Part shown: positions 1 through 64,000 of the stretch, in pieces
Position numbering within the stretch: the stretch's first letter is position 1
Layout: every line of letters begins with the position of its first letter
Source of the DNA: Chlamydiales bacterium
GTDB lineage: Bacteria; Chlamydiota; Chlamydiia; Chlamydiales; JAAKFR01
Length of the DNA: 64,000 nucleotides
Reading direction: 5' to 3'
Assembly (NCBI GenBank): GCA_022601535.1
Contig: JAJACK010000001.1
Location: forward strand, 724,893-788,892
The notes under the pieces: generated by a model
The model's database searches: none
Told to the model about the DNA's origin: nothing
Seen by the model: the letters and a program-made list of their open reading frames with translations, nothing else
Position numbers and translations under genes: made by a program

Positions 1-842
1 TCTTACCAAAGAAAGACGAATTGACCAAGCGCATTGAAGTTGAAGGGGAGCAGAAGAAATCAAAAAGCAAAAACAAAGCGAAAGTCAGAGCTCAGGTGAA
101 GCCTTGTCGTAAGTTGATTGCTGGGAAAAGAAGCACAGGTGGACGGAATAACAACGGTCACATCACATGTCGTCACCGAGGTGGTGGACACAAGCGGCAA
201 TATAGAATCATCGACTTTAGACGAAATAAGGATAAAGTCCCGGCAAAAGTTGCCTCTGTAGAGTACGACCCAAATCGCTCTTCTCACATTGCTCTTTTAA
301 ACTATTTAGATGGAGAGAAGCGATATATTTTGGCTCCAAAAGGGTTGAAGCGAGGAGATGAGGTTGTCTCTGGTGATGAGAGCCCTTACAACACAGGTTG
401 CTGTACATCTCTTAAACACATGCCTCTTGGTTCTGTTGTTCACAACATTGAAATGAGTCCAGGACGTGGAGGAAAGCTTGTCCGTTCAGCAGGATTGTCA
501 GCTCAGCTTGTTGCAAGAAGTGATGGTTATGCAACGATCAAAATGCCTTCAGGGGAATACCGTTTGATCAATGAGAAGTGCAGAGCAACATTTGGAGAGC
601 TCTCAAATGCAGAGCACAGCCTTCGTGTAGATGGAAAAGCAGGAAGGACTCGTTGGAAAGGAATTCGTCCGACAGTACGAGGAACAGCTATGAACCCTGT
701 TGATCACCCGCATGGTGGTGGTGAAGGGCGTCATAATGGTTATATTCCGCAAACGCCTTGGGCAAAACAGACCAAGGGAATGCGTACGCGAAATAAGCGA
801 AAAACAAAGAAATGGATCGTAAAGGATCGTAGGAAGAAATAG
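1..842 (+). CDS. rplB: 50S ribosomal protein L2 (5' partial, runs off window start)
   Basis: Frame is open from the window edge, with no stop upstream of the TTG at 21. L2 signatures [20 protein letters not shown] and [13 protein letters not shown] are present. Chlamydial L2 proteins have about 20 more N-terminal residues, so the true start is off-window. Confidence 0.95.
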
Positions 843-844
843 GT

Positions 845-1120
845 ATGAGCAGATCTCTAAAAAAAGGACCTTTTGTCGACCATCACCTGATGAGTAAGGT
901 GAGAAAGATGAATCAAAGCGGAAAGAAAGACCCGATTAAAACGTGGTCTAGACGTTCGATGGTGACTCCTGAGATGGTTGGACATACCTTTGAAGTGCAC
1001 AATGGACGTAAATTTCTTACGGTCTTTGTGACAGAAACGATGGTGGGGCATAAATTAGGCGAGTTTTCACCAACCCGTCTCTTTAAAACTCACCCAACGA
1101 AAAAAGCAGCAACAAAGTAG
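845..1120 (+). CDS. rpsS: 30S ribosomal protein S19
   Basis: [15 protein letters not shown]... is a typical S19 N-terminus. Lies in operon position after L2. Confidence 0.96.
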
Positions 1121-1126
1121 GGAAAG

Positions 1127-1465
1127 ATGGAGCTTGCAAAAGCAGTAACAAAATTTATTCGTATTCCTCCGCGAAAAGCGCGCCTTGTTGCCAATCTTAT
1201 TCGTGGATTGAAAGTTGAAGATGCAGGAGTACAGTTAGGCCACTGCAAGATGAAGAGTGGACGTCTTTTAAAAAAGACATTGGATAGTGCTGTAGCAAAT
1301 GCAGAAGTTAACCTAGACGCTAGGCGTGATATGCTACATGTTCTAGAAGTTAGAGTAGATGAGGGACCGACAATGAAGCGTGCAAAATCACGATCAAAAG
1401 GATCCCGTTCACCAATTTTAAAACGTACAAGCCACTTCACTGTCGTGGTTGGGGAAAAAACTTAG
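1127..1465 (+). CDS. rplV: 50S ribosomal protein L22
   Basis: Recognisable L22 sequence (RIPPRKARLVANLIRG). Position between S19 and S3. Confidence 0.95.
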   Translation: MELAKAVTKFIRIPPRKARLVANLIRGLKVEDAGVQLGHCKMKSGRLLKKTLDSAVANAEVNLDARRDMLHVLEVRVDEGPTMKRAKSRSKGSRSPILKRTSHFTVVVGEKT

Positions 1466-1478
1466 GAGTCATGAGTTA

Positions 1479-2123
1479 ATGGGACAAAAAGTTAGTCCAA
1501 TCAGTTACCGTACGAGTGTCAAAAAGAACTGGCGTTCGCTTTGGTATGGCAATAAGAAAGAGTTTGGTGACCTTCTCGTTGAAGATTTTAGGCTAAGACA
1601 ATTTCTAACTAAAAGATCTAGTTGTCAAGGTGCTTCGAAATTCACCATCAAGCGGATGAGCGATAAGATCGAAATTACGATTCACACCTCAAAGCCCGGT
1701 CTTGCTATCGGAAAGAAAGGAGCTGAGATTGAACTCTTAAAGAGTGAACTTAGAAAATTCACCGGTAAAGAAGTTTGGATTGAGATTGAAGAAATCAAAC
1801 GGCCAGACCTCGATGCAACACTTGTTGCTCAAGGAATTGCAAGACAATTGAAAAGACGTATCGCCTTTAGAAGAGCGATGAAAAAAGCGCTGCAAGCAAC
1901 GATGGATGCTGGAGCTGTTGGAGTTAAGATCCAAGTTTCTGGAAGAGTTGGTGGAGCTGAAATTGCACGGACTGAATGGTATAAAGAAGGACGTATCCCT
2001 CTTCATACACTAAGAGCAAATATTGACTACGCAATTGTACGATCTGAGACAACCTATGGAACGCTTGGTGTAAAAGTTTGGATCAATCATGGCGAAGATT
2101 CAAAACAGGATAAGGAGAAGTAG
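1479..2123 (+). CDS. rpsC: 30S ribosomal protein S3
   Basis: [11 protein letters not shown] is the canonical S3 start. The ATG at 1479 is preceded by AGGAG at 1464-1468. The TTG at 1449 in the ORF track overlaps the end of L22 and is less likely. KH-domain sequence follows. Confidence 0.93.
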
Positions 2124-2125
2124 AG

Positions 2126-2545
2126 ATGTCGTTTCAACCTAAGAAAACGAAATTCCGCAAACAGATGAAAGGCAATCACACTGGATTGGCGAAAGGTGGA
2201 ACATTTGTTGAGTTTGGACAATACGGCATTCAAGTGTTGGGGCGGGGACGTATCACAGCTCAACAAATAGAATCATGCCGTGTCACAATCAACCGCTTCT
2301 TTAAAAGACGTGGACAGGTTTGGATCCGAATTTTTCCAGACAAACCCGTTGGAAAAAAACCTGCTGAAACACGGATGGGAAAAGGGAAAGGAGCGACGGA
2401 TCACTGGGTTGCAGTTGTCAGGCCTGGACGTATTCTCTTTGAAGTAGGAAATGTAACACGTGAAGAAGCTCAGAATGCTTTGAGACGTGCTGCTGCAAAA
2501 CTGGCGATTAAGACCCGGTTTGTTGAAAGATTGGAGAAGGTATAA
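2126..2545 (+). CDS. rplP: 50S ribosomal protein L16
   Basis: [12 protein letters not shown]...[10 protein letters not shown] are L16 signatures. Confidence 0.96.
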
Positions 2546-2547
2546 GC

Positions 2548-2742
2548 ATGGCAAAAGCACAAGAACTTAGAGACCTTTCGGTTGAAGAACTTCAAACGAA
2601 ATTAGAGGATCTACAAAAGCAAGTGTATGAGCTTAGAAGTGAGAGACTTGATAGTAAAACACAAAAAACGCATCTCATCGGTGCATCTCGGAAAGAGATT
2701 GCCCAAATAAAGACCGTGATGCGTCAGAAGGATGGAGTATGA
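2548..2742 (+). CDS. rpmC: 50S ribosomal protein L29
   Basis: 64 aa. [25 protein letters not shown] is typical of L29. Operon position fits. Confidence 0.93.
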
Positions 2743-2993
2743 CAAAAGAGAAAACCGTAGCAAATCAAAAGGTGAAACAAGGCGTTGTCATTTCCAATAA
2801 GATGGATAAGACAGCAGTTGTTCAAGTTGAGCGCACCTATCGCCATCCTGTCTATGGAAAGGTTATGAAGAGTGCAAAAAAGTATTATGCACACCATGAA
2901 GGGCAAAAATTGCCTGTGGGAACAAAAGTATTAATTAAAGAAACTAGACCGCTTTCCAAGCTTAAGCGTTGGCGTGTTGTAAATGGTGGATAA
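2739..2993 (+). CDS. rpsQ: 30S ribosomal protein S17
   Basis: [27 protein letters not shown] is S17. ATGA overlap with rpmC. Confidence 0.95.
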
Positions 2994-2999
2994 GGAAGT

Positions 3000-3368
3000 A
3001 TGATTCAACAAGAATCTGAATTAAAAGTTGCAGACAATAGCGGAGCTAAGAAAGTTAAGTGTTTTAAAATTCTTGGCGGTTCCAAAAGACGGTATGCAGG
3101 TGTAGGCGATATCATCGTTTGTTCTGTACGTGATGCTGAACCAAACGGCTCTGTGAAAAAAGGTGATATTGTCAAAGTGGTTATCGTACGGACTAAGCGG
3201 TATATCAAGCGTCAAGATGGCTCGTGGCTTCGCTTTGATACCAATAGTTGTGTCATTATTGATGAAAAGGGAAATCCAAAAGGAACCCGAATTTTCGGCC
3301 CTGTCGCAAGAGAAGTGCGTGACCGTGGTTATGTTAAAATAAGCTCATTAGCACCAGAGGTGATCTAA
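3000..3368 (+). CDS. rplN: 50S ribosomal protein L14
   Basis: [27 protein letters not shown] is the canonical L14 N-terminus. Confidence 0.97.
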
Positions 3369-3369
3369 G

Positions 3370-3693
3370 ATGAAAAAAGTTCGTATAGGAGATCAGGTTG
3401 TTGTCATCGCTGGAAATGACAAGGGGAAAACTGGGAAAGTTCTCCGCTTTAAAGGTGACCGGGTCATTATTGAAGGAATCAATATTCGAAAGAAGCACCA
3501 GAAAAAAACACAAGAGAACCAAGAGGCTCAAATCATCGATATCGAGTGCCCAATCAATATTTCAAATGTGCAACCTTTTGTAGGTGAGAAAGGTGTGAAA
3601 TTGAAAGTGCAGTTCAAAGATGGTGTAAAGCGGCTTGTGCATGGAAAGAAAAATGTGCTATTTCGTGAAATCAAAAAACAAGTGAAGAGTTAA
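3370..3693 (+). CDS. rplX: 50S ribosomal protein L24
   Basis: KOW motif [21 protein letters not shown]. Operon position fits. Confidence 0.95.
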
Positions 3694-3694
3694 T

Positions 3695-4243
3695 ATGGGA
3701 AAACTTAAGGAAAAATATCTAACTGAAATTCGCGCTTCGTTAAAAGAGAAGTTTCAGTACAAAAATCCCATGATGACTCCAGTTCTGAAAAAAATTGTCA
3801 TCAACATGGGCCTTGCAGAAGCGTCACAAGATAAAAATGCATTGCAAGATGCAATCAAAGAGTTGACAATCCTTTCAGGGCAAAAGCCCGTCCTTGCTCG
3901 TGCACGGAAGTCAATTGCAGGTTTTAAACTTAGAGAAAATCAAGTGATTGGAGCTAAAGTGACATTGCGTGGAAAGCGGATGTACGATTTTGCAGAACGT
4001 TTTTTTACAATCGTTTCTCCCCGTATCCGTGACTTTAGAGGATTTAATAGAAAGTGTGATGGACGAGGAAGCTACTCTCTTGGTATCGATGATCAACAGA
4101 TTTTCCCAGAGATTGAACTCGATAAAGTTAAAAGAACTCAAGGAATGAACATCACTTTTGTCACATCAGCAAAAAATGATGAAGAGTGCTTTGAGTTATT
4201 GCAGCAGATGGGACTACCCTTTAAAAAAGAGGCTAAAAAATGA
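3695..4243 (+). CDS. rplE: 50S ribosomal protein L5
   Basis: [20 protein letters not shown]...FPEIELDKV are L5 signatures. Confidence 0.96.
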
Positions 4244-4635
4244 TTCAAGATCCAATTTCCGATTTACTTACCCGTATCCGAAATGGATGTAAAGCGAAAC
4301 ACCGTTACATTGAGATTCCTCATAGCAAATTCAAAGAAGAAGTTGTTAAAGTTCTTAAGCAAAAAGGGTTTGTTGCTCATCTACTGGTTAAGGAAGAGAA
4401 AGGTCGTGGAACGATGCGGATCTTTTTGAAATACACAGATCAAAGAGAGCCTGTCATCAAAGGGCTTAAGCGGATGTCTAAGCTTTCACTTAGACGGTAT
4501 GTCTCTCATAAAGATATCCCAAGAGTTTTGGGAGGGCTTGGAATTTCAATCGTCTCAACCTCAAAAGGGGTTTTAGATGGTGAACAGGCACGAAAAGATA
4601 AACTGGGCGGAGAACTCCTCTGCATAGCATGGTAG
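4240..4635 (+). CDS. rpsH: 30S ribosomal protein S8
   Basis: [13 protein letters not shown] is the canonical S8 start. Overlaps the rplE stop, so no S14 gene lies between them. Confidence 0.96.
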
Positions 4636-4647
4636 GAATTATAAAAA

Positions 4648-5190
4648 ATGTCTCGTAAAGCAAAATTACCAATTATCCTTCCTAAAGGAGTTGAAGCAAA
4701 ACTAACAGGTAGAACACTGCTTGTCAAAGGACCCAAAGGGAGTTTGACTCGTGACCTCATCCCTGGAATTGTTTTGAAAATCGAAGAAGGGTCGATTGCA
4801 GTCTCATTAGATGAAGCACACAAAAATGCAACAAACTTCTTAGGTCTTTCATGGTCTCTTATTGCCAATATGGTGATCGGTGTTTCTGAAGGGTTTGTCA
4901 AAGAACTAGAAATGATTGGAGTGGGATTTAAAGCAGCTGTCAAAGGAGATTTGCTCGATGTTGCAGTTGGATTCTCTCATCCAGTCTTGTTGAAAATCCC
5001 AGAAGGGTTACAGCTAAAAGTTGAGAAAAACACAAAAATTAGTGTTGCTGGAATAGATAAACAAATGGTGGGTCAGTTCGCTGCAGATATCCGTGCGAAA
5101 AGACCTCCTGAACCTTACAAAGGGAAAGGAATCCGTTACAAAGATGAATATGTTCGAAGAAAAGCGGGTAAAGCAGGTAAGAAAGCATGA
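4648..5190 (+). CDS. rplF: 50S ribosomal protein L6
   Basis: MSRKAKLPIILPKGVEAKL...PEPYKGKGIRY are L6 signatures. Confidence 0.96.
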   Translation: MSRKAKLPIILPKGVEAKLTGRTLLVKGPKGSLTRDLIPGIVLKIEEGSIAVSLDEAHKNATNFLGLSWSLIANMVIGVSEGFVKELEMIGVGFKAAVKGDLLDVAVGFSHPVLLKIPEGLQLKVEKNTKISVAGIDKQMVGQFAADIRAKRPPEPYKGKGIRYKDEYVRRKAGKAGKKA

Positions 5191-5543
5191 AGAATGATTT
5201 TGTTAAACGTAATACACTTCGCAAAAAGCGTGCTGTACGTGTCCGAAAAAAACTTAAAGGTCTTAAGCCTCGCTTAGTGGTCATGAGGTCTAATCGACAT
5301 ATCCATATTCAGCTTGTAGATGATCAGCTAGAAAAAACTGTCGCTTCCGTCTCGACTCTTTCAAAAGAGTTTAAAGAGGGTGGTAAAAATAAAACATCAG
5401 CAAAAAAGCTTGGAGAGAAGATCGGAGAGCTTGCGTTGAAAAAGAAGGTTAAAGAAGTTGTCTTCGACCGTGGATGCCAAATGTACCACGGAATCTTAGC
5501 AGCTGTTGCTGATGGTGCTAGAGAAGCTGGGCTTAAATTTTAA
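5187..5543 (+). CDS. rplR: 50S ribosomal protein L18
   Basis: RLVVMRSNRHIHIQLVDD...VFDRGCQMYHGILAAVADGAREAGLKF is L18. Confidence 0.95.
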   Translation: MKNDFVKRNTLRKKRAVRVRKKLKGLKPRLVVMRSNRHIHIQLVDDQLEKTVASVSTLSKEFKEGGKNKTSAKKLGEKIGELALKKKVKEVVFDRGCQMYHGILAAVADGAREAGLKF

Positions 5544-5556
5544 TTAAGGGACAAAG

Positions 5557-6054
5557 ATGTACAATAAACAACAGAACCAGAATAAACAAAAGTCAGACGA
5601 TTTAGACGAAAAAGTTCTCTTTGTCAACCGGTGTTCAAAAGTTGTCAAAGGTGGACGAAAGTTTAGTTTTTCTGCCCTTATCTTGATCGGAGATCGTAAG
5701 GGACGCGTAGGTTATGGATTTGCAAAAGCAAATGAATTGACCGATGCTATTAGAAAAGGTGGGGAAGCTGCTCGAAAAAACCTCATGACTTTTGAGATGG
5801 AAAATACCACAATCCCTCATGAAGTTTTTGTCGATTACGATGGATCTAAGTTGCTTCTTAAGCCAGCTCCAGAAGGATCAGGCGTTGTTGCAGGTTCTCG
5901 TGTTCGTTCAATTCTTGAATTTGCAGGAGTGCGCGATGTTGTTGCAAAGAGCCTCGGTTCAAATAATCCACTCAACCAAGTCAAGGCTGCATTTAAAGCG
6001 CTTGAAAGCTTGAGGAATCGGAAGGAAACATTAGAAATGAGAGGGGTCGCATGA
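5557..6054 (+). CDS. rpsE: 30S ribosomal protein S5
   Basis: VNRCSKVVKGGRKFSFSALILIGDRKGRVGYGFAKA is S5. Confidence 0.96.
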   Translation: MYNKQQNQNKQKSDDLDEKVLFVNRCSKVVKGGRKFSFSALILIGDRKGRVGYGFAKANELTDAIRKGGEAARKNLMTFEMENTTIPHEVFVDYDGSKLLLKPAPEGSGVVAGSRVRSILEFAGVRDVVAKSLGSNNPLNQVKAAFKALESLRNRKETLEMRGVA

Positions 6055-6500
6055 CAACTAAATTGGACACGTTAACCAACTCTTCCCGCCCTAAAAAAAG
6101 GCGTAAACTCCTCGGACGAGGACCTGGATCTGGAAAAGGAAAGACATCAGGTCGAGGGCAAAAAGGAATGGGAGCACGCTCTGGGTGTAAAAAAAGACAT
6201 GGCTACATTGGTGGTGGTGTACCACTGCATAAACGTTTGCCTACAAGAGGTTTTAGCAATGCGCGCTTTCGTAAGCGTTTGGATGTGATTAACCTCGGAA
6301 TGATCGATTCCATCTATGAAGATGGAGAAGTTGTGAGCTTAGAAACTTTACGTGAGAAAGGACATTTCAAAGGGAAATCTTTTGGAATCAAAATCTTAGC
6401 AGAAGGTGAGCTGACAAAAACCGTCTCTTTTGAAGTGAAAGCAATTTCACAAGGGGCTCGGGAAAAACTAAAAAAAATGAAGATCGAGACTAACGTCTAA
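6051..6500 (+). CDS. rplO: 50S ribosomal protein L15
   Basis: [18 protein letters not shown] is the L15 glycine-rich motif. Overlaps the rpsE stop, so no L30 gene is present. Confidence 0.95.
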
Positions 6501-7870
6501 TGTTCGACACTGTCAAACGGATTGGAAGCATCCCTGAACTCAAGAGTAAAATTCTCTTTACGATATTGATGCTTGTCGTCTGTCGTTTAGGAGTCTTTGT
6601 CCCAGTCCCTGGGATCAATGGTGAACTCGCCCTAGCCTATTTTAAGCAAGCTACTGGAGGAGGGCAAAACCTCTTTCAACTCGTCGACATCTTCTCTGGA
6701 GGAGCTTTCGCCCAAATGACGGTGATTGCTTTAGGAGTCATGCCCTATATCTCTGCTTCGATTATCATGCAGCTTTTGATGGCATTGATGCCAAGCCTTC
6801 AACGAGAAGTGAAAGAAAATCCCGATGCGGGAAGACGTAAGATCAATAAAAATACACGCCTTCTGACTGTCTTGCTTGCTCTTATTCAGTCGAGCCTTTT
6901 TGCTCGTTATGCCATCTCGATGAACCTTGCAAGTCCGGGGATTATTCTCTCTGAGATGTTTAGAGTACAGATGTTCGGACTTCCTTGGCTCTTTTTTGTT
7001 GTCACAATTATGACGATGACAACTGGAACCATTTTTCTCATGTGGATCGGTGAGCAAATCACTGAGAAAGGAATTGGAAACGGGATTAGTTTGATCATTA
7101 CAATCGGAATTGTCTCCTCACTCCCTTCAACCATTGGAAATATGGTTGGACAATTGAATTTAAGCTCCCAAGAACCGGGACAACTCACTTTCTCTTCACT
7201 CGTTGTTTTGTTCTCTGTCTTTGTCATGGTGATTATCGCGACAATTTTGATCATCCAAGGTGTTCGAAAAATCCCTGTTCAATATGCTAGAAGAGTTGTT
7301 GGCAGAAGAGAGGTTCAAGGGGGAGGCTCATTTATTCCTTTAAAGATTAACTATGCAGGTGTGATCCCTGTGATTTTTGCTTCTTCTCTTTTGATGTTCC
7401 CTGCAACGCTTGCCCAGTTCATTGGTCAAGGAAGTTTTTTAGGTTCTTTTGCTACAGCGCTCTCTCCTGGAAGCTGGGTTTACACCTCTTTCTTTGTCCT
7501 CCTTATTCTTTTTTTCACCTATTTCTGGACAGCGACACAATTTCATCCAGAGCAGATTGCCTCAGATATGAAGCACAATGGTGCCTTTATCCCTGGGATC
7601 CGACAAGGAAAGCCGACGCAAGATTATCTAGAGAGTACAATGAATCGAGTCACCTTGATTGGAGCCGTCTTTTTGGCGATCATTGCAATTTTGCCTATGC
7701 TTATAGGAAAAGTTTTACACATTGACCCCTCAATTAGCTACTTTTTTGGGGGAACCTCTCTCTTGATTCTAGTGGGTGTCATTTTAGACACCATGAAACA
7801 GATAGAATCCCACCTTCTCATGAAGCGGTATGACGGCTTTATGAAAAAAGCGAAGGTTAGAGGTCGATAG
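6500..7870 (+). CDS. secY: preprotein translocase subunit SecY
   Basis: 456 aa polytopic membrane protein with SecY motifs ([35 protein letters not shown]). Position after L15. Confidence 0.97.
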
Positions 7871-7937
7871 TCCATTGATTTAATTGAGAGAAGTTGCTAT
7901 GCTTTTTGAGCAACATTGAGAACCATGAGAGTAAAAT

Positions 7938-8306
7938 ATGCCTAGAATTATTGGGATAGATATACCAGCGAAGAAAAGATTGATCATCAGCCTTACCTAC
8001 ATCTATGGAGTTGGGGACTCAGTGGCTCAAGAAATTGTTACCAAGTTGAATCTCAATCCAGATAAGAAAGCTGCTGAGTTGACTGATGAAGAGATCACAC
8101 GGATCAACGCACTTCTTCAGAATGATTTTGTCGTTGAAGGGGATCTTAGACGGGAAGTTCAAGGGAATATCAAACGGCTGATCAGCATCCACGCTTACCG
8201 GGGTCAAAGACACCGAGCAGGATTGCCTGTAAGAGGACAGAGAACACAAACAAATGCCCGTACTCGCAAGGGAAAAGTTAAGACTGTTGCGAATAAGAAG
8301 AAATAA
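7938..8306 (+). CDS. rpsM: 30S ribosomal protein S13
   Basis: [26 protein letters not shown] is the canonical S13 start. Confidence 0.96.
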
Positions 8307-8316
8307 TTGAGGAAGC

Positions 8317-8748
8317 ATGTCTAAAAAGAAAAGTAAAAAAACTCAGCAAAAGACGCAGCCTGTCAAGAAAGGTGCAAAGGTTAAAAAGCGCGTTGCACGT
8401 AATGTTCCTGTGGGAATTGCACATGTTAAGGCGACATTTAATAACACTCTCATTTCAATCACTGATACAGCTGGAAATGTGATCGTTTGGGCTGCAGCTG
8501 GGAAAGTTGGATATAAAGGTTCACGTAAGTCATCTGCATTTGCTGCAACTGTTGCCGCTCAAGATGCTGCCCGTTCAGCTGTGAATTCTGGAATGAAAGA
8601 AATTGAGGTCAATTTAAAAGGACCTGGAGCAGGACGAGAGTCTGCTGTTCGAGGATTGATAAGTGGCGGACTGATGGTAACAGCTATCCGTGACCAAACG
8701 CCTGTACCCCATAACGGGTGCAGAGCACGCAAACGACGTAGAGTTTAA
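8317..8748 (+). CDS. rpsK: 30S ribosomal protein S11
   Basis: [24 protein letters not shown]...[16 protein letters not shown] is S11, with a lysine-rich N-terminal extension. Confidence 0.96.
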
Positions 8749-8760
8749 GGAGGACCGTTA

Positions 8761-9863
8761 ATGCCATCGCTTACGTATGATAAGTTTGAAATGCCAAAAG
8801 GCATAAAAGTAGATGAGAAAACATTTACATCGACCTATGGAAAGTTTATTGCTGAGCCGTTTGAACGAGGGTTTGGCCATACAATTGGAAATTCACTTCG
8901 TCGACTACTCCTTACATCTATCGAATCACCCGCAATCATCTCGTTTTTTATGGAAGGTGTTCCACACGAGTACATGGCTGTTGAAGGTGTCACTGAAGAT
9001 GTCACAAATATCATTCTTAATTTAAAAGGAGCTCTTCTTAGACGTCTCCCACTAGATGACGAAGGGAGTGCGATTCGGCAGCAACAAGTGATCTCAACAA
9101 CACTTGAAGTGACTCAAGCAGATCTAGCTGAAAAAGGTCAAAAAGTGATCACTCTAGGAGATCTGATTAAAGATTGCCCTTATGAAGTGATTAACCCAGA
9201 TCTTCCTATTTTCACTGTCACAAAACCGATGACCAGACGTGTTGAGCTGAAAGTTGCAATTGGAAGAGGGTATGTTCCTTCTGAAAAGCATGAAGTGGCA
9301 AATCGGCTTGTCGATGAAATTTTAATCGACTCTGCCTACTCTCCGATCACCCTTGTAAACTACTTTGTTGAAGCGACTCGAGTTGGACAAGCAACTGATT
9401 TTGACCGCCTTATCTTAGAAGTTCACACTGATGGAAGAATTACACCAAAAGAGGCAGTCGCCTTTGCTGCCAAAATTTTTGTAAAACATCTCGATGTTTT
9501 TGAAAATATGGCTGATCATGAAATCTCATTTGAAGAATCGAGTAAAACAATTGATTCTGATCGGGATGAATTGATGCAAAAATTGGCTCTTGGAATCAAC
9601 GAAATTGAGCTCTCTGTCCGTTCGACAAATTGTCTCAATGGTGCTTCTATCGAAACAATCGGAGAACTTGTTGTCATGCCTGAACCAAAATTGCTTCAAT
9701 TCCGTAATTTTGGAAAGAAATCCCTCAATGAAATCAAAGCGAAGCTCACTGAAATGGGCCTTGGTCTCGGAATGGACTTAAGCCGCTTTGGAATCACTCA
9801 AGAAAATGTGAAAGACAAAATCACTACTTTTCTTGAAGAGAACCAAACAGGAGGAGCTGCGTT

Positions 9864-9867
<4 letters not shown>
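8761..9867 (+). CDS. rpoA: DNA-directed RNA polymerase subunit alpha
   Basis: [26 protein letters not shown] (N-terminal domain) and [21 protein letters not shown] (C-terminal-domain HhH) are present. Confidence 0.97.
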
Positions 9868-11322
<1,455 letters not shown>

Positions 11323-11324
11323 TT

Positions 11325-11861
11325 ATGCATTTTACACGAGAACCGACGATTGAAACAATTGTGACGGCAAAAGAAGGACATAAGCTTGTTCTTCGTTCTT
11401 CAAAAAGCTCTGGGGCTGATGAATTTTTTGTCGATATGGTAGAGGTCATTTCTTTCAATGGTTCATGCTTTTACCGTTCTTACGATAAACCTAAGAGTTT
11501 TATTCTCCCTGCAAGCGATTATGATATTGTTGAAGTGAGAGAAGCTCGAATGGTTCTTAAGTCAGCTTCGGTTGAAAAAGAGATCAAGATTGCTGGGGGA
11601 AAAGAGGGTAAAAAAGAAGAGAGTGGTGAAAAGAAAAAGAGACGGCCACGTAAGCGGAAAGAGAGTACAGCTGCTGAGAAAAAACCAGCAGTTGAGAAAA
11701 AAGAGACAACCCCTGAAGAGGAGCCTTCTTTGATTCCTCCTCCGACAACATTGATTTCTGATACAATTGCTCGTTATAAAGAGATGTCTGCAATAGAAGA
11801 ACTTGCTTTGGAAAATGCTCCTGAAAAAGAGGAAGCTGAAAATGATCAGGTATTGCCCTGA
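11325..11861 (+). CDS. hypothetical protein with a K/E-rich low-complexity centre (lineage-specific)
   Basis: Starts 3 nt after the gapA stop. Has a globular N-terminal ~90 aa, then GKEGKKEESGEKKKRRPRKRKE..., then an acidic tail. No family recognised by eye. Confidence 0.55.
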   Translation: MHFTREPTIETIVTAKEGHKLVLRSSKSSGADEFFVDMVEVISFNGSCFYRSYDKPKSFILPASDYDIVEVREARMVLKSASVEKEIKIAGGKEGKKEESGEKKKRRPRKRKESTAAEKKPAVEKKETTPEEEPSLIPPPTTLISDTIARYKEMSAIEELALENAPEKEEAENDQVLP

Positions 11862-12438
11862 GGCGGGGTCTTTTTTTGATGGAGAAAACGATTTAACTCA
11901 GTGTGAACACCACACATTTAATTTCTCTTCGACCGGTTTTTTTACTCCTCTCAATCGGAATGGAGAGCCGTTGTACGAATCGGCATTTCCTCTTTTTAAT
12001 AAGATGTGCGGACATCTTCTGTGGCTTCTTCTTTGGACGTTTGTCGTTGTATTTTCAAATTGGCTAGGTCCAAAAACGTATTTAAAGACAATCAATCCTC
12101 TACTTATAGGCTTGATTGTTTTACACCTTTTTCTGCTAGGCCTACGCTTCACGTCTCTACTGCTTACTGGTGGAATTAAATCTCTATTTGCCCCTCCTCT
12201 ATGGGTTAGGATTACACGCCAGTTTCAAAAAGGGAAAGGAATAGAGCTCCTCAAAGAATATCACCTAGAGCGTCACCCTGGCTTACTTGCCAATTTAGCT
12301 CTTGCCAAAGCACTTTTGCAACAACCAGATGCTTCAAAAGAGGCGGTTGAAAAAGCATTAGACCTTTGCCCCAAACATCCAGCCCTTCAAACACTTTACC
12401 ATCAGTTAGCATCACAAAATTTTTCCTTGAATCGGTAG
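11842..12438 (+). CDS. hypothetical membrane protein (Cys/His cluster N-terminus, two TM segments, helical-repeat C-terminus)
   Basis: ORF track starts at 11803. The ATG at 11842 (MIRYCPEAGSFFDG...CEHH) gives a shorter overlap with the upstream gene. Two hydrophobic stretches (LLWLLLWTFVVVF, LLIGLIVLHLFLLGL). Start is uncertain. Confidence 0.45.
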   Translation: MIRYCPEAGSFFDGENDLTQCEHHTFNFSSTGFFTPLNRNGEPLYESAFPLFNKMCGHLLWLLLWTFVVVFSNWLGPKTYLKTINPLLIGLIVLHLFLLGLRFTSLLLTGGIKSLFAPPLWVRITRQFQKGKGIELLKEYHLERHPGLLANLALAKALLQQPDASKEAVEKALDLCPKHPALQTLYHQLASQNFSLNR

Positions 12439-12492
12439 AAAAAATAGATTAGTCTCTGTTTACATTTGGTCTTAAAAAAATAGAAATGTGAT

Positions 12493-12840
12493 ATGGGAAG
12501 GCAAATTCTAATTATTGATGATGACGAAGATATTACAGAATTGCTCGCATTTCGTCTCACTAAAGAAGGGTATACCGTCACTTGTACTGGAAGTGGTAAG
12601 GGAGCGATTGAAGAGAGCAAAAATGGTGCTTTTGATCTATTTATCTTGGATCGCCTTCTTCCCGATATGCGGGGTGAAGAGATTGCAAAAACCTTAAAAA
12701 GTGCAGAGAAGACAAAAGAAGCTCCTATTCTCTTTATTTCAGGAATCGCTGAAGGAGGGGAAGAAGAGTTTTCAGATCACTTCCTTCTCAAGCCTTATGA
12801 ATGGAAAGATTTAATCTATGCAATAGGCAAGCTGATATGA
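12493..12840 (+). CDS. stand-alone response regulator receiver (CheY-like, no output domain)
   Basis: REC motifs are present: ILIIDDDED, phospho-acceptor FILDRLLPDM, and the conserved Lys in LLKPY. 115 aa, so there is no room for an effector domain. Confidence 0.88.
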   Translation: MGRQILIIDDDEDITELLAFRLTKEGYTVTCTGSGKGAIEESKNGAFDLFILDRLLPDMRGEEIAKTLKSAEKTKEAPILFISGIAEGGEEEFSDHFLLKPYEWKDLIYAIGKLI

Positions 12841-13916
12841 CAGAAAAAATATCTCGATCCCTTTTTGAAAATATTCTTGAACACTCTCCAGTTGCTGTTC
12901 TTGTGACAGATAAGAATGGGAAGATGATTTTCTTTAATAAAGAGGTCATAGAGCTTTTTGGCTATTCAAAAGAGGAGATGATAAATCAGGAAGTGGAAAT
13001 GCTTCTTCCAAAAAATATTCGGACCCAACACCGTAAACAGAGAAGTGATTATATTACGAGTCACTCTCCTCCAAGGCTTATGGGGGTTGGAAGAGATTTA
13101 TTTGGGGTGCATAAAGAGGGGCATTTTATTCCGGTTGAAATTGGTTTAAATCCGATCAAAGTGGATGGAAATCAACTTGTTATTGCAACAGTTATCAATA
13201 TCACAGAGCGGAGAAAAAAAGAAGATCAGCAGATTGGGCAATTGATTCGAAATCTCGAGCGTTCGAATAAAGAGTTGGAGGAGTACGCTCATCTTATTTC
13301 CCACGATTTGCAAAACCCTTTGTCTGTCGCTTATTCAACCGTTGAGATCATCGAATCTGAAATGAAGAGTGAGACAGTTCTTCCTTTTGTGGATAAACTT
13401 AAATCTTCTATTAGCGAGATGAGCGAATTGACAAACTCCTTATTAGCGCTTTCTCATATTGTTGAGGAGAGGGTAGAAAAAGTGCCTTTAGATCTCAATG
13501 AACTCATCAAAGAGGTTGTTGCTGATTATAAAGCAAAAGATTTCGTTCATGTAGGAGAATTGCAAACGATAGAGGGGGACCCAATTTTTTTGCGGGATCT
13601 TTTTAAAAACCTCATTGGAAATGCAATCAAATATTGTAAACCAAATCATCCTCCTCAGATTGAAATTTATGGAAAATCAGAAGAGCATTTCTATGCATTA
13701 AAGATTTGTGATAATGGAATGGGTTTGTCAGATACATCAGATATTTTTAAAATTTTTAAACGGCTCCCTGAAGGGAAAGACCAAAAAAAAGGGTTTGGGA
13801 TTGGGCTTGCTGTTTGTAAAAAGGTAGTAGACCTTCATCAGGGAGAAATTTCAGTGGAGAGTAAGCCCGGAGAAGGGACGACATTTACCATTAAATTCCC
13901 CCTATCTCAAAAATAA
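12837..13916 (+). CDS. PAS-domain sensor histidine kinase
   Basis: The ATG at 12837 overlaps the REC stop (ATGA). PAS region is present. H-box is ISHDLQNPL. HATPase boxes are NLIGNAIKY, DNGMGL and GFGIGLAVCKKVV..GEGTTF. Confidence 0.9.
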   Translation: MTEKISRSLFENILEHSPVAVLVTDKNGKMIFFNKEVIELFGYSKEEMINQEVEMLLPKNIRTQHRKQRSDYITSHSPPRLMGVGRDLFGVHKEGHFIPVEIGLNPIKVDGNQLVIATVINITERRKKEDQQIGQLIRNLERSNKELEEYAHLISHDLQNPLSVAYSTVEIIESEMKSETVLPFVDKLKSSISEMSELTNSLLALSHIVEERVEKVPLDLNELIKEVVADYKAKDFVHVGELQTIEGDPIFLRDLFKNLIGNAIKYCKPNHPPQIEIYGKSEEHFYALKICDNGMGLSDTSDIFKIFKRLPEGKDQKKGFGIGLAVCKKVVDLHQGEISVESKPGEGTTFTIKFPLSQK

Positions 13917-13918
13917 AT

Positions 13919-14881
13919 ATGGAATACACAGAAGTTAAAAATATCGTTTCAAAAGTGTGCCGTTTAGGGCTTGGAACATGGTCTATCGGTGGGTGGCTTT
14001 GGGGTGGAACAGATGAAAAGCAGGCGATTGATGCGATTCAATGCGCTCTTGATTTAGGGATCAATCTGATTGATACAGCCCCTGTTTATGGTTTTGGTCT
14101 TGCTGAAGAAATTGTGAGTAAAGCGATTTTAGGTAGACGTGATCAAGTGATTTTAGCGACCAAAGCTGGATTGAGATGGGAGCGTGGTAAAATCATTCGA
14201 GACTCGAGCTCAAAGCGCCTTCTCCAAGAAGTTGAAGATTCATTAAGACGCCTTAATACCGATTATATCGATCTTTATCAGGTACATTGGCCTGACAAAA
14301 CCGTCCCTTTTTTAGAAACGGCTGAAGTGTTGCAAAAATTGCAAGCCCAAGGGAAGATCCGCGCTTTTGGGGTGAGTAATTACTCCGCCGAGATGATGAA
14401 GGAGTTTGGGGAGTGCTCAACACTTCAATCTCCTTACAACATGTTTGAAAGAGAGATCGAAGAAGCAGAGCTCCCCTATTGTAAAGAAAAAGGGATCTCA
14501 ATCCTTGGGTATGGAGCAATCTGTCGTGCTCTTTTATCGGGGAAGATGACAACTAAGAGGGTCTTTGAAGGAGATGACCTAAGAAAAAATGATCCAAAGT
14601 TTATTCAACCTCGGTTCGATTCTTATCTTGCATGTGTGGAAATACTTGCTAGATGGGCAAAAGAGCATTACAATAAGCCGGTGATCGCTCTGGCTATACG
14701 TTATGCATTGGATAAAGGGATTGATATTCCTCTTATTGGATGTCGAAAAAAGGAACAACTCAATTTTCTTGATACTCTTTGGGATTGGAAATTGAGCAAC
14801 GAAGATCTAAGCGAGATCGAAGAAATTTTAAACAGCGTGGCCAACCCTGTTGGTCCAGAATTTATGGCACCAAAAATATGA
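13919..14881 (+). CDS. aldo/keto reductase family oxidoreductase
   Basis: AKR motifs LGTWSIGG, IDTAPVYG, DLYQVHWPD and FGVSNYS. Starts 2 nt after the kinase stop. Confidence 0.9.
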   Translation: MEYTEVKNIVSKVCRLGLGTWSIGGWLWGGTDEKQAIDAIQCALDLGINLIDTAPVYGFGLAEEIVSKAILGRRDQVILATKAGLRWERGKIIRDSSSKRLLQEVEDSLRRLNTDYIDLYQVHWPDKTVPFLETAEVLQKLQAQGKIRAFGVSNYSAEMMKEFGECSTLQSPYNMFEREIEEAELPYCKEKGISILGYGAICRALLSGKMTTKRVFEGDDLRKNDPKFIQPRFDSYLACVEILARWAKEHYNKPVIALAIRYALDKGIDIPLIGCRKKEQLNFLDTLWDWKLSNEDLSEIEEILNSVANPVGPEFMAPKI

Positions 14882-15870
14882 AAAAATCATTTATCACAAA
14901 AGAAAAACTCCCTCTTGTTATTGAACCTGAAAAAAGTACACCAACCTTTGAACAGTTTTTGAAATATGTTGAAGAAAATCGAGAAGAAATTTCTCAGCTA
15001 GTCGTTGATCATGCAGGTGTCTTGTTTCGAGGATTTCCAATCGTAGGAGCGGAAGGGTTTAATGCTGTGATTAAAACACTTAATTTGGGGAAAGCTCTTG
15101 ATTATGTGGGAGGAGATAGTCCTCGTGATAAGGTGAAAGGGAAAGTGTATACTTCAACAGAAGCTCCTCCTTCTCTTAAAATCCCTCTACATAATGAGAT
15201 GAGTTTTATCAAGGACTATCCAAAACATATCTATTTCTACTGCCAAACACCATCTCCTGTTGGAGGAGCGACAATTTTAGGAGATGCCAGACGGATCTAT
15301 GATGGTGTAAAATCTGATGTTCAAAAGCGCTTTACAGAAGGAAAACTTCGGTATGTTTCTAATTATTATGGAAAAAGCATTCTCTTTGATCTGATCAACA
15401 AACTCCAAAGGGGACATAAAACATGGATGGAGGCATTTGAAACAGAAAGCCGTTTGGAAGCTGAAAAACGGTGTGATGCAAATGCTTTTGATTATAAGTG
15501 GAATGGAGACTGGCTTCAAGTTTCCCAAACATGTCCTGCTATTTTAGACCACCCTGTCACAGGTGAACCGACATGGTTTAATCAAGCGCACCTATACGAT
15601 TTTAATCCTAAGTTGATTGGATTTTGGAATTGGATTGGGACCAAATTGATCTACGCCAAGCCAAATACAATCATGCATGAAATTTTCTTTGAAACAGGAG
15701 GAAAAATTCCAAAACAAGATCTCTATCACATTTTAGATGTACTGGATGATCAAACAATCTCCTATCCTTGGCAGGAAGGTGATTTCCTTGTCCTAGACAA
15801 TGTTTTAGCAATGCATGGAAGGGCTCCTTTTGAAGGGAAAAGAAAAATATTAACAGCACTTACTCGATAG
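14878..15870 (+). CDS. TauD/TfdA-family (clavaminate-synthase-like) Fe(II)/2-oxoglutarate dioxygenase
   Basis: The ATG at 14878 overlaps the AKR stop (ATGA). H-x-E facial-triad motif LHNEMSF plus distal DNVLAMHGRAPF. About 330 aa, typical of SyrP/CAS-like hydroxylases. Confidence 0.75.
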   Translation: MKKSFITKEKLPLVIEPEKSTPTFEQFLKYVEENREEISQLVVDHAGVLFRGFPIVGAEGFNAVIKTLNLGKALDYVGGDSPRDKVKGKVYTSTEAPPSLKIPLHNEMSFIKDYPKHIYFYCQTPSPVGGATILGDARRIYDGVKSDVQKRFTEGKLRYVSNYYGKSILFDLINKLQRGHKTWMEAFETESRLEAEKRCDANAFDYKWNGDWLQVSQTCPAILDHPVTGEPTWFNQAHLYDFNPKLIGFWNWIGTKLIYAKPNTIMHEIFFETGGKIPKQDLYHILDVLDDQTISYPWQEGDFLVLDNVLAMHGRAPFEGKRKILTALTR

Positions 15871-15907
15871 CATATAATTTTCTTTTGTGGTAAATTTTTC
15901 CGTATAA

Positions 15908-16201
15908 ATGGATACACCTCCTCCTCCACCTTCTCGTGCTCCATCCCGCCTTGCTTCAACCTCGAGTTTAGCTAGGAATTCAAATTGCTGTTCTCAAATT
16001 TGCACATTCACACTTCTTGCTATTTCAGTGATTGGGACAGTTTGTGGGGTTTTGATCTACCTCTCTTTATCGGGCCAAATCGCACCGATCAATGCATTTT
16101 CTTCGATTCCGATCGCAAGTAGTTACTTAATGATAGGGGGAGGAGCACTTCTCTTTATCCTCTCATCGATCGCACTTGCCTCTATAGCAAATAAATCTTA
16201 A
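15908..16201 (+). CDS. small membrane protein, Inc-like (Pro/Ser-rich N-terminus plus paired hydrophobic segments)
   Basis: 97 aa. N-terminus is MDTPPPPPSRAPSRLASTSS. Then two about 21-aa hydrophobic segments (FTLLAISVIGTVCGVLIYLSL, YLMIGGGALLFILSSIALASI) follow. Confidence 0.5.
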   Translation: MDTPPPPPSRAPSRLASTSSLARNSNCCSQICTFTLLAISVIGTVCGVLIYLSLSGQIAPINAFSSIPIASSYLMIGGGALLFILSSIALASIANKS

Positions 16202-16210
16202 AGTAAAGGC

Positions 16211-17296
16211 ATGTCTGTCGACCTCTACGATCAAACAAATATCGAGACATTGGTTTGGCCAAAGGGAGAGGAGAGTGTTGGAATGCAACACTTTTTTTTG
16301 CCTTTATTGAAAGAAGGGGTGAGCTCATTTGTCTCAAATATTGAAACGACATTCTACCTTCTCAAAGTGGATGATCTTATCTTTCCATTGACTGTCAATG
16401 AAATGGAATATGATAATTCCTATCTTACATCTAATTATTTTTTGATTTCGAGCCGACAAGAAAGGGGATATCAATCCTTTTTCCATCGTGGACTTGTAAC
16501 AGCAGCTGGGGGATTTTTAAAAGGGGTGAAAATCAATCGGTCGGTTCTTGTCAATAATTGGCTGTTAAGTGCGGCTACTTTCCCTCAAATCTCGTTGAAG
16601 CAGCTTAGGCATATGACAGAATTTTTAGTCGACCGTTTTCCATCCCACACATTGATGTTTCGAAACCTCTTCCAAGAGCAACTCCTCCCTTTTCACCACC
16701 TCAAATATGGGATCAATAAGACAAGAGAGGTTTACTGTTATGATCCAGGCTTTGGGCTGGATAAAAAAGCGCGTTACCATCACAGAAGAGATCATCGTTT
16801 AATTTCAAAGCTTGGGTACCACATTTTAAGAGGAGAAGAGCTACAAGGAAAGGAAGAGAGGATCATCGATCTCTACAACCAGATTTATATCAAAAAACAT
16901 ACAAACTATAGTCCACACTACACTGAAAAATTCATCAAGAGTGTGTTTAAAAGCTCTTTTTTCTCGATAACAGCTCTCGAAAAGGAGGGGCAGATCGATG
17001 GAGTTTTCATTTCGTATAGGCGAGATAAAAGCATGAGTGTCCCTTTCTTTGGCTATCAATTAGAGTGTGATTACACGCAACAGGTGTATCGAATGCTCAC
17101 CATCCTTGCAATGGGTGAAGCTAAGCAAAAGGGGCTTTTTCTCAATGATGGTTCTGGGGGTACAGTGACAAAAGCACAGAGGGGAATGAGACCCTTTTCT
17201 GAGTATATTGCTTTCTATGGAAGACATTTAAGTCATATTAGACGAGCATTTTGGGCTCTTGCAGATCATTTGACAACCTCTCCTACCATAAAGTGA
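16211..17296 (+). CDS. hypothetical protein (possibly tandem GNAT/FemAB-like acyl- or aminoacyl-transferase fold; unverified)
   Basis: 361 aa soluble ORF with no antisense competitor of comparable quality. The family call rests on general resemblance only. The 3' end overlaps the convergent DUF3419 gene by 31 nt. Confidence 0.5.
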   Translation: MSVDLYDQTNIETLVWPKGEESVGMQHFFLPLLKEGVSSFVSNIETTFYLLKVDDLIFPLTVNEMEYDNSYLTSNYFLISSRQERGYQSFFHRGLVTAAGGFLKGVKINRSVLVNNWLLSAATFPQISLKQLRHMTEFLVDRFPSHTLMFRNLFQEQLLPFHHLKYGINKTREVYCYDPGFGLDKKARYHHRRDHRLISKLGYHILRGEELQGKEERIIDLYNQIYIKKHTNYSPHYTEKFIKSVFKSSFFSITALEKEGQIDGVFISYRRDKSMSVPFFGYQLECDYTQQVYRMLTILAMGEAKQKGLFLNDGSGGTVTKAQRGMRPFSEYIAFYGRHLSHIRRAFWALADHLTTSPTIK

Positions 17297-18339
17297 TAGA
17301 CAAAGCAATTATCTTCTTGGTTGAGTGTCTCTTCTAGCTTTAGATCCCGCTTGAGATGTTGCTTGAGGTGTTTTGGAACCTCGTAGTCTGTCATAAATTG
17401 TCTGATGCAGAAGCGAGCTCCTGGTTTTGCCACACGGATTGTAGATGTGAGCATCTTTTCAAACGCTTTTTCAGGGATATAGGAAGCGACATCAGAAAGG
17501 GAAAAGCGGTCAAAACTTTCATCAGGAGCTTTTTCAAGGTAAGAGAGAAGATCGATGGTTTCAAATGAAACAGAGTCGAGTTGTTTGATGATTTGAGGAA
17601 TACATTTTTCATGTAGATAGGGGGGGAGAAAATCATGGTCGAATTTCCCTCTTAAAATGAGGTTCATCAATAAGCTCTTTTTTGCAAGAGAAGTGTGGAG
17701 ATAATGGTTGATCCGTTCATGTAAAAATTTGCCGGTATGAAACTCAGCGGCAACATATTTATAGAGACCAGGATCTTTTGAAAAGCGGCGAAAAAGATGA
17801 ACAAATGTAAAAAGGCGTCTCCAGGCTGCTGTATCAAATTCATTTTGAACAAACCGTTTTTGCTCTTCAATGCAGTCGAAGGAAAAAAGGGTTTCTATTT
17901 TTTTTCGTCGGCAAACCTGGGCAAGAGTAGAAGAAACTTTTGCCATTTTTTCGATGGCTCCTTCAAAAAGGACCCCCTTACGCACTTTTAAATGGTTTTT
18001 TTCCCAGAGCTCAAGAGAGTGGGGAGTGAGCTTTCCTTTGAGGCTTTTGTAGTGTTCTAATCGTTTATCCATAGGTTCTAAACCTAAGAACGCAATGTAG
18101 TCGTTGTAATCAAATGTTTTCAAAGCGGCTGCTTTGAGATCAAAAAGAGCATTTTGAATTGGGTTTGCATCGATGGTGACCATCTCCTTGCAAGGAGTTG
18201 AAAGGAGATTTAGAGGACGATCTCCACTTGCTGTTACACAAAGGACACGGTCTTCAGGAGTGATTTGAAGTGCTTTTTGTTCAGTGTTCCAATCTTCATT
18301 TCCAAAGCTATAGCTCAATCGATTATAGAATGTTCCCAT
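17266..18339 (-). CDS. DUF3419 / BtaA-like SAM-dependent 3-amino-3-carboxypropyl transferase family protein
   Basis: N-terminal LSYSFGNEDWNTEQKALQITPEDRVLCVTASGDRPLNLL matches the conserved Y-x-Q-x-W-E-D...AL.I...D.VL.I.SAG block of the BtaA/DUF3419 family. 357 aa. Confidence 0.6.
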   Translation of the reverse strand: MGTFYNRLSYSFGNEDWNTEQKALQITPEDRVLCVTASGDRPLNLLSTPCKEMVTIDANPIQNALFDLKAAALKTFDYNDYIAFLGLEPMDKRLEHYKSLKGKLTPHSLELWEKNHLKVRKGVLFEGAIEKMAKVSSTLAQVCRRKKIETLFSFDCIEEQKRFVQNEFDTAAWRRLFTFVHLFRRFSKDPGLYKYVAAEFHTGKFLHERINHYLHTSLAKKSLLMNLILRGKFDHDFLPPYLHEKCIPQIIKQLDSVSFETIDLLSYLEKAPDESFDRFSLSDVASYIPEKAFEKMLTSTIRVAKPGARFCIRQFMTDYEVPKHLKQHLKRDLKLEETLNQEDNCFVYHFMVGEVVK

Positions 18340-18351
18340 GTGTCCTTTTAG

Positions 18352-19092
18352 TTAAAACCGTGTCAAAAGAGCTAGTCTAGCTCCCACTTGAGTGTATTTA
18401 GTATCTACGTAGTTGAAGGGGAATCCCTCTCTCCCACCATAGTGGCGATACTCAAAGAAAGGGATACAACCAAAACGTAAGCCAAGCCGTGCTTTTGGTA
18501 GAGAAAGAATTAAAGGGACCTCAACTCTTACATTGATCTCCTCATTCATTTGGATAATAACGTTTTCACGGGCAGGGTCTTCTGTCACTTTTGTCTTTGC
18601 TTCTTGCATGAACATCATTTTGAAGTTAACACCCATACTTAGCAGAGTAGAGAAATTGACACCAGATAAAAAGCCAACGGGGATGTAGTTAAATGTATTG
18701 GTAAATTTGAAAGGGATTGGAGTTGGAGATCTAAAATCATTCTCTTCATGAAAATAACCATAACCTGTGAAGAGAGAGAAAAAATGGTCTTCCTCGAAAA
18801 AAGTGTAGCCAATACGCCCCTCATACACTTGATCTGTTAACTCTGAAACAATGCGACGTTGTGCTCCAGAGTGTCCTTTCAAGTTGGCAACACCGTTTAA
18901 ATAATCAGCTCCTAAATAGAGAGGTTTGATTCTATCATAGGTAAGTCGGATACCATTGAACTGTCCATTTTGTTGTGTCCCACCATCACGCATCCGTTTG
19001 ATACGCGAAGTTTCTACACCGACGGAGAGTTGAGCGTAAAGGGGACACGACAAAAGAAGTAGTAGAGAGAGCGCGATTTTCATTTTTTCCAA
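18352..19092 (-). CDS. outer-membrane beta-barrel protein (porin/OMP-like)
   Basis: Signal peptide MKIALSLLLLLSCPLYAQ. Alternating aromatic/hydrophilic beta-strand pattern. Terminal ...ARLALLTRF, where a C-terminal Phe is an OMP signature. Confidence 0.65.
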   Translation of the reverse strand: MEKMKIALSLLLLLSCPLYAQLSVGVETSRIKRMRDGGTQQNGQFNGIRLTYDRIKPLYLGADYLNGVANLKGHSGAQRRIVSELTDQVYEGRIGYTFFEEDHFFSLFTGYGYFHEENDFRSPTPIPFKFTNTFNYIPVGFLSGVNFSTLLSMGVNFKMMFMQEAKTKVTEDPARENVIIQMNEEINVRVEVPLILSLPKARLGLRFGCIPFFEYRHYGGREGFPFNYVDTKYTQVGARLALLTRF

Positions 19093-19180
19093 TTGTCAAC
19101 CTTAACACGATTGAATTTTTCATTTGAGTAAAAAGATTCGTAGAACTTATTCTTTTTTTTCATGAAGCTAGGAGAAACGT

Positions 19181-19867
19181 ATGCGCGGATTATTGATCTT
19201 TCTAATGACTTCCACAGCTTTTGCTGAAACGATCACCCTTACAACTGATTATGAAGAGTTTATCTTTAATGTTAAGGCAGACCAGACGATTTCTGAGATT
19301 ATTGATAAAGCAGATTTCTTTTTAGGTGAAACAGATCAAATTGTTTTAGAAGTTTCGAAAAAGCACGATGCTCTAAAGTTTTGGGACCGTGAAGTGGCGA
19401 GTCGAGGGCAATATCTTGGCTATCCACGAGATTATTTGGCAGGAGTTTCAGAGCATGAAAAGAATGCAATTCACTATATTGTCAAGACATTGGCCAACAA
19501 GAATCTAATTGCAATTGGTTTGTTAAAATCAGAACTCGAAGTTGCAGGAGATCGGATCGATCATGTGCATCCTCTCCATTTTTTAAGAACGATTTTCACA
19601 AATGATGAATTAAAGGTTGGTGTTCGAAATATTCGAGGGAAAGGATGGATTTGGAATTCATTCACTTCTGGAATCAAGGAATCTCTCAGCACGGAAATGG
19701 AGGTTGGAAACTTGAAAGAAGAGTTTATCATCGATTTTGCAGAAGCTGTGAAAATTCATCCAGATAAGATCTATCCCTATGTCTACTCCCGAGATTGGGA
19801 TGGATTAATCGACCTGCTAATCAAAGAAGTTCCTCGGGAAGATGATGGCAATAGATATGATTGCTAA
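19181..19867 (+). CDS. secreted hypothetical protein
   Basis: Signal peptide MRGLLIFLMTSTAFAE. 228 aa. No family recognised. Divergent from the OMP gene. Confidence 0.5.
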   Translation: MRGLLIFLMTSTAFAETITLTTDYEEFIFNVKADQTISEIIDKADFFLGETDQIVLEVSKKHDALKFWDREVASRGQYLGYPRDYLAGVSEHEKNAIHYIVKTLANKNLIAIGLLKSELEVAGDRIDHVHPLHFLRTIFTNDELKVGVRNIRGKGWIWNSFTSGIKESLSTEMEVGNLKEEFIIDFAEAVKIHPDKIYPYVYSRDWDGLIDLLIKEVPREDDGNRYDC

Positions 19868-19896
19868 TAATTATAGCTCCAGATAACGTGACGGTA

Positions 19897-21939
19897 ATGG
19901 AGTATCCTATTGTCGTTATTGGTGCGGGCTCTGGAGGCTTGGTTGTTGCGATTGGAGCGGCAAAAACAGGCAAACGGGTTCTGTTGATTGAAAAAGGGAA
20001 TTGGGGTGGAGATTGCACCAATTTCGGTTGTATTCCAAGTAAAACACTTATTGCAGCAGCAGCCTATAAAGGGAATAATCCGATGCAACACGTTCGTGAC
20101 GTAGTTGCAACAGTGCGAAAACATGAAGAACCCGATGCACTAAAGGCAAAAGGAGTCGATACATTAGAAGGGGTTGCAACATTTATCGATTCACACACTT
20201 TGAAAGTTGGAGAGCAGATTGTCAAAGGGGAACGTATCGTTATTGCTGCAGGATCTTCACCACTTGTCCCCCCTGTTAAAGGATTGAAAGAAACCCCCTT
20301 TCTCACCAACGAAACAATTTTCTCTCTCGATGCAGTTCCTAAGCGACTTGGAGTGATTGGTGGAGGACCGATAGGGTGTGAACTTGCTCAAGCTTTTGCT
20401 AGGCTAGGGGCTGAGGTGTCTATTATTCACAGAAGTCCTTTTCTTTTAAAAAAAGAAGAACCTGAAGCACAAGCGGTTATTGCAAAGCAGTTGCGCAAAG
20501 AAGGAATTACCCTCCATCTTGACACAGAGCTTGGGTCTGTCGAGCATCGGGAGGGACGGTTTTTTCTCCAAAACCCAACTCTTGAATGTGATCAACTTCT
20601 TGTCTCAATTGGACGAAAACCAAATGTTGAAGAGCTCAATCTCAAAGCTGCAAAGATCCATGGAAATGAAAAAGGGATTCCTGTCGACAGATATGGACGC
20701 ACCAATCAAAAACATATCTTTGCTTTAGGAGATGTGGTTGGCGGACCTCAGTTTACCCATGTTGCAGAAAATCAAGCGCGTACAATTTTACTCTCCCTTC
20801 TTCTGCCGATTAATTTAGGTCTAAATAAACAGTCAATTCCAAGAGTCACCTACACAGATCCAGAAGTGGCAAGTTTTGGAGCACTAGAGAGTGAGGCTGT
20901 TGAAAAGCATGGGAAAGAGGAAGTCTTTGTTTCCAATGTCCCTATGAGTGAAACCGATCGAGCGATCACAGCAGGGCGTACAGAAGGGTTTGTCAAAGTT
21001 GTGACCAAGAAAAAATCGAGTGAAATCCTCGGAGCGACCATCGTAGCTCCAAGAGCAGGTGAGATGCTTACAGAGCTCTCTTTGGCAAAAAAAGAGAAGA
21101 TTCCATTGAAAAAGCTAAGTCAGCTGATTCACCCCTATCCAACATATAATGGGGCGATTAGGCGAGCTGCAGATATTTGGATGACAGAAGTTTTTGTTCC
21201 AAAATTGAAACACCCTTTAAAACATCTTTCGATCCGAAAATACCTTCCGATCATCATTATTGTCGCACTGATGATTGCCGGATATTTTTCCGGTGTATAT
21301 GAATATTTCACTTTTGAGAATCTTAAATCTCAGCATCAAGTCCTCAAAGGGTTTGTTAGTTCTCACCCAATTTTAACACCTCTTTTATTCACCCTTCTCT
21401 ACATCATAGCAACAGCTCTCTCTTTCCCAGGGGGTGCCATCTTGAGTTTGATCGGAGGCTATCTCTTCGATGTTCCTCTTGCAACGATTTATGTTGTTTG
21501 TGGTGCTACAATTGGAGCATCATTGATTTTTCTTGCCGCCCGCTCAGCCCTTGCCGATCTGTTAAAAAGAAAAGCTGGCCCCTTTTTAAAGAAGATGGAA
21601 AATGGGTTTAAAAAAAATGCATGGAGCTACCTTCTTTTTCTCCGCTTTATTCCAGTTTTCCCCTTCTGGCTTGTGAATATCGCCCCTTCGTTTTTCAATG
21701 TCCGCCTTCTCACTTTTGTCTGGACCACTTTCGTCGGGATTATTCCAGGCTCTTACGTCTTTACACAAGCAGGAGCAGGTTTATCAGCTGTTTTTGAAAC
21801 AGGTGAAGAATTTTCTATTGCAAATGTACTGAATGTAGAACTTAGAATTGCACTTGTTGCAATTGCCCTTCTTTCATTGATTCCTATTTTTGTAAAAAAA
21901 ATTATAAAATCTCGAAAGAAAAACATTGAAAATCGATAG
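19897..21939 (+). CDS. fusion protein: class-I pyridine nucleotide-disulfide oxidoreductase plus C-terminal DedA/TVP38 (SNARE-associated) membrane domain
   Basis: The start MEYPIVVIGAGSGG (ATG 19897) is preferred over 19861. Redox-active GGDCTNFGCIPSK and the dimerisation-domain HPYPTY are present. These are followed by about 230 aa of TM helices with a TVP38-like LSFPGGAILSLIGGYLFD...GATIGASLIFLAARS block. Confidence 0.8.
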   Translation: MEYPIVVIGAGSGGLVVAIGAAKTGKRVLLIEKGNWGGDCTNFGCIPSKTLIAAAAYKGNNPMQHVRDVVATVRKHEEPDALKAKGVDTLEGVATFIDSHTLKVGEQIVKGERIVIAAGSSPLVPPVKGLKETPFLTNETIFSLDAVPKRLGVIGGGPIGCELAQAFARLGAEVSIIHRSPFLLKKEEPEAQAVIAKQLRKEGITLHLDTELGSVEHREGRFFLQNPTLECDQLLVSIGRKPNVEELNLKAAKIHGNEKGIPVDRYGRTNQKHIFALGDVVGGPQFTHVAENQARTILLSLLLPINLGLNKQSIPRVTYTDPEVASFGALESEAVEKHGKEEVFVSNVPMSETDRAITAGRTEGFVKVVTKKKSSEILGATIVAPRAGEMLTELSLAKKEKIPLKKLSQLIHPYPTYNGAIRRAADIWMTEVFVPKLKHPLKHLSIRKYLPIIIIVALMIAGYFSGVYEYFTFENLKSQHQVLKGFVSSHPILTPLLFTLLYIIATALSFPGGAILSLIGGYLFDVPLATIYVVCGATIGASLIFLAARSALADLLKRKAGPFLKKMENGFKKNAWSYLLFLRFIPVFPFWLVNIAPSFFNVRLLTFVWTTFVGIIPGSYVFTQAGAGLSAVFETGEEFSIANVLNVELRIALVAIALLSLIPIFVKKIIKSRKKNIENR

Positions 21940-21962
21940 ATTATTCTTTATAATATCCTGAA

Positions 21963-23288
21963 ATGTTTATTGAATTTTTAACTCGCTACAACCAGCTGTT
22001 CACTTTTTATTTGATTTTCCCTGCGATGTTGCTTTTAGGGATTTATCTCTCTGTTCGCCTCCGTTTTCTTCAATTTGGAAAATTAAAAATGGGATTTGCA
22101 CAACTTTTTAAAAAAGAAGAGGGAGGAGAAGGCAATCTTTCACACTATCAAGCAGTTTCTTCTGTTTTAGCTGGAAATTTTGGAACAGGAAATATTTCAG
22201 GGATGGCGATTGCTCTTACGGCAGGAGGGCCAGGGGCGCTTGTTTGGATGTGGATTATGGCTTTCTTTGGCTCAATCATTCAATATTCCAGTTGTTTGCT
22301 TGCCGTTAAATATAGACGTAAAAATCATAAAGGGGAGTATGTCGGAGGGCCGATGTACTATCTCTCTCACCTAGGGTACAAAAAGTTGGCGATCCTCTTC
22401 TCCATTCTTGTCCTTTTTGGAGCACTGGGAGTGGGAATTTTTGCTCAAGTCAACTCAATGACCCTCTCTCTTTCAAGAGTGGGGATTTCTCCTTGGGTGA
22501 CAGCGATTATCATTGCACTTGTCGTTGGAGGAGTCACCTTAGGAGGGATCAAACGGGTTGCCAAAGTTTCTTCAACAATTATTCCACTCATGGCTCTTCT
22601 CTACCTCGGCTCAGCTTTAGTGATTCTTTCTATCCACTCGGCAAGTTTACTTCCAGCTTTTAAGCTCATGTTTGCCTCTGCATTTGGCAAAGGAGCAATT
22701 GTTGGAGGAACACTTGGTTATACGATGATGAAAATGGTCTCAACAGGCTTAGGGCGAGCCCTTTTTGCAACAGATGTAGGAACGGGTTATGTCCCTATTT
22801 TACAAGCAGGAGCAAAAACACGTCATCCTGTTATCGATGGAGTGGTCGCCTTAGTTGCCCCTTTCCTCGTCATGATTGTCTGCACGATTACAGCACTTGT
22901 CTTGATTGTCACAGGAGCATACACTCAACCTGGCCTGCAGAGCACCAACATGATTGTCCACGCCTTTCAAGAAGGAGTGGGTCAAATCTATGGTATTTTT
23001 GTTGTGAATGTTGCGCTTCTTTTATTTGGCTACACAACGATTTTAGCATGGGGCTTATGTTTTGAGCGGGCAATTGGCTACCTTTTTTCAGATCGTTATC
23101 GCCTTCCTTTCCGTCTTCTCTTTATCCTTTTGATCCCCATCGGAGCACTGCTTCGTGTCGACTTTGTTTGGGCTTTTGCAGACTGCACCCTTTCAATGAT
23201 GGCATTTTGCAATCTCGTTGGAGTTTTTGGTTTGACAAAAGAAGTGGTTGCAGATTCCCGTGAGTTTTTTGTACTATCCAAAATATGA
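21963..23288 (+). CDS. sodium:alanine (AGCS family) amino-acid carrier
   Basis: AGCS motif SVLAGNFGTGNISGMAIALTAGGPGALVWMWI. 441 aa polytopic protein. Confidence 0.88.
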   Translation: MFIEFLTRYNQLFTFYLIFPAMLLLGIYLSVRLRFLQFGKLKMGFAQLFKKEEGGEGNLSHYQAVSSVLAGNFGTGNISGMAIALTAGGPGALVWMWIMAFFGSIIQYSSCLLAVKYRRKNHKGEYVGGPMYYLSHLGYKKLAILFSILVLFGALGVGIFAQVNSMTLSLSRVGISPWVTAIIIALVVGGVTLGGIKRVAKVSSTIIPLMALLYLGSALVILSIHSASLLPAFKLMFASAFGKGAIVGGTLGYTMMKMVSTGLGRALFATDVGTGYVPILQAGAKTRHPVIDGVVALVAPFLVMIVCTITALVLIVTGAYTQPGLQSTNMIVHAFQEGVGQIYGIFVVNVALLLFGYTTILAWGLCFERAIGYLFSDRYRLPFRLLFILLIPIGALLRVDFVWAFADCTLSMMAFCNLVGVFGLTKEVVADSREFFVLSKI

Positions 23289-23737
23289 AGCTAGTCAGCC
23301 CTGTCTTTGAAGAAGGAGCAACGATTCCCCGCAAATACACCTGCCAAGGGGATGACACCATTCCGCCTCTGACGATTTCCGACGTCCCTTCTGCTGCTAA
23401 AAGCTTAGCATTGATTGTAGACGACCCAGATGTTCCAGAATCTGTGCGAGCTGATCGGATGTGGGTCCACTGGGTAGTCTTCAATATAGAACCATCGATC
23501 ACTGCAATAGAAGAGGGAAAGGAGCCATTGGGAGTCGCGGGACAAAACAGTGGTGGTGCCAATGTTTACATGGGACCGTGTCCCCCTGATTGCGAGCACC
23601 GCTACTTTTTCAAGCTCTACGCCTTAGATTGCAAACTTTCCCTTGGCGTAGGGACAACTAAAGAAGAGCTTCTTCGTGCTATAAAAGGGCACCTTATTGA
23701 AAAGACGGAGCTTATGGGACGTTATTGTAAAACTTAG
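23285..23737 (+). CDS. YbhB/YbcL-family PEBP (Raf kinase inhibitor-like) protein
   Basis: LALIVDDPDVP and CEHRYFFKLYALD are PEBP signatures. ATGA overlap with the transporter gene. Confidence 0.85.
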   Translation: MKLVSPVFEEGATIPRKYTCQGDDTIPPLTISDVPSAAKSLALIVDDPDVPESVRADRMWVHWVVFNIEPSITAIEEGKEPLGVAGQNSGGANVYMGPCPPDCEHRYFFKLYALDCKLSLGVGTTKEELLRAIKGHLIEKTELMGRYCKT

Positions 23738-23748
23738 GAGGTAGAAAA

Positions 23749-23889
23749 ATGAAAATAATAGTGTATTTAGTGTTGGCATGTGCATGCATAGGGGCATCGG
23801 GTTGTAAAGCAAAAGCGGTGACACCAGCAAGAATAATTCAAGAGTCTAATCCACAAGCTGCTGGTTACGACAATTCAGATAAATCTTAG
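23749..23889 (+). CDS. 46-aa putative secreted/lipoprotein (copy 1), not in ORF track
   Basis: AGGAGG at 23736-23741, then ATG. Protein is MKIIVYLVLACACIGASGCKAKAVTPARIIQESNPQAAGYDNSDKS. Has a signal-like N-terminus with Cys after ASG (weak lipobox). A paralog lies 267 nt downstream. Confidence 0.5.
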   Translation: MKIIVYLVLACACIGASGCKAKAVTPARIIQESNPQAAGYDNSDKS

Positions 23890-23916
23890 ATAAGTTTTTC
23901 TTCTTGAGTCGATAAA

Positions 23917-23960
23917 ACTTTTCGACGGTGGTTCCAGTAGATACCACCGTGGTCGTGTTA
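23917..23960. repeat. relic copy of the 3' end of the SET gene (duplicate of 24223-24266)
   Basis: ACTTTTCGACGGTGGTTCCAGTAGATACCACCGTgGTCGTgTT matches 24223-24266 with 2 mismatches. That target is the antisense of the SET C-terminal ...YDYGGIYWNHRRKV coding sequence. Confidence 0.85.
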
Positions 23961-24015
23961 TTGAAAAGACAGAGATTGTAGAACATTATAATAAAATTTA
24001 AAAAGAGGGGAAAAG

Positions 24016-24156
24016 ATGAAAGTCGTTGTATATTTAATTTTAGGGTTTGCATGTATAGGTGCATGGGGTTGTAAAGCAAAAGCAGAGAAGAAGAAGCCGA
24101 CCGAGCCATACCCAGACCAAGGGATATTAATAGAGAGCTATGGCTATGACGATTAG
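24016..24156 (+). CDS. 46-aa putative secreted/lipoprotein (copy 2), not in ORF track
   Basis: Protein is MKVVVYLILGFACIGAWGCKAKAEKKKPTEPYPDQGILIESYGYDD. Same length and a near-identical first 23 aa as copy 1. GAGGGG lies upstream. Confidence 0.5.
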   Translation: MKVVVYLILGFACIGAWGCKAKAEKKKPTEPYPDQGILIESYGYDD

Positions 24157-24191
24157 ATGAATCATAATCAATCCGTTTGTTTTAGGAAGTT

Positions 24192-24821
24192 TTATTTAAT
24201 TTTTTCTAGTTGAATTGACGAGACTTTTCGACGGTGGTTCCAGTAGATACCACCGTAGTCGTAGTTGAGTTCTTCTCCTACTTTGATTTCTCTTGTCGCC
24301 CGAAAGATGATATGAAAAAGGCCATCGTGGTAGACCGAGAGCGATTCGAGGTTGGGAGTGTCAGCATGGTTGACAAAACGGAGGAGGTTTCCCTCTGCTT
24401 GACTGTCGATTGCAAAGGCCTTCAGAGCAATCCATTCGCGAGGATACATAAAACAATAATCATTGATATTGCGAAAAACAAGGTTGCGGCGGCGGACAAT
24501 TCCCCCATATTCCCCAATAAATTCCCATTTTTTGATCGGTTGATTGGTAAAAAGACCATAACCAATGTCAGGATGGATCCATTTGACCGTTACATCAGGG
24601 ATATAACCTGCATCAAGTGCTTTGCCATGTAAAGTTCCAAGCCAAATAGTGAGTTTATCGATATAGCCCCGTTTGTAAGCCCATTGGCATTTATTCCGGA
24701 GCCATTGCTCTATTTTATAGTTATCACATTGAAGTTTTGGTAGATAACGAAATTGAAAAACTTCTTCAAGTCGTTTTACATCATATTTGCGGAGTTTATG
24801 GCCGTGGTCAACTTTAAAAAT
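24192..24821 (-). CDS. SET-domain protein-lysine methyltransferase (NUE/cpnSET-like); start codon non-canonical or gene disrupted
   Basis: C-terminal NHADTPN and ELNYDYG SET motifs lie in the 85-aa track ORF. The same frame stays open upstream to a TGA at 24825-24827 and encodes GYGLFTNQPIKKWEFIGEYGGIV, the N-terminal half of the SET fold. There is no ATG/GTG/TTG upstream of 24449. ATT at 24819-24821 has GGAG 9 nt upstream. Confidence 0.7.
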   Translation of the reverse strand: MFKVDHGHKLRKYDVKRLEEVFQFRYLPKLQCDNYKIEQWLRNKCQWAYKRGYIDKLTIWLGTLHGKALDAGYIPDVTVKWIHPDIGYGLFTNQPIKKWEFIGEYGGIVRRRNLVFRNINDYCFMYPREWIALKAFAIDSQAEGNLLRFVNHADTPNLESLSVYHDGLFHIIFRATREIKVGEELNYDYGGIYWNHRRKVSSIQLEKIK

Positions 24822-25578
24822 GGATCACTTCTCCAATTTGATCTTGTGGGGCAATAGAAATTGGCACGGCTCCATTGATTCTCTCTTTGACAGATGTAAG
24901 AGCGCGGTCGGGATTGTTGCACTCTTCAGAGAGGTGCGCAAGATGGATATGACGAAGACCGTCATGTAGTACATCAGCAACAAGATCAGCACACATCTCA
25001 TTGGAAAGATGGCCACTTCGGCCAAGAACTCGTTGTTTATAAGTCATTGGGCGGCTACAAGCGTGTACCATTGCCGGCTCATGGTTTGCTTCAACATAGA
25101 GATAGTCACACTCTTTTAGGTGAGAACGAACAAGAGTTGTGGGAAAGCCAAGATCTGTGCAAATTCCGAGTTTTAGATTGTCGAATTTAAGGGTAAAGGC
25201 GACAGGATCAGCAGTATCATGTTGAATGCTAAAAGGGTGAATTTCAATATCTTGAAAGTTGAAGGTTTCACCTGTCTGAAAGATTGTGAATTGAGGACAT
25301 TGGCCGAGTGTGGAGTAAATCCCCTTTGCTGTTTCCATATTGGCAAGGACAGGAATGCCTCGTTTGAGCGCTAGAACTTTCAATCCTTGGATATGGTCTG
25401 AGTGGTCGTGGGAGATGAGAATGGCGTCGATTTCTTCTATTTTGACACCAATTTGAGCCAGTTTCTTTTCCGTTGCCCGTCCACTTAGGCCAGCATCGAT
25501 CAAGATTTTTGTCTTTTCTGTTCCTAAGAAAATGGAATTCCCTTTTGAGCCAGAAGCGAGAGGACAAAACCCAATCAT
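24814..25578 (-). CDS. MBL-fold metallo-hydrolase (YycJ-like)
   Basis: SGSKGNSIFLG...ISHDHSDHIQG (HxHxDH). 254 aa. Lies between ftsK and SET, as for C. trachomatis CT738 (from memory). Confidence 0.88.
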   Translation of the reverse strand: MIGFCPLASGSKGNSIFLGTEKTKILIDAGLSGRATEKKLAQIGVKIEEIDAILISHDHSDHIQGLKVLALKRGIPVLANMETAKGIYSTLGQCPQFTIFQTGETFNFQDIEIHPFSIQHDTADPVAFTLKFDNLKLGICTDLGFPTTLVRSHLKECDYLYVEANHEPAMVHACSRPMTYKQRVLGRSGHLSNEMCADLVADVLHDGLRHIHLAHLSEECNNPDRALTSVKERINGAVPISIAPQDQIGEVIHF

Positions 25579-27794
25579 GTGTTATCGGGGTAGTAGATTT
25601 TACGAGGTTTAGCTCCCTCTGAAGGGCCAATAACACCTCTATCTTCGAGTTGATCCATCAAGCCTGCAGCGCGCGCATATCCCACCTTCAATTTTCTTTG
25701 GATAAACGTTGTCGATGCCGTTCCTGTTTCAAGGACTAAGTTTTTGGCATCATCATAGAGAGCATCACGAGGAGAGCTATCGTCGAGGTCAGAATCGAGG
25801 GGATCGCGGTAAGTGTCGAAGTTGGGGATCAGGTAGTTTGTTGGAGCTTGTGAGCAGATGTAGTGGATCGTCTTGTTGATATCATCATCACGAATGAAGG
25901 CGCCTTGTGCGCGGAGAAGAGAGCTTGTTCCAGGTGGCATAAAGAGGAGATCTCCATTTCCGAGGAGTGATTCAGCACCATTTTCATCGATAATAATCTG
26001 GCTATTGACCCGGCTCGAGACTTTAAAAGCGATACGCGTTGGAAAATTAGCCTTAATAAGACCTGTAATCACTTCGCGAGAGGGGCGCTGAGTAGCTAGG
26101 ATCAGGTGAATTCCAACGGCTCTAGCCATCTGTGCAATCCGTGCAATTGGAGTTTCAATATCACTTGAAGAGATCATCATCAAATCGGCAAGTTCATCGA
26201 TAATCACGACGATAAAGGGCATTTTTTTGGGAATCTCTATATCGAGAGAAGTTTCGAGCTCTTCATTGATTTTGCGTGTATTAAAGCTGTGAATATTGCG
26301 GATTCCAAGCTGCCGAAACATTTCATACCGGCGATCCATCTCTTTGGTCAGCCAGTTGAGGGCAGCGACAGCACCTGCAGGTTCTGTAATCACAGGAGCT
26401 AACATGTGAGGAAGGTGTGTATAAGCAGTCAGCTCCACTTTTTTAGGATCGATCATCACAAGCTTGATCTCATCGGGGCGGGCAGTCATCATGATCGACA
26501 TCACAATCGAATTGATGCAGACCGATTTTCCCGATCCTGTGGCCCCTGCAATAATGAGGTGGGGCATTTTGGCAAGATCAGTCACCACACTTTCCCCATT
26601 TACCATTTTACCAAGAAGGAGAGGGATATGTAATTTTCCCCGGTATTCTTCGAGTAGTTCGCGGAAGCTCACCTCTTGAGGGTAGAGGTTAGGGATCTCA
26701 ATCCCAACAGCAGCTTTACCTGGAATAGGAGCGATAATACGGATCGAACGAGCCTGGAGGTTGAGAGCAAGGTCTTTTTCAAGAGCTTTGATTTTTTGCA
26801 CTTTGACACCAAATGCAGGGTGCACCTCAAAAGAGGTGATCGTAGGGCCACAATGGATATCTCCCACTTTTGCATCGATTCCAAAACTAGAGAGAGTCTC
26901 TTCGAGCACCTCGGCCTGCCGTTTAAGGTCAGAGGTGAGTTGAGACTGGTCAACAGGAGCTATTTCAGTGAGGAGAGAAGAGGGAGGAATTTGATATCCC
27001 TCAAGGGAAGCTTTTATCGGTTGAGGAGGGGGAGGAGGAAGTTCTTTAGATTTTTTTTCTTCAAAGACGTGAACCTTTGCCCTCTTTTTCAAAGGATCTT
27101 CGCGCACAAGAGGAGGAGGCGAATGCACCTCTTCGACAGAAGCAAAAGGACGCTTATTCACCGCAACTGGAGCAAGTCTTGGACGTCGATTTTTCCACGC
27201 ATTGTACACTTTGAGAAGAAGAGGTTTTAAAGAGAGGTTGGTAAAGAGAAGAAAAGAAGTGATAAAAAGAGAGAGAAAAATGCAGAGAGATCCAACTCCA
27301 CCGAGTAGGCGTTGAAAATTGAGTGGAGTGTCACAGTATAGATGGTGGAAGGGAACACCACCTAAATAGTGGCGTAAAGTCGATGGGTCAAAAGCGTAGC
27401 GGTGTGGATAGTAGTTAGAATAGACATAGTCATCGAAAGTAGACGCAAAACCTGTATGGTGATTTGCCATCATCGAAAGAAGGATAGAGAGAGAGAAAAA
27501 GAGAAGAGAAAAAAAGAGAAGTTTTTTACGTGGATTTGGAATCGGTTTTTTAATCATTTGCCGAATCGCCCACCAGCCAATGAAAATCGGAAGTATAAGA
27601 GAAGAAAGGCCAAAGAGGTAGAGCGAAGACCAGCCGATAAGGTGACCAGCATAGCCGAGCCAGTTGTGAAGAGGGTCATCATTGACATAGGTGAGTAAAC
27701 TGACAAAAAGGATCAGTGCACAAACAAGTTGAATAAATCCTCGAAGGATCGGAGAGGGAGGCTGTTTTTTCTTTACAGTTTTCTTCTTACGCAT
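25575..27794 (-). CDS. ftsK: DNA translocase FtsK/SpoIIIE
   Basis: N-terminal TM helices, a Pro-rich linker, the Walker A motif IIAGATGSGKSV, and a C-terminal gamma winged-helix domain (TASTTFIQRKLKVGYARAAGLMDQLE). Confidence 0.95.
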   Translation of the reverse strand: MRKKKTVKKKQPPSPILRGFIQLVCALILFVSLLTYVNDDPLHNWLGYAGHLIGWSSLYLFGLSSLILPIFIGWWAIRQMIKKPIPNPRKKLLFFSLLFFSLSILLSMMANHHTGFASTFDDYVYSNYYPHRYAFDPSTLRHYLGGVPFHHLYCDTPLNFQRLLGGVGSLCIFLSLFITSFLLFTNLSLKPLLLKVYNAWKNRRPRLAPVAVNKRPFASVEEVHSPPPLVREDPLKKRAKVHVFEEKKSKELPPPPPQPIKASLEGYQIPPSSLLTEIAPVDQSQLTSDLKRQAEVLEETLSSFGIDAKVGDIHCGPTITSFEVHPAFGVKVQKIKALEKDLALNLQARSIRIIAPIPGKAAVGIEIPNLYPQEVSFRELLEEYRGKLHIPLLLGKMVNGESVVTDLAKMPHLIIAGATGSGKSVCINSIVMSIMMTARPDEIKLVMIDPKKVELTAYTHLPHMLAPVITEPAGAVAALNWLTKEMDRRYEMFRQLGIRNIHSFNTRKINEELETSLDIEIPKKMPFIVVIIDELADLMMISSSDIETPIARIAQMARAVGIHLILATQRPSREVITGLIKANFPTRIAFKVSSRVNSQIIIDENGAESLLGNGDLLFMPPGTSSLLRAQGAFIRDDDINKTIHYICSQAPTNYLIPNFDTYRDPLDSDLDDSSPRDALYDDAKNLVLETGTASTTFIQRKLKVGYARAAGLMDQLEDRGVIGPSEGAKPRKIYYPDNT

Positions 27795-27823
27795 TTTCCC
27801 CGGAGTTTAACCGGAAATAAATT

Positions 27824-28390
27824 TTAAAGCCAAGCATACTCGGCATTTGAGCCAAGGCCTGTAACTACAAAAAATGTGCCGTTGATATTTTTTCCAATAT
27901 AAAGGGGAGTTCCTGGCGTAAGAGTGAACTGCTTAAAGTCGATGTCCATTGTCAATGTTTGCCCATTGCTTATAAGGAGTTTGAGCGCATATTTAGGAAA
28001 TGAAACGTATTCGTTATGACTACGACCGCAGTAGCAATAGGTTGAGACATATTCAGAGTAATATCCATTTTGGTAGATATCGATAATTTCAGAAACAGTC
28101 AAAGAGTGTTCTCCATAGTCAACAATCGTTGTACGGATCATTTCATTACGTGTTAGATTTTTTACAATGAACTGATGTTTAGCAGAACAGATCTTCACAT
28201 AGATGTCGACAGATTCCCCAGGTTGCCACCTTGCGATTGTTTTCTGATCTTTTGGATGACTTTCCCATGAGCTCCCATCTTGTAGCGTCACAACAAGGCA
28301 GTCACTATAATTAGGGGAGGAGAATCCAATGATTGTTGACTCTCCGTATAGGAAGGGGGATAACGTTAAGAGGAGAAGTAAGAGTTTCAT
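27824..28390 (-). CDS. secreted hypothetical protein
   Basis: The start MKLLLLLLTLSPFLYGES (ATG at 28390) is preferred. The ORF-track extension to 28507 is a translation of the tRNA-His gene. Confidence 0.55.
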   Translation of the reverse strand: MKLLLLLLTLSPFLYGESTIIGFSSPNYSDCLVVTLQDGSSWESHPKDQKTIARWQPGESVDIYVKICSAKHQFIVKNLTRNEMIRTTIVDYGEHSLTVSEIIDIYQNGYYSEYVSTYCYCGRSHNEYVSFPKYALKLLISNGQTLTMDIDFKQFTLTPGTPLYIGKNINGTFFVVTGLGSNAEYAWL

Positions 28391-28415
28391 AAAACCCCTT
28401 GTTATAGATAAAGAG

Positions 28416-28490
28416 GGCGAATGACGGGTCTTGAACCCGCGACCTTCGGAATCACAATCCGACGCTCTAACCAACTGAGCTACATCCGCC
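28416..28490 (-). tRNA. tRNA-His (anticodon GTG)
   Basis: Cloverleaf folded by hand. G-1 pairs with C73, the tRNA-His hallmark. Acceptor stem is GCGGATG/CATTCGC. D arm is GCTC-AGTTGGTTA-GAGC. Anticodon arm is TCGGA-TTGTGAT-TCCGA. T arm is GCGGG-TTCAAGA-CCCGT. CCA is not encoded. Confidence 0.93.
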
Positions 28491-28715
28491 ATAAAATCGA
28501 GGACCATTCTCTACAATCCATGTGTTTGTCGTCAATATTAAAAAAAATAATTGCTATATAGGAAGGGGTGGTTTTGAAGTTTTTTTGGCCTAAAAGAAAA
28601 AAAGTTGAAAAAGCTGTTGTAGTTAAATCCGGGGATTGAGTATGTTGTTGGCTTCCTTCCGATTCGGGAGACCGAAAAAGAGGGAATAGCTTCACCGCTG
28701 AGTGGAGCAGATTGC

Positions 28716-28743
28716 CTTGACAGTGATAATGAGACAGAGTGCA
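28716..28743 (+). other. 5' strand of 16S rRNA processing (RNase III-type) helix
   Basis: CTTGACAGTGATAATGAGACAGAGTGCA is complementary to 30432-30459. That gives 28 bp, including 3 G.U pairs, bracketing the 16S. Confidence 0.75.
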
Positions 28744-28832
28744 AACTTATTTTTTATAAAGGTAAGTGTGTGGCTTTAAGCTAAGGTAACTTTAGGGTTA
28801 CTTTAGCCGTTAATTTTTTTTTATTTTTTTAG

Positions 28833-30378
<1,546 letters not shown>

Positions 30379-30431
30379 TAAGGACAAGTATGACCAATTT
30401 ATTTGGTCGTAACTAGGTTGGGGTCACACAC

Positions 30432-30459
30432 TGTACTTTGTCTCATTATCACTGTTAAG
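30432..30459 (+). other. 3' strand of 16S rRNA processing helix (in ITS)
   Basis: Reverse complement of 28716-28743 (see the partner feature). Confidence 0.75.
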
Positions 30460-32676
30460 ACGATAAGATCTTGATAGTTTTGTGATAGAAAATCGGCAGT
30501 CCATTTTATCTCAGGACTGCCGTGTTCAAGCTACGAACTCGTAAGAGGACGTAGTTTGAAGGTAAATATACAATTTTACTGACAATAAATGGCGCTTGAA
30601 GAAGCAATTCATTTTTGTCGTGAACTCAAAATGCCAAATTACAGCTTAAGTTGTAGTTTGTATTAATAGTCAGCTTGACAACAAATTTTTGTGGTCAAGC
30701 TACTAAGGGCTGCTGGTGGATGCCTTGGCATCAACAGGCGATGAAGGACGTGATTACCTGCGATAATCTTCGGGGAGCTGGCAAGAAGCTTTGATCCGGA
30801 GGTCTCCGAATGGGGCAACCCAGTGGGATTAATCTCTCACTATCTCATACTGAATACATAGGTATGGGAGGCGATACTCGCTGAACTGAAACATCTCAGT
30901 AAGCGAAGGAAAAGAAATCAAAGAGATTCCCTAAGTAGCGGCGAGCGAAAGGGGAATAGCCCAAACCGGAGTCTTTGACTCCGGGGTTGTAGGACCAGTC
31001 AAAGGACCAACGACCTCTAGCCGAACACTTTTGGAAAACTGGACGACACAGGGTGATAGTCCTGTAGGCGAAAGAGGAAATTGGCAAGATTGGCACCTGA
31101 GTAGGGCCGGACACGTGAAACCCGGTCTGAATCTGGGGAGACCACTCTCCAAGGCTAAATACTCGTTGATGACCGATAGTGAACCAGTACTGTGAAGGAA
31201 AGGCGAAAAGAACCCCTGTTAGGGGAGTGAAATAGAACCTGAAACCAGCAGCTTACAAACGGTCGAAGGCCTATGCCCTTTTTAAGGGAATGGCTGACGG
31301 CGTGCCTTTTGCATGATGAGCCAGGGAGTTACGTTATATGGCAAGGTTAAAGGACTCCGTTCTGAAGCCGAAGCGAAAGCGAGTCTTAATAGGGCGTCTA
31401 GTCATATGGCGTAGACACGAAACCAAGTGAGCTATCCATGACCAGGTTGAAGCAGCGGTAACACGCTGTGGAGGACCGAACCAGTATCTGTTGAAATAGA
31501 TTTGGATGAGTTGTGGATAGGGGTGAAAGGCCAATCAAACTTGGAAATATCTTGTTCTCTCCGAAATAACTTTAGGGTTAGCCTCGAAATTAAGTCTCTG
31601 GGGGTAGAGCACTGGATTCCTGAGGGGGCCTACCGGCCTACCAATGGAAACCAAACTCCGAATACCAGAGATGAGTTCGGGAGATAGACAGTGGGGGATA
31701 AGCTTCATTGTCGAGAGGGGAACAGCCCAGACCGTCGATTAAGGTCCCTAATTCTATGCTAAGTGGGTAAGGTAGTGAAGTTTCTAAGACAGTTGGAATG
31801 TTGGCTTAGAGGCAGCAATCATTTAAAGAGTGCGTAACAGCTCACCAATCGAGAGACTTTGCGCCGATAATATTCGGGACTAAAGCATAGAACCGAAATC
31901 ACGGGTGCATCGCGTAAGCGATGCGCGGTAGGAGAGCGTAGTATGCTGCACTGAAGGTGTACCGTAAGGAGCACTGGAGCGCATACTAGTGAAAATCCAT
32001 GGCATGAGTACACGATAAAGGAGGTGAAAATCCTCCTCGCCGAAAACCTAAGGTTTCCAGGGTAAAGCTCGTCTTCCCTGGGTTAGTCGGCCCCTAAGTC
32101 AAGGCGGAAACGCGTAGACGATGGGAAACAGGTTAAATATTCCTGTACCACCTAAAACTATGGTGATGGGATGACGGAGTATGTGAAGCACGCGGACGAT
32201 TGGAAGTGTCCGTAGCACAGTGAGGCCGGTTGGCAGGCAAATCCACCAACATAAAGCTAGGCTGTGATCAAAGGGAATCTTCGGAGGAACTGATGGTGTG
32301 GAGCTAGGCTTCCAGGAAATAGTCTCTAACCGTTGATGGTGACCGTACCAAAACCGACACAGGTAGGTGAGATGAATATTCTCAGGCGCGCGAGTTAACT
32401 CTCGTTAAGGAACTCGGCAAATTAACCCCGTAACTTCGGGATAAGGGGAGCCATTTGGTGTGATTGTACTTGCTACATGAGCACTAGGTGGTCGCAGAGA
32501 AATGGCCCAGGCGACTGTTTACCAAAAACACAGCACTATGCAAACCCGCGTAAGGGGAAGTATATGGTGTGACGCCTGCCCAATGCCAAAAGGTCAAAGG
32601 GAGGTGTTAGCTTTCGGGCGAAGCACTGAACTCAAGCCCTGGTGAATGGCGGCCGTAACTATAACGGTCCTAAGGT

Positions 32677-33342
<666 letters not shown>

Positions 33343-33411
33343 TCTGGGCGCTGTCTCAACGAGAGTCTCGGTGAAATTGTAGTAGCAGTGAAGATGCTGT
33401 TTACCCACAAA

Positions 33412-33443
<32 letters not shown>

Positions 33444-33730
33444 GTTTGGTATTGGCTTCTGATTTGTCATGTGTAGGATAACCGGGAGACTTTGAAACCC
33501 CTTCGTCAGGGGGGGTGGAGTTACCCTTGAAATACCGGTCTTGACAAGTTGGGAATCTAACACGACCTCCATGAATCTGGAGCGTGGACAATGCCAGATG
33601 GGCAGTTTTACTGGGGCGGTATCCTCCTAAACAGTAACGGAGGAGTCCAAAGCTTACCTCATCATGGTCGGTAATCATGAGTAGAGCGTAAAGGTATAAG
33701 GTAAGTTGACTGTGAGACCTACAAGTCGAT

Positions 33731-33765
<35 letters not shown>

Positions 33766-33787
33766 GAAAGTGGAATCGCCGTCGCTT

Positions 33788-33824
<37 letters not shown>

Positions 33825-33851
33825 GCCACCAAGAGTTCATATCGACGTGGC

Positions 33852-33892
<41 letters not shown>

Positions 33893-34384
33893 TAGAAGGT
33901 CCCAAGGGTTTGGCTGTTCGCCAATTAAAGCGGTACGCGAGCTGGGTTCAAAACGTCGTGAGACAGTTTGGTCCCTATCCTTTGTGGGCGCAGGATATTT
34001 GAGAGGAGCTGCTCCTAGTACGAGAGGACCGGAGTGGACATACCAATGGTGTTCCGGTTGTCCTGCCAAGGGCATAGCCGGGTAGCTACGTATGGAAAGG
34101 ATAAGCGTTGAAAGCATCTAAACGCCAAGCCTCCCTCAAGATCAGATATCCCTAGAGACAACATGAAGAACACGTGTTTAATAGGTTGGGTGTGTAAGCA
34201 CAGCAATGTGTTTAGCTAACCAATACTAATCTGTCCAACGGCTTGACCATTTTTATCATCACTGGTTGCCTTACAGGCAATCGAGGTGAAAAAATGTACA
34301 GAGCTGACTATTATTACGATAAGAATGAAAAGCTCTTTGAGCGTCATTTCTTGTGAGTAAGATTGATCTATCACAAAACTATTT

Positions 34385-34499
34385 TCTTGGTGGCTATGGA
34401 GAAGGGGGTATACCTGATTCCATTCCGAACTCAGAAGTCAAGCCCTTCATCGCCGATGGTACTATACACAAGAGTATGGGAGAGTAGGTCGCTGCCAAG
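34385..34499 (+). rRNA. rrf: 5S ribosomal RNA
   Basis: TCTTGGTGGCTATGGAGAAGGGG...CCGAACTCAGAAGTCAAGC...GGGAGAGTAGGTCGCTGCCAAG shows the canonical 5S helix I pairing and loop motifs. Confidence 0.93.
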
Positions 34500-34509
34500 T
34501 TTTTCTTAC

Positions 34510-34545
34510 GCCTCGTTGGACATCCGTTCAACGAGGCTTTTTTTT
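34510..34545 (+). terminator. rho-independent terminator of the rRNA operon
   Basis: GCCTCGTTG (34510-34518) and CAACGAGGC (34529-34537) form a 9-bp stem, followed by T8. Confidence 0.85.
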
Positions 34546-34566
34546 GCCTTCATCAGGTGACACACT

Positions 34567-35646
34567 CTAAAGACTATATTTTACACCGGGGATCCGCCGG
34601 ATGAGATCTGTAAGACCAAAGCAAATCACAGATGTTAGAGAAAAAGAGATCAAAAACTTGAGAACAATTGGGATCTCTAAGGGAATCAATTTATATTGGA
34701 TCAGAGCTAAGAAGAAAATATGCATCAAATATGCCCCATAGGAGTCGAGAGAAAGTTTTTTGACCCAAGGGGTATTTTCATTAAATAGATCGCGGAAAAG
34801 GATTAAGAAACCAAGGCAAAGCGAAGGTGTTTCTATTGATGACCAAAGCTGTAAAAACCAAATATGATCTGTCAGGTCATAGCTATAAAAGACAAACATA
34901 AGCGCAGCTGAAACTAATCCTATCGCTAAGTAAGAGAGTCCAAAATAGGTGGAAACTGTTTCAATCCATTTGGTTTGAAAGGCGTGCATACCGATAAGAA
35001 AAAGAGTGAAGTATTGAGGGAGATGATAATACTCAAAGATATGAAAAGTTGACCACCGGTTCTGTGGAAAGTTCCAGTCACGAGTGAATAACATTTGTAT
35101 GGCAAAAAGAAAAACAAAGTACGAAAGCATGTGGTAATTTTCGAGCGTAAAAGGCTTTGCTGTAGCTGGTTTTTTTCTGATAAGCCGGTAGATAAGGTAA
35201 ATAAACATATAGCAAAAAAGCTGAATGAGAAACCATGTGTGATCAAATGTAAAATGTTTCCGTGTGAAGAAAATCGTTGTGACATACTCCCATAGATTGA
35301 GCTGTGGAGTGGGATTTTTTGAAAGATAGCCAATATAAAAAGCGAGAGGAATCACAGTGAGCGCTGTAACAGCTGTAGGAAGGATCAAGCGTAAGACTTT
35401 CTTCCATAAATAATTCAGTGGTGTCGATTTATCGTAGGAAGATGGAACAAAATAACCCGAAATAAAAAAGAGTAAACCCATAAAAAAGGTGGTGTCGATT
35501 GCTAAAAAAACAGTGAGCCATTTGATTTGAATAGGATTGGAGATAATGGCTCCTCCCTCTCCAAAGGTATAACTTACAAGGGAGTGGTGGGCAATCACAA
35601 GCAGGATAAGGAAAAGGCGAAGTGGATAGAAAAAATGTGTTTTCAT
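34567..35646 (-). CDS. acyltransferase family 3 membrane protein (O-acyltransferase)
   Basis: 359 aa with about 10 TM segments. The N-terminal LRLFLILLVIAHHS is typical of acyltransferase_3. Confidence 0.8.
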   Translation of the reverse strand: MKTHFFYPLRLFLILLVIAHHSLVSYTFGEGGAIISNPIQIKWLTVFLAIDTTFFMGLLFFISGYFVPSSYDKSTPLNYLWKKVLRLILPTAVTALTVIPLAFYIGYLSKNPTPQLNLWEYVTTIFFTRKHFTFDHTWFLIQLFCYMFIYLIYRLIRKKPATAKPFTLENYHMLSYFVFLFAIQMLFTRDWNFPQNRWSTFHIFEYYHLPQYFTLFLIGMHAFQTKWIETVSTYFGLSYLAIGLVSAALMFVFYSYDLTDHIWFLQLWSSIETPSLCLGFLILFRDLFNENTPWVKKLSLDSYGAYLMHIFFLALIQYKLIPLEIPIVLKFLISFSLTSVICFGLTDLIRRIPGVKYSL

Positions 35647-35696
35647 ACTTTTTTTATTTTTTAACCTCCCTCCATCGAGGAGAGAGGTTAAAGTTA

Positions 35697-36305
35697 TTAG
35701 CTAAGACCTGGAATCACTCCTTTAAGTATTCCTACTGCAAAGGTAATGATAAAGAGAGCAAAACCGACAACAATTGCACCAAGGACAATTGTTGCAACTC
35801 CTCTCCACGCTCCAAATCGATGCGATTCAGCAACAGTCTTTATTAGGATAATAAGACCCCAAATAAAGGCAATGGAGCTCCCAAGACCTAAAGCTTTTTG
35901 TAGCCCGGGTGCAAATGCGACGTAATAGGAGGCAAGCCCAAGAAGTCCTGCAACAATCGATGGATAGTAACTCCAACCAACTGCACATTTCACTTCGGTA
36001 TAGTGCCCTTTCCCTCCAATCCAGTGGCCACAAAATTTGTAGACCCAAGACATAAGATAAAAGGTTCCAATTGACGTAGCAATTGCTCCTAAAATAGTTA
36101 AAATATAAACAAGGCCGATATGAAGGCCTGGGTATTCTGCCTGGACTGCATCAATCCAGTAGAAACTTGAAACAATCCCCTGACACACGGCGAGCCAAAG
36201 AACTGTTTTGTGCGGATCCCTCTCAATTTGAGCGCGGATCGTTTTACGGGGCTTTGTCCAAAGTGACCCCCAAGGATAGAGCTGTTTTTCTTGTGGTGTT
36301 TCCAT
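35697..36305 (-). CDS. Yip1-domain-like polytopic membrane protein
   Basis: 202 aa. Soluble N-terminus followed by 5 TM helices, the Yip1/DUF1282-type architecture. Assignment is from architecture only. Confidence 0.5.
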   Translation of the reverse strand: METPQEKQLYPWGSLWTKPRKTIRAQIERDPHKTVLWLAVCQGIVSSFYWIDAVQAEYPGLHIGLVYILTILGAIATSIGTFYLMSWVYKFCGHWIGGKGHYTEVKCAVGWSYYPSIVAGLLGLASYYVAFAPGLQKALGLGSSIAFIWGLIILIKTVAESHRFGAWRGVATIVLGAIVVGFALFIITFAVGILKGVIPGLS

Positions 36306-36389
36306 GCCTGTTACCGAGCAAATATGATGCCAATCTTAACTGGAGAAGAAATATTCGGTTTGATGATAGGTTGTTTTAGTAAGGGTTAA

Positions 36390-37493
36390 ATGAAAAAAAT
36401 CACAATTTATACACATTTGAATACCGATATGGGAGAACGGACTCATGCACAGAAGTGTGCCAAACTCTTGGGTGTGGAAAAAATTGTCGATATTCCAACA
36501 CATATTGGTGAAAGATATGAAGAGCTTGTCATGATAAACTCAGCTTTAGCTGAGGGAGGCTATTCACCTATTTCTCCACAGTCAACACAAAATGAATGGA
36601 GCCTCTCATTGACATGGAGCGCGGGGCTGGCTGCCCTTTTAGCAAAGGGGATCAAACCTAATATTACTAAACTCTATGTGCATCAGAAAGATGAAAAGAT
36701 ATTAAAGCTGCTTTATAAGGAGATTGATCTATTGATAACAGAGTCTTTGCTCGGAAATGAGCGGGCAGCGGCTTATGGGCTTGAACGTGTTCTCTACCTC
36801 CCTCACCACTTTACAAAGAGACCTAAGCCTCTTAAAAAAAAGAGCAAAAAAATTCTCATAGGGTGTGTTTGTCGACTTGAATATTGGAAAAATGTGGAAT
36901 TTGCGTTAGAAATGGGAAGAGAAGTTGCAAAGCACCACCCGATTGCGTTTTATCTCAAGGGAGATTTTCCAAAAGAACGTGTCTACTCTTCTTATGATAA
37001 ACACCTTGCTGAAAAACTTGCTATTTATGAAAAAGAACCATGGCTTATTTGGGATAGGTCTTATACACCTTATCCAGAGGTACTTAAACTTTATTCCTCT
37101 TTTGATTTTTGTGTCCAACCCTCTGGAGCTGAAGGGGGAAGCAACGTTGTTGTTGAATTGATGTCTTTGGGAAAACCAGTGATCGTCTTGGATGAGAGTA
37201 CAAACCCTTATCTTTTTAAAGGAGGAGCTCTTTTTGCCAAGCCAAACCCTTCTATTGTGAAGACCCAGCTCGCTTTTTACCAACCACAGCTTCAATCGCT
37301 CATTGAGCTTGCCCTTCGACTGTGTGATGAAAAAGAGCGAAAGTTGTGGTCGCAAAGGGCTGAGCAAATCGCGTTTGAACGTTTTCATCCCTCTATTGCA
37401 AAAAGGCGTTTAGCTGTTATGCTTGATCCCAAGCTCGACAACTCGACATTAAAAAAACTCTATGATCAAGATCGCACCCTCTATCGGCTCTAA
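36390..37493 (+). CDS. GT-B fold glycosyltransferase (GT4/GT1-like)
   Basis: C-terminal half has VQPSGAEGGSNVVVELMSLGKPVIV, resembling the E-x7-E donor-binding motif region of GT4 enzymes. Confidence 0.7.
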   Translation: MKKITIYTHLNTDMGERTHAQKCAKLLGVEKIVDIPTHIGERYEELVMINSALAEGGYSPISPQSTQNEWSLSLTWSAGLAALLAKGIKPNITKLYVHQKDEKILKLLYKEIDLLITESLLGNERAAAYGLERVLYLPHHFTKRPKPLKKKSKKILIGCVCRLEYWKNVEFALEMGREVAKHHPIAFYLKGDFPKERVYSSYDKHLAEKLAIYEKEPWLIWDRSYTPYPEVLKLYSSFDFCVQPSGAEGGSNVVVELMSLGKPVIVLDESTNPYLFKGGALFAKPNPSIVKTQLAFYQPQLQSLIELALRLCDEKERKLWSQRAEQIAFERFHPSIAKRRLAVMLDPKLDNSTLKKLYDQDRTLYRL

Positions 37494-38493
37494 TGGGATA
37501 GGCATTTTGCCTGAGCGAACCCATATCGATCATATTGTTCCTCTCTGTCAACTCATTGGAATCCCTGTTTTGGTTATGGATCGAGAGGTGAAGGAGTGTA
37601 TTGAACTCTATTACCCTCCTATGGAGATCATAGAGTACTCTCCTGATGACTATTGCCTTGATGAACCACTTGCTGGATACGATTTCTTTGTCTATACCGA
37701 ACCTTCTCGGAAAGCAACGGGCCATTTCCAATTTAAGCGGTACTATACAACGGAGCGGAAGCGGTCGATTTTTACCCATCATGGCAATTCTGAAAAGTGT
37801 TTTGGATTTTATTGGTTTGAAAGACTTATCGACGAAGATATTTTGCTTGTCTATGGCGATCACATGTTGGAACACTTTCAGAAGATTGGATTTACAAAAC
37901 CGATGGTGAAGTGTGGGAACTACCGTCTTGCTTATGTAGAGCAACACAGAGAATTTTTCCAAGAGAGGGTCAAGCCTCATCTTTTTGAAAATATGGAGAG
38001 AAAAACAGTGCTTTATGCTCCAACCTGGGGAGCTTTGGATCGAAGAATTGAATGGCGTTTTGAATATTCAACAACACTTGAAATGCACCGTTGGATTTTA
38101 GAGACAATTCCACAAGGGTACCAAGTGCTTGTTAAGCTCCACCCCAACCACTTTATCCGAATGCCAGCTGAAATCGAGGCTCTTATTTCAGCTTACCGAG
38201 ATCATCCACACATCCGCTTTATTCATGAGCTCCCTTTGATTTATCCCCTTTTAGAACATATTGATCTCTATGTGGGAGATTTTTCTTCTGTTGGTTACGA
38301 TTTCCTCTACTTCAATCGGCCGATGTTTTTTCTAAGTGATGAAAGGGAGAGGGAAATTCATCAATGTGGTGTTGTCGTGAGGGAAGATTGCTTTTGGAAA
38401 AAAGTGGAAGAGGATCAATCACATCTATCTCCAATCCGCAAAAAAAGCTACAACCACGCTTTTGGGGAGGGGATATGCACATCGATATCATAA
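37462..38493 (+). CDS. TagB/TagF-family CDP-glycerol (or CDP-alditol) glycerophosphotransferase-like protein
   Basis: Family hallmarks VLYAPTWG, LVKLHPN and DLYVGDFSSVGYDFLYFNRPMFFL, compared with LYAPTWR / K.HP / TDYSS..FDF...KP..F in TagF-family enzymes. Confidence 0.75.
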   Translation: MIKIAPSIGSNGIGILPERTHIDHIVPLCQLIGIPVLVMDREVKECIELYYPPMEIIEYSPDDYCLDEPLAGYDFFVYTEPSRKATGHFQFKRYYTTERKRSIFTHHGNSEKCFGFYWFERLIDEDILLVYGDHMLEHFQKIGFTKPMVKCGNYRLAYVEQHREFFQERVKPHLFENMERKTVLYAPTWGALDRRIEWRFEYSTTLEMHRWILETIPQGYQVLVKLHPNHFIRMPAEIEALISAYRDHPHIRFIHELPLIYPLLEHIDLYVGDFSSVGYDFLYFNRPMFFLSDEREREIHQCGVVVREDCFWKKVEEDQSHLSPIRKKSYNHAFGEGICTSIS

Positions 38494-39485
38494 CTCGTAA
38501 CCGGTGGGTTTACACGTATGAAAATTATGCGACAAGACAGCTTTTGCCGGAGCTTAGAGAACTAGGGGTCTCTACCCGTTACCTTCCTATTTCTGATGGG
38601 GATCTCTTTCAAACCCTTTTAAATGACCCTCCTGATTGGATTCTTTGTTTCAATAATGCAACTGAATTTCCTAAACCAATCGGTGATTTTATCCGCCTTC
38701 CCACCTTCCATTGGGAATCACAAGAGCTTGGACTTGCTGCAACGATTTTGGAAAGCTCGCACGGAAGGTTGGGATACTTTGACCCTGCAGTAGACTATCC
38801 CAATGTCTCTTTCCTTCCTCACGGTGTTGATGAGAAATTGAAAGGAGAGAAGGTACGTCCATTTGATGTGAGCCATTTTGGAGATTTTATCGACTTGCAA
38901 AACCAATCTGTGACGTGGCGGCAGCTCTTTGAAAAGGATGCAATAGATGCAATTTTAGATGAAACATTGCCAAGACCAGAATCGATCTCTTTGGGAGATC
39001 TCATGATTGCGCGGGAGATGATGCAAAAAGCAAAAATGGTTCAAGGACTCATTTCAAAGACTTCTTTTCCCCTTCATCTATTTGGAGAGCATGTGGGGCA
39101 AAATCTTTTTTCCCGTCTCCCTTCAACGGTTTCTCTTCACGCTCCACACTGCTACCTTGAATCTCTCTACCTTCTGGGCCAGAGCAAAATATATGTTTCC
39201 GATCAAAGGGGTGAAGGTGTTGACCGCTGGTTCCTCCCAGCAATTTTTTCAGATTGCCTTGTATTAACCAATAAAACACCTCTTCTAGAGCAAATGATTG
39301 GCAATCAATTCGACATCTTCTATCCTAAACACGATTGGGAGGCTCTCGATGAGAGAGTCACGTATTTTCTCGACCACCCAAAAGAGAGAGAAAAGGTTGT
39401 TTGTGGGTTGAAAAAGAAACTTGCAAAGAGCCATAACTGGGAAATACGAGCAAAACAACTGATTCAACTGATGGAGCAGACTTGA
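38475..39485 (+). CDS. CgeB-like glycosyltransferase (DUF3880 / Glyco_trans_1_2-like)
   Basis: The ATG at 38475 follows GGGGAGGGG. The C-terminus (...LPAIFSDCLVLTN...FLDHPKEREKVVCGLKKKLAKSHNWEIRAKQLIQLM) resembles the CgeB family tail (H[TS]..HRA.QLL). Confidence 0.6.
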   Translation: MHIDIITRNRWVYTYENYATRQLLPELRELGVSTRYLPISDGDLFQTLLNDPPDWILCFNNATEFPKPIGDFIRLPTFHWESQELGLAATILESSHGRLGYFDPAVDYPNVSFLPHGVDEKLKGEKVRPFDVSHFGDFIDLQNQSVTWRQLFEKDAIDAILDETLPRPESISLGDLMIAREMMQKAKMVQGLISKTSFPLHLFGEHVGQNLFSRLPSTVSLHAPHCYLESLYLLGQSKIYVSDQRGEGVDRWFLPAIFSDCLVLTNKTPLLEQMIGNQFDIFYPKHDWEALDERVTYFLDHPKEREKVVCGLKKKLAKSHNWEIRAKQLIQLMEQT

Positions 39486-40258
39486 TGAAAGTGAGTCTCA
39501 TTACACCGACAAAAGAGCGAGATCCTTTTCTCCATCTTCTTTTAGACCTCATTTTGAATCAAACGCATACAGATTGGGAGTGGTTGATTCATGATAGCTC
39601 TAAATTCCCTTCGGAAAAATTGAGCTCTCCTATAGACAAACGGATTGCCTATATCTACTCAAAAAAGGATTTGAGCATTGGAGAAAAACGGAATCAGCTT
39701 GTCGATCTTGCCAAAGGGGATGTGATCTTTCATTTTGATGATGATGATTACTATTCGACCAACTACATTGAAAAAGTCCTCTCTTTGATGGAGGGATTCC
39801 ATTTTTTCTCTGCGCACTCTTGGTTCTCTTACGATGCAAAAAGTGCTGAACACTTCTATTTTACAAGCAATCATCCCGCTCAAACTCACTTTGTCCTCGA
39901 CGCAGTGAGTGGAGCTCGGATCAGAGAGATCGACTTTGGCCCTCAGATGCGACAGAAAAAAGGAGATGAACTTTCTAGGATGGGACACGGTTTTACATTT
40001 GCCTACCAAAAAGAGGTTTTCGAAAAATGTCGCTTCCCAAACCTTGATATAGGAGAAGATAGAGTCTTTTTTGAACAGGTTGAATCACAAGGATTTAAGA
40101 CATTTTCTTATGCCGATCAAGAGGGGATTGCGGTGAAGATGGTGCACGGGGAAAATATCGGTAAGATTTATCCGCAGTACCGCCTTCCTTCCTTTGTCGC
40201 CAAACAGCAACTCCCTCATTTTACATCGTATGTTGATCGATTTTCTTGTCGCGGATAA
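39482..40258 (+). CDS. family 2 glycosyltransferase (GT-A fold)
   Basis: VSLITPTKERDPFLHLLLDLILNQTHTDWEWLIHDSS and HFDDDDYY (D-x-D region). ATGA overlap with the upstream gene. Confidence 0.8.
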   Translation: MMKVSLITPTKERDPFLHLLLDLILNQTHTDWEWLIHDSSKFPSEKLSSPIDKRIAYIYSKKDLSIGEKRNQLVDLAKGDVIFHFDDDDYYSTNYIEKVLSLMEGFHFFSAHSWFSYDAKSAEHFYFTSNHPAQTHFVLDAVSGARIREIDFGPQMRQKKGDELSRMGHGFTFAYQKEVFEKCRFPNLDIGEDRVFFEQVESQGFKTFSYADQEGIAVKMVHGENIGKIYPQYRLPSFVAKQQLPHFTSYVDRFSCRG

Positions 40259-41240
40259 CCGCTATGACACAACAGAGCACTTCTCCCGCTCATTTTGCAA
40301 AGCTTTGACGGGAGCAGGGGCGACAGTCCGTTCTCATAAGGTCTCTCCAGATTCTTTCTCCCATGTGATTTCATCAATGGCAAAAGAGCTTCCTGATTGG
40401 ACTCTATCTTTCTCTGATATCACCTTAGGAGAAGGGTGCTCTATTGGAAATGTTCTTCAAATTCCTCATTTTTCCTATTTGATCGATCCAGCAATCTATT
40501 TTCTCCACCATTTTCAAGGTGATTACTCTCGCGTCTCTTGTGTAGATGAAGGGGAGTGTGAGTTTGTCAAGAATCTTGGCTTTACAAAGGTTGACTTTCT
40601 CCCTCACGCTGTTGATCGAACCCTTTTTTCAACAGCTTCGGAAAAAAGTTTTGAGACAGTGTTTTTTGGCTCTTGTATTGATTACGAGGAATTAGAGTTA
40701 ACAGATCAGCTTAAAGAGGCTGCAAATAAAGTTCTTACAACTCCATGCTCGATTCTAGAAGCTCTAGTAGAGATGGGAATTGAGCAAGAAGAGCTGATCT
40801 CTTCTCACCACTTAGTCGACCTCTACACAAGGGGAAAAGAGAGAGTAGAGGCACTTCGTCTATTGCCAGAGGTTACAATTTGGGGAGCAGGTCCTTGGGA
40901 AAAATTTGTTCCTCATGCAAAGGTTTACTCTCCCCTTCCTTTTCATGAGGTGGTCGAGGTGATGCGGCGTGCGAAGTTTGTTTTAAATAGCTCTCCTCGA
41001 TTTAAACGGGGGTATCATGAGCGGATCTTTACAGCTCTTGCATCTGGAGCTGGTGTGATCACAGCTCATACACCTTTTCTTGAAGGTTTTGATGGGGTGT
41101 TGACCTATCCTCCTGGAGAGTGGGATAAAATTCCCGATCTTCTTTTGCAGCAGACATCGGTCGATTCAGGAGCCAATCGGGTTTTAGAAGAGCACACATG
41201 GGATCATCGAGCCTGCTCGTTGTTGAAACATTTACACTGA
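40230..41240 (+). CDS. second CgeB-like glycosyltransferase
   Basis: The start MLIDFLVADNRYD (40230) is preferred over 40194. The C-terminal ...FVLNSSPRFKRGYHERIFTALASGAGVITAH...EEHTWDHRACSLLKHL resembles the 38475-39485 protein and the CgeB family. Confidence 0.6.
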   Translation: MLIDFLVADNRYDTTEHFSRSFCKALTGAGATVRSHKVSPDSFSHVISSMAKELPDWTLSFSDITLGEGCSIGNVLQIPHFSYLIDPAIYFLHHFQGDYSRVSCVDEGECEFVKNLGFTKVDFLPHAVDRTLFSTASEKSFETVFFGSCIDYEELELTDQLKEAANKVLTTPCSILEALVEMGIEQEELISSHHLVDLYTRGKERVEALRLLPEVTIWGAGPWEKFVPHAKVYSPLPFHEVVEVMRRAKFVLNSSPRFKRGYHERIFTALASGAGVITAHTPFLEGFDGVLTYPPGEWDKIPDLLLQQTSVDSGANRVLEEHTWDHRACSLLKHLH

Positions 41241-41449
41241 GGACAACACGAGACGGGCTTATCGGCCAATGTTAAGTAGGCATGGTTGCAATACTCACAT
41301 GTAACTAGTTTATTGAGAGGGGGAAGGGGGGAGTTTTTTCGCTGTTTAAAATGGGAAAACATCCATGCGGTGAAGCAAATACTCAAGAAGAGAGCGAGGT
41401 AGAGAATTAAGGCTGTGGATGTTTCAATCTCGATCATCTTCAAAGTCAA
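41204..41449 (-). CDS. small membrane-anchored zinc-ribbon protein
   Basis: One TM segment (ALILYLALFLSICFTAWMF), then CEYC...CCPQC (CxxC x16 CxxC). Last gene of the ExbBD operon. Confidence 0.45.
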   Translation of the reverse strand: MTLKMIEIETSTALILYLALFLSICFTAWMFSHFKQRKNSPLPPLNKLVTCEYCNHAYLTLADKPVSCCPQCKCFNNEQAR

Positions 41450-41819
41450 TGTCTAAAGCTTCATAATCAATGGTTTCTATCGCAGAAAAGTCGGGCTCTT
41501 GGCAAGAGAATTCAAATGTTGTCTCAGTCAGTGGGAGTTGTTGCATCGGTGTTGTATATTGAGGAGAGTCGTCTCTTGCAAAGGGGGGAGCTGCCGTTTT
41601 GAGCGCAGTGCGGGAGTGACTTTGATCCACCTCAACTTGGATGGGATTGTGTGTAAAGTGCTTTTCAAAAGGGAGGGTAGTGATTTTAAAGAGGGAAAAA
41701 CCGATGAGGTGGATGACAACAGCGATCGAAAGGCCGAAGAGGAAATCGACTCCAAATCGTCTCTCTTTTTCACGGAAGATAAAGGAAAGTTTCCCTCGTA
41801 TTGATTTAACGTGCAACAT
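41424..41819 (-). CDS. TonB/TolA-like membrane anchor lacking a recognisable C-terminal domain
   Basis: Position immediately after exbD. Single N-terminal TM with a His (LFGLSIAVVIHLIGFSLF). Pro/Gln-containing linker and acidic tail. 131 aa. Confidence 0.45.
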   Translation of the reverse strand: MLHVKSIRGKLSFIFREKERRFGVDFLFGLSIAVVIHLIGFSLFKITTLPFEKHFTHNPIQVEVDQSHSRTALKTAAPPFARDDSPQYTTPMQQLPLTETTFEFSCQEPDFSAIETIDYEALDIDFEDDRD

Positions 41820-42234
41820 CGTTATACATCAGCCTCAATTTAACACCTGCCTCTTGCGCTAGAGAGAAGAGGCGCAAAAAATCTCCATATTCAACACTAC
41901 GATCGATACTGAGGACCACAGTGGTGTCACCTCCTTGGTGGAGCTGTTGATTTTGTTTCACCTCTTTGATCAAGCTTGGTTTAAATGTTTCTAGATCGAC
42001 GATCTCTTTTTTGCTTCCAACATAGATCACATTATGGGCATCCATTACAACGAGCACTTGTGTCGTAAGAGCAGAGGTTGGAAGGTCTAGTTCAGGAGGA
42101 TCAATATTGAGGGATTTAAGGGGGAGGATGTCGGAGGTGAGAAGAAAAAAGATAAGCATGAGCAAAATCACATCGACAAGCGGTGTCAAGTCGATCAAAG
42201 AGAGTGCGGGTTTGAGCTCTGTTTTAAATTTCAT
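41806..42234 (-). CDS. biopolymer transport protein ExbD/TolR
   Basis: LTPLVDVILLMLIFFLL is the TM motif typical of ExbD/TolR. 142 aa. Confidence 0.88.
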   Translation of the reverse strand: MKFKTELKPALSLIDLTPLVDVILLMLIFFLLTSDILPLKSLNIDPPELDLPTSALTTQVLVVMDAHNVIYVGSKKEIVDLETFKPSLIKEVKQNQQLHQGGDTTVVLSIDRSVEYGDFLRLFSLAQEAGVKLRLMYNDVAR

Positions 42235-42820
42235 GTGTCAATAAATCCACCACTTCAGAAGAGACTGTTTGTATTTCTAATACAATGCCTTTGATCCGAC
42301 TGACGATGTAATTGTAGGCAATTGTTGCTGGAATTGCGACGACAAGACCTGCAGCTGTTGTGACAAGGGCGTATTCCATCGCTTCTCCAACGCGGGAGGT
42401 AGAGATGTCCATCATTCCGGAAATGCGCATTTCACCAAATGCTTGGATAAAGCCGAGCACCGTTCCTAAAAGGCCGATGAGTGGGGCGATGTGAGCGATG
42501 ATCGATAAGATCCGTGCATTTTTTTCTAACTTTGCAATTTCATTTAAACCAGAGACTTCCATGCTCCGAATGATATCTTCTTTTGTTCGTGCATGTTGAG
42601 TCAATCCACTTCTGACAATGGCTGCAACAGAGCCTCCTGTTGTTTCACAGATTTGCACCCCTTCGATGATATTTCTTTCTTCGATTACTTTTCTGATAGA
42701 GATGAGAAATTGATTGGTATCCACTTCTGATTTTCTCAAAAAGAAAATCCGTTCAAAGAAAATGGCCATCGCAATCAATGAACAACCAACTAGAATGAAC
42801 AAGACGCTATTGAATTCCAT
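42224..42820 (-). CDS. MotA/TolQ/ExbB proton-channel protein
   Basis: 198 aa with 3 TM segments. C-terminal GLLGTVLGFIQAF...ALVTTAAGLVVAIPA motif of the family. Confidence 0.9.
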   Translation of the reverse strand: MEFNSVLFILVGCSLIAMAIFFERIFFLRKSEVDTNQFLISIRKVIEERNIIEGVQICETTGGSVAAIVRSGLTQHARTKEDIIRSMEVSGLNEIAKLEKNARILSIIAHIAPLIGLLGTVLGFIQAFGEMRISGMMDISTSRVGEAMEYALVTTAAGLVVAIPATIAYNYIVSRIKGIVLEIQTVSSEVVDLLTHEI

Positions 42821-45779
42821 AAACCTCCCTCAATTTTTTCTGTGCAATCTCTCCCCACTCTCCTCCTTTTTTTGTGATCGCTTCGAGTTGTCGAATCACA
42901 AGCTCAGGACGCTCTTGCATCTCATAGATTTCGGCTCTTAGGTACATTGCTTTAATACGCATAGGAGAGGCGACATCGGCATTGATCACTTTAGAGAGCA
43001 TCCGCATTGCATTGGTCTCATCTTTGAGTTTTCGGAAGCAGGTGCTTTTGAGGAGCCAAAGAGAGAGCTTTTGTTCATCGGCAAGGAAGTATTCTCCCGC
43101 TTCATCGGCAAAATTAAAACAGTTAAGCGCTGTTTCAAAATCGAGGCATTCCATGGCAAGTTTCCCCTGTTCACGCCATGTAAGGGCGAGGTAAAGCCCT
43201 TCGGCAATGCCACTTTCACGGTAGTGGGTCAACATGGAAAGAAAAATTTGCTCAGCTTTTGTTTGGGCGTGTTGTTGCAAGTACGCTTTTGCAAGAGAGT
43301 AGCGAGCTTGCTCGTAGAGGATTTTTTCATCGAGTAGAGAGGTGAGTGGATGTTCTTTCTCCTCAAAATCAGAGATCACTTGCTTTAGGAGATGGATTGC
43401 ACGATTGCATTTTTTGTCTTCTTTTAAATATAACACAGCCAATTTATGCAATGTTTCATAGTAATAATGAATGGTGGTTGTATCGGGAAGATTCCCCTCT
43501 TCGAATGATCGGTGAAAAAGAGTGATCACTTGCTTGAAGGAGAGCTCTGCTTTTTCAAAGTCGCTCTCACGCATGGCAAGTAAATAGTGAGCAGGGATGG
43601 CGAGGATAGAGTTTTCAAATTTATGAGGAAGCTCTTTTAAATGGTTAAGTGCCTCTTGTTTTCCATCGACATAATCGTGATAGGAGTAGCGTCGAAAATA
43701 CGCTTTAGCAGCAATAGGAGCTGTTGGATCATTTAGGTAGACATTTTCTCGATAGGTGGCGATCTTTTTGGGATCTCCTCCCCTTTTTTCAACAGCTTCT
43801 GCAGCCCAAAACCACCCAGCAGCAGCATGGGGCGAATGGGGATATTCATTTGCAAGATGGAGAAATGTCTCTTTTGCTTCTCGATACATCGCTTGTTGAA
43901 AGTAGAGAGTTCCAAGTGCGTGAAGAGCATCATCGACATAGTGTCCGTTTGGGTAGAGTTCAATGACCTGTTTGTATGACGCTTCGGCTAGAGAAAAATA
44001 GGCAAGATCGGTCAATTTGGATGCAACAAGGCCTCGTAGATAGAGCGTTTCTTCATGCTCTTCACACGATTCTATAAATTCATTTAGAAGTGTTTCTAAA
44101 AGTTCGAGAGATGAGAGGGGAGAGCCGCAATAGAAATTTGCTTTTGCTTCGAGTTTTAAAATTTCCATCGCCCGTTTTGAATCGGTTTTTTCGCAAAGAG
44201 GGAAGGCTCGTTCAAAGGCGAGGGTTGCCCGTTCAAAATAGAGTGCTCCCTCTTCTTGGTTTAAAAGTCCGTGTTGAAATTCGGTGAGTCCCAAAGCGTA
44301 CCACGCATCGAGATAGCTTAAGAGGTGTTCAAACACTTGAGAGGTCGCTTTTAGATAGAGAGCACGCCGTTTTTCGTAATCTTGGGTTGATTCAGCACGC
44401 AATAAAAGGGCTTCATGCTGTTTTTCCGTCGAGAGGAGACGGTTTGTGAAAAGTGTTGTGATCTTTTTTTCTCGATCGACATCTTCACGTAAAAGGTAGA
44501 GACGGGCTAAGGCGAAGGCTGCAGCCTCATTTTCATCTGATGAGAGGAGCGTTTCAAAAATTCCCTCTCCTTTATCAAACTGGCCCAATTTAACATAACA
44601 CAATCCCAATTTGAAACGGGCTTGCCTTCCCCATTCACACCCCATGGTTGTCGGCAAAGAGCGGAGATAAAATTCTTTTGCACTCTCTAATTCATCTTTC
44701 AAAAAAGAGGCTTCTCCCAGCAGATAAAAAAGCTCATATTTCAGAGGATTATCTTTCAAGGAATTTGGATTAAATGTGTTGAGGAGCTCAATCACTTGAT
44801 CAGGAGTCCTCTCTTGCAATAAGATGCGGCTGAGATAAAGAGCTCCGACGAGTTTGGGTTTTCCTCCATTATCGAGCTGTTGCAACATTTCAAAATAGTG
44901 ACGTGCTTTTTTGAAATTTTCATGCCGGTAGGCATCAAAACCTATTTCAAAAAGGGCGTGGTCGTAGTGAGGGCCGGGGTTTCCCTCGCTTGCATATTTT
45001 TGGAAGAATTCGATCGATTTTTCATACTCTTTCTGTTCACGGAAGCAAAGAGCCATCAAATAGATCATTTCTCGATCGATTTTCCCTTTCCCATCGGAGT
45101 TGATCAGCGAAAGGGTTTTGTCATACTCAGCCATGGAGTAGTGACACTCGGCTAAACAAAAGCGCACCTTTTTCTCTAATAGCTCTTGATTCAAAAAAGC
45201 CTTGGGAAAATATCCGCCACAGATCGCCTCGAGCACCTCTTCATAGATCACTTTTGCTTCTTCAAAATACCCTGTGACGAAATACCGTTTGGCTTTTTTC
45301 AACAAGACATCAAAGTGTTCATCGAGCGAATAGCAAAGCGCATGGAAAAAAGAGAGATCTTCTTTTGTCCACCTCTCCATGGGTAAAAAAGTTGCCAGCC
45401 GAGACATTTCTAAATACGCTTTTTCAGGAGAATTTTTGTCTGCGATCAAACGGGTTTGAGTGAGCCGGATACGGGGAAGATAGGTATCAGGAGGGTGTTG
45501 TTGTAACAGGGAAGATAAAATGTCTTGCGCCTCACGCCTTTCACCCAACACTTCCAAGACATGGATATAGCTTAAGTAATATTCAACATACTCTTTCCAT
45601 AAGAGCATCCCCCGCTCACCTTTAGAACGTTTTAAAAAAGCTTGAAAAGCTTCTTTTGCTAAATCAAAATTTTCGGCACGCATTGAGCTTAGACCGCTCT
45701 TTGCAAGTGATCGAATCTCTTTTTCATCGTCTTCCCAAAAAAACGAACAACAGATGATTAAAATGAAAAAGTAGCGCAT
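42807..45779 (-). CDS. large TPR-repeat protein with N-terminal signal/anchor
   Basis: The start MRYFFILIICCSFFW (ATG at 45779) is preferred. The track start at 45878 would leave only 18 nt before the divergent hctA. Repeated A/Y/L helical-pair patterns run throughout about 990 aa. Confidence 0.75.
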   Translation of the reverse strand: MRYFFILIICCSFFWEDDEKEIRSLAKSGLSSMRAENFDLAKEAFQAFLKRSKGERGMLLWKEYVEYYLSYIHVLEVLGERREAQDILSSLLQQHPPDTYLPRIRLTQTRLIADKNSPEKAYLEMSRLATFLPMERWTKEDLSFFHALCYSLDEHFDVLLKKAKRYFVTGYFEEAKVIYEEVLEAICGGYFPKAFLNQELLEKKVRFCLAECHYSMAEYDKTLSLINSDGKGKIDREMIYLMALCFREQKEYEKSIEFFQKYASEGNPGPHYDHALFEIGFDAYRHENFKKARHYFEMLQQLDNGGKPKLVGALYLSRILLQERTPDQVIELLNTFNPNSLKDNPLKYELFYLLGEASFLKDELESAKEFYLRSLPTTMGCEWGRQARFKLGLCYVKLGQFDKGEGIFETLLSSDENEAAAFALARLYLLREDVDREKKITTLFTNRLLSTEKQHEALLLRAESTQDYEKRRALYLKATSQVFEHLLSYLDAWYALGLTEFQHGLLNQEEGALYFERATLAFERAFPLCEKTDSKRAMEILKLEAKANFYCGSPLSSLELLETLLNEFIESCEEHEETLYLRGLVASKLTDLAYFSLAEASYKQVIELYPNGHYVDDALHALGTLYFQQAMYREAKETFLHLANEYPHSPHAAAGWFWAAEAVEKRGGDPKKIATYRENVYLNDPTAPIAAKAYFRRYSYHDYVDGKQEALNHLKELPHKFENSILAIPAHYLLAMRESDFEKAELSFKQVITLFHRSFEEGNLPDTTTIHYYYETLHKLAVLYLKEDKKCNRAIHLLKQVISDFEEKEHPLTSLLDEKILYEQARYSLAKAYLQQHAQTKAEQIFLSMLTHYRESGIAEGLYLALTWREQGKLAMECLDFETALNCFNFADEAGEYFLADEQKLSLWLLKSTCFRKLKDETNAMRMLSKVINADVASPMRIKAMYLRAEIYEMQERPELVIRQLEAITKKGGEWGEIAQKKLREVYGIQ

Positions 45780-45896
45780 CGGATACAGTATACATAACAA
45801 ACCCTTTTCTTTTTTTAAAAAAAATCTTGCACAAATAGAAAGAAGAGACTTATGAACAAAGAAAGACATATTTCTCAATGAGGAGGAGGAAAAACG

Positions 45897-46472
45897 ATGG
45901 GTCTAAAAGAAACAGTCAAAAGTATGAGAACACTACTTCACACAATTGAAGGAGATCTCGATAAAGTGGAAGCGGGAAATAAAGCGGCAGGCCAAAGAGC
46001 GCGCAAACTCACGATTCAATTTCAAAAAGTTGCAAAAGTCTTTAGAAAAGAATCTGTAAAAAGTTCTGAGATGAAGAAGATTAAAGCAACGAAGAAAAAA
46101 ACAGCAGCAAAAAGAAAGCCTGCAGCTAAGAAGAAGGTCGTTGCTAAGAAGAAAGTGGCTAAGAAGAAAGCAGTAGCAACGAAAAGAAAGGCTCCAGCTA
46201 AGCGAAAAACAGCGACAAAGAGAAAAGCTCCAGTCAAGAAGAAAGTGGCTAAGAAAAAAGCGGTAGCAACGAAAAGAAAGGCTCCAGCTAAGCGAAAAAC
46301 AGCGACAAAAAGAAAAGCTCCAGCAAAGAGAGCAGCTACAAAAAAGCGTTCAACGAAAAGAAAAACAGTGACGAAAAAAAGAGCACCTGTACGTAAAAAG
46401 ACAACAACACGTGCAAAAACTGCTCGACCTAAAAAACGAAGTGCTGCTAAAGTGCAGCGTAAGAAAAGATAA
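45897..46472 (+). CDS. hctA: chlamydial histone H1-like protein Hc1
   Basis: The N-terminal domain KETVKSMRTLLHTIEGDLDKVEAGNKAAGQRARKLTIQFQKVAKVFRKESVK aligns with C. trachomatis Hc1 (ALKDTAKKMTDLLESIQQNLLKAEKGNKAAAQRVR...KIAKVYRKESIK). Lys/Ala-rich tail. GAGGAGGAGG RBS. Confidence 0.92.
   Translation: MGLKETVKSMRTLLHTIEGDLDKVEAGNKAAGQRARKLTIQFQKVAKVFRKESVKSSEMKKIKATKKKTAAKRKPAAKKKVVAKKKVAKKKAVATKRKAPAKRKTATKRKAPVKKKVAKKKAVATKRKAPAKRKTATKRKAPAKRAATKKRSTKRKTVTKKRAPVRKKTTTRAKTARPKKRSAAKVQRKKR
46146..46325. repeat. 2 x 90-bp tandem repeat inside the hctA tail
   Basis: 46146-46235 and 46236-46325 are near-identical. Each encodes KKKVAKKKAVATKRKAPAKRKTATKRKAP[V/A]. Confidence 0.9.
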
Positions 46473-46502
46473 CTGGCTTAGCCAGTGGCACTGTTTTTTT
46501 AA

Positions 46503-46539
46503 GGGAGGTTAATCGCCAGATATGCCTCCCTTTTTTTTT
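46503..46539 (+). terminator. rho-independent terminator after hctA
   Basis: GGGAGG (46503-46508) and CCTCCC (46525-46530) form the stem, followed by T9. A small hairpin CTGGC-TTA-GCCAG lies upstream at 46473-46485. Confidence 0.7.
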
Positions 46540-46566
46540 GCAAGTTTGTGGAGGCAAACAAAATAA

Positions 46567-47733
46567 ATGGACAATGAATTAGATCTGTTGCGTAAGATCG
46601 ATAAGATAGATCTCAAACTCCTCTTTAAATACCAAGAGCACTTTATTCCTCACATTGAGGAGGTGGTCGATGAGTTTTTGGAGTGGTTTTCAAAAAATAC
46701 AACGTGGCTAGCCTATTTTAGAGATAAGGATCTCTTCTCATTTAGAACACGAATTCTTGAATACTGGAAGGCATTTTTTACTCTTCTAAATACCCCCGAT
46801 TTCATTTCATCTCGCCATAGGGTTGGAGATTTGCATGCAACAAACCAAGTTCCTGCAGATGACTACATCTGTGCTTACAATCATATCCTAAACCGTTTTC
46901 TTGAGATTGCTCAAAAGAATAAGGCGATTGCAAAGGAAGATAAAGACCTCCTTTTTCTCTCAATACATAATCGTGGGATCGCTGATATTTGTATCATCTT
47001 GAAAAAATTTGCCCAGTCAGATCGGCGAATGCATAGCCAAATACGGGATCAGCATAGAGAAACCTTAATGGGGATTTTTACACTGACAATCTCAGATGAA
47101 TTTCTAAACCCAATGACTGCTCTGCTCAATAATATTCAACTGACTAAAGAGCTTGTAATGGAAAATGAAAGAGCGGTCAGCCGCCTTGAGAACTCTGAAA
47201 AAATCGTCATGGATTGTGTTCATGTAATCACAACATTACGTCTATTTGCAAAGCAAGATGTCAGTGTTGAAAAATCGATCGCCTCGACCAATTGCATCGA
47301 TGTGCTCGATCAAGTGCTTTTCTTTCTTGAAACGACGTCTAAGGCAGAGGATATCACCATTATAAGAGATTTCGACCCCTCTTCTCCAGCAGTTGAAATG
47401 AAAGTGGCAGACATCCGTTATACCTTTTTAACGCTTTTTGTTTTTGTCATATCACTTGTTGTTCATTGTCCTGTTAGAGAAATCATTGTTTCGGTTAAAC
47501 CTGCCGATGGTGATCTTGAAATTGTCATTAAGGATAGTGGGCAAGGGCTTTCTAAAGAAGATAAAGATCTGGTCTTTACTCCATATTTTTCAAAAGTGAA
47601 ATCTAAAATTAAGGGGGCCGATTTGCTTTTTTGTCGGGAAGTAATTGAGGAAAACGGTGGAAAAATCTCCCTTGAAAGTGTAGAAGGGAATGGAACAACA
47701 TTTACAATCCGTTTCCCTGGGCAAAAGAAATGA
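46567..47733 (+). CDS. globin-coupled-sensor-like protein with degenerate histidine-kinase core (pseudo-kinase)
   Basis: The N-terminal ~150 aa resembles the protoglobin/GCS domain (...VVDEFLEWF...RHRVGDLHATNQVPADDYICAYNHIL, compared with HemAT [20 protein letters not shown]). The DHp box reads ISDEFLNPMTAL, with D where the phospho-His sits in SHELRTPLTAI. The N-box Asn residues are absent. The G1 box DSGQGL is retained. Confidence 0.6.
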   Translation: MDNELDLLRKIDKIDLKLLFKYQEHFIPHIEEVVDEFLEWFSKNTTWLAYFRDKDLFSFRTRILEYWKAFFTLLNTPDFISSRHRVGDLHATNQVPADDYICAYNHILNRFLEIAQKNKAIAKEDKDLLFLSIHNRGIADICIILKKFAQSDRRMHSQIRDQHRETLMGIFTLTISDEFLNPMTALLNNIQLTKELVMENERAVSRLENSEKIVMDCVHVITTLRLFAKQDVSVEKSIASTNCIDVLDQVLFFLETTSKAEDITIIRDFDPSSPAVEMKVADIRYTFLTLFVFVISLVVHCPVREIIVSVKPADGDLEIVIKDSGQGLSKEDKDLVFTPYFSKVKSKIKGADLLFCREVIEENGGKISLESVEGNGTTFTIRFPGQKK

Positions 47734-48110
47734 GCAAAATGATTTTAACAATTGACGATGATCGCGATGTGCAAGAGGTCTTTTCTGCAGTGTTGGCTCA
47801 AGCAGGCTACAGTGTTTGTCAAGCATTGAGCGGTGAAGAAGGTTTAGAAACGTTAAAAACAAACTCGATTGACCTTATTCTTCTCGATCTTCATATGCCA
47901 GGAATGAATGGAATTGACACATTTATTAAAATTAGAGAGATGAATTTAGAGGCACCTGTTTGTATCATCAGTGCTTATGTTGACGGATATCAAGAGGAGT
48001 TACAAAAGCTTACAGAGAGTGGATACCACTTTTCTACTCTAGACAAACCTGTTGGGATGAAGCAACTTCTGTCTAAAGCAGAGACATTAGTAAATGGTAC
48101 AACAACATAG
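47730..48110 (+). CDS. stand-alone response regulator receiver
   Basis: ILTIDDDRD, the phospho-acceptor LILLDLHMPGMNG, and the conserved Lys in LDKP. ATGA overlap with the upstream gene. 126 aa, no output domain. Confidence 0.88.
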   Translation: MSKMILTIDDDRDVQEVFSAVLAQAGYSVCQALSGEEGLETLKTNSIDLILLDLHMPGMNGIDTFIKIREMNLEAPVCIISAYVDGYQEELQKLTESGYHFSTLDKPVGMKQLLSKAETLVNGTTT

Positions 48111-48241
48111 CTTAATGAAAAAAATCGATTCAGCCAATTCAGTGTTTCATTTTTTTCTGGAAGATTGTGAAAAAGTGTGGTAAGAGAAAAGCAAGTGCAT
48201 AGTTGGCCGACGAATTTTATCCTAAAAAAAGGAGAGCTATA

Positions 48242-48685
48242 ATGACAAAGATATTCCCGATTTTGATTGCAGACGATGACCTCGGCGATTGTCAATTGGT
48301 ACAGAAAGCTCTGCAACAAAACAAGGTTTTAAACCCTCTGTTTGTCGTGCATGATGGTATTGAGTTACTCGATTTTCTAAATCAGAGAGGAGAGTATAGT
48401 GATGCAGAAAAATTTCCACCCCCCGGTTTACTTCTTCTAGATCTCAATATGCCGAAGAAGGATGGGCGTGAGGCTTTGAGTGAAATCAAGTCAAACCCCA
48501 AGCTACGCTCCATCCCTGTTGTGATTATGACAAATTCTAGGCAAGAAACAGATATAGCAATCTCGTATGAGCTTGGAGTCAATTCTTATATTGAAAAGCC
48601 CCTGACGTTTGAGTCTTTAGTGGATTTAGTTAAGGCATTAAATGTCTATTGGTTTGAAATTGTAACTCTCCCGAATCATGAGTAA
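48242..48685 (+). CDS. stand-alone response regulator receiver (Rcp1-like)
   Basis: The ATG at 48242 follows GGAG. ILIADDDLGD, LLLLDLNMPKKDG, VVIMTNS and the Lys in IEKP. Resembles phytochrome-associated single-domain regulators. Confidence 0.85.
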   Translation: MTKIFPILIADDDLGDCQLVQKALQQNKVLNPLFVVHDGIELLDFLNQRGEYSDAEKFPPPGLLLLDLNMPKKDGREALSEIKSNPKLRSIPVVIMTNSRQETDIAISYELGVNSYIEKPLTFESLVDLVKALNVYWFEIVTLPNHE

Positions 48686-49040
48686 AAAAATAATTGTTAT
48701 CGATGATGATGAAGATGTCTCTTTGCTTCTTTCTTTCCGCTTAAATAATGAGGGATATACTGTTATCACTGCAAGCACTGGGAAGAAAGGTTTGGAAAAA
48801 TTGGCAGATGACTCATTTAGCCTTATTTTATTAGACAAGAATCTCCCTGATATAAATGGTCTTGAGCTTGCAAAAACAATTAAATCAGATCCAAAAATCT
48901 CTAATCTTCCGATCATCATTATTTCGGGTTTTAGAAAACAGCCCGAAGATGAAATTGCAGAAGCTTTTTTACTCAAGCCGTACGAGTGGAATGAGCTGTC
49001 AAGCTTGATAAAAGAACTTATTTCGGAAAAGAAAAGTTAA
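48678..49040 (+). CDS. stand-alone response regulator receiver (paralog of 12493-12840)
   Basis: IIVIDDDEDVSLLLSFRL, LILLDKNLPDING and FLLKPYEWNEL. Same architecture and C-terminal motif as the 12493 receiver. Confidence 0.88.
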   Translation: MSKKIIVIDDDEDVSLLLSFRLNNEGYTVITASTGKKGLEKLADDSFSLILLDKNLPDINGLELAKTIKSDPKISNLPIIIISGFRKQPEDEIAEAFLLKPYEWNELSSLIKELISEKKS

Positions 49041-50118
49041 AAGCAGTCCCTTCTCCAAGTTCACTTTGAACATTGAGCGTCCCATGATGAAGTTCGATCA
49101 ACTCTTTTGCAATGGCAAGTCCTAAGCCAGAACCTTTGACCCCCGTTTGCATAGATTTTTTTCCAAACTGTTTAAACGATTCAAATAGGTGGGGAAGGTC
49201 ATCAGGAGCAATCCCCGGCCCTGTATCAGCAACAGAACACTCAATACGATCTTTTTGGTCTGAAACATTAATTGTCACTTCTCCTGTTTCGGTAAATTTA
49301 AGAGCATTGCCGAGAAGATTCGTGAAAATTTGAATGATTCTTAAACGGTCGCAGTTGAGTTGTACACGTTCTGAATTTACAACTAATTTAATTCCTTTTT
49401 TAGCAAAAGGGCTTTCATACGCTTTTGCAAGCTCTGCAATCAACTCTTCAAGTTCAACAACTTCAAAATTGAGCTCCATTTGTCCCGCTTCAATTTTAGT
49501 CACATCAAGCAAGTCATCGAGAAGTATTCTCAGTCGATCAATCCCATTTTGTGAAATAGAGAGCATGTTTTTTTGCTGGTCATTCAAAGCTCCAGCACTT
49601 CCATCTAAAACACACATGATCCCTTCTTTTATATAGGTCAATGGAGATCGAATTTCATGGGAAACCATCGAAACAAAATCGGATTTTATTTTACTCAAAT
49701 GTTGGAGAGCAAGTTCTTGTTGCTTTCGATCAATTGCGTAGTGGATCACTCGTTTGATCAATCCAGGAGAAATTTCATCTTTTGTGAGAAATCCGTGAAC
49801 CCCTAAATCAGAAAGTTTGGAAATAATTAAATCGTCTTCAAGGCCTGTTAGGATAATCACAGGAAGTTCAGGCTTTAACGCTTTTATCTTCAGAACAACT
49901 TCTGTCTCTTTTGCATCGGGGAGATTTAAATCTGTAAGAATGATATCTAAATCATTCTCTTTAACAATTTTGACAGCCTCTTCTAAGCTTTCAGCTGTCT
50001 TGATCGAGTAGAGATTTGTGATCAAAGAGAACTGTTTTTTTATCAAAAAAAGATCGCTTGGATCGTCCTCTATCAGGAGTAGGGTTATTTTTTTGCTATT
50101 ATTTGTCATTTTCCCCAA
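49018..50118 (-). CDS. hybrid protein: N-terminal receiver domain plus HisKA/HATPase histidine kinase
   Basis: REC region (LLLIEDDPSD, IILTDLNLPD), then the H-box VSHEIRSPL, N-box NLLGNALKF, DTGPGI and GSGLGLAIAKELIELHHG. Confidence 0.9.
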   Translation of the reverse strand: MGKMTNNSKKITLLLIEDDPSDLFLIKKQFSLITNLYSIKTAESLEEAVKIVKENDLDIILTDLNLPDAKETEVVLKIKALKPELPVIILTGLEDDLIISKLSDLGVHGFLTKDEISPGLIKRVIHYAIDRKQQELALQHLSKIKSDFVSMVSHEIRSPLTYIKEGIMCVLDGSAGALNDQQKNMLSISQNGIDRLRILLDDLLDVTKIEAGQMELNFEVVELEELIAELAKAYESPFAKKGIKLVVNSERVQLNCDRLRIIQIFTNLLGNALKFTETGEVTINVSDQKDRIECSVADTGPGIAPDDLPHLFESFKQFGKKSMQTGVKGSGLGLAIAKELIELHHGTLNVQSELGEGTAFNFSFPK

Positions 50119-50180
50119 AAAAATGAATGTAAAAAATTTTAAGTAATATGTAAATTCATTTTCATAGCAAAAGGTGTTTT

Positions 50181-52001
50181 ATGGCGGATATGGAAAATAA
50201 ATCAGATTTTTTAACAATGTTCAACGCAGTTCCAGCTTTGGTCTTACTCTTAGACTCTCAAGGAAATATTATCTCTATCAGTCAAAAGGTCATTGATTTT
50301 TTAGGATATACGTTAGAAGAAGTGCTTGGGAAAAACTTGAGCAGCTTGTTTTCAGGAGATGATAAAGGTTATAGCTTTGAAAAAATAGTGGGGAATAACC
50401 AGCAAAATCAGCAGTACAGTTGTTCGGATAAAAAGGGCAACAATAAGCTTGTAAAGATGGAATTGTCTTCAATTGAATTAGAAGGAGAGGGGCGGTTTAT
50501 TGCGTCACTTTCCACTGCTGATGAACCTTTTGAGGATAAGTTAACATTTGTCAAAATACTCAACGCGGCGCCAAATGCAATGGTATTGGTCGATGAGAAA
50601 GGGGAGATTGTTTTTGCAAATGACAAGCTAGAAGAGCTTTTTGGCTATACAAAAGAAGAGATGATTGGCAAAAAGGTTGAAGTTCTCCTCCCCGAAAATA
50701 TTCGAGAGAAGCATGTTGGATTGAGAGATGCATATATTTCTCAAAATCCAACCACACGGATGATGGGAGAAGGGAGAGAGCTTTTTGGGAAAAGTAAAAC
50801 AGGAAAACAGATTCCAGTAGAAATTGGGCTTGGCCCGACAACCATCAATGATAAGCCTTATGTCATTGCAACAATCGTAGATATCACTGAGCGTAAGCAG
50901 CGGCAAGAACTTTTTCAAAAAGCAATTGAAGCTTCTCCAACAGCGATGTTGATGGTCAATCAAAGTGGAGTTATTGTGTTTAGCAATGCAAGGGTGACAC
51001 AGATGTTTGGTTACGATCGTTCAGAGCTTATTGGACAACCAATTGAAATGCTTCTTCCCGAGAGCTTAAAGAAAAAACATGTTGGATTAAGAGATGGTTA
51101 CATTGCACGGCCAGAGCCACGTCAAATGGGGATGGGGCGAGATCTTTTTGGAATACATAAGTTTGGATACGATGTTCCAGTTGAAATTGGCTTGAACCCG
51201 CTAAAAATCGGTGATGAAATGCATGTGATTGCGGGAATTATAGATATTTCCCAACGAAAACAGCAAAATCAAAAAATAGACTCGATGATCAAAGAGTTAG
51301 AACGTTCGAATAAAGAGTTAGAAGAGTTTGCTTATGTCGCTTCTCACGATCTCCAAGAGCCGATTCGGAAAGTTCAATCTTTTGGAGATCTTTTACTCAA
51401 AGAGTATGGAGATAGGCTTGACGGTGAAGCAAAAGAGTATATAAAACATATGAGCAGTTCGATTTTAAGGATGCGTAGATTGATCAATGATCTTCTTGCC
51501 TTTTCTCGTTTATCAACACAGACAAAGGAATTTACCTCTACAGACCTCAATTTAGTGCTCACCAATGTGTTGTCTGATTTAGAAGAGAAAATCAAAACAG
51601 CACACGCAGAGATCGAAGCAGATCAATTGATCACAATTGATGCGGATGAAACACAGATGCATCAACTCTTCCAAAACTTCATAACCAATGCACTCAAATT
51701 TCATAAGGCCGATGTAAATCCAGTGATAAAAATTCGTGGCCGTGTCGAAGATGAATATTACGTGATCGACTTTAAAGATAATGGGATTGGCTTTGAAATG
51801 GAGTTTGTGAAAAAAATATTTACGATTTTTCAACGCCTCAATTCAAAAGAAGCGTACGAAGGGACTGGGATTGGCCTTGCCATGTGTAAAAAAATTGTTG
51901 AGAGACATGAAGGGCAAATTACAGTATTGAGTGAAGTGGGTGAGGGAATAATCTTTACCTTGAAATTGCCGATCAAACAAAGAGCTGAAAACAACTCTTA
52001 A
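50181..52001 (+). CDS. triple-PAS sensor histidine kinase
   Basis: Three PAS-like repeats, each ending ...GK/GR.LFG..K.G..[IV]PVEIGL. H-box ASHDLQEPIRKV. N/G boxes NFITNALKF, DNGIGF and GTGIGLAMCKKIVERHEG. Confidence 0.9.
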   Translation: MADMENKSDFLTMFNAVPALVLLLDSQGNIISISQKVIDFLGYTLEEVLGKNLSSLFSGDDKGYSFEKIVGNNQQNQQYSCSDKKGNNKLVKMELSSIELEGEGRFIASLSTADEPFEDKLTFVKILNAAPNAMVLVDEKGEIVFANDKLEELFGYTKEEMIGKKVEVLLPENIREKHVGLRDAYISQNPTTRMMGEGRELFGKSKTGKQIPVEIGLGPTTINDKPYVIATIVDITERKQRQELFQKAIEASPTAMLMVNQSGVIVFSNARVTQMFGYDRSELIGQPIEMLLPESLKKKHVGLRDGYIARPEPRQMGMGRDLFGIHKFGYDVPVEIGLNPLKIGDEMHVIAGIIDISQRKQQNQKIDSMIKELERSNKELEEFAYVASHDLQEPIRKVQSFGDLLLKEYGDRLDGEAKEYIKHMSSSILRMRRLINDLLAFSRLSTQTKEFTSTDLNLVLTNVLSDLEEKIKTAHAEIEADQLITIDADETQMHQLFQNFITNALKFHKADVNPVIKIRGRVEDEYYVIDFKDNGIGFEMEFVKKIFTIFQRLNSKEAYEGTGIGLAMCKKIVERHEGQITVLSEVGEGIIFTLKLPIKQRAENNS

Positions 52002-52088
52002 ACATTTAGAATCTTTTTTCCAATAGCATCAAAGTCTCTAATCCCGTTATGCTTTCTCAATATTTCTATTTAAACAAGTGAGTGCTCT

Positions 52089-53183
52089 ATGGTTTGTCAA
52101 CACTTTACTGTTTGCGGAGGGTGTCGGTTCCAAAATATGGAATACGACGATCAACTCGAACAAAAAGAACAACTTGTCCGTGAGTTGTTTGGAGATGTAA
52201 AGCCGATTATTGGATGTGAAAGTCCTTGGCATTGGCGGAATAAGATGGAATTTTCTTTCTCCCAAAATAAAGCAGGAGATCGATTCTTAGGATTGATGAT
52301 GCGAGGAAAGCGAGGACGCGTTGTCACACTCGACGAGTGTTTATTGACAAGCCACTGGTTTGTCAATACGTTAAAAGATGTGCTCGCATGGTGGGAAGAG
52401 ACCGAGTTAGAAGCGTATTTCCCTCCAGCAAACCGGGGAGAGCTTCGCACCCTCATGTTGCGAGAAGGGATTCAAACAGGGGAAAAAATGGTCGTCTTGG
52501 GGGTGATGGGAGACGCTGAAATCGAAGGGTTTGAAGAGGCTGTTGGTGAAGTTGAATCCGTGATGATCCGGAGGCAGTATGCACAAAAAGGAGTTCCAAC
52601 CCGATTTGAGGAAGAGCTCATTTTCGGGCGTGACCACATCTTTGAAGAGCTTTTTGACTACCGTTTTAAGGTGAGGGCAGCCTCTTTTTTTCAACCAAAT
52701 ACGAAGCAAGCAGAGATCCTTTACGAAACAGCTCTAGCTGAGCTCGAAGAGGTTGATCTCCTCTTAGACCTCTACTGCGGGATTGGCTCAATTGGGATTG
52801 TGGCCTCTGAGAAGGCGAAGAGAGTGATTGGAGTAGAAATTGTTCCCGAGGCAGTGGAGGCTGCAAGAGAAAATGTCGCCCTCAATGGGGTCAATATGGA
52901 GATTATTGAGGGGGATGTTGAGAAGTGTTTAGAGGAGATTGGGTCGCCTGATTGTGTCATTTTAGACCCTCCGCGCTGTGGTCTTTCCAAAAAATGTGTT
53001 GAAAAAGTCCTCTCTCTAGGGGCTAAAAAAATTATTTACATTTCATGTAATCCAAAGTCTCAAAAAAAGAATATAGACCAAATGGAGGGGTACCGAGTGG
53101 AATGGGTGCAGCCAGTAGACCAATTTCCTCATACAGCCCATATTGAGAATATCGTTTGCCTAGAGAGAGATTTTTTGATATAA
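52089..53183 (+). CDS. 23S rRNA (uracil-C5)-methyltransferase, RlmD/RumA family (no TRAM domain)
   Basis: N-terminal Fe-S cysteines CQHFTVCGGCRFQ. SAM-binding LLDLYCGIGSIG. The DPPRCG motif and the catalytic ISCNP. Confidence 0.85.
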   Translation: MVCQHFTVCGGCRFQNMEYDDQLEQKEQLVRELFGDVKPIIGCESPWHWRNKMEFSFSQNKAGDRFLGLMMRGKRGRVVTLDECLLTSHWFVNTLKDVLAWWEETELEAYFPPANRGELRTLMLREGIQTGEKMVVLGVMGDAEIEGFEEAVGEVESVMIRRQYAQKGVPTRFEEELIFGRDHIFEELFDYRFKVRAASFFQPNTKQAEILYETALAELEEVDLLLDLYCGIGSIGIVASEKAKRVIGVEIVPEAVEAARENVALNGVNMEIIEGDVEKCLEEIGSPDCVILDPPRCGLSKKCVEKVLSLGAKKIIYISCNPKSQKKNIDQMEGYRVEWVQPVDQFPHTAHIENIVCLERDFLI

Positions 53184-53214
53184 TATATATAGTTCTTAAC
53201 CAGAGGTTATTATT

Positions 53215-53604
53215 ATGAAGAATATTCTTTCAAAATTTTTATTGCTGCCTATAGCCTTTTTCTCTGCATCGCCTCTTATGGCAGATGAAGGGGGAGCTAG
53301 ATCTGGATCGATGATGCAAACATTGATTATGATCGGTATTGCAATTGTCTTTTTCTATTTCATTCTATGGCGTCCAGAAAACAAGCGTCGTAAGGCTCTT
53401 GAACAGAAGCGAAGCGGAATGAAAAAAGGGGACAAAGTAACAGCGATGGGAATCATCGGTGTCATTGATAGTGTCAAAGAAACGACAGTTGTTCTCAAGA
53501 TGATTGACGGCTCAAAGGTTGAATTTGTCAAAGCGGCAGTTTCAGAAGTCGCTCAAGAAGAAGTTAAAGAGGCCAAAAAAGAGGCCAAAGAAGCAACTTC
53601 TTAA
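53215..53604 (+). CDS. yajC: preprotein translocase subunit YajC
   Basis: IMIGIAIVFFYFILWRPENKRRK...KGDKVTAMGIIGVI is the YajC core, with an N-terminal signal-like extension. Confidence 0.85.
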   Translation: MKNILSKFLLLPIAFFSASPLMADEGGARSGSMMQTLIMIGIAIVFFYFILWRPENKRRKALEQKRSGMKKGDKVTAMGIIGVIDSVKETTVVLKMIDGSKVEFVKAAVSEVAQEEVKEAKKEAKEATS

Positions 53605-55364
53605 TTCATGAGTTTCTCGAGGAGCTCAGTGCTTCGTGTGACGAAGTCATTGAGTTTCTCGGGGGCCATCTCTTTTTGTGATAAACAGGTTAAATCGTAC
53701 ACTTGCTGAACCATCTCTTCAGCTAACTTCGGGTCCTTACTTTGAATTCCAAAGATTGCATTGATCAACTTGTTGTTGGTATTGACGACAAAAGTTGGTT
53801 TTAAGAAGGCGTGTGAAACAGCAGCATTTTGGTACGCCATTTGGTCACGCATCCGTCGCTCTTCTTCTTTCATCATCAACAACGCTGGCAGAGAGCTGCT
53901 TGAAAGGCTTTTTGCTTCCACTTCAAGGTCGAGTTGCTTACTAAAGAGTTGAGCAATTTTCCCAGCCTCTGTTTTTCCTTCACTATCGAGAAGTTTTTTC
54001 TCTTTTTCTGGGTCTAAGATTGTTTCATCGAGGTGAGCATCGATCCGCTTGAATTTAGCTTCTGTCTTCATCTCTAGAAATTGAATCATCGCTGTCTCAA
54101 TGGGAGTTGAGCGGACGACAAGCACTTCACGCTCTTTGTATAGCTCTAGAAGGTGAGACTTGTTTGCAGGAGCGTAGTAGACCGTCTTATCTTGGTGTCG
54201 CTCGATATACTCTTCAAGCGTAGTCCACTCTTCTTTATTGTTTTTCCAAACAAGAAGGGGTTTGATTCGTTCATAGAATTTGTCATCTTGAAGCACTCCA
54301 AATTTGACGATGAGTTCGATATCTTCCCAATATTCGAGGAATTTTTCTCGCTCAGAGTTGTAAAGTGTTGAGAGCTTATCGGAGATTTTTTTAGAGATAT
54401 GGGTTCCTAGTTGCCTCACCGTGCGGTCCATCTGCAGATAGCTGCGAGAAACGTTGAGGGGGATATCAGGGGAGTCGATCGCACCACGTAAAATCATCAA
54501 ATAATCGGGAAGGAGATCTTTACAGTTGTCCGAGACAAATACCCGATTGCAGTAGAGCTGCATTGCCTCTTTTTTAAGGTCGCTCTCTTGAGAAACTTTG
54601 GGGAAGTAGAGGATTCCTTTGAGGTTAAATGGATAATCGATGTTGAGATGGATCCAAAAGAGGGGAGGAAGGTCTGTTGGGAACAATTTCTGGTAGAAAT
54701 CGAGATACTCTTTATCGGTACACTCTGAAGGAGCTTTAAGCCAAAGGGGAGGGGTTTCATTCACTTGAGATCCATTGAGGTAGATGGCGTGAGGGAGGAA
54801 AGAGCAATACCTGTGGAGAATTTGGCGTAGTTTTGTTGGGTTTAAAAATTCCACCTCTTCGTCAGAAAGAGAGAGAATGATGTCTGTTCCACGGCTTTCT
54901 CGCTCTCCTTTCTCAATCGTGTAGGTAGATGAACCGTCACATTTCCAGTAAACAGCTTCTCCCTCATCTGATTTGGTTTGAATTTCAACCAATTTTGCAA
55001 CCATGTAAGAGGAGTAGAAGCCAAGACCAAAGTGGCCGATCACTTGATCACCCTCTTTCTCGGTTTGGTATTTTTTGATAAATTCTTCGGCACCTGAGAA
55101 GGCGATTTGCGCAATGTAGTTTTCAACTTCATCGCTATTCATCCCAATTCCATTATCTGAAAAGGTCAACGTTTTTTTCTCTTCGTCAATCTTAAGGTCG
55201 ATCCGGTAGTCATCCTCTTTTCCAGAGAGTCGCTTCTGTTTATAGATGGCATCGCATGCGTTGGAGATCAACTCGCGGATAAAAATATCTTTATCAGAAT
55301 AGAGCCACTTTTTGATGATGGGTAAAATATTTTCACTATGGATCTTTAACTTACCTTCGGCCAT
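53601..55364 (-). CDS. htpG: molecular chaperone HtpG (Hsp90)
   Basis: LYSDKDIFIRELISNACDA and GHFGLGFYSSYMVA are Hsp90 ATPase-domain signatures. 587 aa. Confidence 0.95.
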   Translation of the reverse strand: MAEGKLKIHSENILPIIKKWLYSDKDIFIRELISNACDAIYKQKRLSGKEDDYRIDLKIDEEKKTLTFSDNGIGMNSDEVENYIAQIAFSGAEEFIKKYQTEKEGDQVIGHFGLGFYSSYMVAKLVEIQTKSDEGEAVYWKCDGSSTYTIEKGERESRGTDIILSLSDEEVEFLNPTKLRQILHRYCSFLPHAIYLNGSQVNETPPLWLKAPSECTDKEYLDFYQKLFPTDLPPLFWIHLNIDYPFNLKGILYFPKVSQESDLKKEAMQLYCNRVFVSDNCKDLLPDYLMILRGAIDSPDIPLNVSRSYLQMDRTVRQLGTHISKKISDKLSTLYNSEREKFLEYWEDIELIVKFGVLQDDKFYERIKPLLVWKNNKEEWTTLEEYIERHQDKTVYYAPANKSHLLELYKEREVLVVRSTPIETAMIQFLEMKTEAKFKRIDAHLDETILDPEKEKKLLDSEGKTEAGKIAQLFSKQLDLEVEAKSLSSSSLPALLMMKEEERRMRDQMAYQNAAVSHAFLKPTFVVNTNNKLINAIFGIQSKDPKLAEEMVQQVYDLTCLSQKEMAPEKLNDFVTRSTELLEKLMN

Positions 55365-55467
55365 ATCTCTTCTCCTTATATTTGGGAAACATAATACCCA
55401 ATTTTATTCTCTCGATCAATCATAATCTTTCCTTGGAAATAAAATTTATATATGCTAGAAAGCGGTC

Positions 55468-56763
55468 ATGCTCATAGCGCAATTTCTTGAAGGTATGGCC
55501 GTTACTCTCATCGCAATCATTGCATTTGTAGTGATAGGCTTATTCCTCACGCTTCTAATCCTCTACACTCAAAAAAAGCTTGTTCGTACCGCTCCTTGTC
55601 GCATTCGAATCAACAAAGAGGAGGATTTGACGAAAACTGTTGCAGGGGGGCAAACACTTCTTGCAGCTCTTTCCAATGAGGGGATTCCAGTTCCCTCCCC
55701 TTGTGGAGGGAAAGCGACATGCAAACAGTGTCGCCTACAAATCCTCGACGGTGCAGGAGATCCTCTTGAAACCGATAAAGCGACCTTTAATAAGAAAGAG
55801 CTAACAGAAGGGTGGCGTCTTTCGTGCCAATTCAAGGTGAAACACGACCTTGAAGTGCATGTAGAGGAGCGATTTTTAGAAGTGAAAGAGTGGAAAGCGA
55901 AGGTCGTGAGCAATGACAATGTCGCAACCTTTATCAAAGAGCTGGTTGTTGAATTGCCTGAAGGAGAAGAAGTCCCTTATAAATCAGGAGGGTATCTCCA
56001 ATTCCATGTTCCCCCTTTCAAAACAAATACGGCAGAGTGGAAAAAAACGATGGATCCCAAGTTTTATGCAGATTGGGAAGCATTTGGATTGTTTAATAGA
56101 GAGATCGATTTTTCCCATTTAGGTGTTGGAGAGGTGATTCGAGCCTACTCAATGGCGTCGTATCCTGCGGAGGGGAGGTTGTTGAGGTTTAATATTCGGA
56201 TTGCAACCCCTCCATTTATCAAAGGAGAACTTATTGAAAAAATTCCTTGGGGGATTTGCTCTACCTACACCTTTGGCCTCAAGCCAGGTGACGAAGTGCA
56301 ACTCTCAGGCCCTTATGGTGAATCATTTATGATTCAAGATGCCCGCCCACTTGTCTTTCTCATCGGAGGGGCAGGCTCTTCATTTGGAAGAAGCCATACA
56401 CTCCACCTTTTCTTGACAGAGAACACAGATCGACAGGTTGATTTTTGGTATGGAGCTCGCTCTTTAAAAGAAAACATCTACCAAGAAGAGTATGAAAAGT
56501 TGGATAGTGCGCACGATAATTTCCGCTACCACCTTGTTCTTTCAGAACCGTTGGATGAGGACAACTGGCCAAAAGACGACCCTTTGAAAACAAACTTTTT
56601 GTTCCGTGCATTTGAAGTGGGTCAGCTCAAAAAAATGGAAGAGCCTGAAGAGTGTCTCTACTATGTTTGTGGTCCTCCTTTGCACAATAGCTCTGTCTTA
56701 AAGCTTCTCGACGATTACGGCGTTCCACGAGAAAATATTGTCCTCGATGATTTTGGTAGCTGA
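55468..56763 (+). CDS. nqrF: Na+-translocating NADH:quinone oxidoreductase subunit F
   Basis: N-terminal TM segment. 2Fe-2S motif CGGKATCKQC...C. FAD motif RAYSMAS. NAD-binding LIGGAGSS. 431 aa. Confidence 0.92.
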   Translation: MLIAQFLEGMAVTLIAIIAFVVIGLFLTLLILYTQKKLVRTAPCRIRINKEEDLTKTVAGGQTLLAALSNEGIPVPSPCGGKATCKQCRLQILDGAGDPLETDKATFNKKELTEGWRLSCQFKVKHDLEVHVEERFLEVKEWKAKVVSNDNVATFIKELVVELPEGEEVPYKSGGYLQFHVPPFKTNTAEWKKTMDPKFYADWEAFGLFNREIDFSHLGVGEVIRAYSMASYPAEGRLLRFNIRIATPPFIKGELIEKIPWGICSTYTFGLKPGDEVQLSGPYGESFMIQDARPLVFLIGGAGSSFGRSHTLHLFLTENTDRQVDFWYGARSLKENIYQEEYEKLDSAHDNFRYHLVLSEPLDEDNWPKDDPLKTNFLFRAFEVGQLKKMEEPEECLYYVCGPPLHNSSVLKLLDDYGVPRENIVLDDFGS

Positions 56764-58397
56764 TGAAACTTGCTCTTGCTCAACTCAATCCAATTATTGG
56801 CGCACTCAAAGAGAACACCGATAAAATCATTGAGATGGTAGAAAAAGCGAGGGAAAAAGGGAGCGACATGGTCCTTTTTTCAGAACTTGTTATTTGTGGC
56901 TATCCTCCTCAAGATCTCCTGTTACTCCCTTCTTTTGAAAAAGAGATGGAAGCTCAATTGGTGCGAATCATCGAAGCTTCTGCTGATATAATTCTGTTTG
57001 TTGGAACAATTCGAAAGAATGTGGGAAAGGGAAAAAAAACATTTTTCAATAGCTGCGCAATCATTGAAGATCAATCTCTTGTGGGGTATCAAGATAAGGC
57101 TCTTCTTCCCGATTACGATGTCTTTTTTGAGAGACGTTATTTCGAACCTGTTGCTGAAAATAAAGTGTGGAAATTTGGAGGAAAACGGGTTGCTGTGACG
57201 ATCTGCGAAGACATTTGGCAAGATGAAGCTTCAAATTACATCTACGACCCAATCAAAGCACTTGGAAAGGAGTCGATCGATCTTGTTGTTAATCTCTCTG
57301 CCTCCCCCTTCTACGCACACCGGATAGATGCAAGGAGGCGGATTTGCCATCGGGTGACAACCCTTTTAAAAGCGCCGATCGCCTACTGCAATCAGGTGGG
57401 AGGAAACGATCAACTCATCTTCGATGGCTATAGCTTTTTTATGGATAGCAAAGGGGAGATCACCCACGCTGCGAAAGGGTTTGCAGAAGACCTCTTGATG
57501 GTCGATTTAGAAGAGAAGCGGCAACCTCTTCCTATGGCTATTCAACCTGTAGCAGATCTCATGTCAGCACTTGTCCTTGGCTTGAGAGATTACTTCAAAA
57601 AACAAGGATTTACAAAAGCGGCTCTCGGTCTTTCAGGAGGGATTGATTCAGCAGTGACAGCGTGTATCGCAGCAGAAGCACTTGGAAAAGAAAATGTATT
57701 GGCCATCGGGATGCCCTCTCGTTTTACATCAGACGAGACAATGGTTGATTCAAAAGAGCTGTCGAAGCGCTTAGGAGTGTCTTATAAGGTGATTTCGATA
57801 GAAGAACCTTTTTCTGCTCTACTCAAGGTTTTAAATCCACATTTCAACGGGAAGAGTCCCGATACAACCGAAGAGAATCTCCAAGCACGTATCCGAGGAT
57901 TGATTCTCATGGCGTTTTCAAACAAGTTTGGGCACATCATCTTGGGGCCTGGAAATAAAAGTGAAATGGCAATGGGATACGCAACCCTCTATGGGGATAT
58001 GTGCGGTGGGATTGGAGTTCTCTCAGATGTGACAAAGCAAGGGGTGTATGAGCTTGCCAATTGGATCAATCGAGACGAAGAGATGATCCCTTCCAATATT
58101 TTGACGAAAGCTCCTACAGCTGAATTGAAGCCGGGACAAAAAGATCAAGATACCCTCCCAGAATATGCGATTGTTGATGCAGTTTTAGAAGATTATATCG
58201 AAGAACATCTCGAACCTGAAGAGATTGCCAAAGAGCGTAACTTTCCACTTGAACTAGTTGAAGAGCTCATCTGTAAAATCCATTTCAATGAGTATAAAAG
58301 AAGGCAAGCGCCTCCAGGGTTGAAGGTGACTAAAAAAGCATTTTCAGCAGGTCGCCACTTTCCCATTGTCCAAAAATGGGTTAAATCTGGGCTTTGA
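56763..58397 (+). CDS. nadE: glutamine-dependent NAD+ synthetase (CN-hydrolase plus PP-loop domains)
   Basis: N-terminal nitrilase-like domain (FSELVICGYPP, VTICEDIW). PP-loop GLSGGIDSAV. 544 aa. Confidence 0.93.
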   Translation: MKLALAQLNPIIGALKENTDKIIEMVEKAREKGSDMVLFSELVICGYPPQDLLLLPSFEKEMEAQLVRIIEASADIILFVGTIRKNVGKGKKTFFNSCAIIEDQSLVGYQDKALLPDYDVFFERRYFEPVAENKVWKFGGKRVAVTICEDIWQDEASNYIYDPIKALGKESIDLVVNLSASPFYAHRIDARRRICHRVTTLLKAPIAYCNQVGGNDQLIFDGYSFFMDSKGEITHAAKGFAEDLLMVDLEEKRQPLPMAIQPVADLMSALVLGLRDYFKKQGFTKAALGLSGGIDSAVTACIAAEALGKENVLAIGMPSRFTSDETMVDSKELSKRLGVSYKVISIEEPFSALLKVLNPHFNGKSPDTTEENLQARIRGLILMAFSNKFGHIILGPGNKSEMAMGYATLYGDMCGGIGVLSDVTKQGVYELANWINRDEEMIPSNILTKAPTAELKPGQKDQDTLPEYAIVDAVLEDYIEEHLEPEEIAKERNFPLELVEELICKIHFNEYKRRQAPPGLKVTKKAFSAGRHFPIVQKWVKSGL

Positions 58398-59532
58398 GTA
58401 AAGTTGCAAGCCGCTTTGCATCAGCGATGCAATTGTTTACACCACTTCCACGAAAACTATTTCCAATATGGTAGTGGTGAGGAGGGAGATTTTTTTCAAA
58501 TGCATCGACCCAGTTGTGGTGTCCGATTTGGTATTGAGGGATCGCTTTAAAAGCTCTGTGGATATGCATTGCATCGGGCTCACTTGTTATTCCCACATAT
58601 TTAGCGACACTCTTCTTTGCAATTTCTTCTAATGTTTCATCGGTTCCATCTTCTTTGATCATCACACAAACACGACTCTTCCCCTCTTGCTCTGGGAAGA
58701 TCATCGAATCCCACGTCATTCCTAAAAAGGGTTCAGGCTCAGTTGAAGGGACAAGAAATCCAAATCCTTTTTTCTCTAAAAGATTATCGTGCCATCCCAT
58801 GCTCACTGTCATAATATCGGCACGAACAGGTGCACAAGGGGTGGTCCAAATAACTATATCACCCTCGATATCATCAACTTGATGATTCAAAATGATTTCT
58901 GCATCTACCTTTTCAGCCAACGCTTTAACAAGTGTTTCCATTCCCCCTTGGAAGGAATATAGAGCCGCTTTACACTTCTCTTTTTTAGAGCGGCCACGGA
59001 TCAATGACCCTTTTGTTTGATCGATTTCCCAAAGAGAAGGGAAGCAGGAGCGAGCGGATAATTGTCGATAATCTCCACCATAAATTCCCCGAGTGAAAGG
59101 GTCGATAAGAGCGGCAGCAAACCGGTGGTTGAAATGGCGGGAAAAGAAGGCTTCAATGGTTTCATCTTCTCGCTTGAGTGGAGATGTGAAGAGGTCTCGC
59201 ATAGCTCCTGAGAGGAGTCCATTTTTCAGGAGATAGCCGATTGAAAAGGGGGTGAGTTTTCCATCGCGGCAAACATACCTTTTTTGAGCCGCTTTACATG
59301 CAGGAAGTAGTGTCAAATCAAGAGAATTACAAAGTGCAACACTCTCTTTTCCAGGGCCGACAGGACGGAAGCCACGTGGCCCTGTTTCAAAGCAAAATCC
59401 CTCTTTATGAATGGTACGGATCCATCCACCGACCCGGTTGCTTTTTTCATAGAGGGTCACTTTCCCCAATTTTTGCAAATACCATGCGGCGGCAAGTCCT
59501 GAGATGCCACCTCCAATAATTTTAATTTCCAT
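58381..59532 (-). CDS. hemY: protoporphyrinogen oxidase (FAD-dependent, HemY type)
   Basis: The start MEIKIIGGGISGLAAAWYL (ATG at 59532) is preferred. The track extension to 59631 is built from the intergenic repeats. About 383 aa amine-oxidase fold. Confidence 0.85.
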   Translation of the reverse strand: MEIKIIGGGISGLAAAWYLQKLGKVTLYEKSNRVGGWIRTIHKEGFCFETGPRGFRPVGPGKESVALCNSLDLTLLPACKAAQKRYVCRDGKLTPFSIGYLLKNGLLSGAMRDLFTSPLKREDETIEAFFSRHFNHRFAAALIDPFTRGIYGGDYRQLSARSCFPSLWEIDQTKGSLIRGRSKKEKCKAALYSFQGGMETLVKALAEKVDAEIILNHQVDDIEGDIVIWTTPCAPVRADIMTVSMGWHDNLLEKKGFGFLVPSTEPEPFLGMTWDSMIFPEQEGKSRVCVMIKEDGTDETLEEIAKKSVAKYVGITSEPDAMHIHRAFKAIPQYQIGHHNWVDAFEKNLPPHHYHIGNSFRGSGVNNCIADAKRLATLLKAQI

Positions 59533-59580
59533 AATGAAGAGAATAATAGGTAAAAGAAAGGATTTGGGCAATATGGAAAA

Positions 59581-59667
59581 ATGGAGTTGAAAACTCCAAA
59601 AATAGAGTAAAAATGGAGTTTCCAACTCCAAAAATCACAAATTAATGGACTTTTTAACTCCATTTTT
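59581..59667. repeat. three 23-bp imperfect palindromes phased exactly 32 bp apart
   Basis: ATGGAGTTgaaaAACTCCAAAAAT (59581), ATGGAGTTtccAACTCCAAAAAT (59613) and ATGGACTTtttAACTCCATTTTT (59645). Each core is GGAGTT-n3/4-AACTCC. Confidence 0.85.
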
Positions 59668-59680
59668 CTATATTTAGGGG

Positions 59681-60829
59681 ATGTTCAAGCGGCTTTTACA
59701 GATCCCTCAAAAAAAGAGTTTTTTTCTCTTTGGCCCTAGAGGGACAGGAAAAACCTGGTGGATGCGTAAGCACTTTCCTCAAGGGATTTATATTGATCTG
59801 CTCAAAACAGAGGTTTACACTTCACTTATTTCAAACCCTTCACGCCTAGAAGATTATATACCTCCATCCTTTGATGACTGGATTTTAATTGATGAGGTTC
59901 AACGTATTCCTCAACTTTTAAATGAAGTGCATCGCCTCATTGAAGAGAAAGGCTATCTGTTTGTACTTACGGGTTCTAGTACTCGCAGCTTAAGGAAAAG
60001 AGGAACAAATCTCTTAGCTGGCCGAGCTTTGACCTATCACATGTATCCCCTAACTGTACCAGAGCTTGGAGAGCGGTTTCACCTTGAACAGGGGTTGAAT
60101 TTTGGGCATCTCCCTTCTATTTTTAATGAATCAAATCCTTCTCTTTACCTCAAGTCATATATAGATACATATTTAAGGGAAGAAGTTCTCCAGGAAGGAC
60201 TGACTCGCAATATCAGTGTATTCACACGGTTTTTAGAAGTTGCAAGTTTTTCTCAAGGCTCAGTTGTGAATATGTCAGCTATAGCGCGTGAGTGCCATGC
60301 TCACCGTAAGGTTGTGGAGAGCTATTTTCAAATTGTAGAAGATTTACTTTTGGGTGTTCGTCTCCCTCTTTTTAATAAGCGGGCGAAACGGAAGCTGATT
60401 TCACATCCCAAATTTTATTTTTTTGATGTTGGGGTTTACCGGTTTTTAAGACCTAAAGGGCCAATGGATTTTACAGAAAGTATCGATGGAGTAGCTATTG
60501 AAACACTGATTTTTCAAGAGCTTAGAGCGATCAATGATTATTTCCAACTCGACTATACCCTTTATTACTGGAGAACACAGAGCGGTCTTGAAGTAGATTT
60601 TGTTCTCTATGGTCCAAAAGGAATGGTTGCAATAGAGGTCAAAAGAACGACAAATGTTTCCCAAAAAGATATGAAACCACTTTTAGAATTTGGAAAAGAT
60701 TATCCGGGGAGTCATTTATTCATTTTTTATGGTGGTAAAGAGAAGATGTATCGAAATAACATCCATTTTATTCCTTTAACAATGGCTCTTCAAACCCTTC
60801 TTGAAATCATACAGATTGAGAGTAAATAG
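59681..60829 (+). CDS. AAA-family ATPase with C-terminal DUF4143 (nuclease-fold-like) domain
   Basis: Walker A FLFGPRGTGKTW. Walker B ILIDEVQ. C-terminal YYWRTQSGLEVDFVLYG...VAIEVK is typical of AAA_14/DUF4143 proteins. Confidence 0.85.
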   Translation: MFKRLLQIPQKKSFFLFGPRGTGKTWWMRKHFPQGIYIDLLKTEVYTSLISNPSRLEDYIPPSFDDWILIDEVQRIPQLLNEVHRLIEEKGYLFVLTGSSTRSLRKRGTNLLAGRALTYHMYPLTVPELGERFHLEQGLNFGHLPSIFNESNPSLYLKSYIDTYLREEVLQEGLTRNISVFTRFLEVASFSQGSVVNMSAIARECHAHRKVVESYFQIVEDLLLGVRLPLFNKRAKRKLISHPKFYFFDVGVYRFLRPKGPMDFTESIDGVAIETLIFQELRAINDYFQLDYTLYYWRTQSGLEVDFVLYGPKGMVAIEVKRTTNVSQKDMKPLLEFGKDYPGSHLFIFYGGKEKMYRNNIHFIPLTMALQTLLEIIQIESK

Positions 60830-62141
60830 GTTTAGTCGACGAAAAGGAATAAGCATCAAATGCTGTTGCAACAAGGCGAATTAAAAGTTCTCCAAGCTTT
60901 GTAACAGAAAGCTTTTCTGCCGTATTGATGACAAGCCCCTCTTTTTCAAGCGTCCCAATCCCTACATCGGCAAAATAGGTGTCAAAAGAGTGTTGGTACC
61001 GGTCGAAAAATGCTTGTTTGTCGAGCTCAAATTGACACATCAATGTATGAATCACCCATTTGCGTAGATGGTCATCATATGTCAGCACTTTGCCACGGGC
61101 AACGGGGATTTCATTACGGTCAAGGGAAGCGTAATAGTTGGGGAGATCCTTGATATTTTGAGCATAACACCCTCCTGCAAAACCGATTGCAGTGACACCA
61201 AATCCAATCATTTGCTCGGCAAGTTTTGCGCTATATCCTTGGAAATTTCGTTGCAATCTTTTTTGTTTATAACAAAGAGCCAACTCATCTTCACTTTTGG
61301 CAAAATGGTCCATTCCAATAGCAACATAGCCTGCTTTAACAAACGCTTCGCGCGCCTCTTGATAGATTTGAAATTTTGCCTCTGTACTTGGCAATGTCTC
61401 TTCGCGGATTGCATTTTGATGCTTTTTTAGCCATGGCACTTTTGCGTAGGAAAAAAGAGAAATTCGATCAGGAGCCATTTCAATCATATGTTCTACAGTG
61501 AGTCGAAATGTCTCCACTGTTTGGTAGGGAAGTCCATAGATGAGATCGATGTTGATTCCACGGAAGGAAATTTTTCGAGCCAATTCAAATGTCAGCTTAG
61601 TCATTGCGTAACTCTGTCGTCGTTTAACCGCTTCTTGCACTTTCTCATTTGTATCTTGTACACCAAAACTGACCCGATTGAATCCCAGTTCTCGATAGAA
61701 GCGGAGCTTTTCTTCATCAATTGTTCGAGGATCTATCTCAAGGGCAATCTCTCCATCAAAGTCGAGATCAAAGGCAAGGGTGATTTTTTCGAAGAGTTTT
61801 CGAAAAAGAGGCATTGTCAGTTTTGTCGGTGTCCCTCCTCCAAAATGGAGTTGCGACACTTTTTTTCGTCCTCCTAGTTCAGCTGTAACAAGGTCGATCT
61901 CTTTGCACAGGTAGTCAACATAGAGCTCTTCATTTTCTTGTTTTCGATTTAAAACGACACTACATCCACAGTAGAGACACATCGTTTTACAAAAGGGGAT
62001 ATGGAAATAGAGGGAGAGAGGTCCATTGAGGTTGTGTAACTTTTCTTGGTAGGTTGATGGATCGAGATTTTCCCAAGCAGGGGCTGTTGGGTAGCTTGTA
62101 TAACGGGGGGATGGTCGGTTAAATTTTTCGAGATCGAACAT
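60807..62141 (-). CDS. hemN: oxygen-independent coproporphyrinogen III oxidase (radical SAM)
   Basis: HIPFCKTMCLYCGC (CxxxCxxC), GGGTPT, and the HemN C-terminal domain. 444 aa. Confidence 0.93.
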   Translation of the reverse strand: MFDLEKFNRPSPRYTSYPTAPAWENLDPSTYQEKLHNLNGPLSLYFHIPFCKTMCLYCGCSVVLNRKQENEELYVDYLCKEIDLVTAELGGRKKVSQLHFGGGTPTKLTMPLFRKLFEKITLAFDLDFDGEIALEIDPRTIDEEKLRFYRELGFNRVSFGVQDTNEKVQEAVKRRQSYAMTKLTFELARKISFRGINIDLIYGLPYQTVETFRLTVEHMIEMAPDRISLFSYAKVPWLKKHQNAIREETLPSTEAKFQIYQEAREAFVKAGYVAIGMDHFAKSEDELALCYKQKRLQRNFQGYSAKLAEQMIGFGVTAIGFAGGCYAQNIKDLPNYYASLDRNEIPVARGKVLTYDDHLRKWVIHTLMCQFELDKQAFFDRYQHSFDTYFADVGIGTLEKEGLVINTAEKLSVTKLGELLIRLVATAFDAYSFSSTKPIYSQSV

Positions 62142-63087
62142 AGTTTACCAGGAATTTAACATTTTCAAATGGGATATCTGGCAAAATTCCATGTCCTAAA
62201 TTGAAGATGTAGCCAGGGTCACCTTCCATCGCATTTAAAATTCTTGAAGCTCTCTCTTCAATCATCGTTTGATCTCCGTAGAGGATCGTTGGATCTAAGT
62301 TTCCCTGCAACGCAATAGATCGGTCGATCCTTTTTCGCATTTTAGGTAGATCGTAGCTCCAATCTAAACTGATTGCAGAAGGGGCAATTTTTGCAATATC
62401 CATTGCATGCATCCCTCGAGCAAAAACAATCACAGGAACTTTTGGTTTGATCGCTTTTACAATTTGTTCAAGGTAGGGGAGTGAAAAGCGTCTAAATTCA
62501 TCGGGACCGATGTGGTTGGCCCAAGAATCAAAGAGCTGAATTGCATCGACACCTGCATCGATTTGGAGATTGAGGTAGGTGATGGTCTCTTCTGTCACCT
62601 GGTCGAGCATTTTTTCAAACTCTTTGGGCTTAGTAAAAAGCATCCGTTTCATTTTGAGGAACGTTTTCGTCGTCTCCCCTTCAATCAGGTAGCTTGCAAT
62701 TGTAAAAGGAGCTCCAGCAAAACCAAGAAGAGGAACAGAGAGCTCTTGTTTCAACTGCTCGATTGCAATTTTGATGTGTGGATACGCATTTTTTTTAGGT
62801 TTAAAGTGGGAGAAATCGATCTTTGGACCTGGATCAAACGTATAAGAGACGCCAAGACCATTGAGAACTGTGAGGATATCGCTGAATAAAATAGCTCCAT
62901 CAAGAGGGAAAGAGGCAAAAGGGAGTTTTGTCACTTCCACAATGGTTTTAGGGTCGTGAAACATTTCGAGGAGGGATTGCCTTTTTTTAAAAGCAGCGTA
63001 GTCGGGTAGGTAGCGACCAGCTTGCCGCATCAACCAAATAGGAGCGCGATTTTTGTTCTTGCAGGTGAGAGCATCTAGAAGTGGCAT
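62119..63087 (-). CDS. hemE: uroporphyrinogen decarboxylase
   Basis: APIWLMRQAGRYLPDY is the signature at the N-terminus. 322 aa. Overlaps the hemN start by 23 nt. Confidence 0.93.
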   Translation of the reverse strand: MPLLDALTCKNKNRAPIWLMRQAGRYLPDYAAFKKRQSLLEMFHDPKTIVEVTKLPFASFPLDGAILFSDILTVLNGLGVSYTFDPGPKIDFSHFKPKKNAYPHIKIAIEQLKQELSVPLLGFAGAPFTIASYLIEGETTKTFLKMKRMLFTKPKEFEKMLDQVTEETITYLNLQIDAGVDAIQLFDSWANHIGPDEFRRFSLPYLEQIVKAIKPKVPVIVFARGMHAMDIAKIAPSAISLDWSYDLPKMRKRIDRSIALQGNLDPTILYGDQTMIEERASRILNAMEGDPGYIFNLGHGILPDIPFENVKFLVNYVRSRKI

Positions 63088-63165
63088 GGAGAGAAGAGTA
63101 AGTTTTGTGGGAGCTTTTATTCAAGATATTTGAATTTAAACTCAGAAATAGTTATCTCTTGAGGA

Positions 63166-64000
63166 ATGGAAGGAGAAAAAAGGGGAAATCGTTCATTTTG
63201 GATGTGGCTTGTTACTGCATTCATCATCTTTTGTGGGTGTAGCTATTTCATCTACTGGTTTTTTTATGCCCGAACAATAGAGACGACAAAAGATGCGTAC
63301 GTGCAGGGAAACCTCTCCCAAATTTCGGCACAAGTGTCAGCCCCCATCTCTTCGGTCTATGCAAAGCGGAGCGATCTTGTAGAAGAGGGGCAGCTCCTTA
63401 TTGAGCTCGATCCTTCCGACTATCTCGTCAGTTATGAAAATGCCAAAGCTGGAATTGATTTGGCTGTTCGCCATGTCATGGAACTCTTTGAGCGAGCTGA
63501 TGAGGCAAGACTTAGCTACCTTTTACGTGTCGAACAAGAGAAACAGGCGCTTTCAAACTATCTTCATAGAAAAAATCTTGAAAGGACAGGTGCATTGGCG
63601 CAAGAGCAGATCGAAGATGCGGAAACGAATTTTCAAGTGGCTTGTCTGCAAACAGAAATTGCAAAAATACAGCTAGAAGAGGCGCAATCTCAGGTTGAAG
63701 GAACGACTGTGGAAACACACCCTTCTGTGGAACAAGCAAAAGCAACGTTTTTTCAAGCTGCTCTCAATCTAAAACGGACAAAAATCTACAGCCCTATTCG
63801 TGGCATTATTGCAGAACGTGGAGCTCAAGTGGGATCGATTGCCTCACCTGGACAAAATTTGTTTTCGATCACTTCCCTCTCAGATATCTGGGTTGAAGCG
63901 AACTTTAAGGAGACTCAACTCAGCTCAATTGGAGCAGGAGAGAGGGTTAAACTTAAAGCTGACCTCTACGGAGGAGGCGTCACGTTTGAAGGAACGGTTT
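63166..64000 (+). CDS. HlyD-family membrane fusion protein (EmrA-like), 3' partial; absent from ORF track because it runs off the window
   Basis: Hand translation from the ATG at 63166 has no stop to 64000. Sequence: MEGEKRGNRSFWMWLVTAFIIF...TKDAYVQGNLSQISAQVSAPISSVYAKRSDLVEEGQLLIELDPSDY...IYSPIRGIIAERGAQVGS. The EmrA-type TDDAYV.GN...I...V.G motif is present. Confidence 0.85.
   Translation, partial: MEGEKRGNRSFWMWLVTAFIIFCGCSYFIYWFFYARTIETTKDAYVQGNLSQISAQVSAPISSVYAKRSDLVEEGQLLIELDPSDYLVSYENAKAGIDLAVRHVMELFERADEARLSYLLRVEQEKQALSNYLHRKNLERTGALAQEQIEDAETNFQVACLQTEIAKIQLEEAQSQVEGTTVETHPSVEQAKATFFQAALNLKRTKIYSPIRGIIAERGAQVGSIASPGQNLFSITSLSDIWVEANFKETQLSSIGAGERVKLKADLYGGGVTFEGTV

Follow-up and report, generated by a model that had tools for sequence, protein, structure and literature searches.

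The SET-domain protein NUE is encoded by Chlamydia species (CT737 in C. trachomatis, Cpn0878/cpnSET in C. pneumoniae), and it is only for the proteins of this genus that methyltransferase activity and type III secretion are known, with the secretion signal carried by the first 14 to 29 codons (PMC2904774). Here we describe a gene of this type in a 64,000-nucleotide stretch of the genome of a Chlamydiales bacterium, referred to below as the window (contig JAJACK010000001.1, positions 724,893 to 788,892). The window gene has in common with NUE a Pfam SET domain, a size in the class of about 200 to 220 aa, a conserved N-terminal extension upstream of the SET core, and its place in an ftsK-MBL(yycJ)-SET gene string in which the SET start overlaps the MBL stop codon, as an ATGA in the Chlamydia species loci L025, L026, and L028. 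It differs from NUE in lacking a canonical start codon and is 40 to 44% identical to the orthologs from Chlamydia species.

AUU is an established weak start codon in bacteria, used by infC and pcnB, and its activity is 1 to 2% of that of AUG in E. coli (bioRxiv 10.1101/063800). Like E. coli infC and pcnB, the window gene would begin at an AUU that is preceded by a Shine-Dalgarno (SD) sequence, and it would be expected to be IF3 sensitive and poorly expressed. Unlike in those genes, the AUU of the window lies inside an upstream gene, 5 nt before the stop codon of that gene, and would have arisen by the loss of an older ATG or TTG, with the overlapping His/Tyr-Phe codons of the MBL gene supplying the AUU.

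The locus also resembles translationally coupled gene pairs, in which re-initiation is made more efficient by an SD (PMC2268962). As in such overlapping pairs, a stop codon and a start codon fall within a few nucleotides of each other on one strand and in one operon, and the SD lies within the coding sequence of the upstream gene. In contrast to ATGA or TTGA pairs, the overlap in the window is 8 nt long (ATTTTTAA), the start codon is noncanonical, and coupling is predicted. Lastly, “shifty stops” have an established example in E. coli, the CUU UGA of prfB (the gene for release factor 2), the classic +1 frameshift, whose stimulatory SD lies about 3 nt upstream of the shift codon. The window shares with prfB a slippery P-site codon followed by a stop codon, such that the zero frame ends where the +1 frame continues.

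RESULTS

The SET frame of the window lies on the minus strand (24824..24192) and contains 210 open codons between an in-frame TGA at 24825..24827, which is formed by the GTG of an MBL Val codon and the A that follows it, and a TAA at 24192..24194. Reading from the TGA (24827-24825), the frame continues TCC ATT (24821-24819) TTT AAA GTT GAC. We propose a full-length NUE-type coding sequence at 24192..24821 on the minus strand that begins at this ATT (24819..24821), read as fMet, and encodes 209 aa. The ATT is the second codon after the TGA and is positioned 5 nt upstream of the MBL stop codon. A sequence-only reading of the window had pointed out that the 85-aa open reading frame listed from the Met codon at 24449 is preceded by an open frame that extends up to the TGA, and this is borne out by the sequence. 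A codon count likewise agrees with that reading that the first 125 codons of the frame, those before the internal Met codon, include no ATG, GTG, or TTG. A naive estimate from the codon frequencies of the window gives a probability of about 7e−4 for a run of 125 codons without any of the three, and the probability of finding neither TTG nor GTG in this stretch, given its amino acid sequence, is about 0.02. The corresponding stretch of SET orthologs contains 1 to 8 TTG or GTG codons.

The translation of the complete frame matches the Pfam SET profile (PF00856) with 73.6 bits against a cutoff of 22.4. The match covers residues 88 to 191 of the 210-aa translation and so spans the internal Met (24447..24449, minus strand), which is residue 126, sits in the motif CFMYP, and is near invariant in the alignment. 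SET domains in the PDB match residues 84 to 205 at 3e−11. The motifs by which we recognized a SET lysine methyltransferase (GxG, NH(S/A)xxPN, and ELxYDY) are represented by the catalytic and AdoMet-binding motifs IGYG (residues 87 to 90), RFVNHADTPN, and EELNYDYG, which fall in invariant or near-invariant alignment columns. As the GYG is upstream of Met126, an 85-aa product would not contain it, in accord with the earlier view that the fold needs its N-terminal half. An AlphaFold2 model of the protein (pLDDT of 85.6, pTM of 0.80) has pLDDT values of 87 to 97 in residues 1 to 110, and its structural matches are the SET domains of G9a/EHMT. The 62 SET homologs identified (133 to 255 aa) match over 87 to 96% of the 210 codons, and the window protein keeps every invariant column in the alignment with its orthologs. 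Judged by its sequence, the gene is most likely an intact, full-length ortholog of the chlamydial NUE/CT737 family with a product of about 209 aa.

Public databases (NCBI and ENA) contain the SET protein only in its 85-aa form. An exact look-up of the product of the ATT start, with either M or I as its first residue, and of the products of two internal starts found none of them, and the 85-aa form alone was present. The internal Met at 24449 is the wrong start, chosen by gene callers, and the 85-aa database annotation is a truncation. SET genes without a canonical start are also called short in at least three other lineages, at 80, 141, 146, or 177 aa.

Directly upstream, the gene for a metallo-beta-lactamase (MBL)-fold hydrolase (yycJ-like, 254 aa, 24814..25578 on the minus strand, Pfam Lactamase_B_2 and Lactamase_B) ends with GTG ATC CAT TTT TAA and shares its last 8 nt (ATTTTTAA) with the proposed start of SET. 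The start of the MBL gene is in turn overlapped by 4 nt by ftsK (25575..27794, minus strand), the first gene of the ftsK-MBL-SET string. The SD region GGAG-AA-GTGATCC (24822..24834, minus strand), with GGAG at 24834-24831 and GTGATCC at 24828-24822, is complementary to the 16S 3′ tail GGAUCACCUCC. The 3′ end of the 16S gene within the window is GGATCACCTCCTTTT, and its anti-SD is standard. The GGAG is 9 nt upstream of the ATT, as had been noted, and with the extended pairing the aligned spacing becomes about 6 nt. The predicted energy of the window SD duplex is −15.6 kcal/mol, and all 25 canonical-start loci compared have weaker duplexes (−1.0 to −10.6 kcal/mol). SD duplexes also tend to be stronger in ATT lineages than in canonical-start lineages (one-sided Mann-Whitney P = 0.007), a comparison that is confounded by the shared MBL coding sequence and by kinship among the loci, and in two of the five ATT lineages the SD is an ordinary AGGAG alone. 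The in-frame TGA at 24827-24825 excludes start codons further 5′, including a TTG at 24836-24834. Predicted RNA structure at the junction was no better than that of shuffled sequence (z = −0.36) and thus gives no sign of a structure that stimulates frameshifting or of an occluding hairpin.

In 33 related loci, MBL immediately precedes SET, and 31 have the order ftsK-MBL-SET, including those of Chlamydia species and Clavichlamydia, which confirms the match with C. trachomatis CT739-CT737 that the sequence-only reading had noted. That reading had also placed hctA in the window, where it occupies plus-strand positions 45897-46472 (Pfam Hc1, 7e−18). SET starts between −29 and +12 nt from the MBL stop codon in 29 of the 33 loci with MBL upstream, and ATGA and TTGA overlaps are common at these junctions. 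From these sequences, the two genes appear to overlap or abut across the phylum, an arrangement that would permit translational coupling.

The N termini of SET orthologs (193 to 233 aa) fall no more than 1 to 2 codons from the ATT of the window, and not at the equivalent of 24449. In the nearest relatives, the start codon is a TTG one codon upstream of the ATT (L081/L087/L091), and in L018/L020 it is an ATG two codons upstream of the ATT position. The start regions read TTG AAT TTT AAG GTG GAT in L081/82 and ATG CCA TCC ATT TTT in L018/L020. Compared to L018/L020, the window has AAG in place of ATG and TGA in place of CCA.

A canonical SET start is also missing from four more chlamydial lineages (L089/L090, L015, L094, and L095/96), two of which were observed in independent samples. 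These relatives keep intact SET open reading frames of 196 to 209 aa, and each has an ATT located 5 nt before the MBL stop codon and 6 to 9 nt after an SD. L089 repeats the TGA-x-ATT layout of the window with an identical TGA. The ATT thus occurs at the identical position in five start-less lineages and, as an internal codon, in L007, L018, and L020. It is imposed by the C-terminal His/Tyr-Phe codons of MBL (xAT TTT), so its conservation offers no independent evidence for its use as a start. The closest matches reached 64% identity for SET and about 81% for MBL, and a genome scan for closer relatives did not return the window's own species among its matches. A strict junction pattern had no matches in metagenomes, while a loose pattern had 120, none of which encoded SET or MBL.

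To assess selective constraint on the two halves of the SET gene, we compared the window with L089. In the N-terminal half, pN is 0.19 and pS is 0.76, which is saturated, and in the C-terminal half pN is 0.22, with a pN/pS of about 0.25 for each half; because synonymous sites are saturated (pS of 0.67 to 0.91), only pN/pS is usable, not dN/dS. The identity of the N-terminal half to outgroup orthologs is 0.528 for the window gene versus 0.48 to 0.50 for its canonical-start sister genes. On these divergences, the gene is evidently under purifying selection, and its N-terminal half appears to be as strongly constrained as its C-terminal half. It does not look like a decayed pseudogene, as neither a disrupted frame nor relaxed constraint was found.

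These values bear on the proposal that the gene was recently inactivated, having lost its start codon while the open reading frame has not yet decayed, in which case the cell would make no protein or a useless 85-aa fragment. The position of the ancestral ATG is now AAG and is followed by TGA, the public annotation shows the 85-aa open reading frame alone, and no relative is closer than about 80% (MBL identity) for dating the loss of the start, all of which is compatible with inactivation. However, 210 of 210 codons are open and all invariant residues are retained, and the N-terminal half has not diverged faster than in sister lineages. Four other start-less lineages have intact open reading frames, and five very recent gene deaths are improbable. 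Moreover, L089 has the exact TGA-x-ATT layout even though its synonymous divergence from the window is saturated. Recent inactivation is therefore an unlikely account of the locus.

A +1 slip of the ribosome, either programmed or adventitious, would instead produce an MBL::SET fusion of about 52 kDa. The candidate site, CAT TTT TAA (24814..24820, minus strand), combines a run of five T (24816-24820), seen also in the sequence-only reading, with the MBL stop codon (24816-24814). When UUU (24819-24817) occupies the P site and UAA the A site, tRNA-Phe would shift to pair with UUU (24818-24816), and translation would continue into the codons AAA GTT GAC with the predicted junction peptide EVIHFKVDHGHK. 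The sequence CAT TTT TAA A does permit perfect re-pairing at a slowly decoded stop and so provides the slippery codon, and the ATT is accompanied by a TTT-stop motif in the window, L089, L094, and L095, four of the five start-less lineages, in which a frameshift might therefore contribute. The fifth, L015, is just as start-less, yet its MBL gene ends in TAT TAT TAA, where a +1 shift leaves tRNA-Tyr unable to pair. Every gene whose last sense codon is TTT would qualify, and L007, L018, L020, and L083 combine this ending with a canonical SET start of their own. The SD core is 8 to 11 nt from the shift codon, with 11 nt between the end of the GGAG and the TTT and 8 nt when the equivalent SD core position is taken, which is not the spacing of prfB. 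MBL and SET are separate proteins in all relatives, and no MBL::SET fusion was present among the 120 MBL homologs listed (254 to 275 aa) or the 62 SET homologs. The only long SET matches among the best 150 of 3281 representatives were FkbM-methyltransferase::SET proteins (472 and 482 aa). A fusion would also be expected to bury a type III secretion signal like that of NUE. Given the start-less lineage without a slippery site, the SD spacing, and the lack of a fusion in the searches, a slip, while chemically possible, is improbable here and less likely than initiation at the ATT. A T run of this length is too short for transcriptional slippage, which was rejected on these general grounds.

It is highly improbable that ribosomes start at the in-frame TTG further upstream (24836-24834) and then read through the TGA (24827-24825). 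The window has TTG GAG AAG TGA, L089 has TTG GGG AGG TGA, and the corresponding TTG sits in an open frame in L081 and L083, but the other start-less lineages have a TAG elsewhere and no upstream TTG. In addition, no SD precedes the TTG, and UGA-U is not a notably leaky context. Because TAG, at different positions, is the stop codon in the other start-less loci, we rejected UGA read-through as an account of them all.

A sequencing or assembly error in the T run or at the start codon is scarcely credible: homopolymer runs are error-prone on some platforms, and with four T the GTG at 24828-24826 would be in the SET frame, but Logan assemblies of three runs (SRR15145662, SRR15145663, and SRR15145666) are 100% identical over 3.3 to 4.4 kb including the junction, four T would remove the MBL stop codon and fuse MBL to SET as in no relative, and L089/L090, from two different sources, repeat the layout. 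Sequencing error and start codon mutation had been suggested together as one possible explanation, and it is the mutation that stands, as the changes from ATG to AAG and from CCA to TGA relative to L018/L020.

DISCUSSION

The layout of the genes, their conservation, the recurrence of the arrangement among lineages, the SD complementarity, and the overlap of SET with MBL together point to the ATT as the codon that is used, with a contribution from coupling. We consider it fairly probable that SET synthesis is initiated with fMet at the ATT (24821-24819) by an SD-directed mechanism that is translationally coupled to MBL. Of the readings offered from the sequence alone, initiation at the ATT is the best supported, by the N termini of orthologs, the SD spacing, and four lineages with a similar layout, while the frameshift that was offered beside it is disfavored.

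The ancestral SET start codon, situated within the 3′ end of the MBL gene, was lost. According to the proposed mechanism, the 30S subunit would still be placed by the SD (GGAG, possibly extended by GTGATCC), which is supplied by conserved Gly-Glu-Val-Ile codons near the C terminus of MBL. We propose that the T run and TAA mark the site where MBL ribosomes terminate, allowing coupled re-initiation. Coupling would probably boost initiation, with ribosomes that terminate at the TAA being released just 5 nt from the ATT. Initiation factor IF3 discriminates against AUU, and SET output would therefore be low.

It is doubtful that the MBL-SET junction has been selected as a regulatory device instead of being tolerated as a defect. 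As such a device, an IF3-sensitive AUU that is reached mainly by ribosomes terminating on MBL could tie SET synthesis to the translational state of the cell and could, for example, link a secreted chromatin/Hc1 methyltransferase to the stage reached in the chlamydial developmental cycle. Alternatively, the junction could have two outputs, free SET from the AUU and a minor MBL::SET fusion from a +1 slip. If the device were real, selection to keep coupled initiation very weak would explain why the arrangement recurs in at least five lineages and why TTG starts are frequent elsewhere.

A conserved chlamydial effector-type enzyme (NUE/SET) is thus represented in public databases only by an 85-aa fragment, and surveys of effectors across the chlamydiae could score it as truncated or degraded. 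To our knowledge, very few bacterial genes have a confirmed AUU start. Convergence on such a start appears to have taken place here in five natural lineages, as the ATT and the SD are both provided by the overlapping gene upstream. The MBL-SET junction is a compact natural system for asking how coupling and SD strength offset a weak start codon, and it may illustrate the drift over time of a gene start that lies buried within another gene.

A conserved SET-domain frame without a canonical start

The metallo-beta-lactamase-fold (MBL; yycJ-like) gene directly upstream of the SET gene (24814-25578, minus strand) ends ...GGA GAA GTG ATC CAT TTT TAA, and the +1 frame over this end reads TTG GAG AAG TGA TCC ATT TTT AAA GTT GAC CAC GGC CAT.... 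The SET frame has 210 open codons between TGA 24827-24825 and TAA 24194-24192. A mechanical ORF list gives the gene as 85 aa only, from ATG 24449, and a codon count found no ATG, GTG, or TTG among the 125 codons preceding it; the whole frame (24192-24824, minus strand) has one ATG, zero GTG, and zero TTG. Given the amino acid sequence and local codon usage, the probability of an N-terminal half without GTG or TTG is ∼0.02; this scarcity may be due to chance or to selection against internal starts that would compete. In the 210-aa translation, the Pfam SET profile covers residues 88-191 (73.6 bits, cutoff 22.4), and solved SET domains align with residues 84-205, which places the Met at residue 126 in mid-domain. 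An 85-aa product would be devoid of the GYG AdoMet-binding motif (residues 88-90). The sequence-only reading had described just this, an open frame with no start codon and the N-terminal SET half missing from the 85 aa, and was correct in every detail. In public collections, the protein is represented solely by the 85-aa product, and no version starting at ATT is present.

An AlphaFold2 model of the SET protein, built on 34 sequences (mean pLDDT 85.6, pTM 0.80), is confident from the first residues, with residues 1-110 at pLDDT 87-97 and strands at residues 3-6 and 11-14. Its top structural matches are G9a/EHMT SET domains (136-164 aligned columns). Domain, motifs, and gene order identify the predicted protein as orthologous to the chlamydial SET effector NUE/CT737.

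Alignment of orthologue starts, put forward as a check in the sequence-only reading, placed the N termini of 62 SET homologues (133-255 aa, with 87-96% coverage of the 210 residues) level with the window's S-I-F or within a few residues of it. At the DNA level, 80 genomic loci and several metagenomic contigs were compared. SET was immediately preceded by the MBL gene in 33 loci, and ftsK was upstream of MBL in 31, Chlamydia species and Clavichlamydia among them, which bears out the CT739-CT737 order (ftsK-yycJ-SET) given in the sequence-only reading. Of the 33 loci, 29 had a SET start located -29 to +12 nt relative to the MBL stop. Junctions in these related loci (L numbers) included ATGA overlaps (L002, L004, L008, L019, L024-26, L028, and L050), TTGA overlaps with a TTG start (L003, L014, L016, and L023), TAATG or TGATG (L011 and L022), and, measured between 5'-most bases, an ATG 14 nt (L018 and L020), 26 nt (L007), or 29 nt (L005) or a TTG 8 nt (L081/82, L087/88, and L091/92) 5' of the MBL stop. 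TTG/GTG starts were unusually frequent in the SET family, occurring in at least 8 lineages among ∼35 (L003, L014, L016, L023, L027, L081/82, L087/88, L091/92, and L017) and often overlapping the MBL stop as TTGA.

The closest relative by MBL identity among the matches listed (L083, 860-1010; 81%) has a ∼19-codon insertion at the junction that repeats the TTTTTAA motif (TCC ATT TTT AAC ... GTT TTT AAG GTT GAT). The GTG chosen by the gene caller lies 3' of conserved sequence, and translation more likely starts at an in-frame TTG located 20 nt 5' of the MBL stop.

Start-less SET genes in related lineages

The history of the window's start can be read directly by comparison with L018, whose junction is GAG ATG CCA TCC ATT TTT AGC in the SET frame and GAT GCC ATC CAT TTT TAG in the MBL frame, versus GAG AAG TGA TCC ATT TTT AAA and GAA GTG ATC CAT TTT TAA in the window. 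The ATG was removed by an Asp-to-Glu change in MBL, and the TGA in the SET frame was created by the MBL GTG Val codon followed by A. No MBL relative closer than ∼80% identity to the window was found among the matches listed, and the start loss in this lineage is therefore undatable.

The N-terminal half of the window's SET protein (residues 12-125) had a mean identity of 0.528 to outgroup orthologues, and three sister genes with canonical starts had identities of 0.482, 0.487, and 0.502. Between the window and L089, both start-less (no ATG, GTG, or TTG start in the conserved N-terminal region), pN was 0.188 and pS was 0.757 (saturated) in the N-terminal half, and pN was 0.222 in the C-terminal half. 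An untranslated 123-codon stretch would not stay open and conserved across this divergence. The start-codon mutation offered among the initial readings thus stands as a historical loss of ATG, but not as decay, since the N-terminal half is still conserved.

Four further lineages have no canonical start codon in this conserved region; their SET ORFs of 196-209 aa are intact and have every motif. They are L089/L090 (MBL 79% identical to the window's, two independent sources; TTG GGG AGG TGA TTT ATT TTT AAA GTT GAC CAT, called as 146 aa and 80 aa), L015 (TAG GGG AGG CTG TCT ATT ATT AAG GTT, with no canonical start until codon 101), L094 (TAG GAG ACC CTA TCT ATT TTT GAG, called as 141 aa), and L095/L096 (two runs; TAG GAG AAA AAA TTT ATT TTT AAT, called as 177 aa). 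The TGA-x-ATT-TTT-AAA-GTT-GAC layout is common to L089/L090 and the window. In every start-less lineage, an ATT is positioned 5 nt upstream of the MBL stop (counted to its first base). Conserved Gly-Glu/Asp codons of MBL give rise to a GGAG, AGGAG, or GGAGG, which precedes the ATT by 6-9 nt. Neighbor-joining trees place the window basal in a clade with L089 and the TTG-start relatives L081, L087, and L083, and L015 in the sister clade with L007 and L020, indicating that the start-less state arose, or was reversed, several times.

Candidate modes of SET translation

The window contains its own rRNA operon, and the 16S 3' end, GGATCACCTCCTTTT, has the standard anti-SD. The mRNA 5' of the ATT, GGAG-AA-GUGAUCC, is complementary to both CUCC and GGAUCAC in the 16S tail. 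Predicted SD duplex energies were -15.6 kcal/mol for the window, -18.9 kcal/mol for L089 (perfect GGAGGUGAU), -13.7 kcal/mol for L015 (GGGGAGG), -7.3 kcal/mol for L094 and L095 (ordinary AGGAG), and -1.0 to -10.6 kcal/mol for 25 canonical-start loci. The stronger duplexes of the start-less group (one-sided Mann-Whitney P = 0.007) are suggestive only, because the loci are related and share MBL coding constraint. The SD spacing would put the P site on ATT. As a bacterial start codon, AUU is established though weak, confirmed in E. coli for infC and pcnB only, and AUU, AUA, AUC, and CUG in E. coli reach 1-2% of AUG (bioRxiv 10.1101/063800). When ribosomes re-initiate downstream of a preceding ORF, fMet-tRNA, IF2, and IF3 take part, and an SD helps (PMC2268962). 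As the SET start overlaps the MBL stop phylum-wide, translational coupling to MBL would be a natural context for SET initiation. Taken together, the SD, its spacing, the overlap, and known AUU starts suggest that ATT initiation would explain all five start-less lineages, and we consider it reasonably probable that SET translation initiates at ATT. This had been one proposal of the sequence-only reading; orthologue N termini, SD spacing, and the recurrence of ATT in four further lineages agree with it, all as evidence from sequence.

A +1 frameshift on UUU-UAA, proposed alongside it, would join MBL and SET. UUU-UAA does permit perfect +1 re-pairing of tRNA-Phe, and low-level slippage could occur, but this property belongs to any gene whose last codon before the stop is TTT, and the motif is equally found in L007, L018, L020, and L083, each with a start of its own. 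The MBL gene of start-less L015 ends TAT TAT TAA and is unable to slip. The SD core lies 8-11 nt from the shift codon, versus ∼3 nt for the SD that stimulates frameshifting in prfB, a difference noted in the sequence-only reading, and RNA structure at the junction was not significant (z = -0.36). No MBL::SET fusion was seen among the 62 SET homologues and 120 listed MBL homologues, all of single-protein lengths, or among the best 150 of 3281 representatives, where the sole long proteins were FkbM-methyltransferase::SET. By analogy with Chlamydia NUE, which has a type III secretion signal in the first 14-29 codons (PMC2904774), a fusion would bury the signal. Two homologous proteins, P0228 (472 aa) and P0290 (482 aa), combine a SET of the same subfamily with an N-terminal FkbM-type methyltransferase domain (Pfam PF05050) and so have two methyltransferase domains.

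TGA read-through from an upstream TTG fails as a general explanation, as three of the five start-less lineages have TAG elsewhere and no upstream TTG. A run of only five T makes transcriptional slippage unlikely. Sequencing error, also suggested initially, is excluded as the cause of the missing start: the exact MBL protein is encoded on independently assembled Logan contigs from three runs (SRR15145662, SRR15145663, and SRR15145666), all 100% identical to the window across 3.3-4.4 kb, junction included.

Additional observations

Run SRR15145662 contains two different chlamydial MBL genes (L086 and L093), the window's and one 80% identical, so the source sample is a metagenome in which two or more related Chlamydiae occur; the window is probably from a metagenome-assembled genome. 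Two paralogous 46-aa ORFs (23749-23889 and 24016-24156, plus strand) with lipoprotein-like signal peptides (MKIIVYLVLACACIGASGCKAKA... and MKVVVYLILGFACIGAWGCKAKA...), neither with a Pfam match, are flanked by the PBP gene on one side and the SET stop on the other. The pair is absent from the syntenic relative L081, and all three short-read assemblies of the window's species break at this repeat.

The 23S rRNA gene (30693-34250, plus strand) is interrupted by a group I intron (32644-33283, plus strand; Rfam RF00028, 61.7 bits) containing a 141-aa LAGLIDADG homing-endonuclease ORF (32829-33254, plus strand; Pfam 6.6e-26). Published work names Simkania in connection with 23S group I introns; Simkaniaceae are known for a 23S intron, which suggests that the window may belong to this family. 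A 191-aa hctA (Hc1) homologue lies at 45897-46472 (plus strand), as the presence of hctA in the window had been stated; its long tail, rich in Lys, Ala, and Arg, is built of repeated KRKAPAKRKTATKRKAP-like units, and the protein is longer than C. trachomatis Hc1 (∼125 aa). A mechanically listed 227-aa ORF (27824-28507, minus strand), with no Pfam match, overlaps a tRNA gene (28416-28489, minus strand) at its 5' end, and its true start is probably an internal Met preceding the signal-peptide-like MKLLLLLLTLSPFLYG.

Implications

The mechanism proposed for SET combines AUU initiation with translational coupling of overlapping genes, both of which are known. The frequent TTG/GTG starts in the family hint at selection for weak, coupled initiation of the SET gene in general. 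The novelty is modest: a conserved effector-type gene is present in databases as a fragment, and at least five chlamydial lineages share the start-less arrangement with ATT, which recurs because the SD and the ATT are both provided by the MBL codons that overlap them (Gly-Glu ... His/Tyr-Phe-stop).

Follow-up and report, generated by a model that had tools for sequence, protein, structure and literature searches.

What does a TagB/TagF-family transferase do in a chlamydial genome, and what could the genes around it build? The window analysed here is a 64,000-nt stretch of a Chlamydiales contig. Its chlamydial origin, proposed in the first-pass annotation, is borne out by a TagF-like protein 100% identical to one from the Chlamydiales MAG S4CHLAM45 and by a chlamydial Hc1 histone-like gene at 45897-46472. 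Five plus-strand genes (36390-41240) each overlap the next one, by 32, 19, 4 (or 1) and 29 nt, and form one operon, as had been claimed; the third overlap is 1 nt if the GT2 gene starts at ATG and 4 nt if it starts at TTG (Table 1). The same five genes were called independently in further assemblies of this organism. Promoter and terminator scans of the locus remained at chance level and are uninformative in both directions. None of the five enzymes (0/5) presents TM-like segments.

Table 1. Features of the operon and its upstream neighbours, with the supporting domain match.
Feature	Coordinates	Strand	Match
GT4-type GT-B glycosyltransferase, operon gene 1	36390-37493	+	Glycos_transf_1
TagB/TagF-family polyol-phosphate transferase, 343 aa, gene 2	37462-38493	+	PF04464
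CgeB-like GT-B glycosyltransferase, paralogue 1, gene 3	ATG 38475-39485	+	PF13524
GT2 glycosyltransferase (GT-A fold), gene 4	39485 (alternative TTG 39482)-40258	+	PF00535
CgeB-like GT-B glycosyltransferase, paralogue 2, last gene	ATG 40230-41240	+	PF13524
Yip1-domain polytopic membrane protein	35697-36305	-	PF04893
Acyl_transf_3 (OafA/OpgC-like) membrane O-acyltransferase	34567-35646	-	PF01757

The gene 2 product belongs to the TagB/TagF family, and HMM, profile, fold and residues agree on this point. Against Pfam Glyphos_transf (PF04464) it reaches 59.2 bits (E = 4.7e-16, cutoff 22.1), so that the family assignment made earlier from motifs holds; the match is confined to the C-terminal lobe (residues 165-305, profile positions 178-306 of 367), and PF04464 is present in 120/120 homologues among the matches listed. 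The NCBIfam models TarF and TarL give weak matches, scoring 25 and 16 bits where the cutoffs are 550 and 1000. A profile search against the PDB returned only polyol-phosphate transferases: Bcs3-CroT (1.8e-8, the best), TarL (1.7e-7) and TagF (4.6e-7). The predicted model (pLDDT 89.9, pTM 0.89) has a GT-B-like fold of two Rossmann lobes that is closest to solved polyol-phosphate transferases, with TagF structures at Foldseek ranks 1-11 (3L7I/J/K/L/M, E ~1e-11, TMq 0.60-0.66), Bcs3 and Cps3D after them and mostly UDP-GlcNAc 2-epimerases in the remainder. JGI names the family TagB/SpsB. At 343 aa, the protein is a bare GT-B core, compared with 729 aa for TagF and 583 aa for TarL, and lengths throughout the chlamydial-type subfamily stay within 280-415 aa. 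The enzyme is thus primase-sized, like TagB and TarF, and not polymerase-sized like TagF and TarL, a length that argues weakly against polymerase activity.

The motifs reported earlier for this protein (YAPTWG, KLHPN and GDFSSVGYDF..FNRPMFF) were all found. Residues H107-G108, K112, K225-x-H227-P228 and G272-D273-x-S275-S276 are invariant in 41/41 homologues, and H107-G108-x-x-x-K112 is kept in all five chlamydial paralogue groups with a single exception, an ORF of group E in which the Gly is replaced by Arg. In characterised enzymes, the catalytic base is a His of the N-terminal lobe (TagF H444, CroT H96, the latter with K101 five residues later) and a second conserved His binds the donor pyrophosphate (TagF H584, CroT H233) (PMC10299916). 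We propose H107, K112 and H227 as the putative catalytic residues, whose pattern is that of CroT H96, K101 and H233, with the H96/K101 spacing retained. H227 (K-L-H-P) was aligned by HMMER with the TagF 'RMH' and Bcs3 'VKVHP' segments and is invariant. Sequence alignments to TagF extend over the C-terminal lobe only, and H107 is proposed as the counterpart of TagF H444 by motif pattern and invariance.

Three residues beyond the catalytic His, glycerol-phosphate enzymes have Pro and ribitol-phosphate enzymes have Gly (PMC10299916). Here the residue is S110, which falls in neither class; across the 41 homologues the position holds Ser in 36 and Pro in 5, and orthologues adjoining CgeB-like 1 are split between both. 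With Ser instead of Pro or Gly in the pocket, the donor is not readable from the sequence and CDP-glycerol should not be assumed. Family membership suggests more generally that the enzyme would transfer an alcohol-phosphate from a CDP-activated donor.

The other four operon products are glycosyltransferases. The GT4 protein matches Glycos_transf_1 (7.8e-12) and Glyco_trans_1_4 (7.5e-11), carries an E-x7-E motif (AEGGSNVVVE), found no match among PDB sequences and has its position kept in the related loci L005-L022 and L052. CgeB-like 1 and 2 match Glyco_trans_1_2 (PF13524) at 5e-7 (30.2 bits) and 1.5e-12 (48.2 bits), both over the cutoff of 25, and are full-length paralogues of each other (21% identity, E 3e-11). 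Synteny of the former is preserved in relatives. The latter was modelled with a GT-B fold (pLDDT 93.1) whose structural matches are GT4-type enzymes (ManT 7QSG, SenB, BshA, 6EJI), and its family comprises 49 matches, all chlamydial-type. JGI labels some CgeB-like homologues 'spore maturation protein CgeB'. The GT2 protein matches Glycos_transf_2 (PF00535, 6.3e-14), has a DDDD acidic motif and gives weak matches to TuaG, WcaA and PglI in NCBIfam and to GalT1 and a beta-1,3-GlcNAc transferase in the PDB; in L008 its place is taken by a second GT4. Pfam and the full-length paralogy therefore sustain the labels GT4, GT2 and paired CgeB-like paralogues given in the first-pass annotation; its further label 'DUF3880-type' is unsupported, since Pfam returned no DUF3880 match in either CgeB-like protein at E up to 0.1.

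On the opposite strand upstream, the two membrane protein genes annotated before were recovered as such. The Yip1 protein (PF04893, 3.3e-17) has four TM-like segments, and its gene and the operon are divergently transcribed, with 84 bp between them. This gene adjoins the operon in 16 related genomes (L005, L008-L011, L013-L015, L017-L022, L052), and no other membrane protein gene keeps its linkage to the operon in relatives. The Acyl_transf_3 protein (PF01757, 2.7e-25, with a weak MdoC match far under cutoff) is encoded at this locus in this genome only, with no counterpart at the corresponding place of any related locus; the gene is accessory, and the enzyme may decorate the operon product.

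A Pfam scan covered 45 of the 48 window ORFs of at least 150 aa; the three others are probably spurious, two being antisense frames within the GT4 and TagF-like genes and the third overlapping the tRNA-His gene, and six of the scanned ORFs matched no family. Among these 45 ORFs we found no nucleotidyltransferase, ABC exporter, Wzx/Wzy or priming phosphoglycosyltransferase, nor TagO/TagA, TagD/TarIJ, TagGH or an LCP ligase, in agreement with the absence of donor-synthesis and export genes noted before. The same scan returned no KpsMT/KpsED or KpsSC in the 64-kb window, and the flanks of related operon-bearing loci, followed for up to 8 kb, showed none of these polymer-pathway genes either. The other ~0.93 Mb of the contig could harbour genes for export and for the donor.

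Among environmental Chlamydiota, TagF-like genes are common and occur as several paralogues: we counted 394 loci among species-representative genomes, in at least five paralogous lineages, each with its own conserved neighbourhood. At the gene level, the rarity implied at first reading does not hold. A literature search found no paper discussing chlamydial TagF-like genes. Beyond group B, group C lies after McsA/McsB, group D before MreC/AspC and group E after a weak FlgN-like chaperone gene (39 loci; 23 bits against a Pfam threshold of 30.5). Paralogues of groups D and E and those linked to McsB are 29-36% identical to the window protein, of equal length and with the invariant motifs shared; unlike the window operon, the other chlamydial groups have no neighbouring GT4, CgeB-like or GT2 genes, and group C adjoins a LicC-type cytidylyltransferase-family gene in 5 loci, a gene that the window lacks. 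In L087, another chlamydial MAG, a TagF-like paralogue overlaps a gene of GT9, the LPS heptosyltransferase family; this is the only LPS-core link that can be counted for an oligosaccharide product, and it is seen at one locus, in another paralogue group than that of the window.

The five-gene operon with its flanking genes was found in ~17 related uncultured genomes (MAGs). It is restricted to L005-L022 and L052, and the other 62 chlamydial loci have TagF-like genes only. The recurring order in L005-L022 is Yip1, then GT4-TagF(x1-2)-CgeB-GT2-CgeB, then an Exb operon, and the neighbours of the operon are unchanged down to ~38% protein identity. Operon GC (0.41-0.44) matches the genome and GC3 lies inside the range of housekeeping genes. 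The nearest 80 genomic relatives are chlamydial by label or by gene order, and 452 cluster representatives group into a compact subfamily of their own. These results point to vertical inheritance of the operon within one environmental chlamydial clade, and horizontal transfer is not indicated. Directly downstream of it, relatives encode eukaryote-like repeat proteins (U-box+Sel1, HEAT, WD40, mitochondrial-carrier) that differ from genome to genome and stand outside the operon.

Taken together, the locus encodes five soluble transferases, presumably cytoplasmic: three GT-B glycosyltransferases (the GT4 and two CgeB-like enzymes), one GT-A/GT2 enzyme and one phosphotransferase. As the likeliest reading, we speculate that they act stepwise at the cytoplasmic face of the inner membrane on a preformed acceptor anchored there, with lipid A-Kdo or some other glycolipid as the most plausible candidate. 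The TagB/TarF-sized enzyme would move an alcohol-phosphate from a CDP-activated donor to a hydroxyl group, giving a phosphodiester, and the product would be a short hetero-oligosaccharide of at most four sugars with one phosphodiester-linked alcohol. It may be O-acylated in this genome by the neighbouring Acyl_transf_3 enzyme and would be exported by general machinery encoded elsewhere. To this reading, a short membrane-attached oligosaccharide that bears a phosphodiester, we give a probability of about 40%. LPS-core families (GT9, GT30, WaaL) are missing in and next to the operon, an observation that counts against this oligosaccharide.

The first-pass annotation had gone further and called the locus a teichoic-acid-style glycopolymer cluster. 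The product would then be a teichoic-acid- or capsule-like poly(alditol-phosphate) on an undecaprenyl-phosphate or lyso-PG-Kdo anchor, primed or polymerised by the TagF-like enzyme, with the glycosyltransferases building a linkage unit or decorating the chain and with exporter and donor genes elsewhere. Family, fold and catalytic residues are indeed those of wall teichoic acid (WTA) and capsule polyol-phosphate transferases, many orthologues adjoining CgeB-like 1 have the glycerol-phosphate signature Pro at the pocket, and two reports describe TagF-like enzymes in Gram-negative bacteria for capsules and a poly(Gro3P) linker (PMC11666461; PMC10299916). Nevertheless, the window protein itself has Ser at that position and is a bare core that lacks the additional N-terminal or TPR domains found in known polymerases, and neither the window nor the related flanks hold the priming, donor, export or ligase genes, KpsSC included. 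The label overreaches because TagO/TagA, TagGH/KpsMT, LCP and TagD/TarIJ are missing from the window, the primase-sized TagF-like enzyme being the sole defining part, and we consider a polymer unlikely. If a protein or some other cytoplasmic molecule were the target of glycosylation, the pathway could dispense with lipid carrier and exporter, in keeping with five soluble enzymes and with the missing carrier primer and exporter genes. The analogy is with Bacillus, where spore-crust glycosylation involves CgeB, SpsA and SpsB, and with flagellin-glycan modification by TagF-like enzymes; the two PF13524 CgeB-type enzymes, the JGI names and the FlgN-like gene next to group E point the same way. However, neither the operon nor its neighbours encode a candidate substrate protein, and the FlgN-like match is sub-threshold and concerns a different paralogue. 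The one consistently linked neighbour is moreover the polytopic Yip1 protein, a pointer to the membrane, and we regard a protein or other cytoplasmic target as rather improbable.

The eukaryote-like genes downstream of the operon in relatives, together with enzymes that, as type III effectors usually do, lack both signal peptide and TM segments, could suggest secreted effectors that modify host or inclusion-membrane glycans. Five translationally coupled enzymes in strict conserved order look instead like a pathway, the downstream genes are variable and not operon members, and we see very little room for such effectors. The last proposals are a recent horizontal gain from a Gram-positive teichoic acid locus or, alternatively, a standard LPS-core cluster of all Chlamydiae. 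The best weak NCBIfam names (TarF, TarL, TuaG) and the GT9-coupled paralogue in L087 speak for them, but they are contradicted by native GC and GC3, by the conserved gene order and by a clade-limited operon. The chlamydial relatives in their own compact subfamily and the chlamydiae-restricted CgeB-like 2 family also go against them, and we find both barely tenable.

Comparison with known systems places the enzyme at some distance from its characterised relatives. With the TagB/TagF family it shares the HMM family, the two-lobe GT-B-like fold, TagB/TarF size, the HG...K of the N-lobe and the K-x-H-P and (G/T)D-x-SS of the C-lobe. Sequence likeness is seen in the C-terminal lobe only, the fold alignment gives 14% identity overall, the N-terminal lobe carries chlamydia-specific motifs (DHLxPLC, YYP), Ser and not Pro occupies the pocket, and the host belongs to a diderm, obligately intracellular phylum. 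The WTA pathway parts (TagO/TagA, TagD or TarI/J, TagGH, LCP ligase) were found neither among the scanned window ORFs nor among the neighbours conserved in relatives. Among the TagF-like domains known from Gram-negative group 2 capsule loci, CroT of Bcs3 (H. influenzae b) is the best PDB profile match and shares the putative catalytic His, Lys and His, and with Cps3D/Cps7D and CpsA/CpsC of A. pleuropneumoniae it sets a precedent for polyol-phosphate transfer that includes single-addition 'transition transferases'. Those enzymes sit in kps-type loci with KpsMT/ED/SC, in contrast to the window, and are often multidomain (glycosyltransferase, phosphatase, TPR, SH3b), whereas the chlamydial enzyme is a stand-alone single domain. 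The B. subtilis spore-crust genes (cgeB, spsA, spsB) encode a CgeB-type GT-B, a GT2 (SpsA-like) and a TagB/SpsB-family protein. Sporulation and crust proteins are lacking here and the CgeB-like proteins have no DUF3880 match, yet the operon presents the same combination of enzyme families, with homology at the level of Pfam domains only.

The five plus-strand open reading frames of the operon overlap successively by 32, 19, 4 (or 1) and 29 nt and constitute one translationally coupled operon, and independent gene calls in other assemblies of the same organism returned the same five genes. The window carries a chlamydial Hc1 histone-like gene, and its TagF-like protein is 100% identical to that of the Chlamydiales MAG S4CHLAM45 (991-kb contig). 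CgeB-like 1 and 2 are paralogous over their full length (21% identity, E 3e-11), and a confident structural model of the latter (pLDDT 93; nearest folds ManT, SenB, BshA and 6EJI) predicts an ordinary GT4-type GT-B enzyme. An E-x7-E motif in GT4 and a DDDD acidic motif in GT2 could be read from the sequence; searched against PDB sequences, GT4 found no match and GT2 weak generic matches only. None of the five products has a membrane-spanning segment, and the divergent upstream genes encode polytopic proteins, one with a Yip1 domain and one an Acyl_transf_3 acyltransferase (Pfam). The first-pass annotation was thus correct on genes, overlaps, families and upstream neighbours, except that its 'DUF3880' label for the CgeB-like proteins found no match. 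A promoter/terminator scan gave counts at shuffle level and was uninformative.

Features of the window and of related chlamydial loci (L numbers) whose flanks around TagF-like genes were compared
Feature	Location	Strand	Remarks
GT4	36390-37493	+	Pfam Glycos_transf_1, E 7.8e-12
TagF-like	37462-38493	+	Pfam Glyphos_transf PF04464, E 4.7e-16, 59 bits vs cutoff 22
CgeB-like 1	38475-39485	+	Pfam Glyco_trans_1_2, E 5e-7
GT2	39485-40258	+	Pfam Glycos_transf_2, E 6.3e-14
CgeB-like 2	40230-41240	+	Pfam Glyco_trans_1_2, E 1.5e-12
Zinc-ribbon protein	41204-41449	-	N-terminal membrane segment, CxxC...CxxC motif; overlaps 3' end of CgeB-like 2 by 37 nt
DUF3419 protein	17266-18339	-	methyltransferase-like region
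692-aa fusion	19861-21939	+	Pyr_redox_2 and dimerisation domain (pyridine-nucleotide disulphide oxidoreductase) with VTT/DedA-type membrane domain
23S rRNA gene	30693-34250		contains group I intron
Group I intron	32644-33283		in 23S rRNA gene
LAGLIDADG homing endonuclease ORF	32829-33254		inside the intron
Signalling genes	46567-52001		protoglobin-HATPase sensor kinase, response regulators, hybrid histidine kinase, triple-PAS histidine kinase
NTP_transf_3 gene	L047:4884-5600	-	~230 aa, as in the next four; convergent with McsA/McsB-linked TagF-like gene
NTP_transf_3 gene	L081:8081-8806	-	as above
NTP_transf_3 gene	L079:9235-9939	-	as above
NTP_transf_3 gene	L042:9010-9948	-	as above
NTP_transf_3 gene	L039:10442-11158	-	as above
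Eukaryote-like insert genes	L011:11791-14937
Eukaryote-like insert genes	L009:11812-15249
Eukaryote-like insert genes	L005:13875-15965
GT9 and TagF-like genes	L087:9066-11221		overlap of 19 nt

By HMM, fold and motifs the second product is a member of PF04464, which supports computationally the TagB/TagF placement made from sequence alone. A profile of 41 homologues run against all PDB sequences matched polyol-phosphate transferases only (CroT domain of Bcs3, E 1.8e-8; TarL, 1.7e-7; TagF, 4.6e-7). The AlphaFold model (pLDDT 89.9) matched TagF best (E ~1e-11, TM 0.62), with Bcs3 and Cps3D next; most of the other matches are UDP-GlcNAc 2-epimerases, which are more distantly related. The family shows no variation at H107-G108, K112, A-P-T-W, K225-x-H227-P228 and G-D-x-S-S, and the protein belongs to a distinct chlamydial subfamily, which has N-terminal-lobe motifs of its own. 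In CroT, H96 is the putative base, the pyrophosphate is held by K101 and H233, and neither histidine is dispensable (PMC10299916); the H107/K112/H227 pattern reproduces the CroT spacing. Sequence alignments to characterised enzymes span the C-terminal lobe only, within which H227 lines up directly with its TagF and CroT counterparts. Since a phmmer search with residues 99-193, intended to align the N-terminal lobe to TagF or CroT, gave a chance match only, we infer the equivalence of H107 to TagF H444 from the motif and its invariance. The third residue after the catalytic histidine is Pro in glycerol-phosphate and Gly in ribitol-phosphate enzymes (PMC10299916). Here it is an atypical Ser, neither of the two, and CDP-glycerol is therefore not to be assumed as donor.

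A scan of bacterial and archaeal genomes, each species represented once, yielded 394 confirmed relatives. Chlamydiota MAG labels predominate in the best 80 of these, Parachlamydiales, Rhabdochlamydiaceae, Parachlamydia and Rhabdochlamydia among them; a few relatives carry the labels 'Verrucomicrobia', 'uncultured bacterium' or 'Chlamydia trachomatis' and have chlamydial gene order in common. A set of 1.84 billion cluster representatives gave 452 profile matches at E <=1e-30, of which the best 150 are compact (280-415 aa) and align with the profile along all or most of the protein; another 6356 matches, at E up to 1e-3, would represent the TagF family at large. Tree and neighbourhood analysis separated at least five paralogue groups, each with its own conserved context and all keeping the catalytic motifs, bar rare substitutions in single ORFs. 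Group A, which includes the window protein, adjoins CgeB-like 1; group B lies between GT4 and A in relatives with two tandem copies; group C follows mcsA/mcsB and in five loci is convergent with a cytidylyltransferase-family gene; group D adjoins mreC and an aminotransferase; and group E comes after a weak FlgN-like gene, with mutY and a GT4 gene in divergent orientation. Given this breadth and the conserved contexts, TagF-like enzymes form an expanded family of long standing in environmental chlamydiae and are not peculiar to the window genome, which corrects the rarity implied by the first-pass annotation. Our literature searches found no paper on TagF-like genes in chlamydiae, and nothing relevant on Parachlamydia with teichoic acid or on chlamydial heptosyltransferase.

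Several observations accompany the family map. Public labels look wrong for L006, L030, L043, L052, L058 and L071: the first, a MAG labelled 'Chlamydia trachomatis', carries the environmental-clade operon at 67% identity, and the genes around the TagF-like ones in several 'Verrucomicrobia' MAGs follow the chlamydial order. Most Parachlamydiales and Rhabdochlamydiaceae genomes (L023-L084, e.g. L044, L058, L032) hold a tandem TagF-like pair in a conserved block ordered mutY and GT4 (divergent), FlgN-like, TagF-E, TagF-D, then mreC and the aminotransferase (convergent), which places the pair beside cell-shape and peptidoglycan-precursor genes. The only direct link found between the family and LPS-core enzymes is on one chlamydial metagenome contig, L087, where a gene of the GT9 (LPS heptosyltransferase) family overlaps a TagF-like gene.

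The operon itself has a narrower distribution. The order Yip1(-) / GT4-TagF(x1-2)-CgeB1-GT2-CgeB2 / small Zn-ribbon protein-p131-ExbD-ExbB-TPR(-) recurs in L005-L022 (counted as full, or as partial on short contigs) and partly in L052, with TagF-like identity from 68% down to 38% across operon-bearing loci, and is absent from the other 62 loci. All 49 detectable members of the CgeB-like 2 family are of chlamydial type. Operon GC is 0.41-0.44, and both GC and GC3 match housekeeping genes, so that the suggested check of base composition and codon bias gave no sign of transfer. The five-gene operon is clade-restricted and vertically inherited: conserved order, native GC/GC3 and clade restriction led us to reject both recent horizontal transfer from a Gram-positive and a standard LPS-core cluster of all Chlamydiae, the latter raised by the first-pass annotation as the reading that would undo its own. 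Yip1 is the one constantly linked polytopic membrane protein; the acyltransferase occurs at this locus in the window genome only. Its match to MdoC (55 bits vs cutoff 338) was set aside as a pointer to an osmoregulated periplasmic glucan system, against which also stand its lack of conservation here and the absence of an OpgH-type membrane GT2.

The zinc-ribbon gene is conserved together with the downstream p131-ExbD-ExbB-TPR (1023 aa) genes. Between operon and exbBD, relatives carry variable eukaryote-like proteins (U-box with Sel1 repeats, HEAT repeats, WD40, mitochondrial-carrier-like), and this gap has the look of a hotspot for effector-like accessory genes. Just upstream of the operon lies an rRNA operon whose 23S gene is interrupted by an intron, and the relative L005 (GCA_942490925) has a LAGLIDADG ORF at the corresponding position; the 23S rRNA gene of Simkania negevensis also has a group I intron encoding a LAGLIDADG homing endonuclease. 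Elsewhere, the window encodes an oxidoreductase-membrane domain fusion, seemingly many signalling genes for a chlamydial genome, and a protein with DUF3419; on the view that this is the BtaA-type domain for making betaine lipids, a membrane-lipid peculiarity is possible.

A Pfam scan covering 45 of the 48 ORFs of at least 150 aa in the 64-kb window found no primer, exporter, ligase or nucleotidyltransferase, in agreement with the earlier remark that donor-synthesis and export genes are lacking, and a motif search of window and flanks detected no HxGH cytidylyltransferase. Inserts between operon and exbBD showed eukaryote-like repeats or no family match and none of the donor or export functions sought. 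In the motif search, an NTP_transf_3 gene appeared beside the McsB-linked paralogue only (5 loci), annotated as 'phosphocholine cytidylyltransferase family' (NCBI) or 'L-glutamine-phosphate cytidylyltransferase'; its product is a candidate for making the CDP-activated donor of group C. A homologue search with this gene returned 6634 matches, and no name from S4CHLAM45 is among the 120 listed.

From the coupled operon, intact residues, soluble enzymes, linked Yip1 and lack of primer, exporter, ligase and nucleotidyltransferase, we infer sequential assembly at the cytoplasmic face of the inner membrane. Starting from a membrane acceptor already in place, the four glycosyltransferases and the polyol-phosphate-type transferase would build a short oligosaccharide that carries an alcohol in phosphodiester linkage, to be exported afterwards by general machinery. 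As acceptor, lipid A-Kdo would be the most economical choice, since core-type assembly requires no primer or exporter of its own; the translational coupling of a paralogue to a GT9-family gene in L087 gives it thin support. We hold this reading, lipid A-Kdo favoured, tentatively, with a probability of about 0.4.

A true teichoic-acid-like or capsule-like polymer would place the partner genes missing here elsewhere in the genome; TagF-like enzymes have Gram-negative precedents (PMC10299916, PMC11666461) and many group A orthologues carry the glycerol-type Pro at the pocket position, and still we consider it rather unlikely. Glycosylation of a protein or cytoplasmic target, by analogy with Bacillus CgeB/Sps enzymes, seems to us distinctly unlikely, and secretion of the enzymes as host-directed effectors highly improbable. 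Going beyond the membrane-anchored oligosaccharide, one may speculate, though we doubt it, that environmental Chlamydiota make an undescribed glycoconjugate of the envelope whose phosphodiester-linked alcohols give it a teichoic-acid-like chemistry, and that its makers are an ancient family of TagF-like enzymes, spread through the phylum in five or more paralogues, some beside mreC and dapL/aspC, genes of the cell wall and of division. The operon would then be a clade-specific elaboration in which Yip1 stands in for the absent Wzx or ABC exporter, as a translocator or anchor of a new type.

Activity of the TagF-like genes would mean that in environmental chlamydiae some glycan receives phosphodiester-linked alcohols. 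Such chemistry is not reported from the phylum, and it would bear on how the host recognises the cell, on surface charge and possibly on cell division. The useful outcome is the family map, with its five groups in conserved contexts, intact catalytic residues, Ser pocket and group C candidate cytidylyltransferase. The operon is known from uncultured genomes only, which limits direct testing; the map makes the question accessible to enzyme assays, perhaps in cultured genera, because TagF-like genes occur in MAGs labelled Parachlamydia and Rhabdochlamydia. To our knowledge, the chlamydial envelope glycans described so far are just two, a septal ring of peptidoglycan and a truncated LPS with Kdo only. 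Taken as a system, the locus falls outside the wall teichoic acid pathway, the kps-type capsule locus and the LPS-core cluster alike. Its enzymes are familiar; phylum-wide, multi-paralogue polyol-phosphate transferases in Chlamydiota are apparently undescribed, and their presence hints at an envelope chemistry new to the phylum.

Follow-up and report, generated by a model that had tools for sequence, protein, structure and literature searches.

Within the 64,000-nucleotide window of Chlamydiales DNA analysed here, positions 46567-52001 hold a block of six genes (hereafter, the island), which encode three kinase-type proteins (P1, P5, and P6) and three stand-alone receivers (P2, P3, and P4). 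Kinase and receiver domains were assigned by Pfam profiles on the ORFs of the window, and both ORFs and profiles agree with the gene types, coordinates, and strands originally predicted. The features are listed in Table 1, together with a receiver and a kinase encoded outside the island (P7 and P8).

Table 1. Features of the island and of the P7/P8 pair.
Feature	Position (nt)	Strand	Basis
P1, globin-coupled pseudo-histidine-kinase (predicted), 388 aa	46567..47733	+	Pfam and alignment
P2, stand-alone receiver, 126 aa, phospho-acceptor Asp53	47730..48110	+	Pfam Response_reg 79.7 bits, aa 5-117
P3, Rcp1/RcpA/AgR-type stand-alone receiver, 147 aa	48242..48685	+	Pfam REC only; PDB phmmer
P4, short stand-alone receiver, 120 aa	48678..49040	+	Pfam REC 67.6 bits, aa 5-111
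P5, REC-HisKA-HATPase_c "response-regulator kinase", 366 or 363 aa	49018..50118	-	Pfam, alignment
Intergenic region, divergent, P5/P6, 62 nt, AT-rich	50119..50180	.	Sequence read
P6, soluble sensor kinase, 606 aa	50181..52001	+	Pfam 3xPAS + HisKA + HATPase_c
P6 PAS2, FixL/DosP heme-PAS type	50547-50900	+	PDB match and aligned His/Arg
P6 PAS3, FixL/DosP heme-PAS type	50913-51275	+	PDB match and aligned His/Arg
P7, stand-alone receiver, 115 aa, outside island	12493..12840	+	Paralogue of P4
P8, heme-PAS histidine kinase, 371 aa	12801..13916	+	PAS-HK; heme-PAS His and Arg kept

The junctions were read directly from the sequence and are as predicted: an ATGA overlap at 47730 that translationally couples P2 to P1, an 8-nt overlap between P3 and P4 (48678-48685), and a convergent 23-nt overlap between P4 and P5 (49018-49040). 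A gap of 131 nt separates P2 from P3, P5 lies on the opposite strand, and transcription of the island is divided among at least three or four units. None of the six reading frames is interrupted, and such tight overlaps are typical of maintained operons. Because the identical gene order and both junctions to the chlamydial backbone recur in contigs of several independent assemblies, an assembly artefact is unlikely. Between the divergent P5 and P6 genes lies a perfect inverted repeat of 8 nt (AAATGAAT ... ATTCATTT), in a region that would be expected to carry the promoters of both genes. Promoter-like hexamers in this region were not enriched relative to shuffles, and no cis promoter signal rose above chance.

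Pfam searches of the six proteins and of seven shadow ORFs in the island revealed no DNA-binding, enzymatic, or Hpt domain. The shadow ORFs gave no match at all and thus hide no Hpt or output domain, which bears out the prediction that no HTH, enzymatic, or other effector domain is encoded here. The profiles gave Response_reg only in P2, P3, and P4, where effector domains might have been detected; because this domain fills nearly the whole protein, these receivers hold no second domain. When all ORFs of 60 aa or more in the window were screened with phmmer, no further REC or HK domain came up, and there is no NtrC-like regulator within it. The predicted total of five receiver domains, including that at 12493, stands, and all five are intact, with the acidic pocket, phospho-acceptor Asp, Thr/Ser, and Lys in place; P8, the kinase partner of P7, had been overlooked.

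In P1, a sensor globin (residues ~10-132) is combined with a DHp-like helix pair and an ATPase domain that has degenerated. Pfam assigns a Protoglobin domain (49.8 bits, residues 10-132) and a partial HATPase_c domain (50.6 bits), and the HisKA score (19.3 bits) falls below the cut-off. This GCS-like kinase was predicted not to be intact, and the alignment with the 149 nearest kinase cores agrees. The phospho-acceptor position, occupied by His in 99% of these cores, is Asp177 in P1 (codon 47095-47097). The N-box Asn residues (94% and 99%) are replaced by Thr and Phe, and the G2 Gly residues (95% and 99%) by Ile and Asp. With five near-invariant catalytic residues gone, P1 is, as far as its sequence tells, a pseudokinase that would be unable to autophosphorylate. 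It still carries the G1 box, the E-x-x-N-P motif, and the fold-determining residues. The AF2 model gives the CA domain a pLDDT >90 and shows the N-terminal part as all-helical, at low confidence. The pattern of kept and lost residues fits a repurposed pseudokinase rather than random decay.

The best match of the P1 globin, and its only detectable solved relative, is the globin of the Vibrio stressosome protein RsbR (7o0i, E = 2e-9); no sequence similarity was detectable to the AfGcHK/NmpU globin, of which the AfGcHK structure is solved. A His residue of P1 is aligned at the GDLHA/GEIHA position of 7o0i, and a Leu residue stands opposite the Tyr of FYDW. Because Leu replaces this Tyr, O2 may not be the ligand of P1, or P1 may not bind heme. 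No homologue with more than 50% identity to P1, P5, or P6 was found among 5.8 billion proteins, and P1 has no full-length relative either among these 5.8e9 proteins or among 1.84 billion (1.84e9) representative proteins. The coupled receiver P2 keeps its catalytic residues, and its nearest solved relatives are generic CheY-like receivers, e.g. TrrA.

In phmmer searches of the PDB, P3 matched Rcp1 (1i3c, E = 6e-36) and also RcpA (1k68), RcpB (1k66), and 4zyl (E = 9e-19), the last of which we take to be the structure of RPA3017 (LhfD). Its ATG codon at 48242 sits within a longer ORF that begins with TTG at 48203. P4 and P7 are paralogues with 47% identity. The H, N, G1, and G2 boxes of P5 are intact in the alignment. 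Its start is ambiguous: translation may begin with TTG (50118) or, as gene callers have it, with an ATG three codons further on (363 aa). Full-length homologues of P5 are widespread and 35-42% identical, and none is labelled chlamydial.

The first PAS domain of P6 is of a non-heme type. The top PDB matches of PAS2 and PAS3 are the heme domains of FixL and DosP/EcDOS (E = 8e-16 and 3e-12). The pairs His178/Arg199 and His300/Arg320 align with the heme-ligand His and the "GIGR" pocket Arg of FixL; His178, Arg199, His300, and Arg320 are conserved in 26, 19, 24, and 24 of 26 family members, respectively. The kinase of P6 is intact, with the HisKA H-box SHDLQEP. P8 and the PAS3-HK part of P6 are paralogous (40% identity), and the P8 gene follows that of P7 with a 40-nt overlap; P7 belongs to the same signalling repertoire as the island. 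Counting the P1 globin together with PAS2 and PAS3 of P6, the island holds three predicted heme sensors, and its likely sensing theme is O2, NO, CO, or redox state. Both this theme and the heme-PAS nature of P6 and P8 had been overlooked.

The chlamydia that carries the island is environmental and sponge-associated, its sequence coming from a Haliclona oculata metagenome, and is not one of the pathogenic Chlamydiaceae. For this reason, their CtcB/CtcC repertoire, against which the island had been judged unexpected, is the wrong comparison. The judgement itself holds, since histidine-kinase signalling in the phylum is described as sparse (PMC4989314; PMC4558063), and the island is modestly surprising in a group that normally has hardly any genes of this sort. 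The island sits between Hc1 and TrmA. The proposed synteny comparison was run on six related Chlamydiales genomes; all six keep the order HtpG-YajC-TrmA-Hc1-TPR, and none has island genes at the syntenic locus. The TrmA-Hc1 gap is a variable site, where relatives carry other lineage-specific genes. From this locus in the six relatives, we conclude that the island is a lineage-specific insertion.

The nearest homologues of the island proteins are non-chlamydial (35-47% identity), and the nearest relatives of the parts occur in Bacteroidota, Gemmatimonadota, Omnitrophota, and others. The GC content of the island is lower and its codon usage is distinct (RSCU distance 0.625 versus 0.354 ± 0.061), although this contrast is exaggerated because the control subsets were drawn from the reference set itself. 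GC3 does not differ from that of the backbone, which implies long residence. This backbone-like GC3 counts against reading the island as acquired, as does the result that no mobile-element scars or flanking repeats were found at it.

The island might be what is left of a horizontal transfer, now decaying and with hardly any function or none, the five lost residues of P1 being the first visible erosion in a reduced intracellular genome. The absence of the island from the syntenic locus of the relatives, of an output component encoded nearby, and of a cis promoter signal beyond chance would suit such a remnant. We consider it improbable, because the six reading frames and their operon-like overlaps are preserved, no catalytic residue is missing from P5, P6, or any of the five receiver domains, and P1 retains the fold-determining residues, G1, E-x-x-N-P, and a confidently modelled ATPase domain. 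Moreover, GC3 has ameliorated to the host level, and the protein sequences are identical between contigs of several samples.

Chlamydiae use an Rsb partner-switching module, and RsbR, whose globin is related to that of P1, is itself a partner-switching component. Together with intact stand-alone receivers and no output domain, this might suggest a phosphorelay or partner-switch network that is novel, specific to chlamydiae, and output-less and that steers a non-transcriptional process, e.g. the developmental cycle. We give this proposal only a slim chance. No STAS, PP2C, RsbW-type, or anti-sigma component occurs in the island or the window, which leaves partner switching unsupported, and the lack of an Hpt domain speaks against a phosphorelay of the classical type. 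Nor are the parts chlamydia-specific, and a system absent from the syntenic locus of related chlamydiae cannot control a conserved chlamydial process.

All five sampled homologues of P5 sit in similar clusters with stand-alone receivers, and the recurrent arrangement is a sensor HK, a REC of 145-159 aa, a REC-HK, and sometimes a REC of ~120 aa. P3-sized receivers (145-159 aa) precede the REC-HK genes in L025, L026, and ERZ27296333, and in L023 and L024 the receiver after the REC-HK gene is more similar to P4 than to any other receiver of the window. P6, P3, P5, and P4 are the same parts as those of a recurrent module, biochemically studied in free-living bacteria and composed of a sensor kinase, an Rcp1-type receiver, a REC-kinase, and a small receiver, in which ExsG, LhfE, and NmpS share the REC-kinase layout of P5. 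The original prediction had allowed that the island might prove to be a common, characterised module; it does resemble a known recurrent one, but neither a chemotaxis-like nor an Rcs-like one.

We put somewhat better than even odds (roughly 0.55) on the island being a horizontally acquired, lineage-specific, multi-component two-component cascade, whose heme sensors probably report O2, NO, CO, or redox state inside the cell. Its putative wiring follows BphP1/AgR/ExsG/ExsF, Lhf, and NmpRSTU as well as the conserved gene neighbourhoods. Ligand-dependent P6~P would give phosphate both to the P5 receiver domain and to P3, which would serve as a sink or a dimerising adaptor. The phosphorylated P5 receiver would switch the P5 kinase, probably by inhibition, so that P5 would be a signal inverter. 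P5~P would phosphorylate the small receiver P4 and possibly also P2 and P7, and these may act via protein-protein contact or relay phosphate to a regulator whose gene lies elsewhere. The NtrC-like CtcC is the obvious candidate, given that the regulator fed by NmpS is NtrC-like. P1, in which the E-x-x-N motif adjoins the lost His position, would most likely serve P2 as a heme-controlled phosphatase or as a docking partner, or else be a DivL-like reverse-signalling pseudokinase; P8/P7 would form a parallel heme-PAS input. Counting against the cascade, the core of P5 is HisKA and not HWE, the sensors of P6 are PAS domains, neither phytochrome nor globin, the gene order differs from that of the sampled clusters, and the island is split into several transcription units.

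This split, with the P2-P3 gap and one opposite-strand gene, would also suit three or four unconnected two-component pairs (P1/P2, P6/P3, and P5/P4) gathered in a variable hot-spot, as the TrmA-Hc1 gap appears to be, each receiver having its own target. Homologues of P6 are commonly a simple HK followed by an overlapping stand-alone REC, and homologues of P5 are found as REC-HK plus REC. We nevertheless regard separate pairs as unlikely, because a REC-HK by construction needs an upstream kinase, and four of the five sampled loci show the REC-HK immediately preceded by a large sensor kinase and a REC of Rcp size. In addition, the three characterised systems with such parts are integrated, and the heme-sensor theme common to P1, P6, and P8 argues for a functional unit.

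The preferred cascade reading can be set against known systems, beginning with its sensors. According to Childers et al. (2014, PMC4211667), Caulobacter DivL has an HK fold in which the phospho-acceptor His is replaced, works with the single-domain receiver DivK, and reverses the direction of signalling. P1 likewise lacks this His and is coupled to a stand-alone receiver (P2), but the position is Tyr in DivL and Asp in P1, whose sensor is a globin and whose N-box and G2 box are gone as well. DivL has PAS sensors and an otherwise recognisable ATPase domain, and no homology between P1 and DivL was found beyond the shared HK fold. FixL, the rhizobial O2-sensing heme-PAS kinase, and DosP/EcDOS are closest to PAS2 and PAS3 of P6 and to the PAS domain of P8, with the proximal His and "GIGR" Arg of FixL kept. 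Positions 120-483 of the FixL model align with the PAS3 and HK portion of P6, but with a score far below the equivalog cut-off (164 versus 850 bits). P6 differs from FixL in its two tandem heme-PAS domains, extra N-terminal PAS, and SHDLQEP H-box, and no FixJ-type DNA-binding partner is present with it.

The Lhf system of Rhodopseudomonas palustris comprises BphP2/BphP3, LhfD, LhfE, and LhfA; of these, the Rcp-type single-domain receiver LhfD/RPA3017 serves as a phosphate sink, and LhfE (REC+HK) works further down the pathway and depends on its own His (Fixen et al. 2019, PMC6879726). The island shares sensor kinases, an Rcp-type receiver (P3, which matches 4zyl), and a REC+HK protein. Unlike the island, Lhf has its own REC-HTH output (LhfA), phytochrome sensors, and an LhfE that is redox-sensitive through Cys. 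In the oxygen-responsive multi-component system NmpRSTU of Myxococcus xanthus and Anaeromyxobacter, the protoglobin HK NmpU phosphorylates NmpT (REC-only) and NmpS (REC-HisKA-CA), NmpS phosphorylates NmpR, and the two kinases work reciprocally, with NmpT as the proposed phosphate sink (McAllister et al. 2025, PMC11841059). The heme-based gas-sensing input and the order GcHK-REC-RECHK resemble P1, P2-P4, and P5. However, NmpU is an active kinase, whereas P1 lacks the His, N-box, and G2 box; NmpT joins two receivers in one protein, whereas the island has three separate single receivers; Nmp ends in a nearby-encoded NtrC-like regulator, whereas the window has none; and the heme-PAS kinase P6 is an addition of the island.

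Four parts matching P6, P3, P5, and P4 make up BphP1/AgR/ExsG/ExsF of Rhizobium NT-26 and Agrobacterium, a branched pathway in which BphP1 phosphorylates AgR and the REC domain of ExsG, ExsG phosphorylates ExsF, and the phosphorylated REC inhibits ExsG (Wojnowska et al. 2013, PMC3899027). By parts, AgR (17 kDa, Rcp1-like) corresponds to P3 (147 aa), the sequence comparison being that of P3 with Rcp-family structures only, and ExsF (small receiver, 13.6 kDa) to P4 (120 aa); by architecture, ExsG (N-terminal receiver, C-terminal kinase) corresponds to P5. The BphP1 sensor is a bacteriophytochrome (PAS-GAF-PHY, light), whereas P6 has tandem heme-PAS domains; ExsG, which assembles into hexamers, has a core of the HWE type, unlike the classic HisKA/HATPase_c core of P5; and P1/P2 are an extra of the island. 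Both systems have a soluble sensor kinase, and none of the proteins of the BphP1 cluster binds DNA (PMC3899027); the island likewise encodes no DNA-binding domain. The output-less make-up that the original prediction took for an anomaly is exactly that of this pathway, and it is no anomaly for a module of this kind.

All six open reading frames of the original prediction were recovered with exactly the predicted boundaries, and Pfam searches gave the domain contents listed in the table. The island comprises a globin-coupled kinase-type protein (P1), three stand-alone receivers (P2, P3 and P4), a receiver-kinase hybrid (P5, REC-HK) and a three-PAS kinase (P6). The proposed overlaps are also present on the sequence, namely an ATGA at 47730, an 8-nt overlap at 48678-48685 and a convergent 23-nt overlap between P4 and P5. 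Each of the five receiver domains, the 12493 one among them, has kept the acidic pocket, phospho-acceptor Asp, Thr/Ser and Lys. The 12493 receiver (P7) had been listed previously, whereas the PAS kinase overlapping it (P8) had been missed. A phmmer census of ORFs of at least 60 aa found no further REC, HK, PAS or globin protein in the window besides P8, and every kinase-type ORF was of the HisKA type. None of the eight proteins reaches an NCBIfam family cut-off; they gave generic HK and REC matches only, with no named orthologue.

Positions and domain contents of the island genes and of other features in the window
Feature	Position	Strand	Content
P7/P8 pair	12493-13916		receiver P7 overlapping 371-aa kinase P8 (12801-13916) by 40 nt
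Genes downstream of P8	13919-15870		aldo/keto reductase, TauD-family dioxygenase
rRNA operon	28829-34500
23S rRNA gene	30693-34250		interrupted by an intron
Group I catalytic intron	32644-33283		Rfam RF00028, 61.7 bits
Hc1-like histone gene	45897-46472		Lys/Ala-rich tail
Repeats in Hc1-like tail	46067-46390		imperfect 18-nt and 90-nt periodic repeats
Hairpin and T-run	about 46500-46540		GC-rich hairpin, nine-T run
P1	46567-47733	+	Protoglobin, sub-threshold HisKA, partial HATPase_c (Pfam)
P2	47730-48110		receiver domain filling the protein (Pfam)
P3	48242-48685		receiver domain filling the protein (Pfam)
P4	48678-49040		receiver domain filling the protein (Pfam); 120 aa
P5	49018-50118	-	REC aa 14-123, HisKA 145-212, HATPase_c 257-365 (Pfam)
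P5-P6 inverted repeat	50122-50161		8-nt perfect repeat, 24-nt spacing
P6	50181-52001		three PAS, HisKA, HATPase_c (Pfam)

Pfam returned no match for seven shadow ORFs inside the island, and the island therefore contains no concealed Hpt or output domain; the claim that the six proteins lack effector domains withstood this search. Several known classes were rejected on domain content. A chemotaxis-like module is excluded by the lack of CheA (Hpt-P2-dimerisation-HATPase-CheW), CheW and MCP domains in the six proteins and shadow ORFs. An Rcs-like or classical His-Asp-His-Asp phosphorelay found no support, as neither the island ORFs nor the shadow ORFs match Hpt and the receiver of P5 is N-terminal. 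The suggestion of partner switching (RsbU/V/W, stressosome) failed likewise, no STAS, PP2C or RsbW-type kinase being found in the island; the sole link to it is that the globin of P1 resembles that of RsbR at the domain level. The original idea of an output-less or partner-switch network specific to chlamydiae is very unlikely: it is opposed by the missing STAS, PP2C and Hpt domains, by parts that are not chlamydia-specific and by the absence of the island from relatives. An anti-phage defence system was also dismissed, PADLOC giving only partial domain-level REC/ATPase matches of 18-40 bits.

A promoter and terminator scan was uninformative, its counts not rising above those of shuffled controls. 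Directly after the Hc1-like gene and about 30 nt before P1, we spotted by eye a GC-rich hairpin followed by a nine-T run (AAGGGAGG ... CCTCCCTTTTTTTTT), which the terminator scanner had skipped, the loop exceeding 8 nt. This hairpin probably terminates Hc1 transcription, in which case P1 would rely either on read-through or on a very short promoter region of its own. P5 and P6 diverge from a 62-nt spacer with an inverted repeat (AAATGAAT / ATTCATTT), which may be an operator or may have arisen by chance, the DNA being AT-rich.

The closest relatives of P6 are three-PAS kinases of about 600-645 aa with 35-47% identity from Cytophagales, Gemmatimonadota, Undibacterium, Polyangiales and unlabelled metagenomes. 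None of them is labelled chlamydial, and in two such genomes the next gene encodes a stand-alone receiver and overlaps that of the P6-type kinase by 4 nt. Among solved structures, the PAS2 and PAS3 domains of P6 match heme-binding PAS domains only, namely those of FixL (Bradyrhizobium and Sinorhizobium) and DosP/EcDOS, with E values of 8e-16 and 3e-12. The FixL His (in 'RSRHDSY') and 'GIGR' Arg, the proximal His200 and Arg220 of BjFixL, have equivalents in PAS2 (His178 and Arg199), PAS3 (His300 and Arg320) and the PAS domain of P8, and not in PAS1. Among 26 P6-family members of similar length, the two heme His residues are conserved in 26 and 24, and the two pocket Arg residues in 19 and 24. 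On the strength of these matches and the kept His and Arg, P6 and P8, which share 40% identity, are predicted to be heme-based sensors; at the sequence level, both have the FixL-type heme-PAS with a proximal His and a distal/propionate Arg. Orthology with FixL itself was ruled out. P6 scores 164 bits against the cut-off of 850 for the NCBIfam FixL equivalog, and whereas FixL has a FixJ-type DNA-binding partner, no REC-HTH protein was found in the window by Pfam or phmmer.

The N-terminal domain of P1 matches Protoglobin (PF11563; 49.8 bits, cut-off 25), and the His of its 'GDLHA' motif aligns with that of 'GEIHA' in the sensor globin of the Vibrio stressosome protein RsbR (7o0i; E = 2e-9). P1 thereby appears to possess the N-terminal sensor globin with a proximal His that typifies GcHKs. 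In the PDB, 7o0i was the sole match at E values up to 10; the library presumably contains the solved AfGcHK globin, and kinship with AfGcHK or NmpU was not detectable by sequence. Comparison of the kinase half with its 149 nearest kinase cores revealed substitutions at nearly invariant positions. The phospho-acceptor His (99% of the relatives) is replaced by Asp177, the two N-box Asn residues (94% and 99%) by Thr289 and Phe293, and the two G2-box Gly residues (95% and 99%) by Ile348 and Asp352. The G1 box (Asp323, Gly325 and Gly327), the F-box and a Glu178-x-x-Asn181-Pro182 motif are kept in the alignments. A catalytically competent GcHK is ruled out by the altered H-box, N-box and G2 box, and judged by these motifs P1 is incapable of autophosphorylation. 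In the AlphaFold model, the ATPase domain has pLDDT values above 90, and its fold is therefore preserved; the globin half is all-helical and of low confidence, which we attribute to the lack of homologues and of alignment depth. No full-length relative of P1 was found among 5.8 billion clustered proteins or in an exhaustive search of 1.84 billion representatives. Other matches span only residues ~145-388 with identities of at most 31%, and the ten nearest kinase-core relatives of similar length have REC, PAS or unassigned N-termini and in no case a globin. P1 is thus an orphan globin-coupled pseudokinase.

The remaining proteins resemble the parts of a branched cascade. P3 is a clear receiver of the Rcp1/RcpA/RcpB family (Rcp1 1i3c, E = 6e-36; RcpA and RcpB, E = 1e-33 to 1e-32) and corresponds to the Rcp1/AgR-family single-domain receiver (SDRR) of about 145-150 aa in such cascades. 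P2 and P4 are generic CheY-like receivers, and P4 is 47% identical to P7. P5, an intact REC-HisKA-HATPase_c protein with an unbroken H-box ('SHEIRSPL'), provides the N-terminal receiver and the C-terminal kinase core with its His; homologues that cover its full length share 35-42% identity with it and occur widely in metagenomes. The small SDRR and the soluble sensor kinase expected in the same cluster are P4 and P6, which adjoin P5.

We sampled the gene neighbourhoods of five P5 homologues. The gene orders are REC-HK and REC (124 aa) in L023; Cache-PAS-HK (H-box 'SHDLKEP'), REC-HK, REC (120 aa) and REC (124 aa) in L024; REC (120 aa), HAMP-HK, REC (159 aa), REC-HK and REC (122 aa) in L025; CHASE-PAS-HK, REC (150 aa) and REC-HK in L026; and a large ORF, REC (145 aa) and REC-HK in an ENA contig. 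The set of REC-HK, small SDRR and sensor kinase is also found in L024, L025 and L026, and the receivers following REC-HK in L023 and L024 have P4 as their best match among the receivers of the window. Therefore, a sensor kinase, an Rcp-sized receiver, a REC-kinase and a small receiver constitute a recurring bacterial module, represented in the island by P6, P3, P5 and P4 with their genes reordered. The original prediction was right that the island lacks an output domain but wrong to find this unexpected, since it is normal for this type of module.

Contigs with P1 also occur in JAHZIS (GCA_022599615.1), a sponge metagenome assembly, and in several Logan assemblies of related runs; they have the identical gene order and both junctions to the flanking genes. 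Because the gene order and junctions recur in independent assemblies, a chimera is unlikely and was rejected. JAHZIS derives from the Haliclona oculata O_S4.2 metagenome of a study on sponge-associated chlamydiae, whose main text does not mention two-component systems (PMC9666466). For Ca. Sororchlamydiaceae, the same study described tauD as a trait of sponge symbionts (PMC9666466). The TauD-family gene next to the P7/P8 pair hints at this family, to which we tentatively assign the genome. Elsewhere in the window, the 23S rRNA gene is interrupted by a group I intron, a known trait of Simkania.

The island is flanked by chlamydial genes for an Hc1-like histone, a TPR protein, ExbBD, TrmA, YajC and HtpG. 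A search of reference genomes with HtpG as the anchor gave sixteen loci with identities up to 80%, the closest all being Chlamydiales MAGs, and six of them extend across the relevant side (L006, L007, L008, L011, L014 and L016). YajC and Hc1 adjoin HtpG in all six, TrmA was detected in five, and the TPR gene was found in the four whose contigs reach that far. In the synteny comparison, tblastn with the island proteins gave no match at the syntenic locus of any of these six related Chlamydiales. The closest relative (L005, 80% HtpG identity) lies outside this comparison, its contig stopping before the relevant locus. This contig, CAMAUB010000066.1, is titled as a 'Chlamydia trachomatis' MAG despite its HtpG being closest to that of the sponge chlamydia, and the species label is probably wrong. 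In relatives, TrmA and Hc1 are separated by as little as 46 nt and as much as 2.4 kb. L014 has three unrelated ORFs of coiled-coil or membrane type there (272, 285 and 108 aa), and L006 about 950 nt with no sizeable ORF (13350-14300). The same region of L014 (11800-18500) also has extra ORFs between HtpG and YajC and a 400-aa ORF between YajC and TrmA. The tail of the Hc1-like protein differs in length as well (window, 191 aa; L006, 150 aa; L014, 144 aa). The intervals between HtpG, YajC, TrmA and Hc1 are thus variable among related Chlamydiales, and the absence of the island from the six loci together with the varying gap contents therefore indicates a lineage-specific insertion into a variable spot. 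At such a hot-spot the six genes might have accreted as independent pairs; we regard this as unlikely.

The GC content of the island genes is 0.8-3.4 SD below that of 38 backbone genes, and their GC3 is indistinguishable from the backbone. In codon usage (RSCU) they deviate from the backbone more than each of 500 subsets drawn from it, a control biased by the fact that these subsets belong to the reference set itself. Composition is only suggestive of transfer. No direct or inverted repeats, tRNA genes or IS remnants were found flanking the island, and the long repeat families detected all fall within the Hc1 gene. The shifted GC and codon usage, the unshifted GC3 and the lack of flanking repeats or mobile-element scars suggest an old, largely ameliorated acquisition. 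That the island is a decaying remnant has a low probability, given the intact frames and catalytic residues, the tight overlaps and the ameliorated GC3.

We place the overall assignment of the island to an acquired heme-sensing kinase cascade at a probability of about 0.55, and hold any individual step with less confidence. Phosphotransfer connectivity is inferred from analogy with the BphP1/ExsG system and from the gene neighbourhoods. Heme ligation or the redox state of PAS2 and PAS3 would set the autokinase activity of P6. Phosphorylated P6 would be drained by P3 and would also phosphorylate the receiver of P5, thereby switching the P5 kinase, which in turn may phosphorylate P4 and perhaps P2 and P7. 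The small receivers might act on partners, or P5 might also serve a regulator encoded elsewhere. The CtcBC system is conserved in chlamydiae, and because of this and the Nmp precedent in Myxococcus, a CtcC/NtrC-like protein would be the natural candidate. P8 and P7 may form a parallel heme-PAS input. The E-x-x-N motif of HisKA kinases supports phosphatase activity; because P1 retains it and is translationally coupled to P2, P1 could be a heme-controlled phosphatase or a docking partner of P2, or else a DivL-like modulator of P5 or P6. A bolder version is improbable in our estimate. P1, as a heme-globin pseudokinase in which Asp takes the place of the phospho-acceptor, would be a type of sensor not described before. 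Working as DivL does but in reverse, it would respond to the phosphorylation state of P2 and/or to a gas ligand and exert allosteric control over the intact kinases P5 and P6. The island would then tie oxygen fluctuations in sponge tissue, via P5, to CtcC, sigma-54 and the developmental cycle. If true, an acquired environmental input would have been wired into the core chlamydial programme.

Chlamydiae are a textbook case of pared-down signalling. Sponge tissue turns oxic or anoxic by turns, depending on whether the sponge is pumping, and sensing of gases or redox state would therefore be ecologically sensible. Histidine-kinase signalling is sparse in Chlamydiae (PMC4989314), a census of two-component systems placed them among the poorest phyla, without HK-RR hybrids (PMC4558063), and an early globin census found Parachlamydia to be the sole globin carrier among the chlamydial genomes then available (PMC1457004). 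Because of these reports, the repertoire of this 64-kb window, with four kinases, five receivers and three or four predicted heme sensors, is unusual for the phylum, and the view of a dense two-component island as unusual for a chlamydia agrees with the reported scarcity (PMC4989314, PMC4558063). The island fits the larger, transfer-prone genomes of environmental chlamydiae. An intact multi-kinase cascade, probably heme-based and from outside the phylum, would mean that sophisticated sensing can be regained by environmental chlamydiae that live with animals. The island would also be a compact natural example of a circuit of sensor kinase, sink receiver, REC-kinase inverter and small receiver, its new input being a tandem heme-PAS, and P1 a possible model for the repurposing of kinase folds. 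Every component comes from a known family; what is new is the input through a tandem heme-PAS and the presence of an orphan globin pseudokinase. Current understanding is not overturned, as the families are known and a missing output domain is typical of the module.

Single-domain receivers are an established class of allosteric effectors, shuttles or sinks (PMC5964349), and pseudo-histidine kinases, DivL among them, are likewise established, as devices for reverse signalling (PMC4211667). In Rhizobium NT-26/Agrobacterium, BphP1 phosphorylates the Rcp1-like AgR and Asp62 of the REC-HWE kinase ExsG, which phosphorylates the small receiver ExsF; phosphorylation of its receiver inhibits the ExsG kinase, making it an 'inversion element', and none of the four proteins BphP1, AgR, ExsG and ExsF binds DNA (PMC3899027). 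The sensor of that system is a PAS-GAF-PHY bacteriophytochrome, whereas P6 has PAS domains without GAF or PHY, and ExsG has an HWE-type core, whereas P5 matches the classic HisKA model (46.9 bits). R. palustris has the Lhf system, in which phosphate from BphP2/3 drains into the Rcp-type sink LhfD; the REC+HK protein LhfE acts downstream, and the REC-HTH protein LhfA provides the output (PMC6879726). In Myxococcus, the protoglobin-coupled kinase NmpU has two phosphorylation targets, namely NmpT, a receiver-only protein and likely sink, and NmpS, which is of REC-HisKA-CA type. NmpS phosphorylates the NtrC-like NmpR under limiting oxygen, and transcription runs from nmpU through nmpT to nmpS (PMC11841059). 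This order of GcHK, REC-only protein and REC-HK is the same as that of P1, P2-P4 and P5 in the island.

What the first reader, a model, noticed from the sequence alone, without database searches (positions are those of the whole stretch)
46567..47733. Globin-coupled sensor fused to a kinase core with Asp in place of the phospho-acceptor His
The first ~150 aa align by eye with the protoglobin/GCS sensor domain. The match is VVDEFLEWF ... RHRVGDLHATNQVPADDYICAYNHILNRF against the HemAT-type IDEIVDRFY ... [20 protein letters not shown], and it includes a candidate proximal His.

The following DHp box reads T-I-S-D-E-F-L-N-P-M-T-A-L. That aligns residue for residue with S-H-E-L-R-T-P-L-T-A-I, so the phosphorylatable His is Asp. 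In the ATPase domain the N-box Asn residues are missing (LTLFVFVISLV). The G2 box is degenerate (GADLLF), while DSGQGL is retained.

The gene is translationally coupled (ATGA) to a receiver gene. This suggests a heme or gas sensing pseudo-kinase. It may regulate its receiver or the neighbouring kinases by binding, or act as a phosphatase or scaffold. DivL, which has Tyr in place of His, is a precedent.
Basis: partly seen in the sequence, partly recalled or inferred. Interest (0 to 1): 0.62.

Follow-up and report, generated by a model that had tools for sequence, protein, structure and literature searches.

The report
Orphan globin-coupled dead histidine kinase
A sponge-associated chlamydia carries a one-of-a-kind gene that joins a heme-type gas-sensor domain to a histidine-kinase body that has lost its phosphate-accepting histidine and its ATP-binding residues, so it probably signals by binding or dephosphorylating its partner protein, not by phosphorylating it.

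Summary
Window 46567-47733 (+) encodes a 388-aa protein with three parts.

- **Sensor globin.** Pfam Protoglobin E 5e-13. The predicted fold matches HemAT and AfGcHK with TM 0.70-0.78. The proximal His (H90) is kept, but the distal Tyr B10 is Leu38.
- **DHp hairpin.** Asp177 sits where 147 of the 149 nearest kinase cores have His. Glu178, Asn181 and Pro182 are kept.
- **CA domain.** It folds with pLDDT above 90 but lacks both N-box Asn (T289, F293) and the G2 glycines (I348, D352). The G1 and F boxes are intact.

The stop codon overlaps (ATGA) the start of a canonical single-domain receiver gene.

Two findings are new. First, the protein has no orthologue in 5.8 billion or 1.84 billion proteins, nor in 40 related genomes. 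Second, it is the first gene of a 5.5-kb, low-GC, six-gene two-component island inserted between hctA (Hc1) and trmA. Those two genes are adjacent in the sister species and in 12 other genomes of the family.

It is almost certainly not a kinase. It is most likely a heme-responsive pseudokinase that docks on or dephosphorylates its receiver. A decaying relic cannot be excluded because only one sequence exists. The scan has already noted other His-to-Asp pseudokinases on other DNA, but none with a globin. Interest is moderate.

The parts
46567..47733 (+). Gene for the 388-aa globin-coupled pseudo-histidine kinase
   Evidence: ORF. Pfam Protoglobin + weak HisKA + partial HATPase_c. Only itself found in 5.8e9 and 1.84e9 protein searches.
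46567..47010 (+). Sensor-globin domain (residues 1-148). Proximal His90 is codon 46834-46836. Leu38 at the distal Tyr B10 position is codon 46678-46680.
   Evidence: Pfam E 5e-13. phmmer hit to the V. vulnificus RsbR globin 7o0i, E 2e-9. Profile alignment to HemAT, AfGcHK and GsGCS. AF2 model pLDDT 64 with Foldseek top hits HemAT and AfGcHK, TM 0.70-0.78.
47011..47262 (+). Helical linker and DHp hairpin (about residues 149-232). Asp177 (GAT, 47095-47097) replaces the phospho-acceptor His. Glu178, Asn181 and Pro182 are kept.
   Evidence: The AF2 model has one continuous helix 139-196 and a second helix 201-229.
47263..47730 (+). CA (HATPase_c) domain with a degenerate ATP site. N box 47413-47457 (T289, F293). 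G1 box DSGQG 47533-47547 intact. G2 region 47608-47631 (I348, G350, D352).
   Evidence: AF2 pLDDT above 90. Foldseek top hits ZraS, FixL chimeras, HK853 and DivL.
47730..48110 (+). RR1, a single-domain receiver translationally coupled by ATGA. It keeps D10/D11, D53, S81 and K106.
   Evidence: Pfam Response_reg E 2.3e-22. Sequence read directly.
46501..46539 (+). hctA (Hc1) terminator hairpin plus T-run. This is the last sequence shared with the sister genome and marks the left junction of the island. The target ATG lies 27 nt downstream.
   Evidence: Alignment with the empty site in G001. Sequence.
46540..52030 (.). Six-gene two-component island: pseudokinase, RR1, RR2 (48242-48685), RR3 (48678-49040), hybrid REC-HK (49018-50118, minus strand) and triple-PAS HK (50181-52001). 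It is inserted between hctA and trmA.
   Evidence: Absent from the same site in G001 and in 12 genomes of other genera of the family. GC 0.379 against a genome mean of 0.428, the 1.6th percentile. Domain content.

Best explanation
The gene is intact. It encodes a homodimer-type sensor in which a heme-binding sensor globin is joined through one continuous helix to a DHp/CA transmitter that can no longer autophosphorylate.

- **Shown from sequence:** there is no acceptor His (Asp177), no Mg/ATP-binding Asn (Thr289, Phe293), and the ATP-lid glycines are lost (Ile348, Asp352).
- **Inferred:** the transmitter still works as a docking surface for the co-translated receiver RR1, which is presumably phosphorylated by the two bona fide kinases of the same island. 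The heme state (ligand or redox) changes the DHp conformation. That change controls either dephosphorylation of RR1~P, through the retained Glu178-x-x-Asn181 phosphatase motif, or its sequestration.

The protein arrived, or was assembled, as part of a lineage-specific 5.5-kb two-component island in a sponge-associated chlamydia.
For: - **Domain and fold evidence:**
- **Loss of catalysis:** four independent catalytic positions are lost against 149 nearest cores, while structural residues and the G1 and F boxes are kept.
- **Phosphatase motif:** Asn at H+4 is kept, and it is the residue required exclusively for HisKA phosphatase activity. The His itself is variably dispensable: CrdS H371A shows a modest reduction, EnvZ His243 is not required, PleC H610A is dead (PMC3510030), and HK853 H260A is diminished (PMC5727384).
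- **Partner receiver:** RR1 has all receiver active-site residues and an ATGA overlap with the target.
- **Kinases nearby:** two canonical kinases and two more receivers lie in the same island.
- **Intact gene:** the ORF is unbroken in a streamlined 1.57-Mb genome and identical in three assemblies.
- **Heme supply:** heme-synthesis genes hemE, hemN and hemY are present 11 kb away.
- **Precedents for working His-less kinases:** DivL (PMC4211667) and PsmA, which has Glu or Asp at the His site (PMC12963549).
Against: - There are no orthologues, so purifying selection cannot be shown.
- Both modules are eroded. The distal Tyr B10, important for O2 recognition in AfGcHK (PMC8697598), is Leu.
- The globin model has only moderate confidence (pLDDT 64), and heme binding is not demonstrated.
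- The conserved His contributes to phosphatase catalysis in some HisKA kinases. Nucleotide binding to CA stimulates phosphatase activity in several kinases (own knowledge), and this CA probably binds none.
- No promoter fits in the 27 nt between the hctA terminator and the ATG, so expression is unproven.
Confidence: 0.5

Rival explanations
1. Decaying relic. A once-active globin-coupled kinase came in with the island, became redundant beside the two active kinases, and is drifting towards loss. The open frame has simply not been hit yet.
For: - It is a singleton with no orthologue, even in the sister species.
- Lesions have accumulated in both sensor and transmitter: Tyr B10, His, two Asn and two Gly.
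- HisKA scores below its Pfam cut-off. HATPase_c scores 50 bits against 80-108 bits for the six other histidine-kinase-type CA domains of the genome.
- The gene sits in an obligate-intracellular lineage with a dynamic set of two-component genes.
Against: - The 1,167-bp frame is intact, with a start codon, a GGAGG upstream, and a preserved ATGA overlap with an intact receiver gene.
- Losses are concentrated on catalytic residues, while fold-determining residues, the G1 and F boxes and the E-x-x-N-P motif are kept.
- The CA domain is predicted with pLDDT above 90.
- The genome is compact at 1.57 Mb.
Confidence: 0.28
2. Anti-kinase or scaffold. The pseudokinase acts on the neighbouring hybrid kinase or triple-PAS kinase, in the manner of RetS on GacS or DivL on CckA. 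It modulates their output according to heme state, and the receiver is not its main target.
For: Two active kinases are encoded within 3.5 kb in the same island, and there is no output-domain regulator. DivL and GacS are among the fold matches. Known pseudokinases work this way (PMC4211667; 10.1101/812529, abstract).
Against: - The translational coupling is to a receiver, not to a kinase.
- The kinase core is only about 24-26% identical to the island kinases, which does not suggest DHp heterodimerisation.
- Sensor globins of this family form homodimers (own knowledge of the HemAT and AfGcHK structures).
Confidence: 0.12
3. Still a kinase, using a non-canonical acceptor (for example His156 or His163 on the same helix) or trans-phosphorylation by another kinase.
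For: The G1 box DSGQG and the F box are intact. Other His residues lie upstream on the DHp-linked helix.
Against: The Mg-coordinating Asn is Phe, the second N-box Asn is Thr, and the G2 box has lost two glycines. Pfam cannot align the N-box half of HATPase_c. His156 and His163 lie 14-21 residues (4-6 helical turns) from the catalytic register.
Confidence: 0.03

Closest known systems
AfGcHK, globin-coupled histidine kinase of Anaeromyxobacter sp. Fw109-5 (PDB 5ohe/5ohf; PMC8697598)
   Same: The domain order (sensor globin, helical linker, HisKA-type DHp, HATPase_c) and the size (about 380 aa) are the same. A receiver gene is adjacent. The proximal His is conserved (His99 there, His90 here). The globin model superposes with TM 0.72-0.78.
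   Different: AfGcHK autophosphorylates at His183 and uses Tyr45 to recognise O2. Here those positions are Asp177 and Leu38, and the ATP-binding N and G2 boxes are destroyed. Globin sequence identity is about 13%. The target sequence alone finds only the RsbR globin 7o0i; AfGcHK is reached only with the six-sequence globin profile (E 1e-11). This is not an orthologue.
DivL of Caulobacter crescentus (PDB 4q20; PMC4211667)
   Same: It is a soluble-core histidine-kinase homologue lacking the acceptor His. It works as a sensor of a phosphorylated single-domain receiver and not as a kinase. It appears among both the fold and the sequence matches.
   Different: DivL has Tyr, not Asp. It is membrane-anchored with PAS domains, is conserved across alphaproteobacteria, and is essential. 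Here the sensor is a globin and the protein is an orphan.
PsmA of Streptomyces (PMC12963549)
   Same: It is a histidine pseudokinase with Glu (S. venezuelae) or Asp (S. coelicolor) at the His position, shown experimentally not to autophosphorylate.
   Different: PsmA is a large hybrid kinase-like polarisome protein that keeps the ATP motifs but lacks the D/E-x-x-T/N phosphatase motif. The protein here keeps E-x-x-N and has lost the ATP motifs.
Globin-type RsbR of the Vibrio vulnificus stressosome (PDB 7o0i)
   Same: It has the closest solved globin by sequence (E 2e-9 over residues 4-162), with the same 'VG..HA...P' proximal-His motif. A similar globin-STAS protein exists in a Waddliaceae MAG.
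   Different: Its output is a STAS domain in a partner-switching complex, not a kinase core. It also keeps the distal Tyr (FYDWL there, FLEWF here).

Membership tests
Globin-coupled sensor (sensor or S-family globin, Pfam PF11563 Protoglobin) | Significant match to the Protoglobin / sensor-globin profile | tested here: met
   49.8 bits, E 5e-13, against a cut-off of 25. 52.1 bits in the genome scan.
Globin-coupled sensor (sensor or S-family globin, Pfam PF11563 Protoglobin) | 3-on-3 sensor-globin fold | tested here: met
   The AF2 model (pLDDT 64, pTM 0.55) has as its top Foldseek hits HemAT, AfGcHK, BpeGReg, GsGCS and DosC globins, TM 0.63-0.78. Model confidence is moderate.
Globin-coupled sensor (sensor or S-family globin, Pfam PF11563 Protoglobin) | Proximal His F8 | tested here: met
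   His90 lies in the invariant His column with HemAT His123 and AfGcHK His99.
Globin-coupled sensor (sensor or S-family globin, Pfam PF11563 Protoglobin) | Distal Tyr B10 that stabilises bound O2 | tested here: not met
   Leu38 lies in the Tyr column (AfGcHK Tyr45, HemAT FYKNL, VvRsbR FYDWL).
Globin-coupled sensor (sensor or S-family globin, Pfam PF11563 Protoglobin) | Heme actually bound and ligand-responsive | not testable with these tools
   This needs UV-vis spectra of the recombinant protein.
HisKA-family sensor histidine kinase | Phospho-acceptor His in the H box | tested here: not met
   Asp177 where 147/149 nearest cores have His. Alignment with FixL.
HisKA-family sensor histidine kinase | HisKA profile above the gathering score | tested here: not met
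   19.3 bits against 26.9.
HisKA-family sensor histidine kinase | N-box Asn residues (Mg-ATP binding) | tested here: not met
   T289 and F293 where N is found in 140/149 and 148/149. The Pfam HATPase_c match starts at profile position 26.
HisKA-family sensor histidine kinase | G1 (DxGxG) and F boxes | tested here: met
   D323, G325, G327 and F337-x-x-Y340-F341 are retained.
HisKA-family sensor histidine kinase | G2 box (GxGLGL) of the ATP lid | tested here: not met
   I348, G350, A351, D352, L353, L354. G348 and G352 are lost.
HisKA-family sensor histidine kinase | E/D-x-x-T/N transmitter-phosphatase motif | tested here: met
   E178 and N181 are retained. The role of the motif is taken from PMC3510030. 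The activity itself is untested.
Functional histidine pseudokinase (the class of DivL and PsmA; not a homology family) | Kinase fold retained without catalytic residues | tested here: met
   AF2 core pLDDT above 90. Foldseek hits to ZraS, HK853 and DivL at E 1e-16 to 1e-12.
Functional histidine pseudokinase (the class of DivL and PsmA; not a homology family) | Degenerate state conserved among orthologues (evidence of selection) | tested here: inconclusive
   No orthologue exists in any collection searched. All ten contigs that carry the gene encode the identical protein, and the three that were read are 100% identical in DNA.

The most novel reading that the evidence does not exclude
The His-to-Asp change did more than kill the kinase. 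It created a dedicated, heme-gated receiver phosphatase. Asp177 and Asn181 lie one helical turn apart (D-x3-N), the same geometry as the catalytic Asp143/Gln147 pair of CheZ and the D-x3-Q motif of HisKA_3 kinases (own knowledge). This would be the first gas- or redox-regulated histidine pseudokinase, and the first case of a globin-coupled sensor whose output is pure dephosphorylation or sequestration. It would tune a multi-kinase phosphorelay in a chlamydia living in sponge tissue, where oxygen fluctuates.
Probability: 0.15. Interest if true: 0.65.

Novelty: new variant of a known kind. Interest (0 to 1): 0.4.

Why it matters
Globin-coupled sensors are known with kinase, cyclase, MCP, STAS and phosphodiesterase outputs, and histidine pseudokinases are an emerging class. 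A globin wired to a dead kinase would join the two.

It would also offer a simple soluble system of 388 aa plus a 126-aa receiver. With it one could ask how a sensor domain controls the non-catalytic functions of a DHp/CA module, namely docking and phosphatase activity.

The finding documents that environmental chlamydiae gain whole two-component cassettes at a defined chromosomal site. The sponge-chlamydia genome paper that released this contig mentions neither two-component systems nor globins.

The weight is limited because only one sequence exists, from an uncultured organism.

Tried and rejected
**Searches for relatives that found none**
- Word-indexed search of the full protein and of residues 1-150.
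- Profile search with chlamydial globins added, which yielded only a Waddliaceae-type globin-STAS protein and a fragment.
- Exhaustive HMMER search of 1.84 billion representatives. The best non-self hits cover only the kinase core, and ten that I checked carry PAS, REC or no sensor domain but never a globin.
- The search for related loci in genome contigs with the protein, with P0229 and with globin alignments, which gave nothing or one locus.

**Structure prediction limits**
- A deep alignment for the globin could not be built. MAFFT also misplaced globin-only rows when they were mixed with kinases.
- I therefore predicted the full protein with a kinase alignment. The globin part came out poor, at pLDDT 40-66.
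- I then predicted the globin alone with 4 sequences, which gave pLDDT 64.

**Expression**

**Readings considered and rejected**
- An RsbW/SpoIIAB-type Ser kinase. Those need the N-box Asn and the G boxes.
- An assembly error. The DNA is identical in three assemblies.
- A recent duplicate of another kinase in the genome. The best paralogue match is 26% over the core.
- A mobile element. There are no flanking repeats, integrase or tRNA at the junctions.
- A promoter for the gene. The sigma-70 consensus scan gave no more sites than shuffled sequence.

Full report
**What is there**

Window 46567-47733 (+) is a 388-aa ORF. Pfam finds three domains.
- Protoglobin matches residues 10-132 at E 5e-13, well above its cut-off.
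- HisKA matches residues 171-231 weakly, at 19.3 bits, below the 26.9 cut-off.
- HATPase_c matches residues 305-385 but covers only profile positions 26-109, so the half that carries the N box does not align.

NCBIfam gives only sub-threshold similarity to AtoS, ZraS, FixL and NtrB-type kinases.

**Residue-level check of the kinase core**

phmmer against PDB aligns 'FTLTISDEFLNPMTAL' with FixL 'MASALAHELNQPLAAI', and 'FLTLFVFVISLV' with the FixL N box 'LVNLFRNALEAM'.

I cut the kinase cores out of the 149 best non-self hits of an exhaustive HMMER search of 1.84 billion proteins. I aligned them with the target and counted residues per column.

| Target residue | Position | Residue in the 149 nearest cores |
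|---|---|---|
| Asp177 | His site | H in 147/149 |
| Glu178 | H+1 | E in 139 |
| Asn181 | H+4 | N in 139 |
| Pro182 | H+5 | P in 148 |
| Thr289 | N box | N in 140 |
| Phe293 | N box | N in 148 |
| Asp323, Gly325, Gly327 | G1 box | kept (149/149 each) |
| F337, Y340, F341 | F box | kept |
| Ile348 | G2 region | G in 141 |
| Gly350 | G2 region | kept |
| Asp352 | G2 region | G in 148 |

Four independent catalytic positions are therefore lost, while fold-determining residues are retained. Asp177 is GAT, one transversion from the His codon CAT. The N-box changes need two base changes each.

AlphaFold2 with a 53-sequence kinase alignment predicts a continuous helix 139-196 carrying Asp177, a return helix 201-229, and an alpha/beta CA domain at pLDDT above 90. 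Foldseek returns ZraS, FixL chimeras, HK853, WalK/YycG and DivL at E 1e-16 to 1e-12.

**Residue-level check of the globin**

The only solved relative found by sequence alone is the globin of the Vibrio vulnificus stressosome protein RsbR (7o0i, E 2e-9). 'VGDLHATNQVP' aligns there with 'VGEIHARVGLP'.

A profile built from the target and five chlamydial sensor globins finds several solved structures.

| Structure | E-value |
|---|---|
| 7o0i (V. vulnificus RsbR) | 1e-38 |
| GsGCS | 3e-21 |
| HemAT | 1e-20 |
| AfGcHK | 1e-11 |

In that alignment the target's His90 sits in the invariant column holding the AfGcHK proximal ligand His99. Leu38 sits in the column holding the AfGcHK distal Tyr45. The residue roles come from PMC8697598.

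A globin-only AlphaFold model built from 4 sequences has pLDDT 64. It nevertheless superposes on HemAT, AfGcHK, BpeGReg, GsGCS and DosC globins at TM 0.63-0.78.

So the domain is a sensor globin with its heme ligand intact but without the Tyr that stabilises O2 in characterised members. If it binds heme, a redox, NO/CO or low-affinity O2 response is as likely as classical O2 sensing. That last point is inference.

Genes for late heme synthesis (URO-D, HemN, a protoporphyrinogen-oxidase-type flavoprotein) lie at 58381-63087.

**Partner and neighbours**

The stop codon overlaps the ATG of a 126-aa single-domain receiver (ATGA at 47730-47733). That receiver keeps Asp10/Asp11, Asp53, Ser81 and Lys106.

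Downstream lie two more single-domain receivers, a REC-HisKA-HATPase hybrid kinase on the minus strand, and a triple-PAS kinase. Both kinases have canonical H boxes (SHEIRSPL, SHDLQEPI) and strong HATPase_c scores. No regulator in the cluster has an output domain.

**An orphan in an inserted island**

- The word-indexed search of 5.8 billion proteins returns only the protein itself, then kinase cores at 27% identity or less.
- The exhaustive search returns only itself below 1e-30.
- Ten similar-sized hits carry PAS, REC or no recognised sensor, never a globin.
- None of 40 related genomes (same genus, family or order) has a full-length match.
- The Protoglobin profile hits only 10 of 401 genomes of the phylum, and none of the 22 other genomes of the family. 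The true globin-coupled hits are HemAT-like MCPs, a globin-STAS RsbR-like protein, and one bona fide globin-HAMP-GAF-kinase with SHELRTPL. The remaining hits are flavohemoglobins (four) and one weak, sub-cut-off match to an unrelated 772-aa protein.

In the sister species G001 the order is TPR, Hc1, then 135 bp, then trmA and YajC. In 12 genomes of other genera the order ExbB-TPR-Hc1-trmA-YajC-HtpG is likewise conserved, with Hc1 next to trmA.

In the window's genome about 5.5 kb holding the six signalling genes lies between them. Homology with G001 runs through the Hc1 terminator hairpin (46501-46539) and stops there. The target ATG is 27 nt further on.

The island has GC 0.379 against 0.428 for the genome, the 1.6th percentile of 5.5-kb windows.

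There are no flanking repeats or recombinase genes. RR3 and the PAS kinase are old paralogues (48% and 40% identity) of a receiver/kinase pair at 12493-13916. The pseudokinase has no paralogue beyond generic CA similarity.

The same DNA, 100% identical, occurs on contig JAHZIS010063489.1 and in two Logan assemblies. JAHZIS is the Haliclona oculata sponge metagenome O_S4.2 of the study on sponge-associated chlamydiae. That paper does not mention two-component systems or globins.

**How it most likely works**

Shown: the protein has the kinase fold, lacks the acceptor His, and lacks the ATP/Mg ligands. It should therefore neither bind ATP productively nor autophosphorylate.

Inferred: it remains a receiver-binding module.

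In HisKA kinases the Asn/Thr at H+4 is the residue required exclusively for phosphatase activity, and the adjacent acidic residue is needed only for kinase activity. The His itself is variably dispensable. CrdS H371A shows a modest loss, EnvZ His243 is not required, PleC H610A is dead, and HK853 H260A is diminished (PMC3510030, PMC5727384).

The target keeps Asn181 and Pro182. A heme-controlled phosphatase of RR1~P, or a phospho-dependent sequestering partner in the manner of DivL (PMC4211667), is therefore the best-supported reading. RR1 would be phosphorylated by the two island kinases.

Asp177 and Asn181 are one helical turn apart. This recalls the Asp/Gln pair of CheZ and the DxxxQ motif of HisKA_3 kinases. 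That comparison rests on my own knowledge and is speculative.

**Rivals**

- **Decaying relic.** This is the main rival. The gene is a singleton, both modules are eroded, and profile scores are low. Against it stand an intact frame with preserved coupling in a 1.57-Mb genome and losses focused on catalytic residues. With one sequence this cannot be settled.
- **RetS/DivL-like action on the neighbouring kinases.** This is possible but is not favoured, given the coupling to a receiver and the low DHp similarity.
- **Residual kinase activity.** This is very unlikely.

**Comparison with what is known, and novelty**

The architecture equals that of AfGcHK, but the defining kinase features were tested here and not met, so the protein is not a member of the active kinase family. 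It belongs functionally with the histidine pseudokinases. These include DivL and PsmA, whose His position is Glu or Asp (PMC12963549).

Earlier notes of this scan describe several other His-to-Asp pseudokinases on unrelated DNA. The His-to-Asp state is therefore not new in itself.

What is new is the combination of a sensor globin with a dead transmitter, its occurrence in Chlamydiota, and the inserted island. I rate it a new variant of a known kind, of moderate interest, limited by n = 1 and the lack of expression data.

Noticed in passing
window 46146-46363 (within hctA/Hc1, 45897-46472): The basic tail of the Hc1 histone-like protein contains an internal tandem repeat of about 90 bp. A secondary BLAST hit aligns 46146-46279 with 46236-46363 at 89.6%. 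G001's Hc1 is 134 aa against 191 aa here.
   Followed up: partly
L031 (G007:C6) 2083-4107; window 46540-52030: The Hc1-trmA intergenic site has taken up different cargo in another genus. G007 carries three genes there for coiled-coil membrane proteins (272, 285 and 108 aa). This suggests a recurrent insertion site downstream of the hctA terminator.
   Followed up: partly
L011, L019, L021, L020 (G404:C31:986-7000): Another chlamydial genome has a tandem array of four HemAT-like globin-coupled MCP genes. One copy (L021) has lost both the distal Tyr (ILDWM) and the proximal His. It is thus a degenerate sensor paralogue beside intact ones.
   Followed up: no
L012 / L045 (Waddliaceae bacterium MAG, PAQS01000024.1:115187-118669): A 305-aa globin-STAS protein closely resembles the globin-type RsbR of the Vibrio vulnificus stressosome. 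It is the nearest chlamydial relative of the target's globin (23-26% identity).
   Followed up: partly
L013 (G040:C7:31373-34801): A bona fide globin-HAMP-GAF-histidine kinase, with SHELRTPL and the distal Tyr present, exists in another family of the same order. Active globin-coupled kinases therefore do occur in environmental chlamydiae.
   Followed up: no
window 12493-13916: A receiver plus single-PAS kinase pair is paralogous to RR3 (48%) and the triple-PAS kinase (40%) of the island. In G001 the orthologous kinase is preceded by an RR2-like receiver instead (60% identity), so receiver and kinase pairings have been reshuffled between the two species.
   Followed up: partly
window 58381-63087: A late heme-biosynthesis cluster (URO-D, HemN, protoporphyrinogen-oxidase-type flavoprotein) is interrupted by an oppositely oriented AAA_14/DUF4143 ATPase gene at 59681-60829.
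   Followed up: partly
window 46540-46566: Only 27 nt separate the T-run of the hctA terminator from the pseudokinase ATG, with GGAGG 12 nt upstream. The island operon may therefore depend on read-through from the late-stage histone gene or on an unconventional promoter.
   Followed up: no
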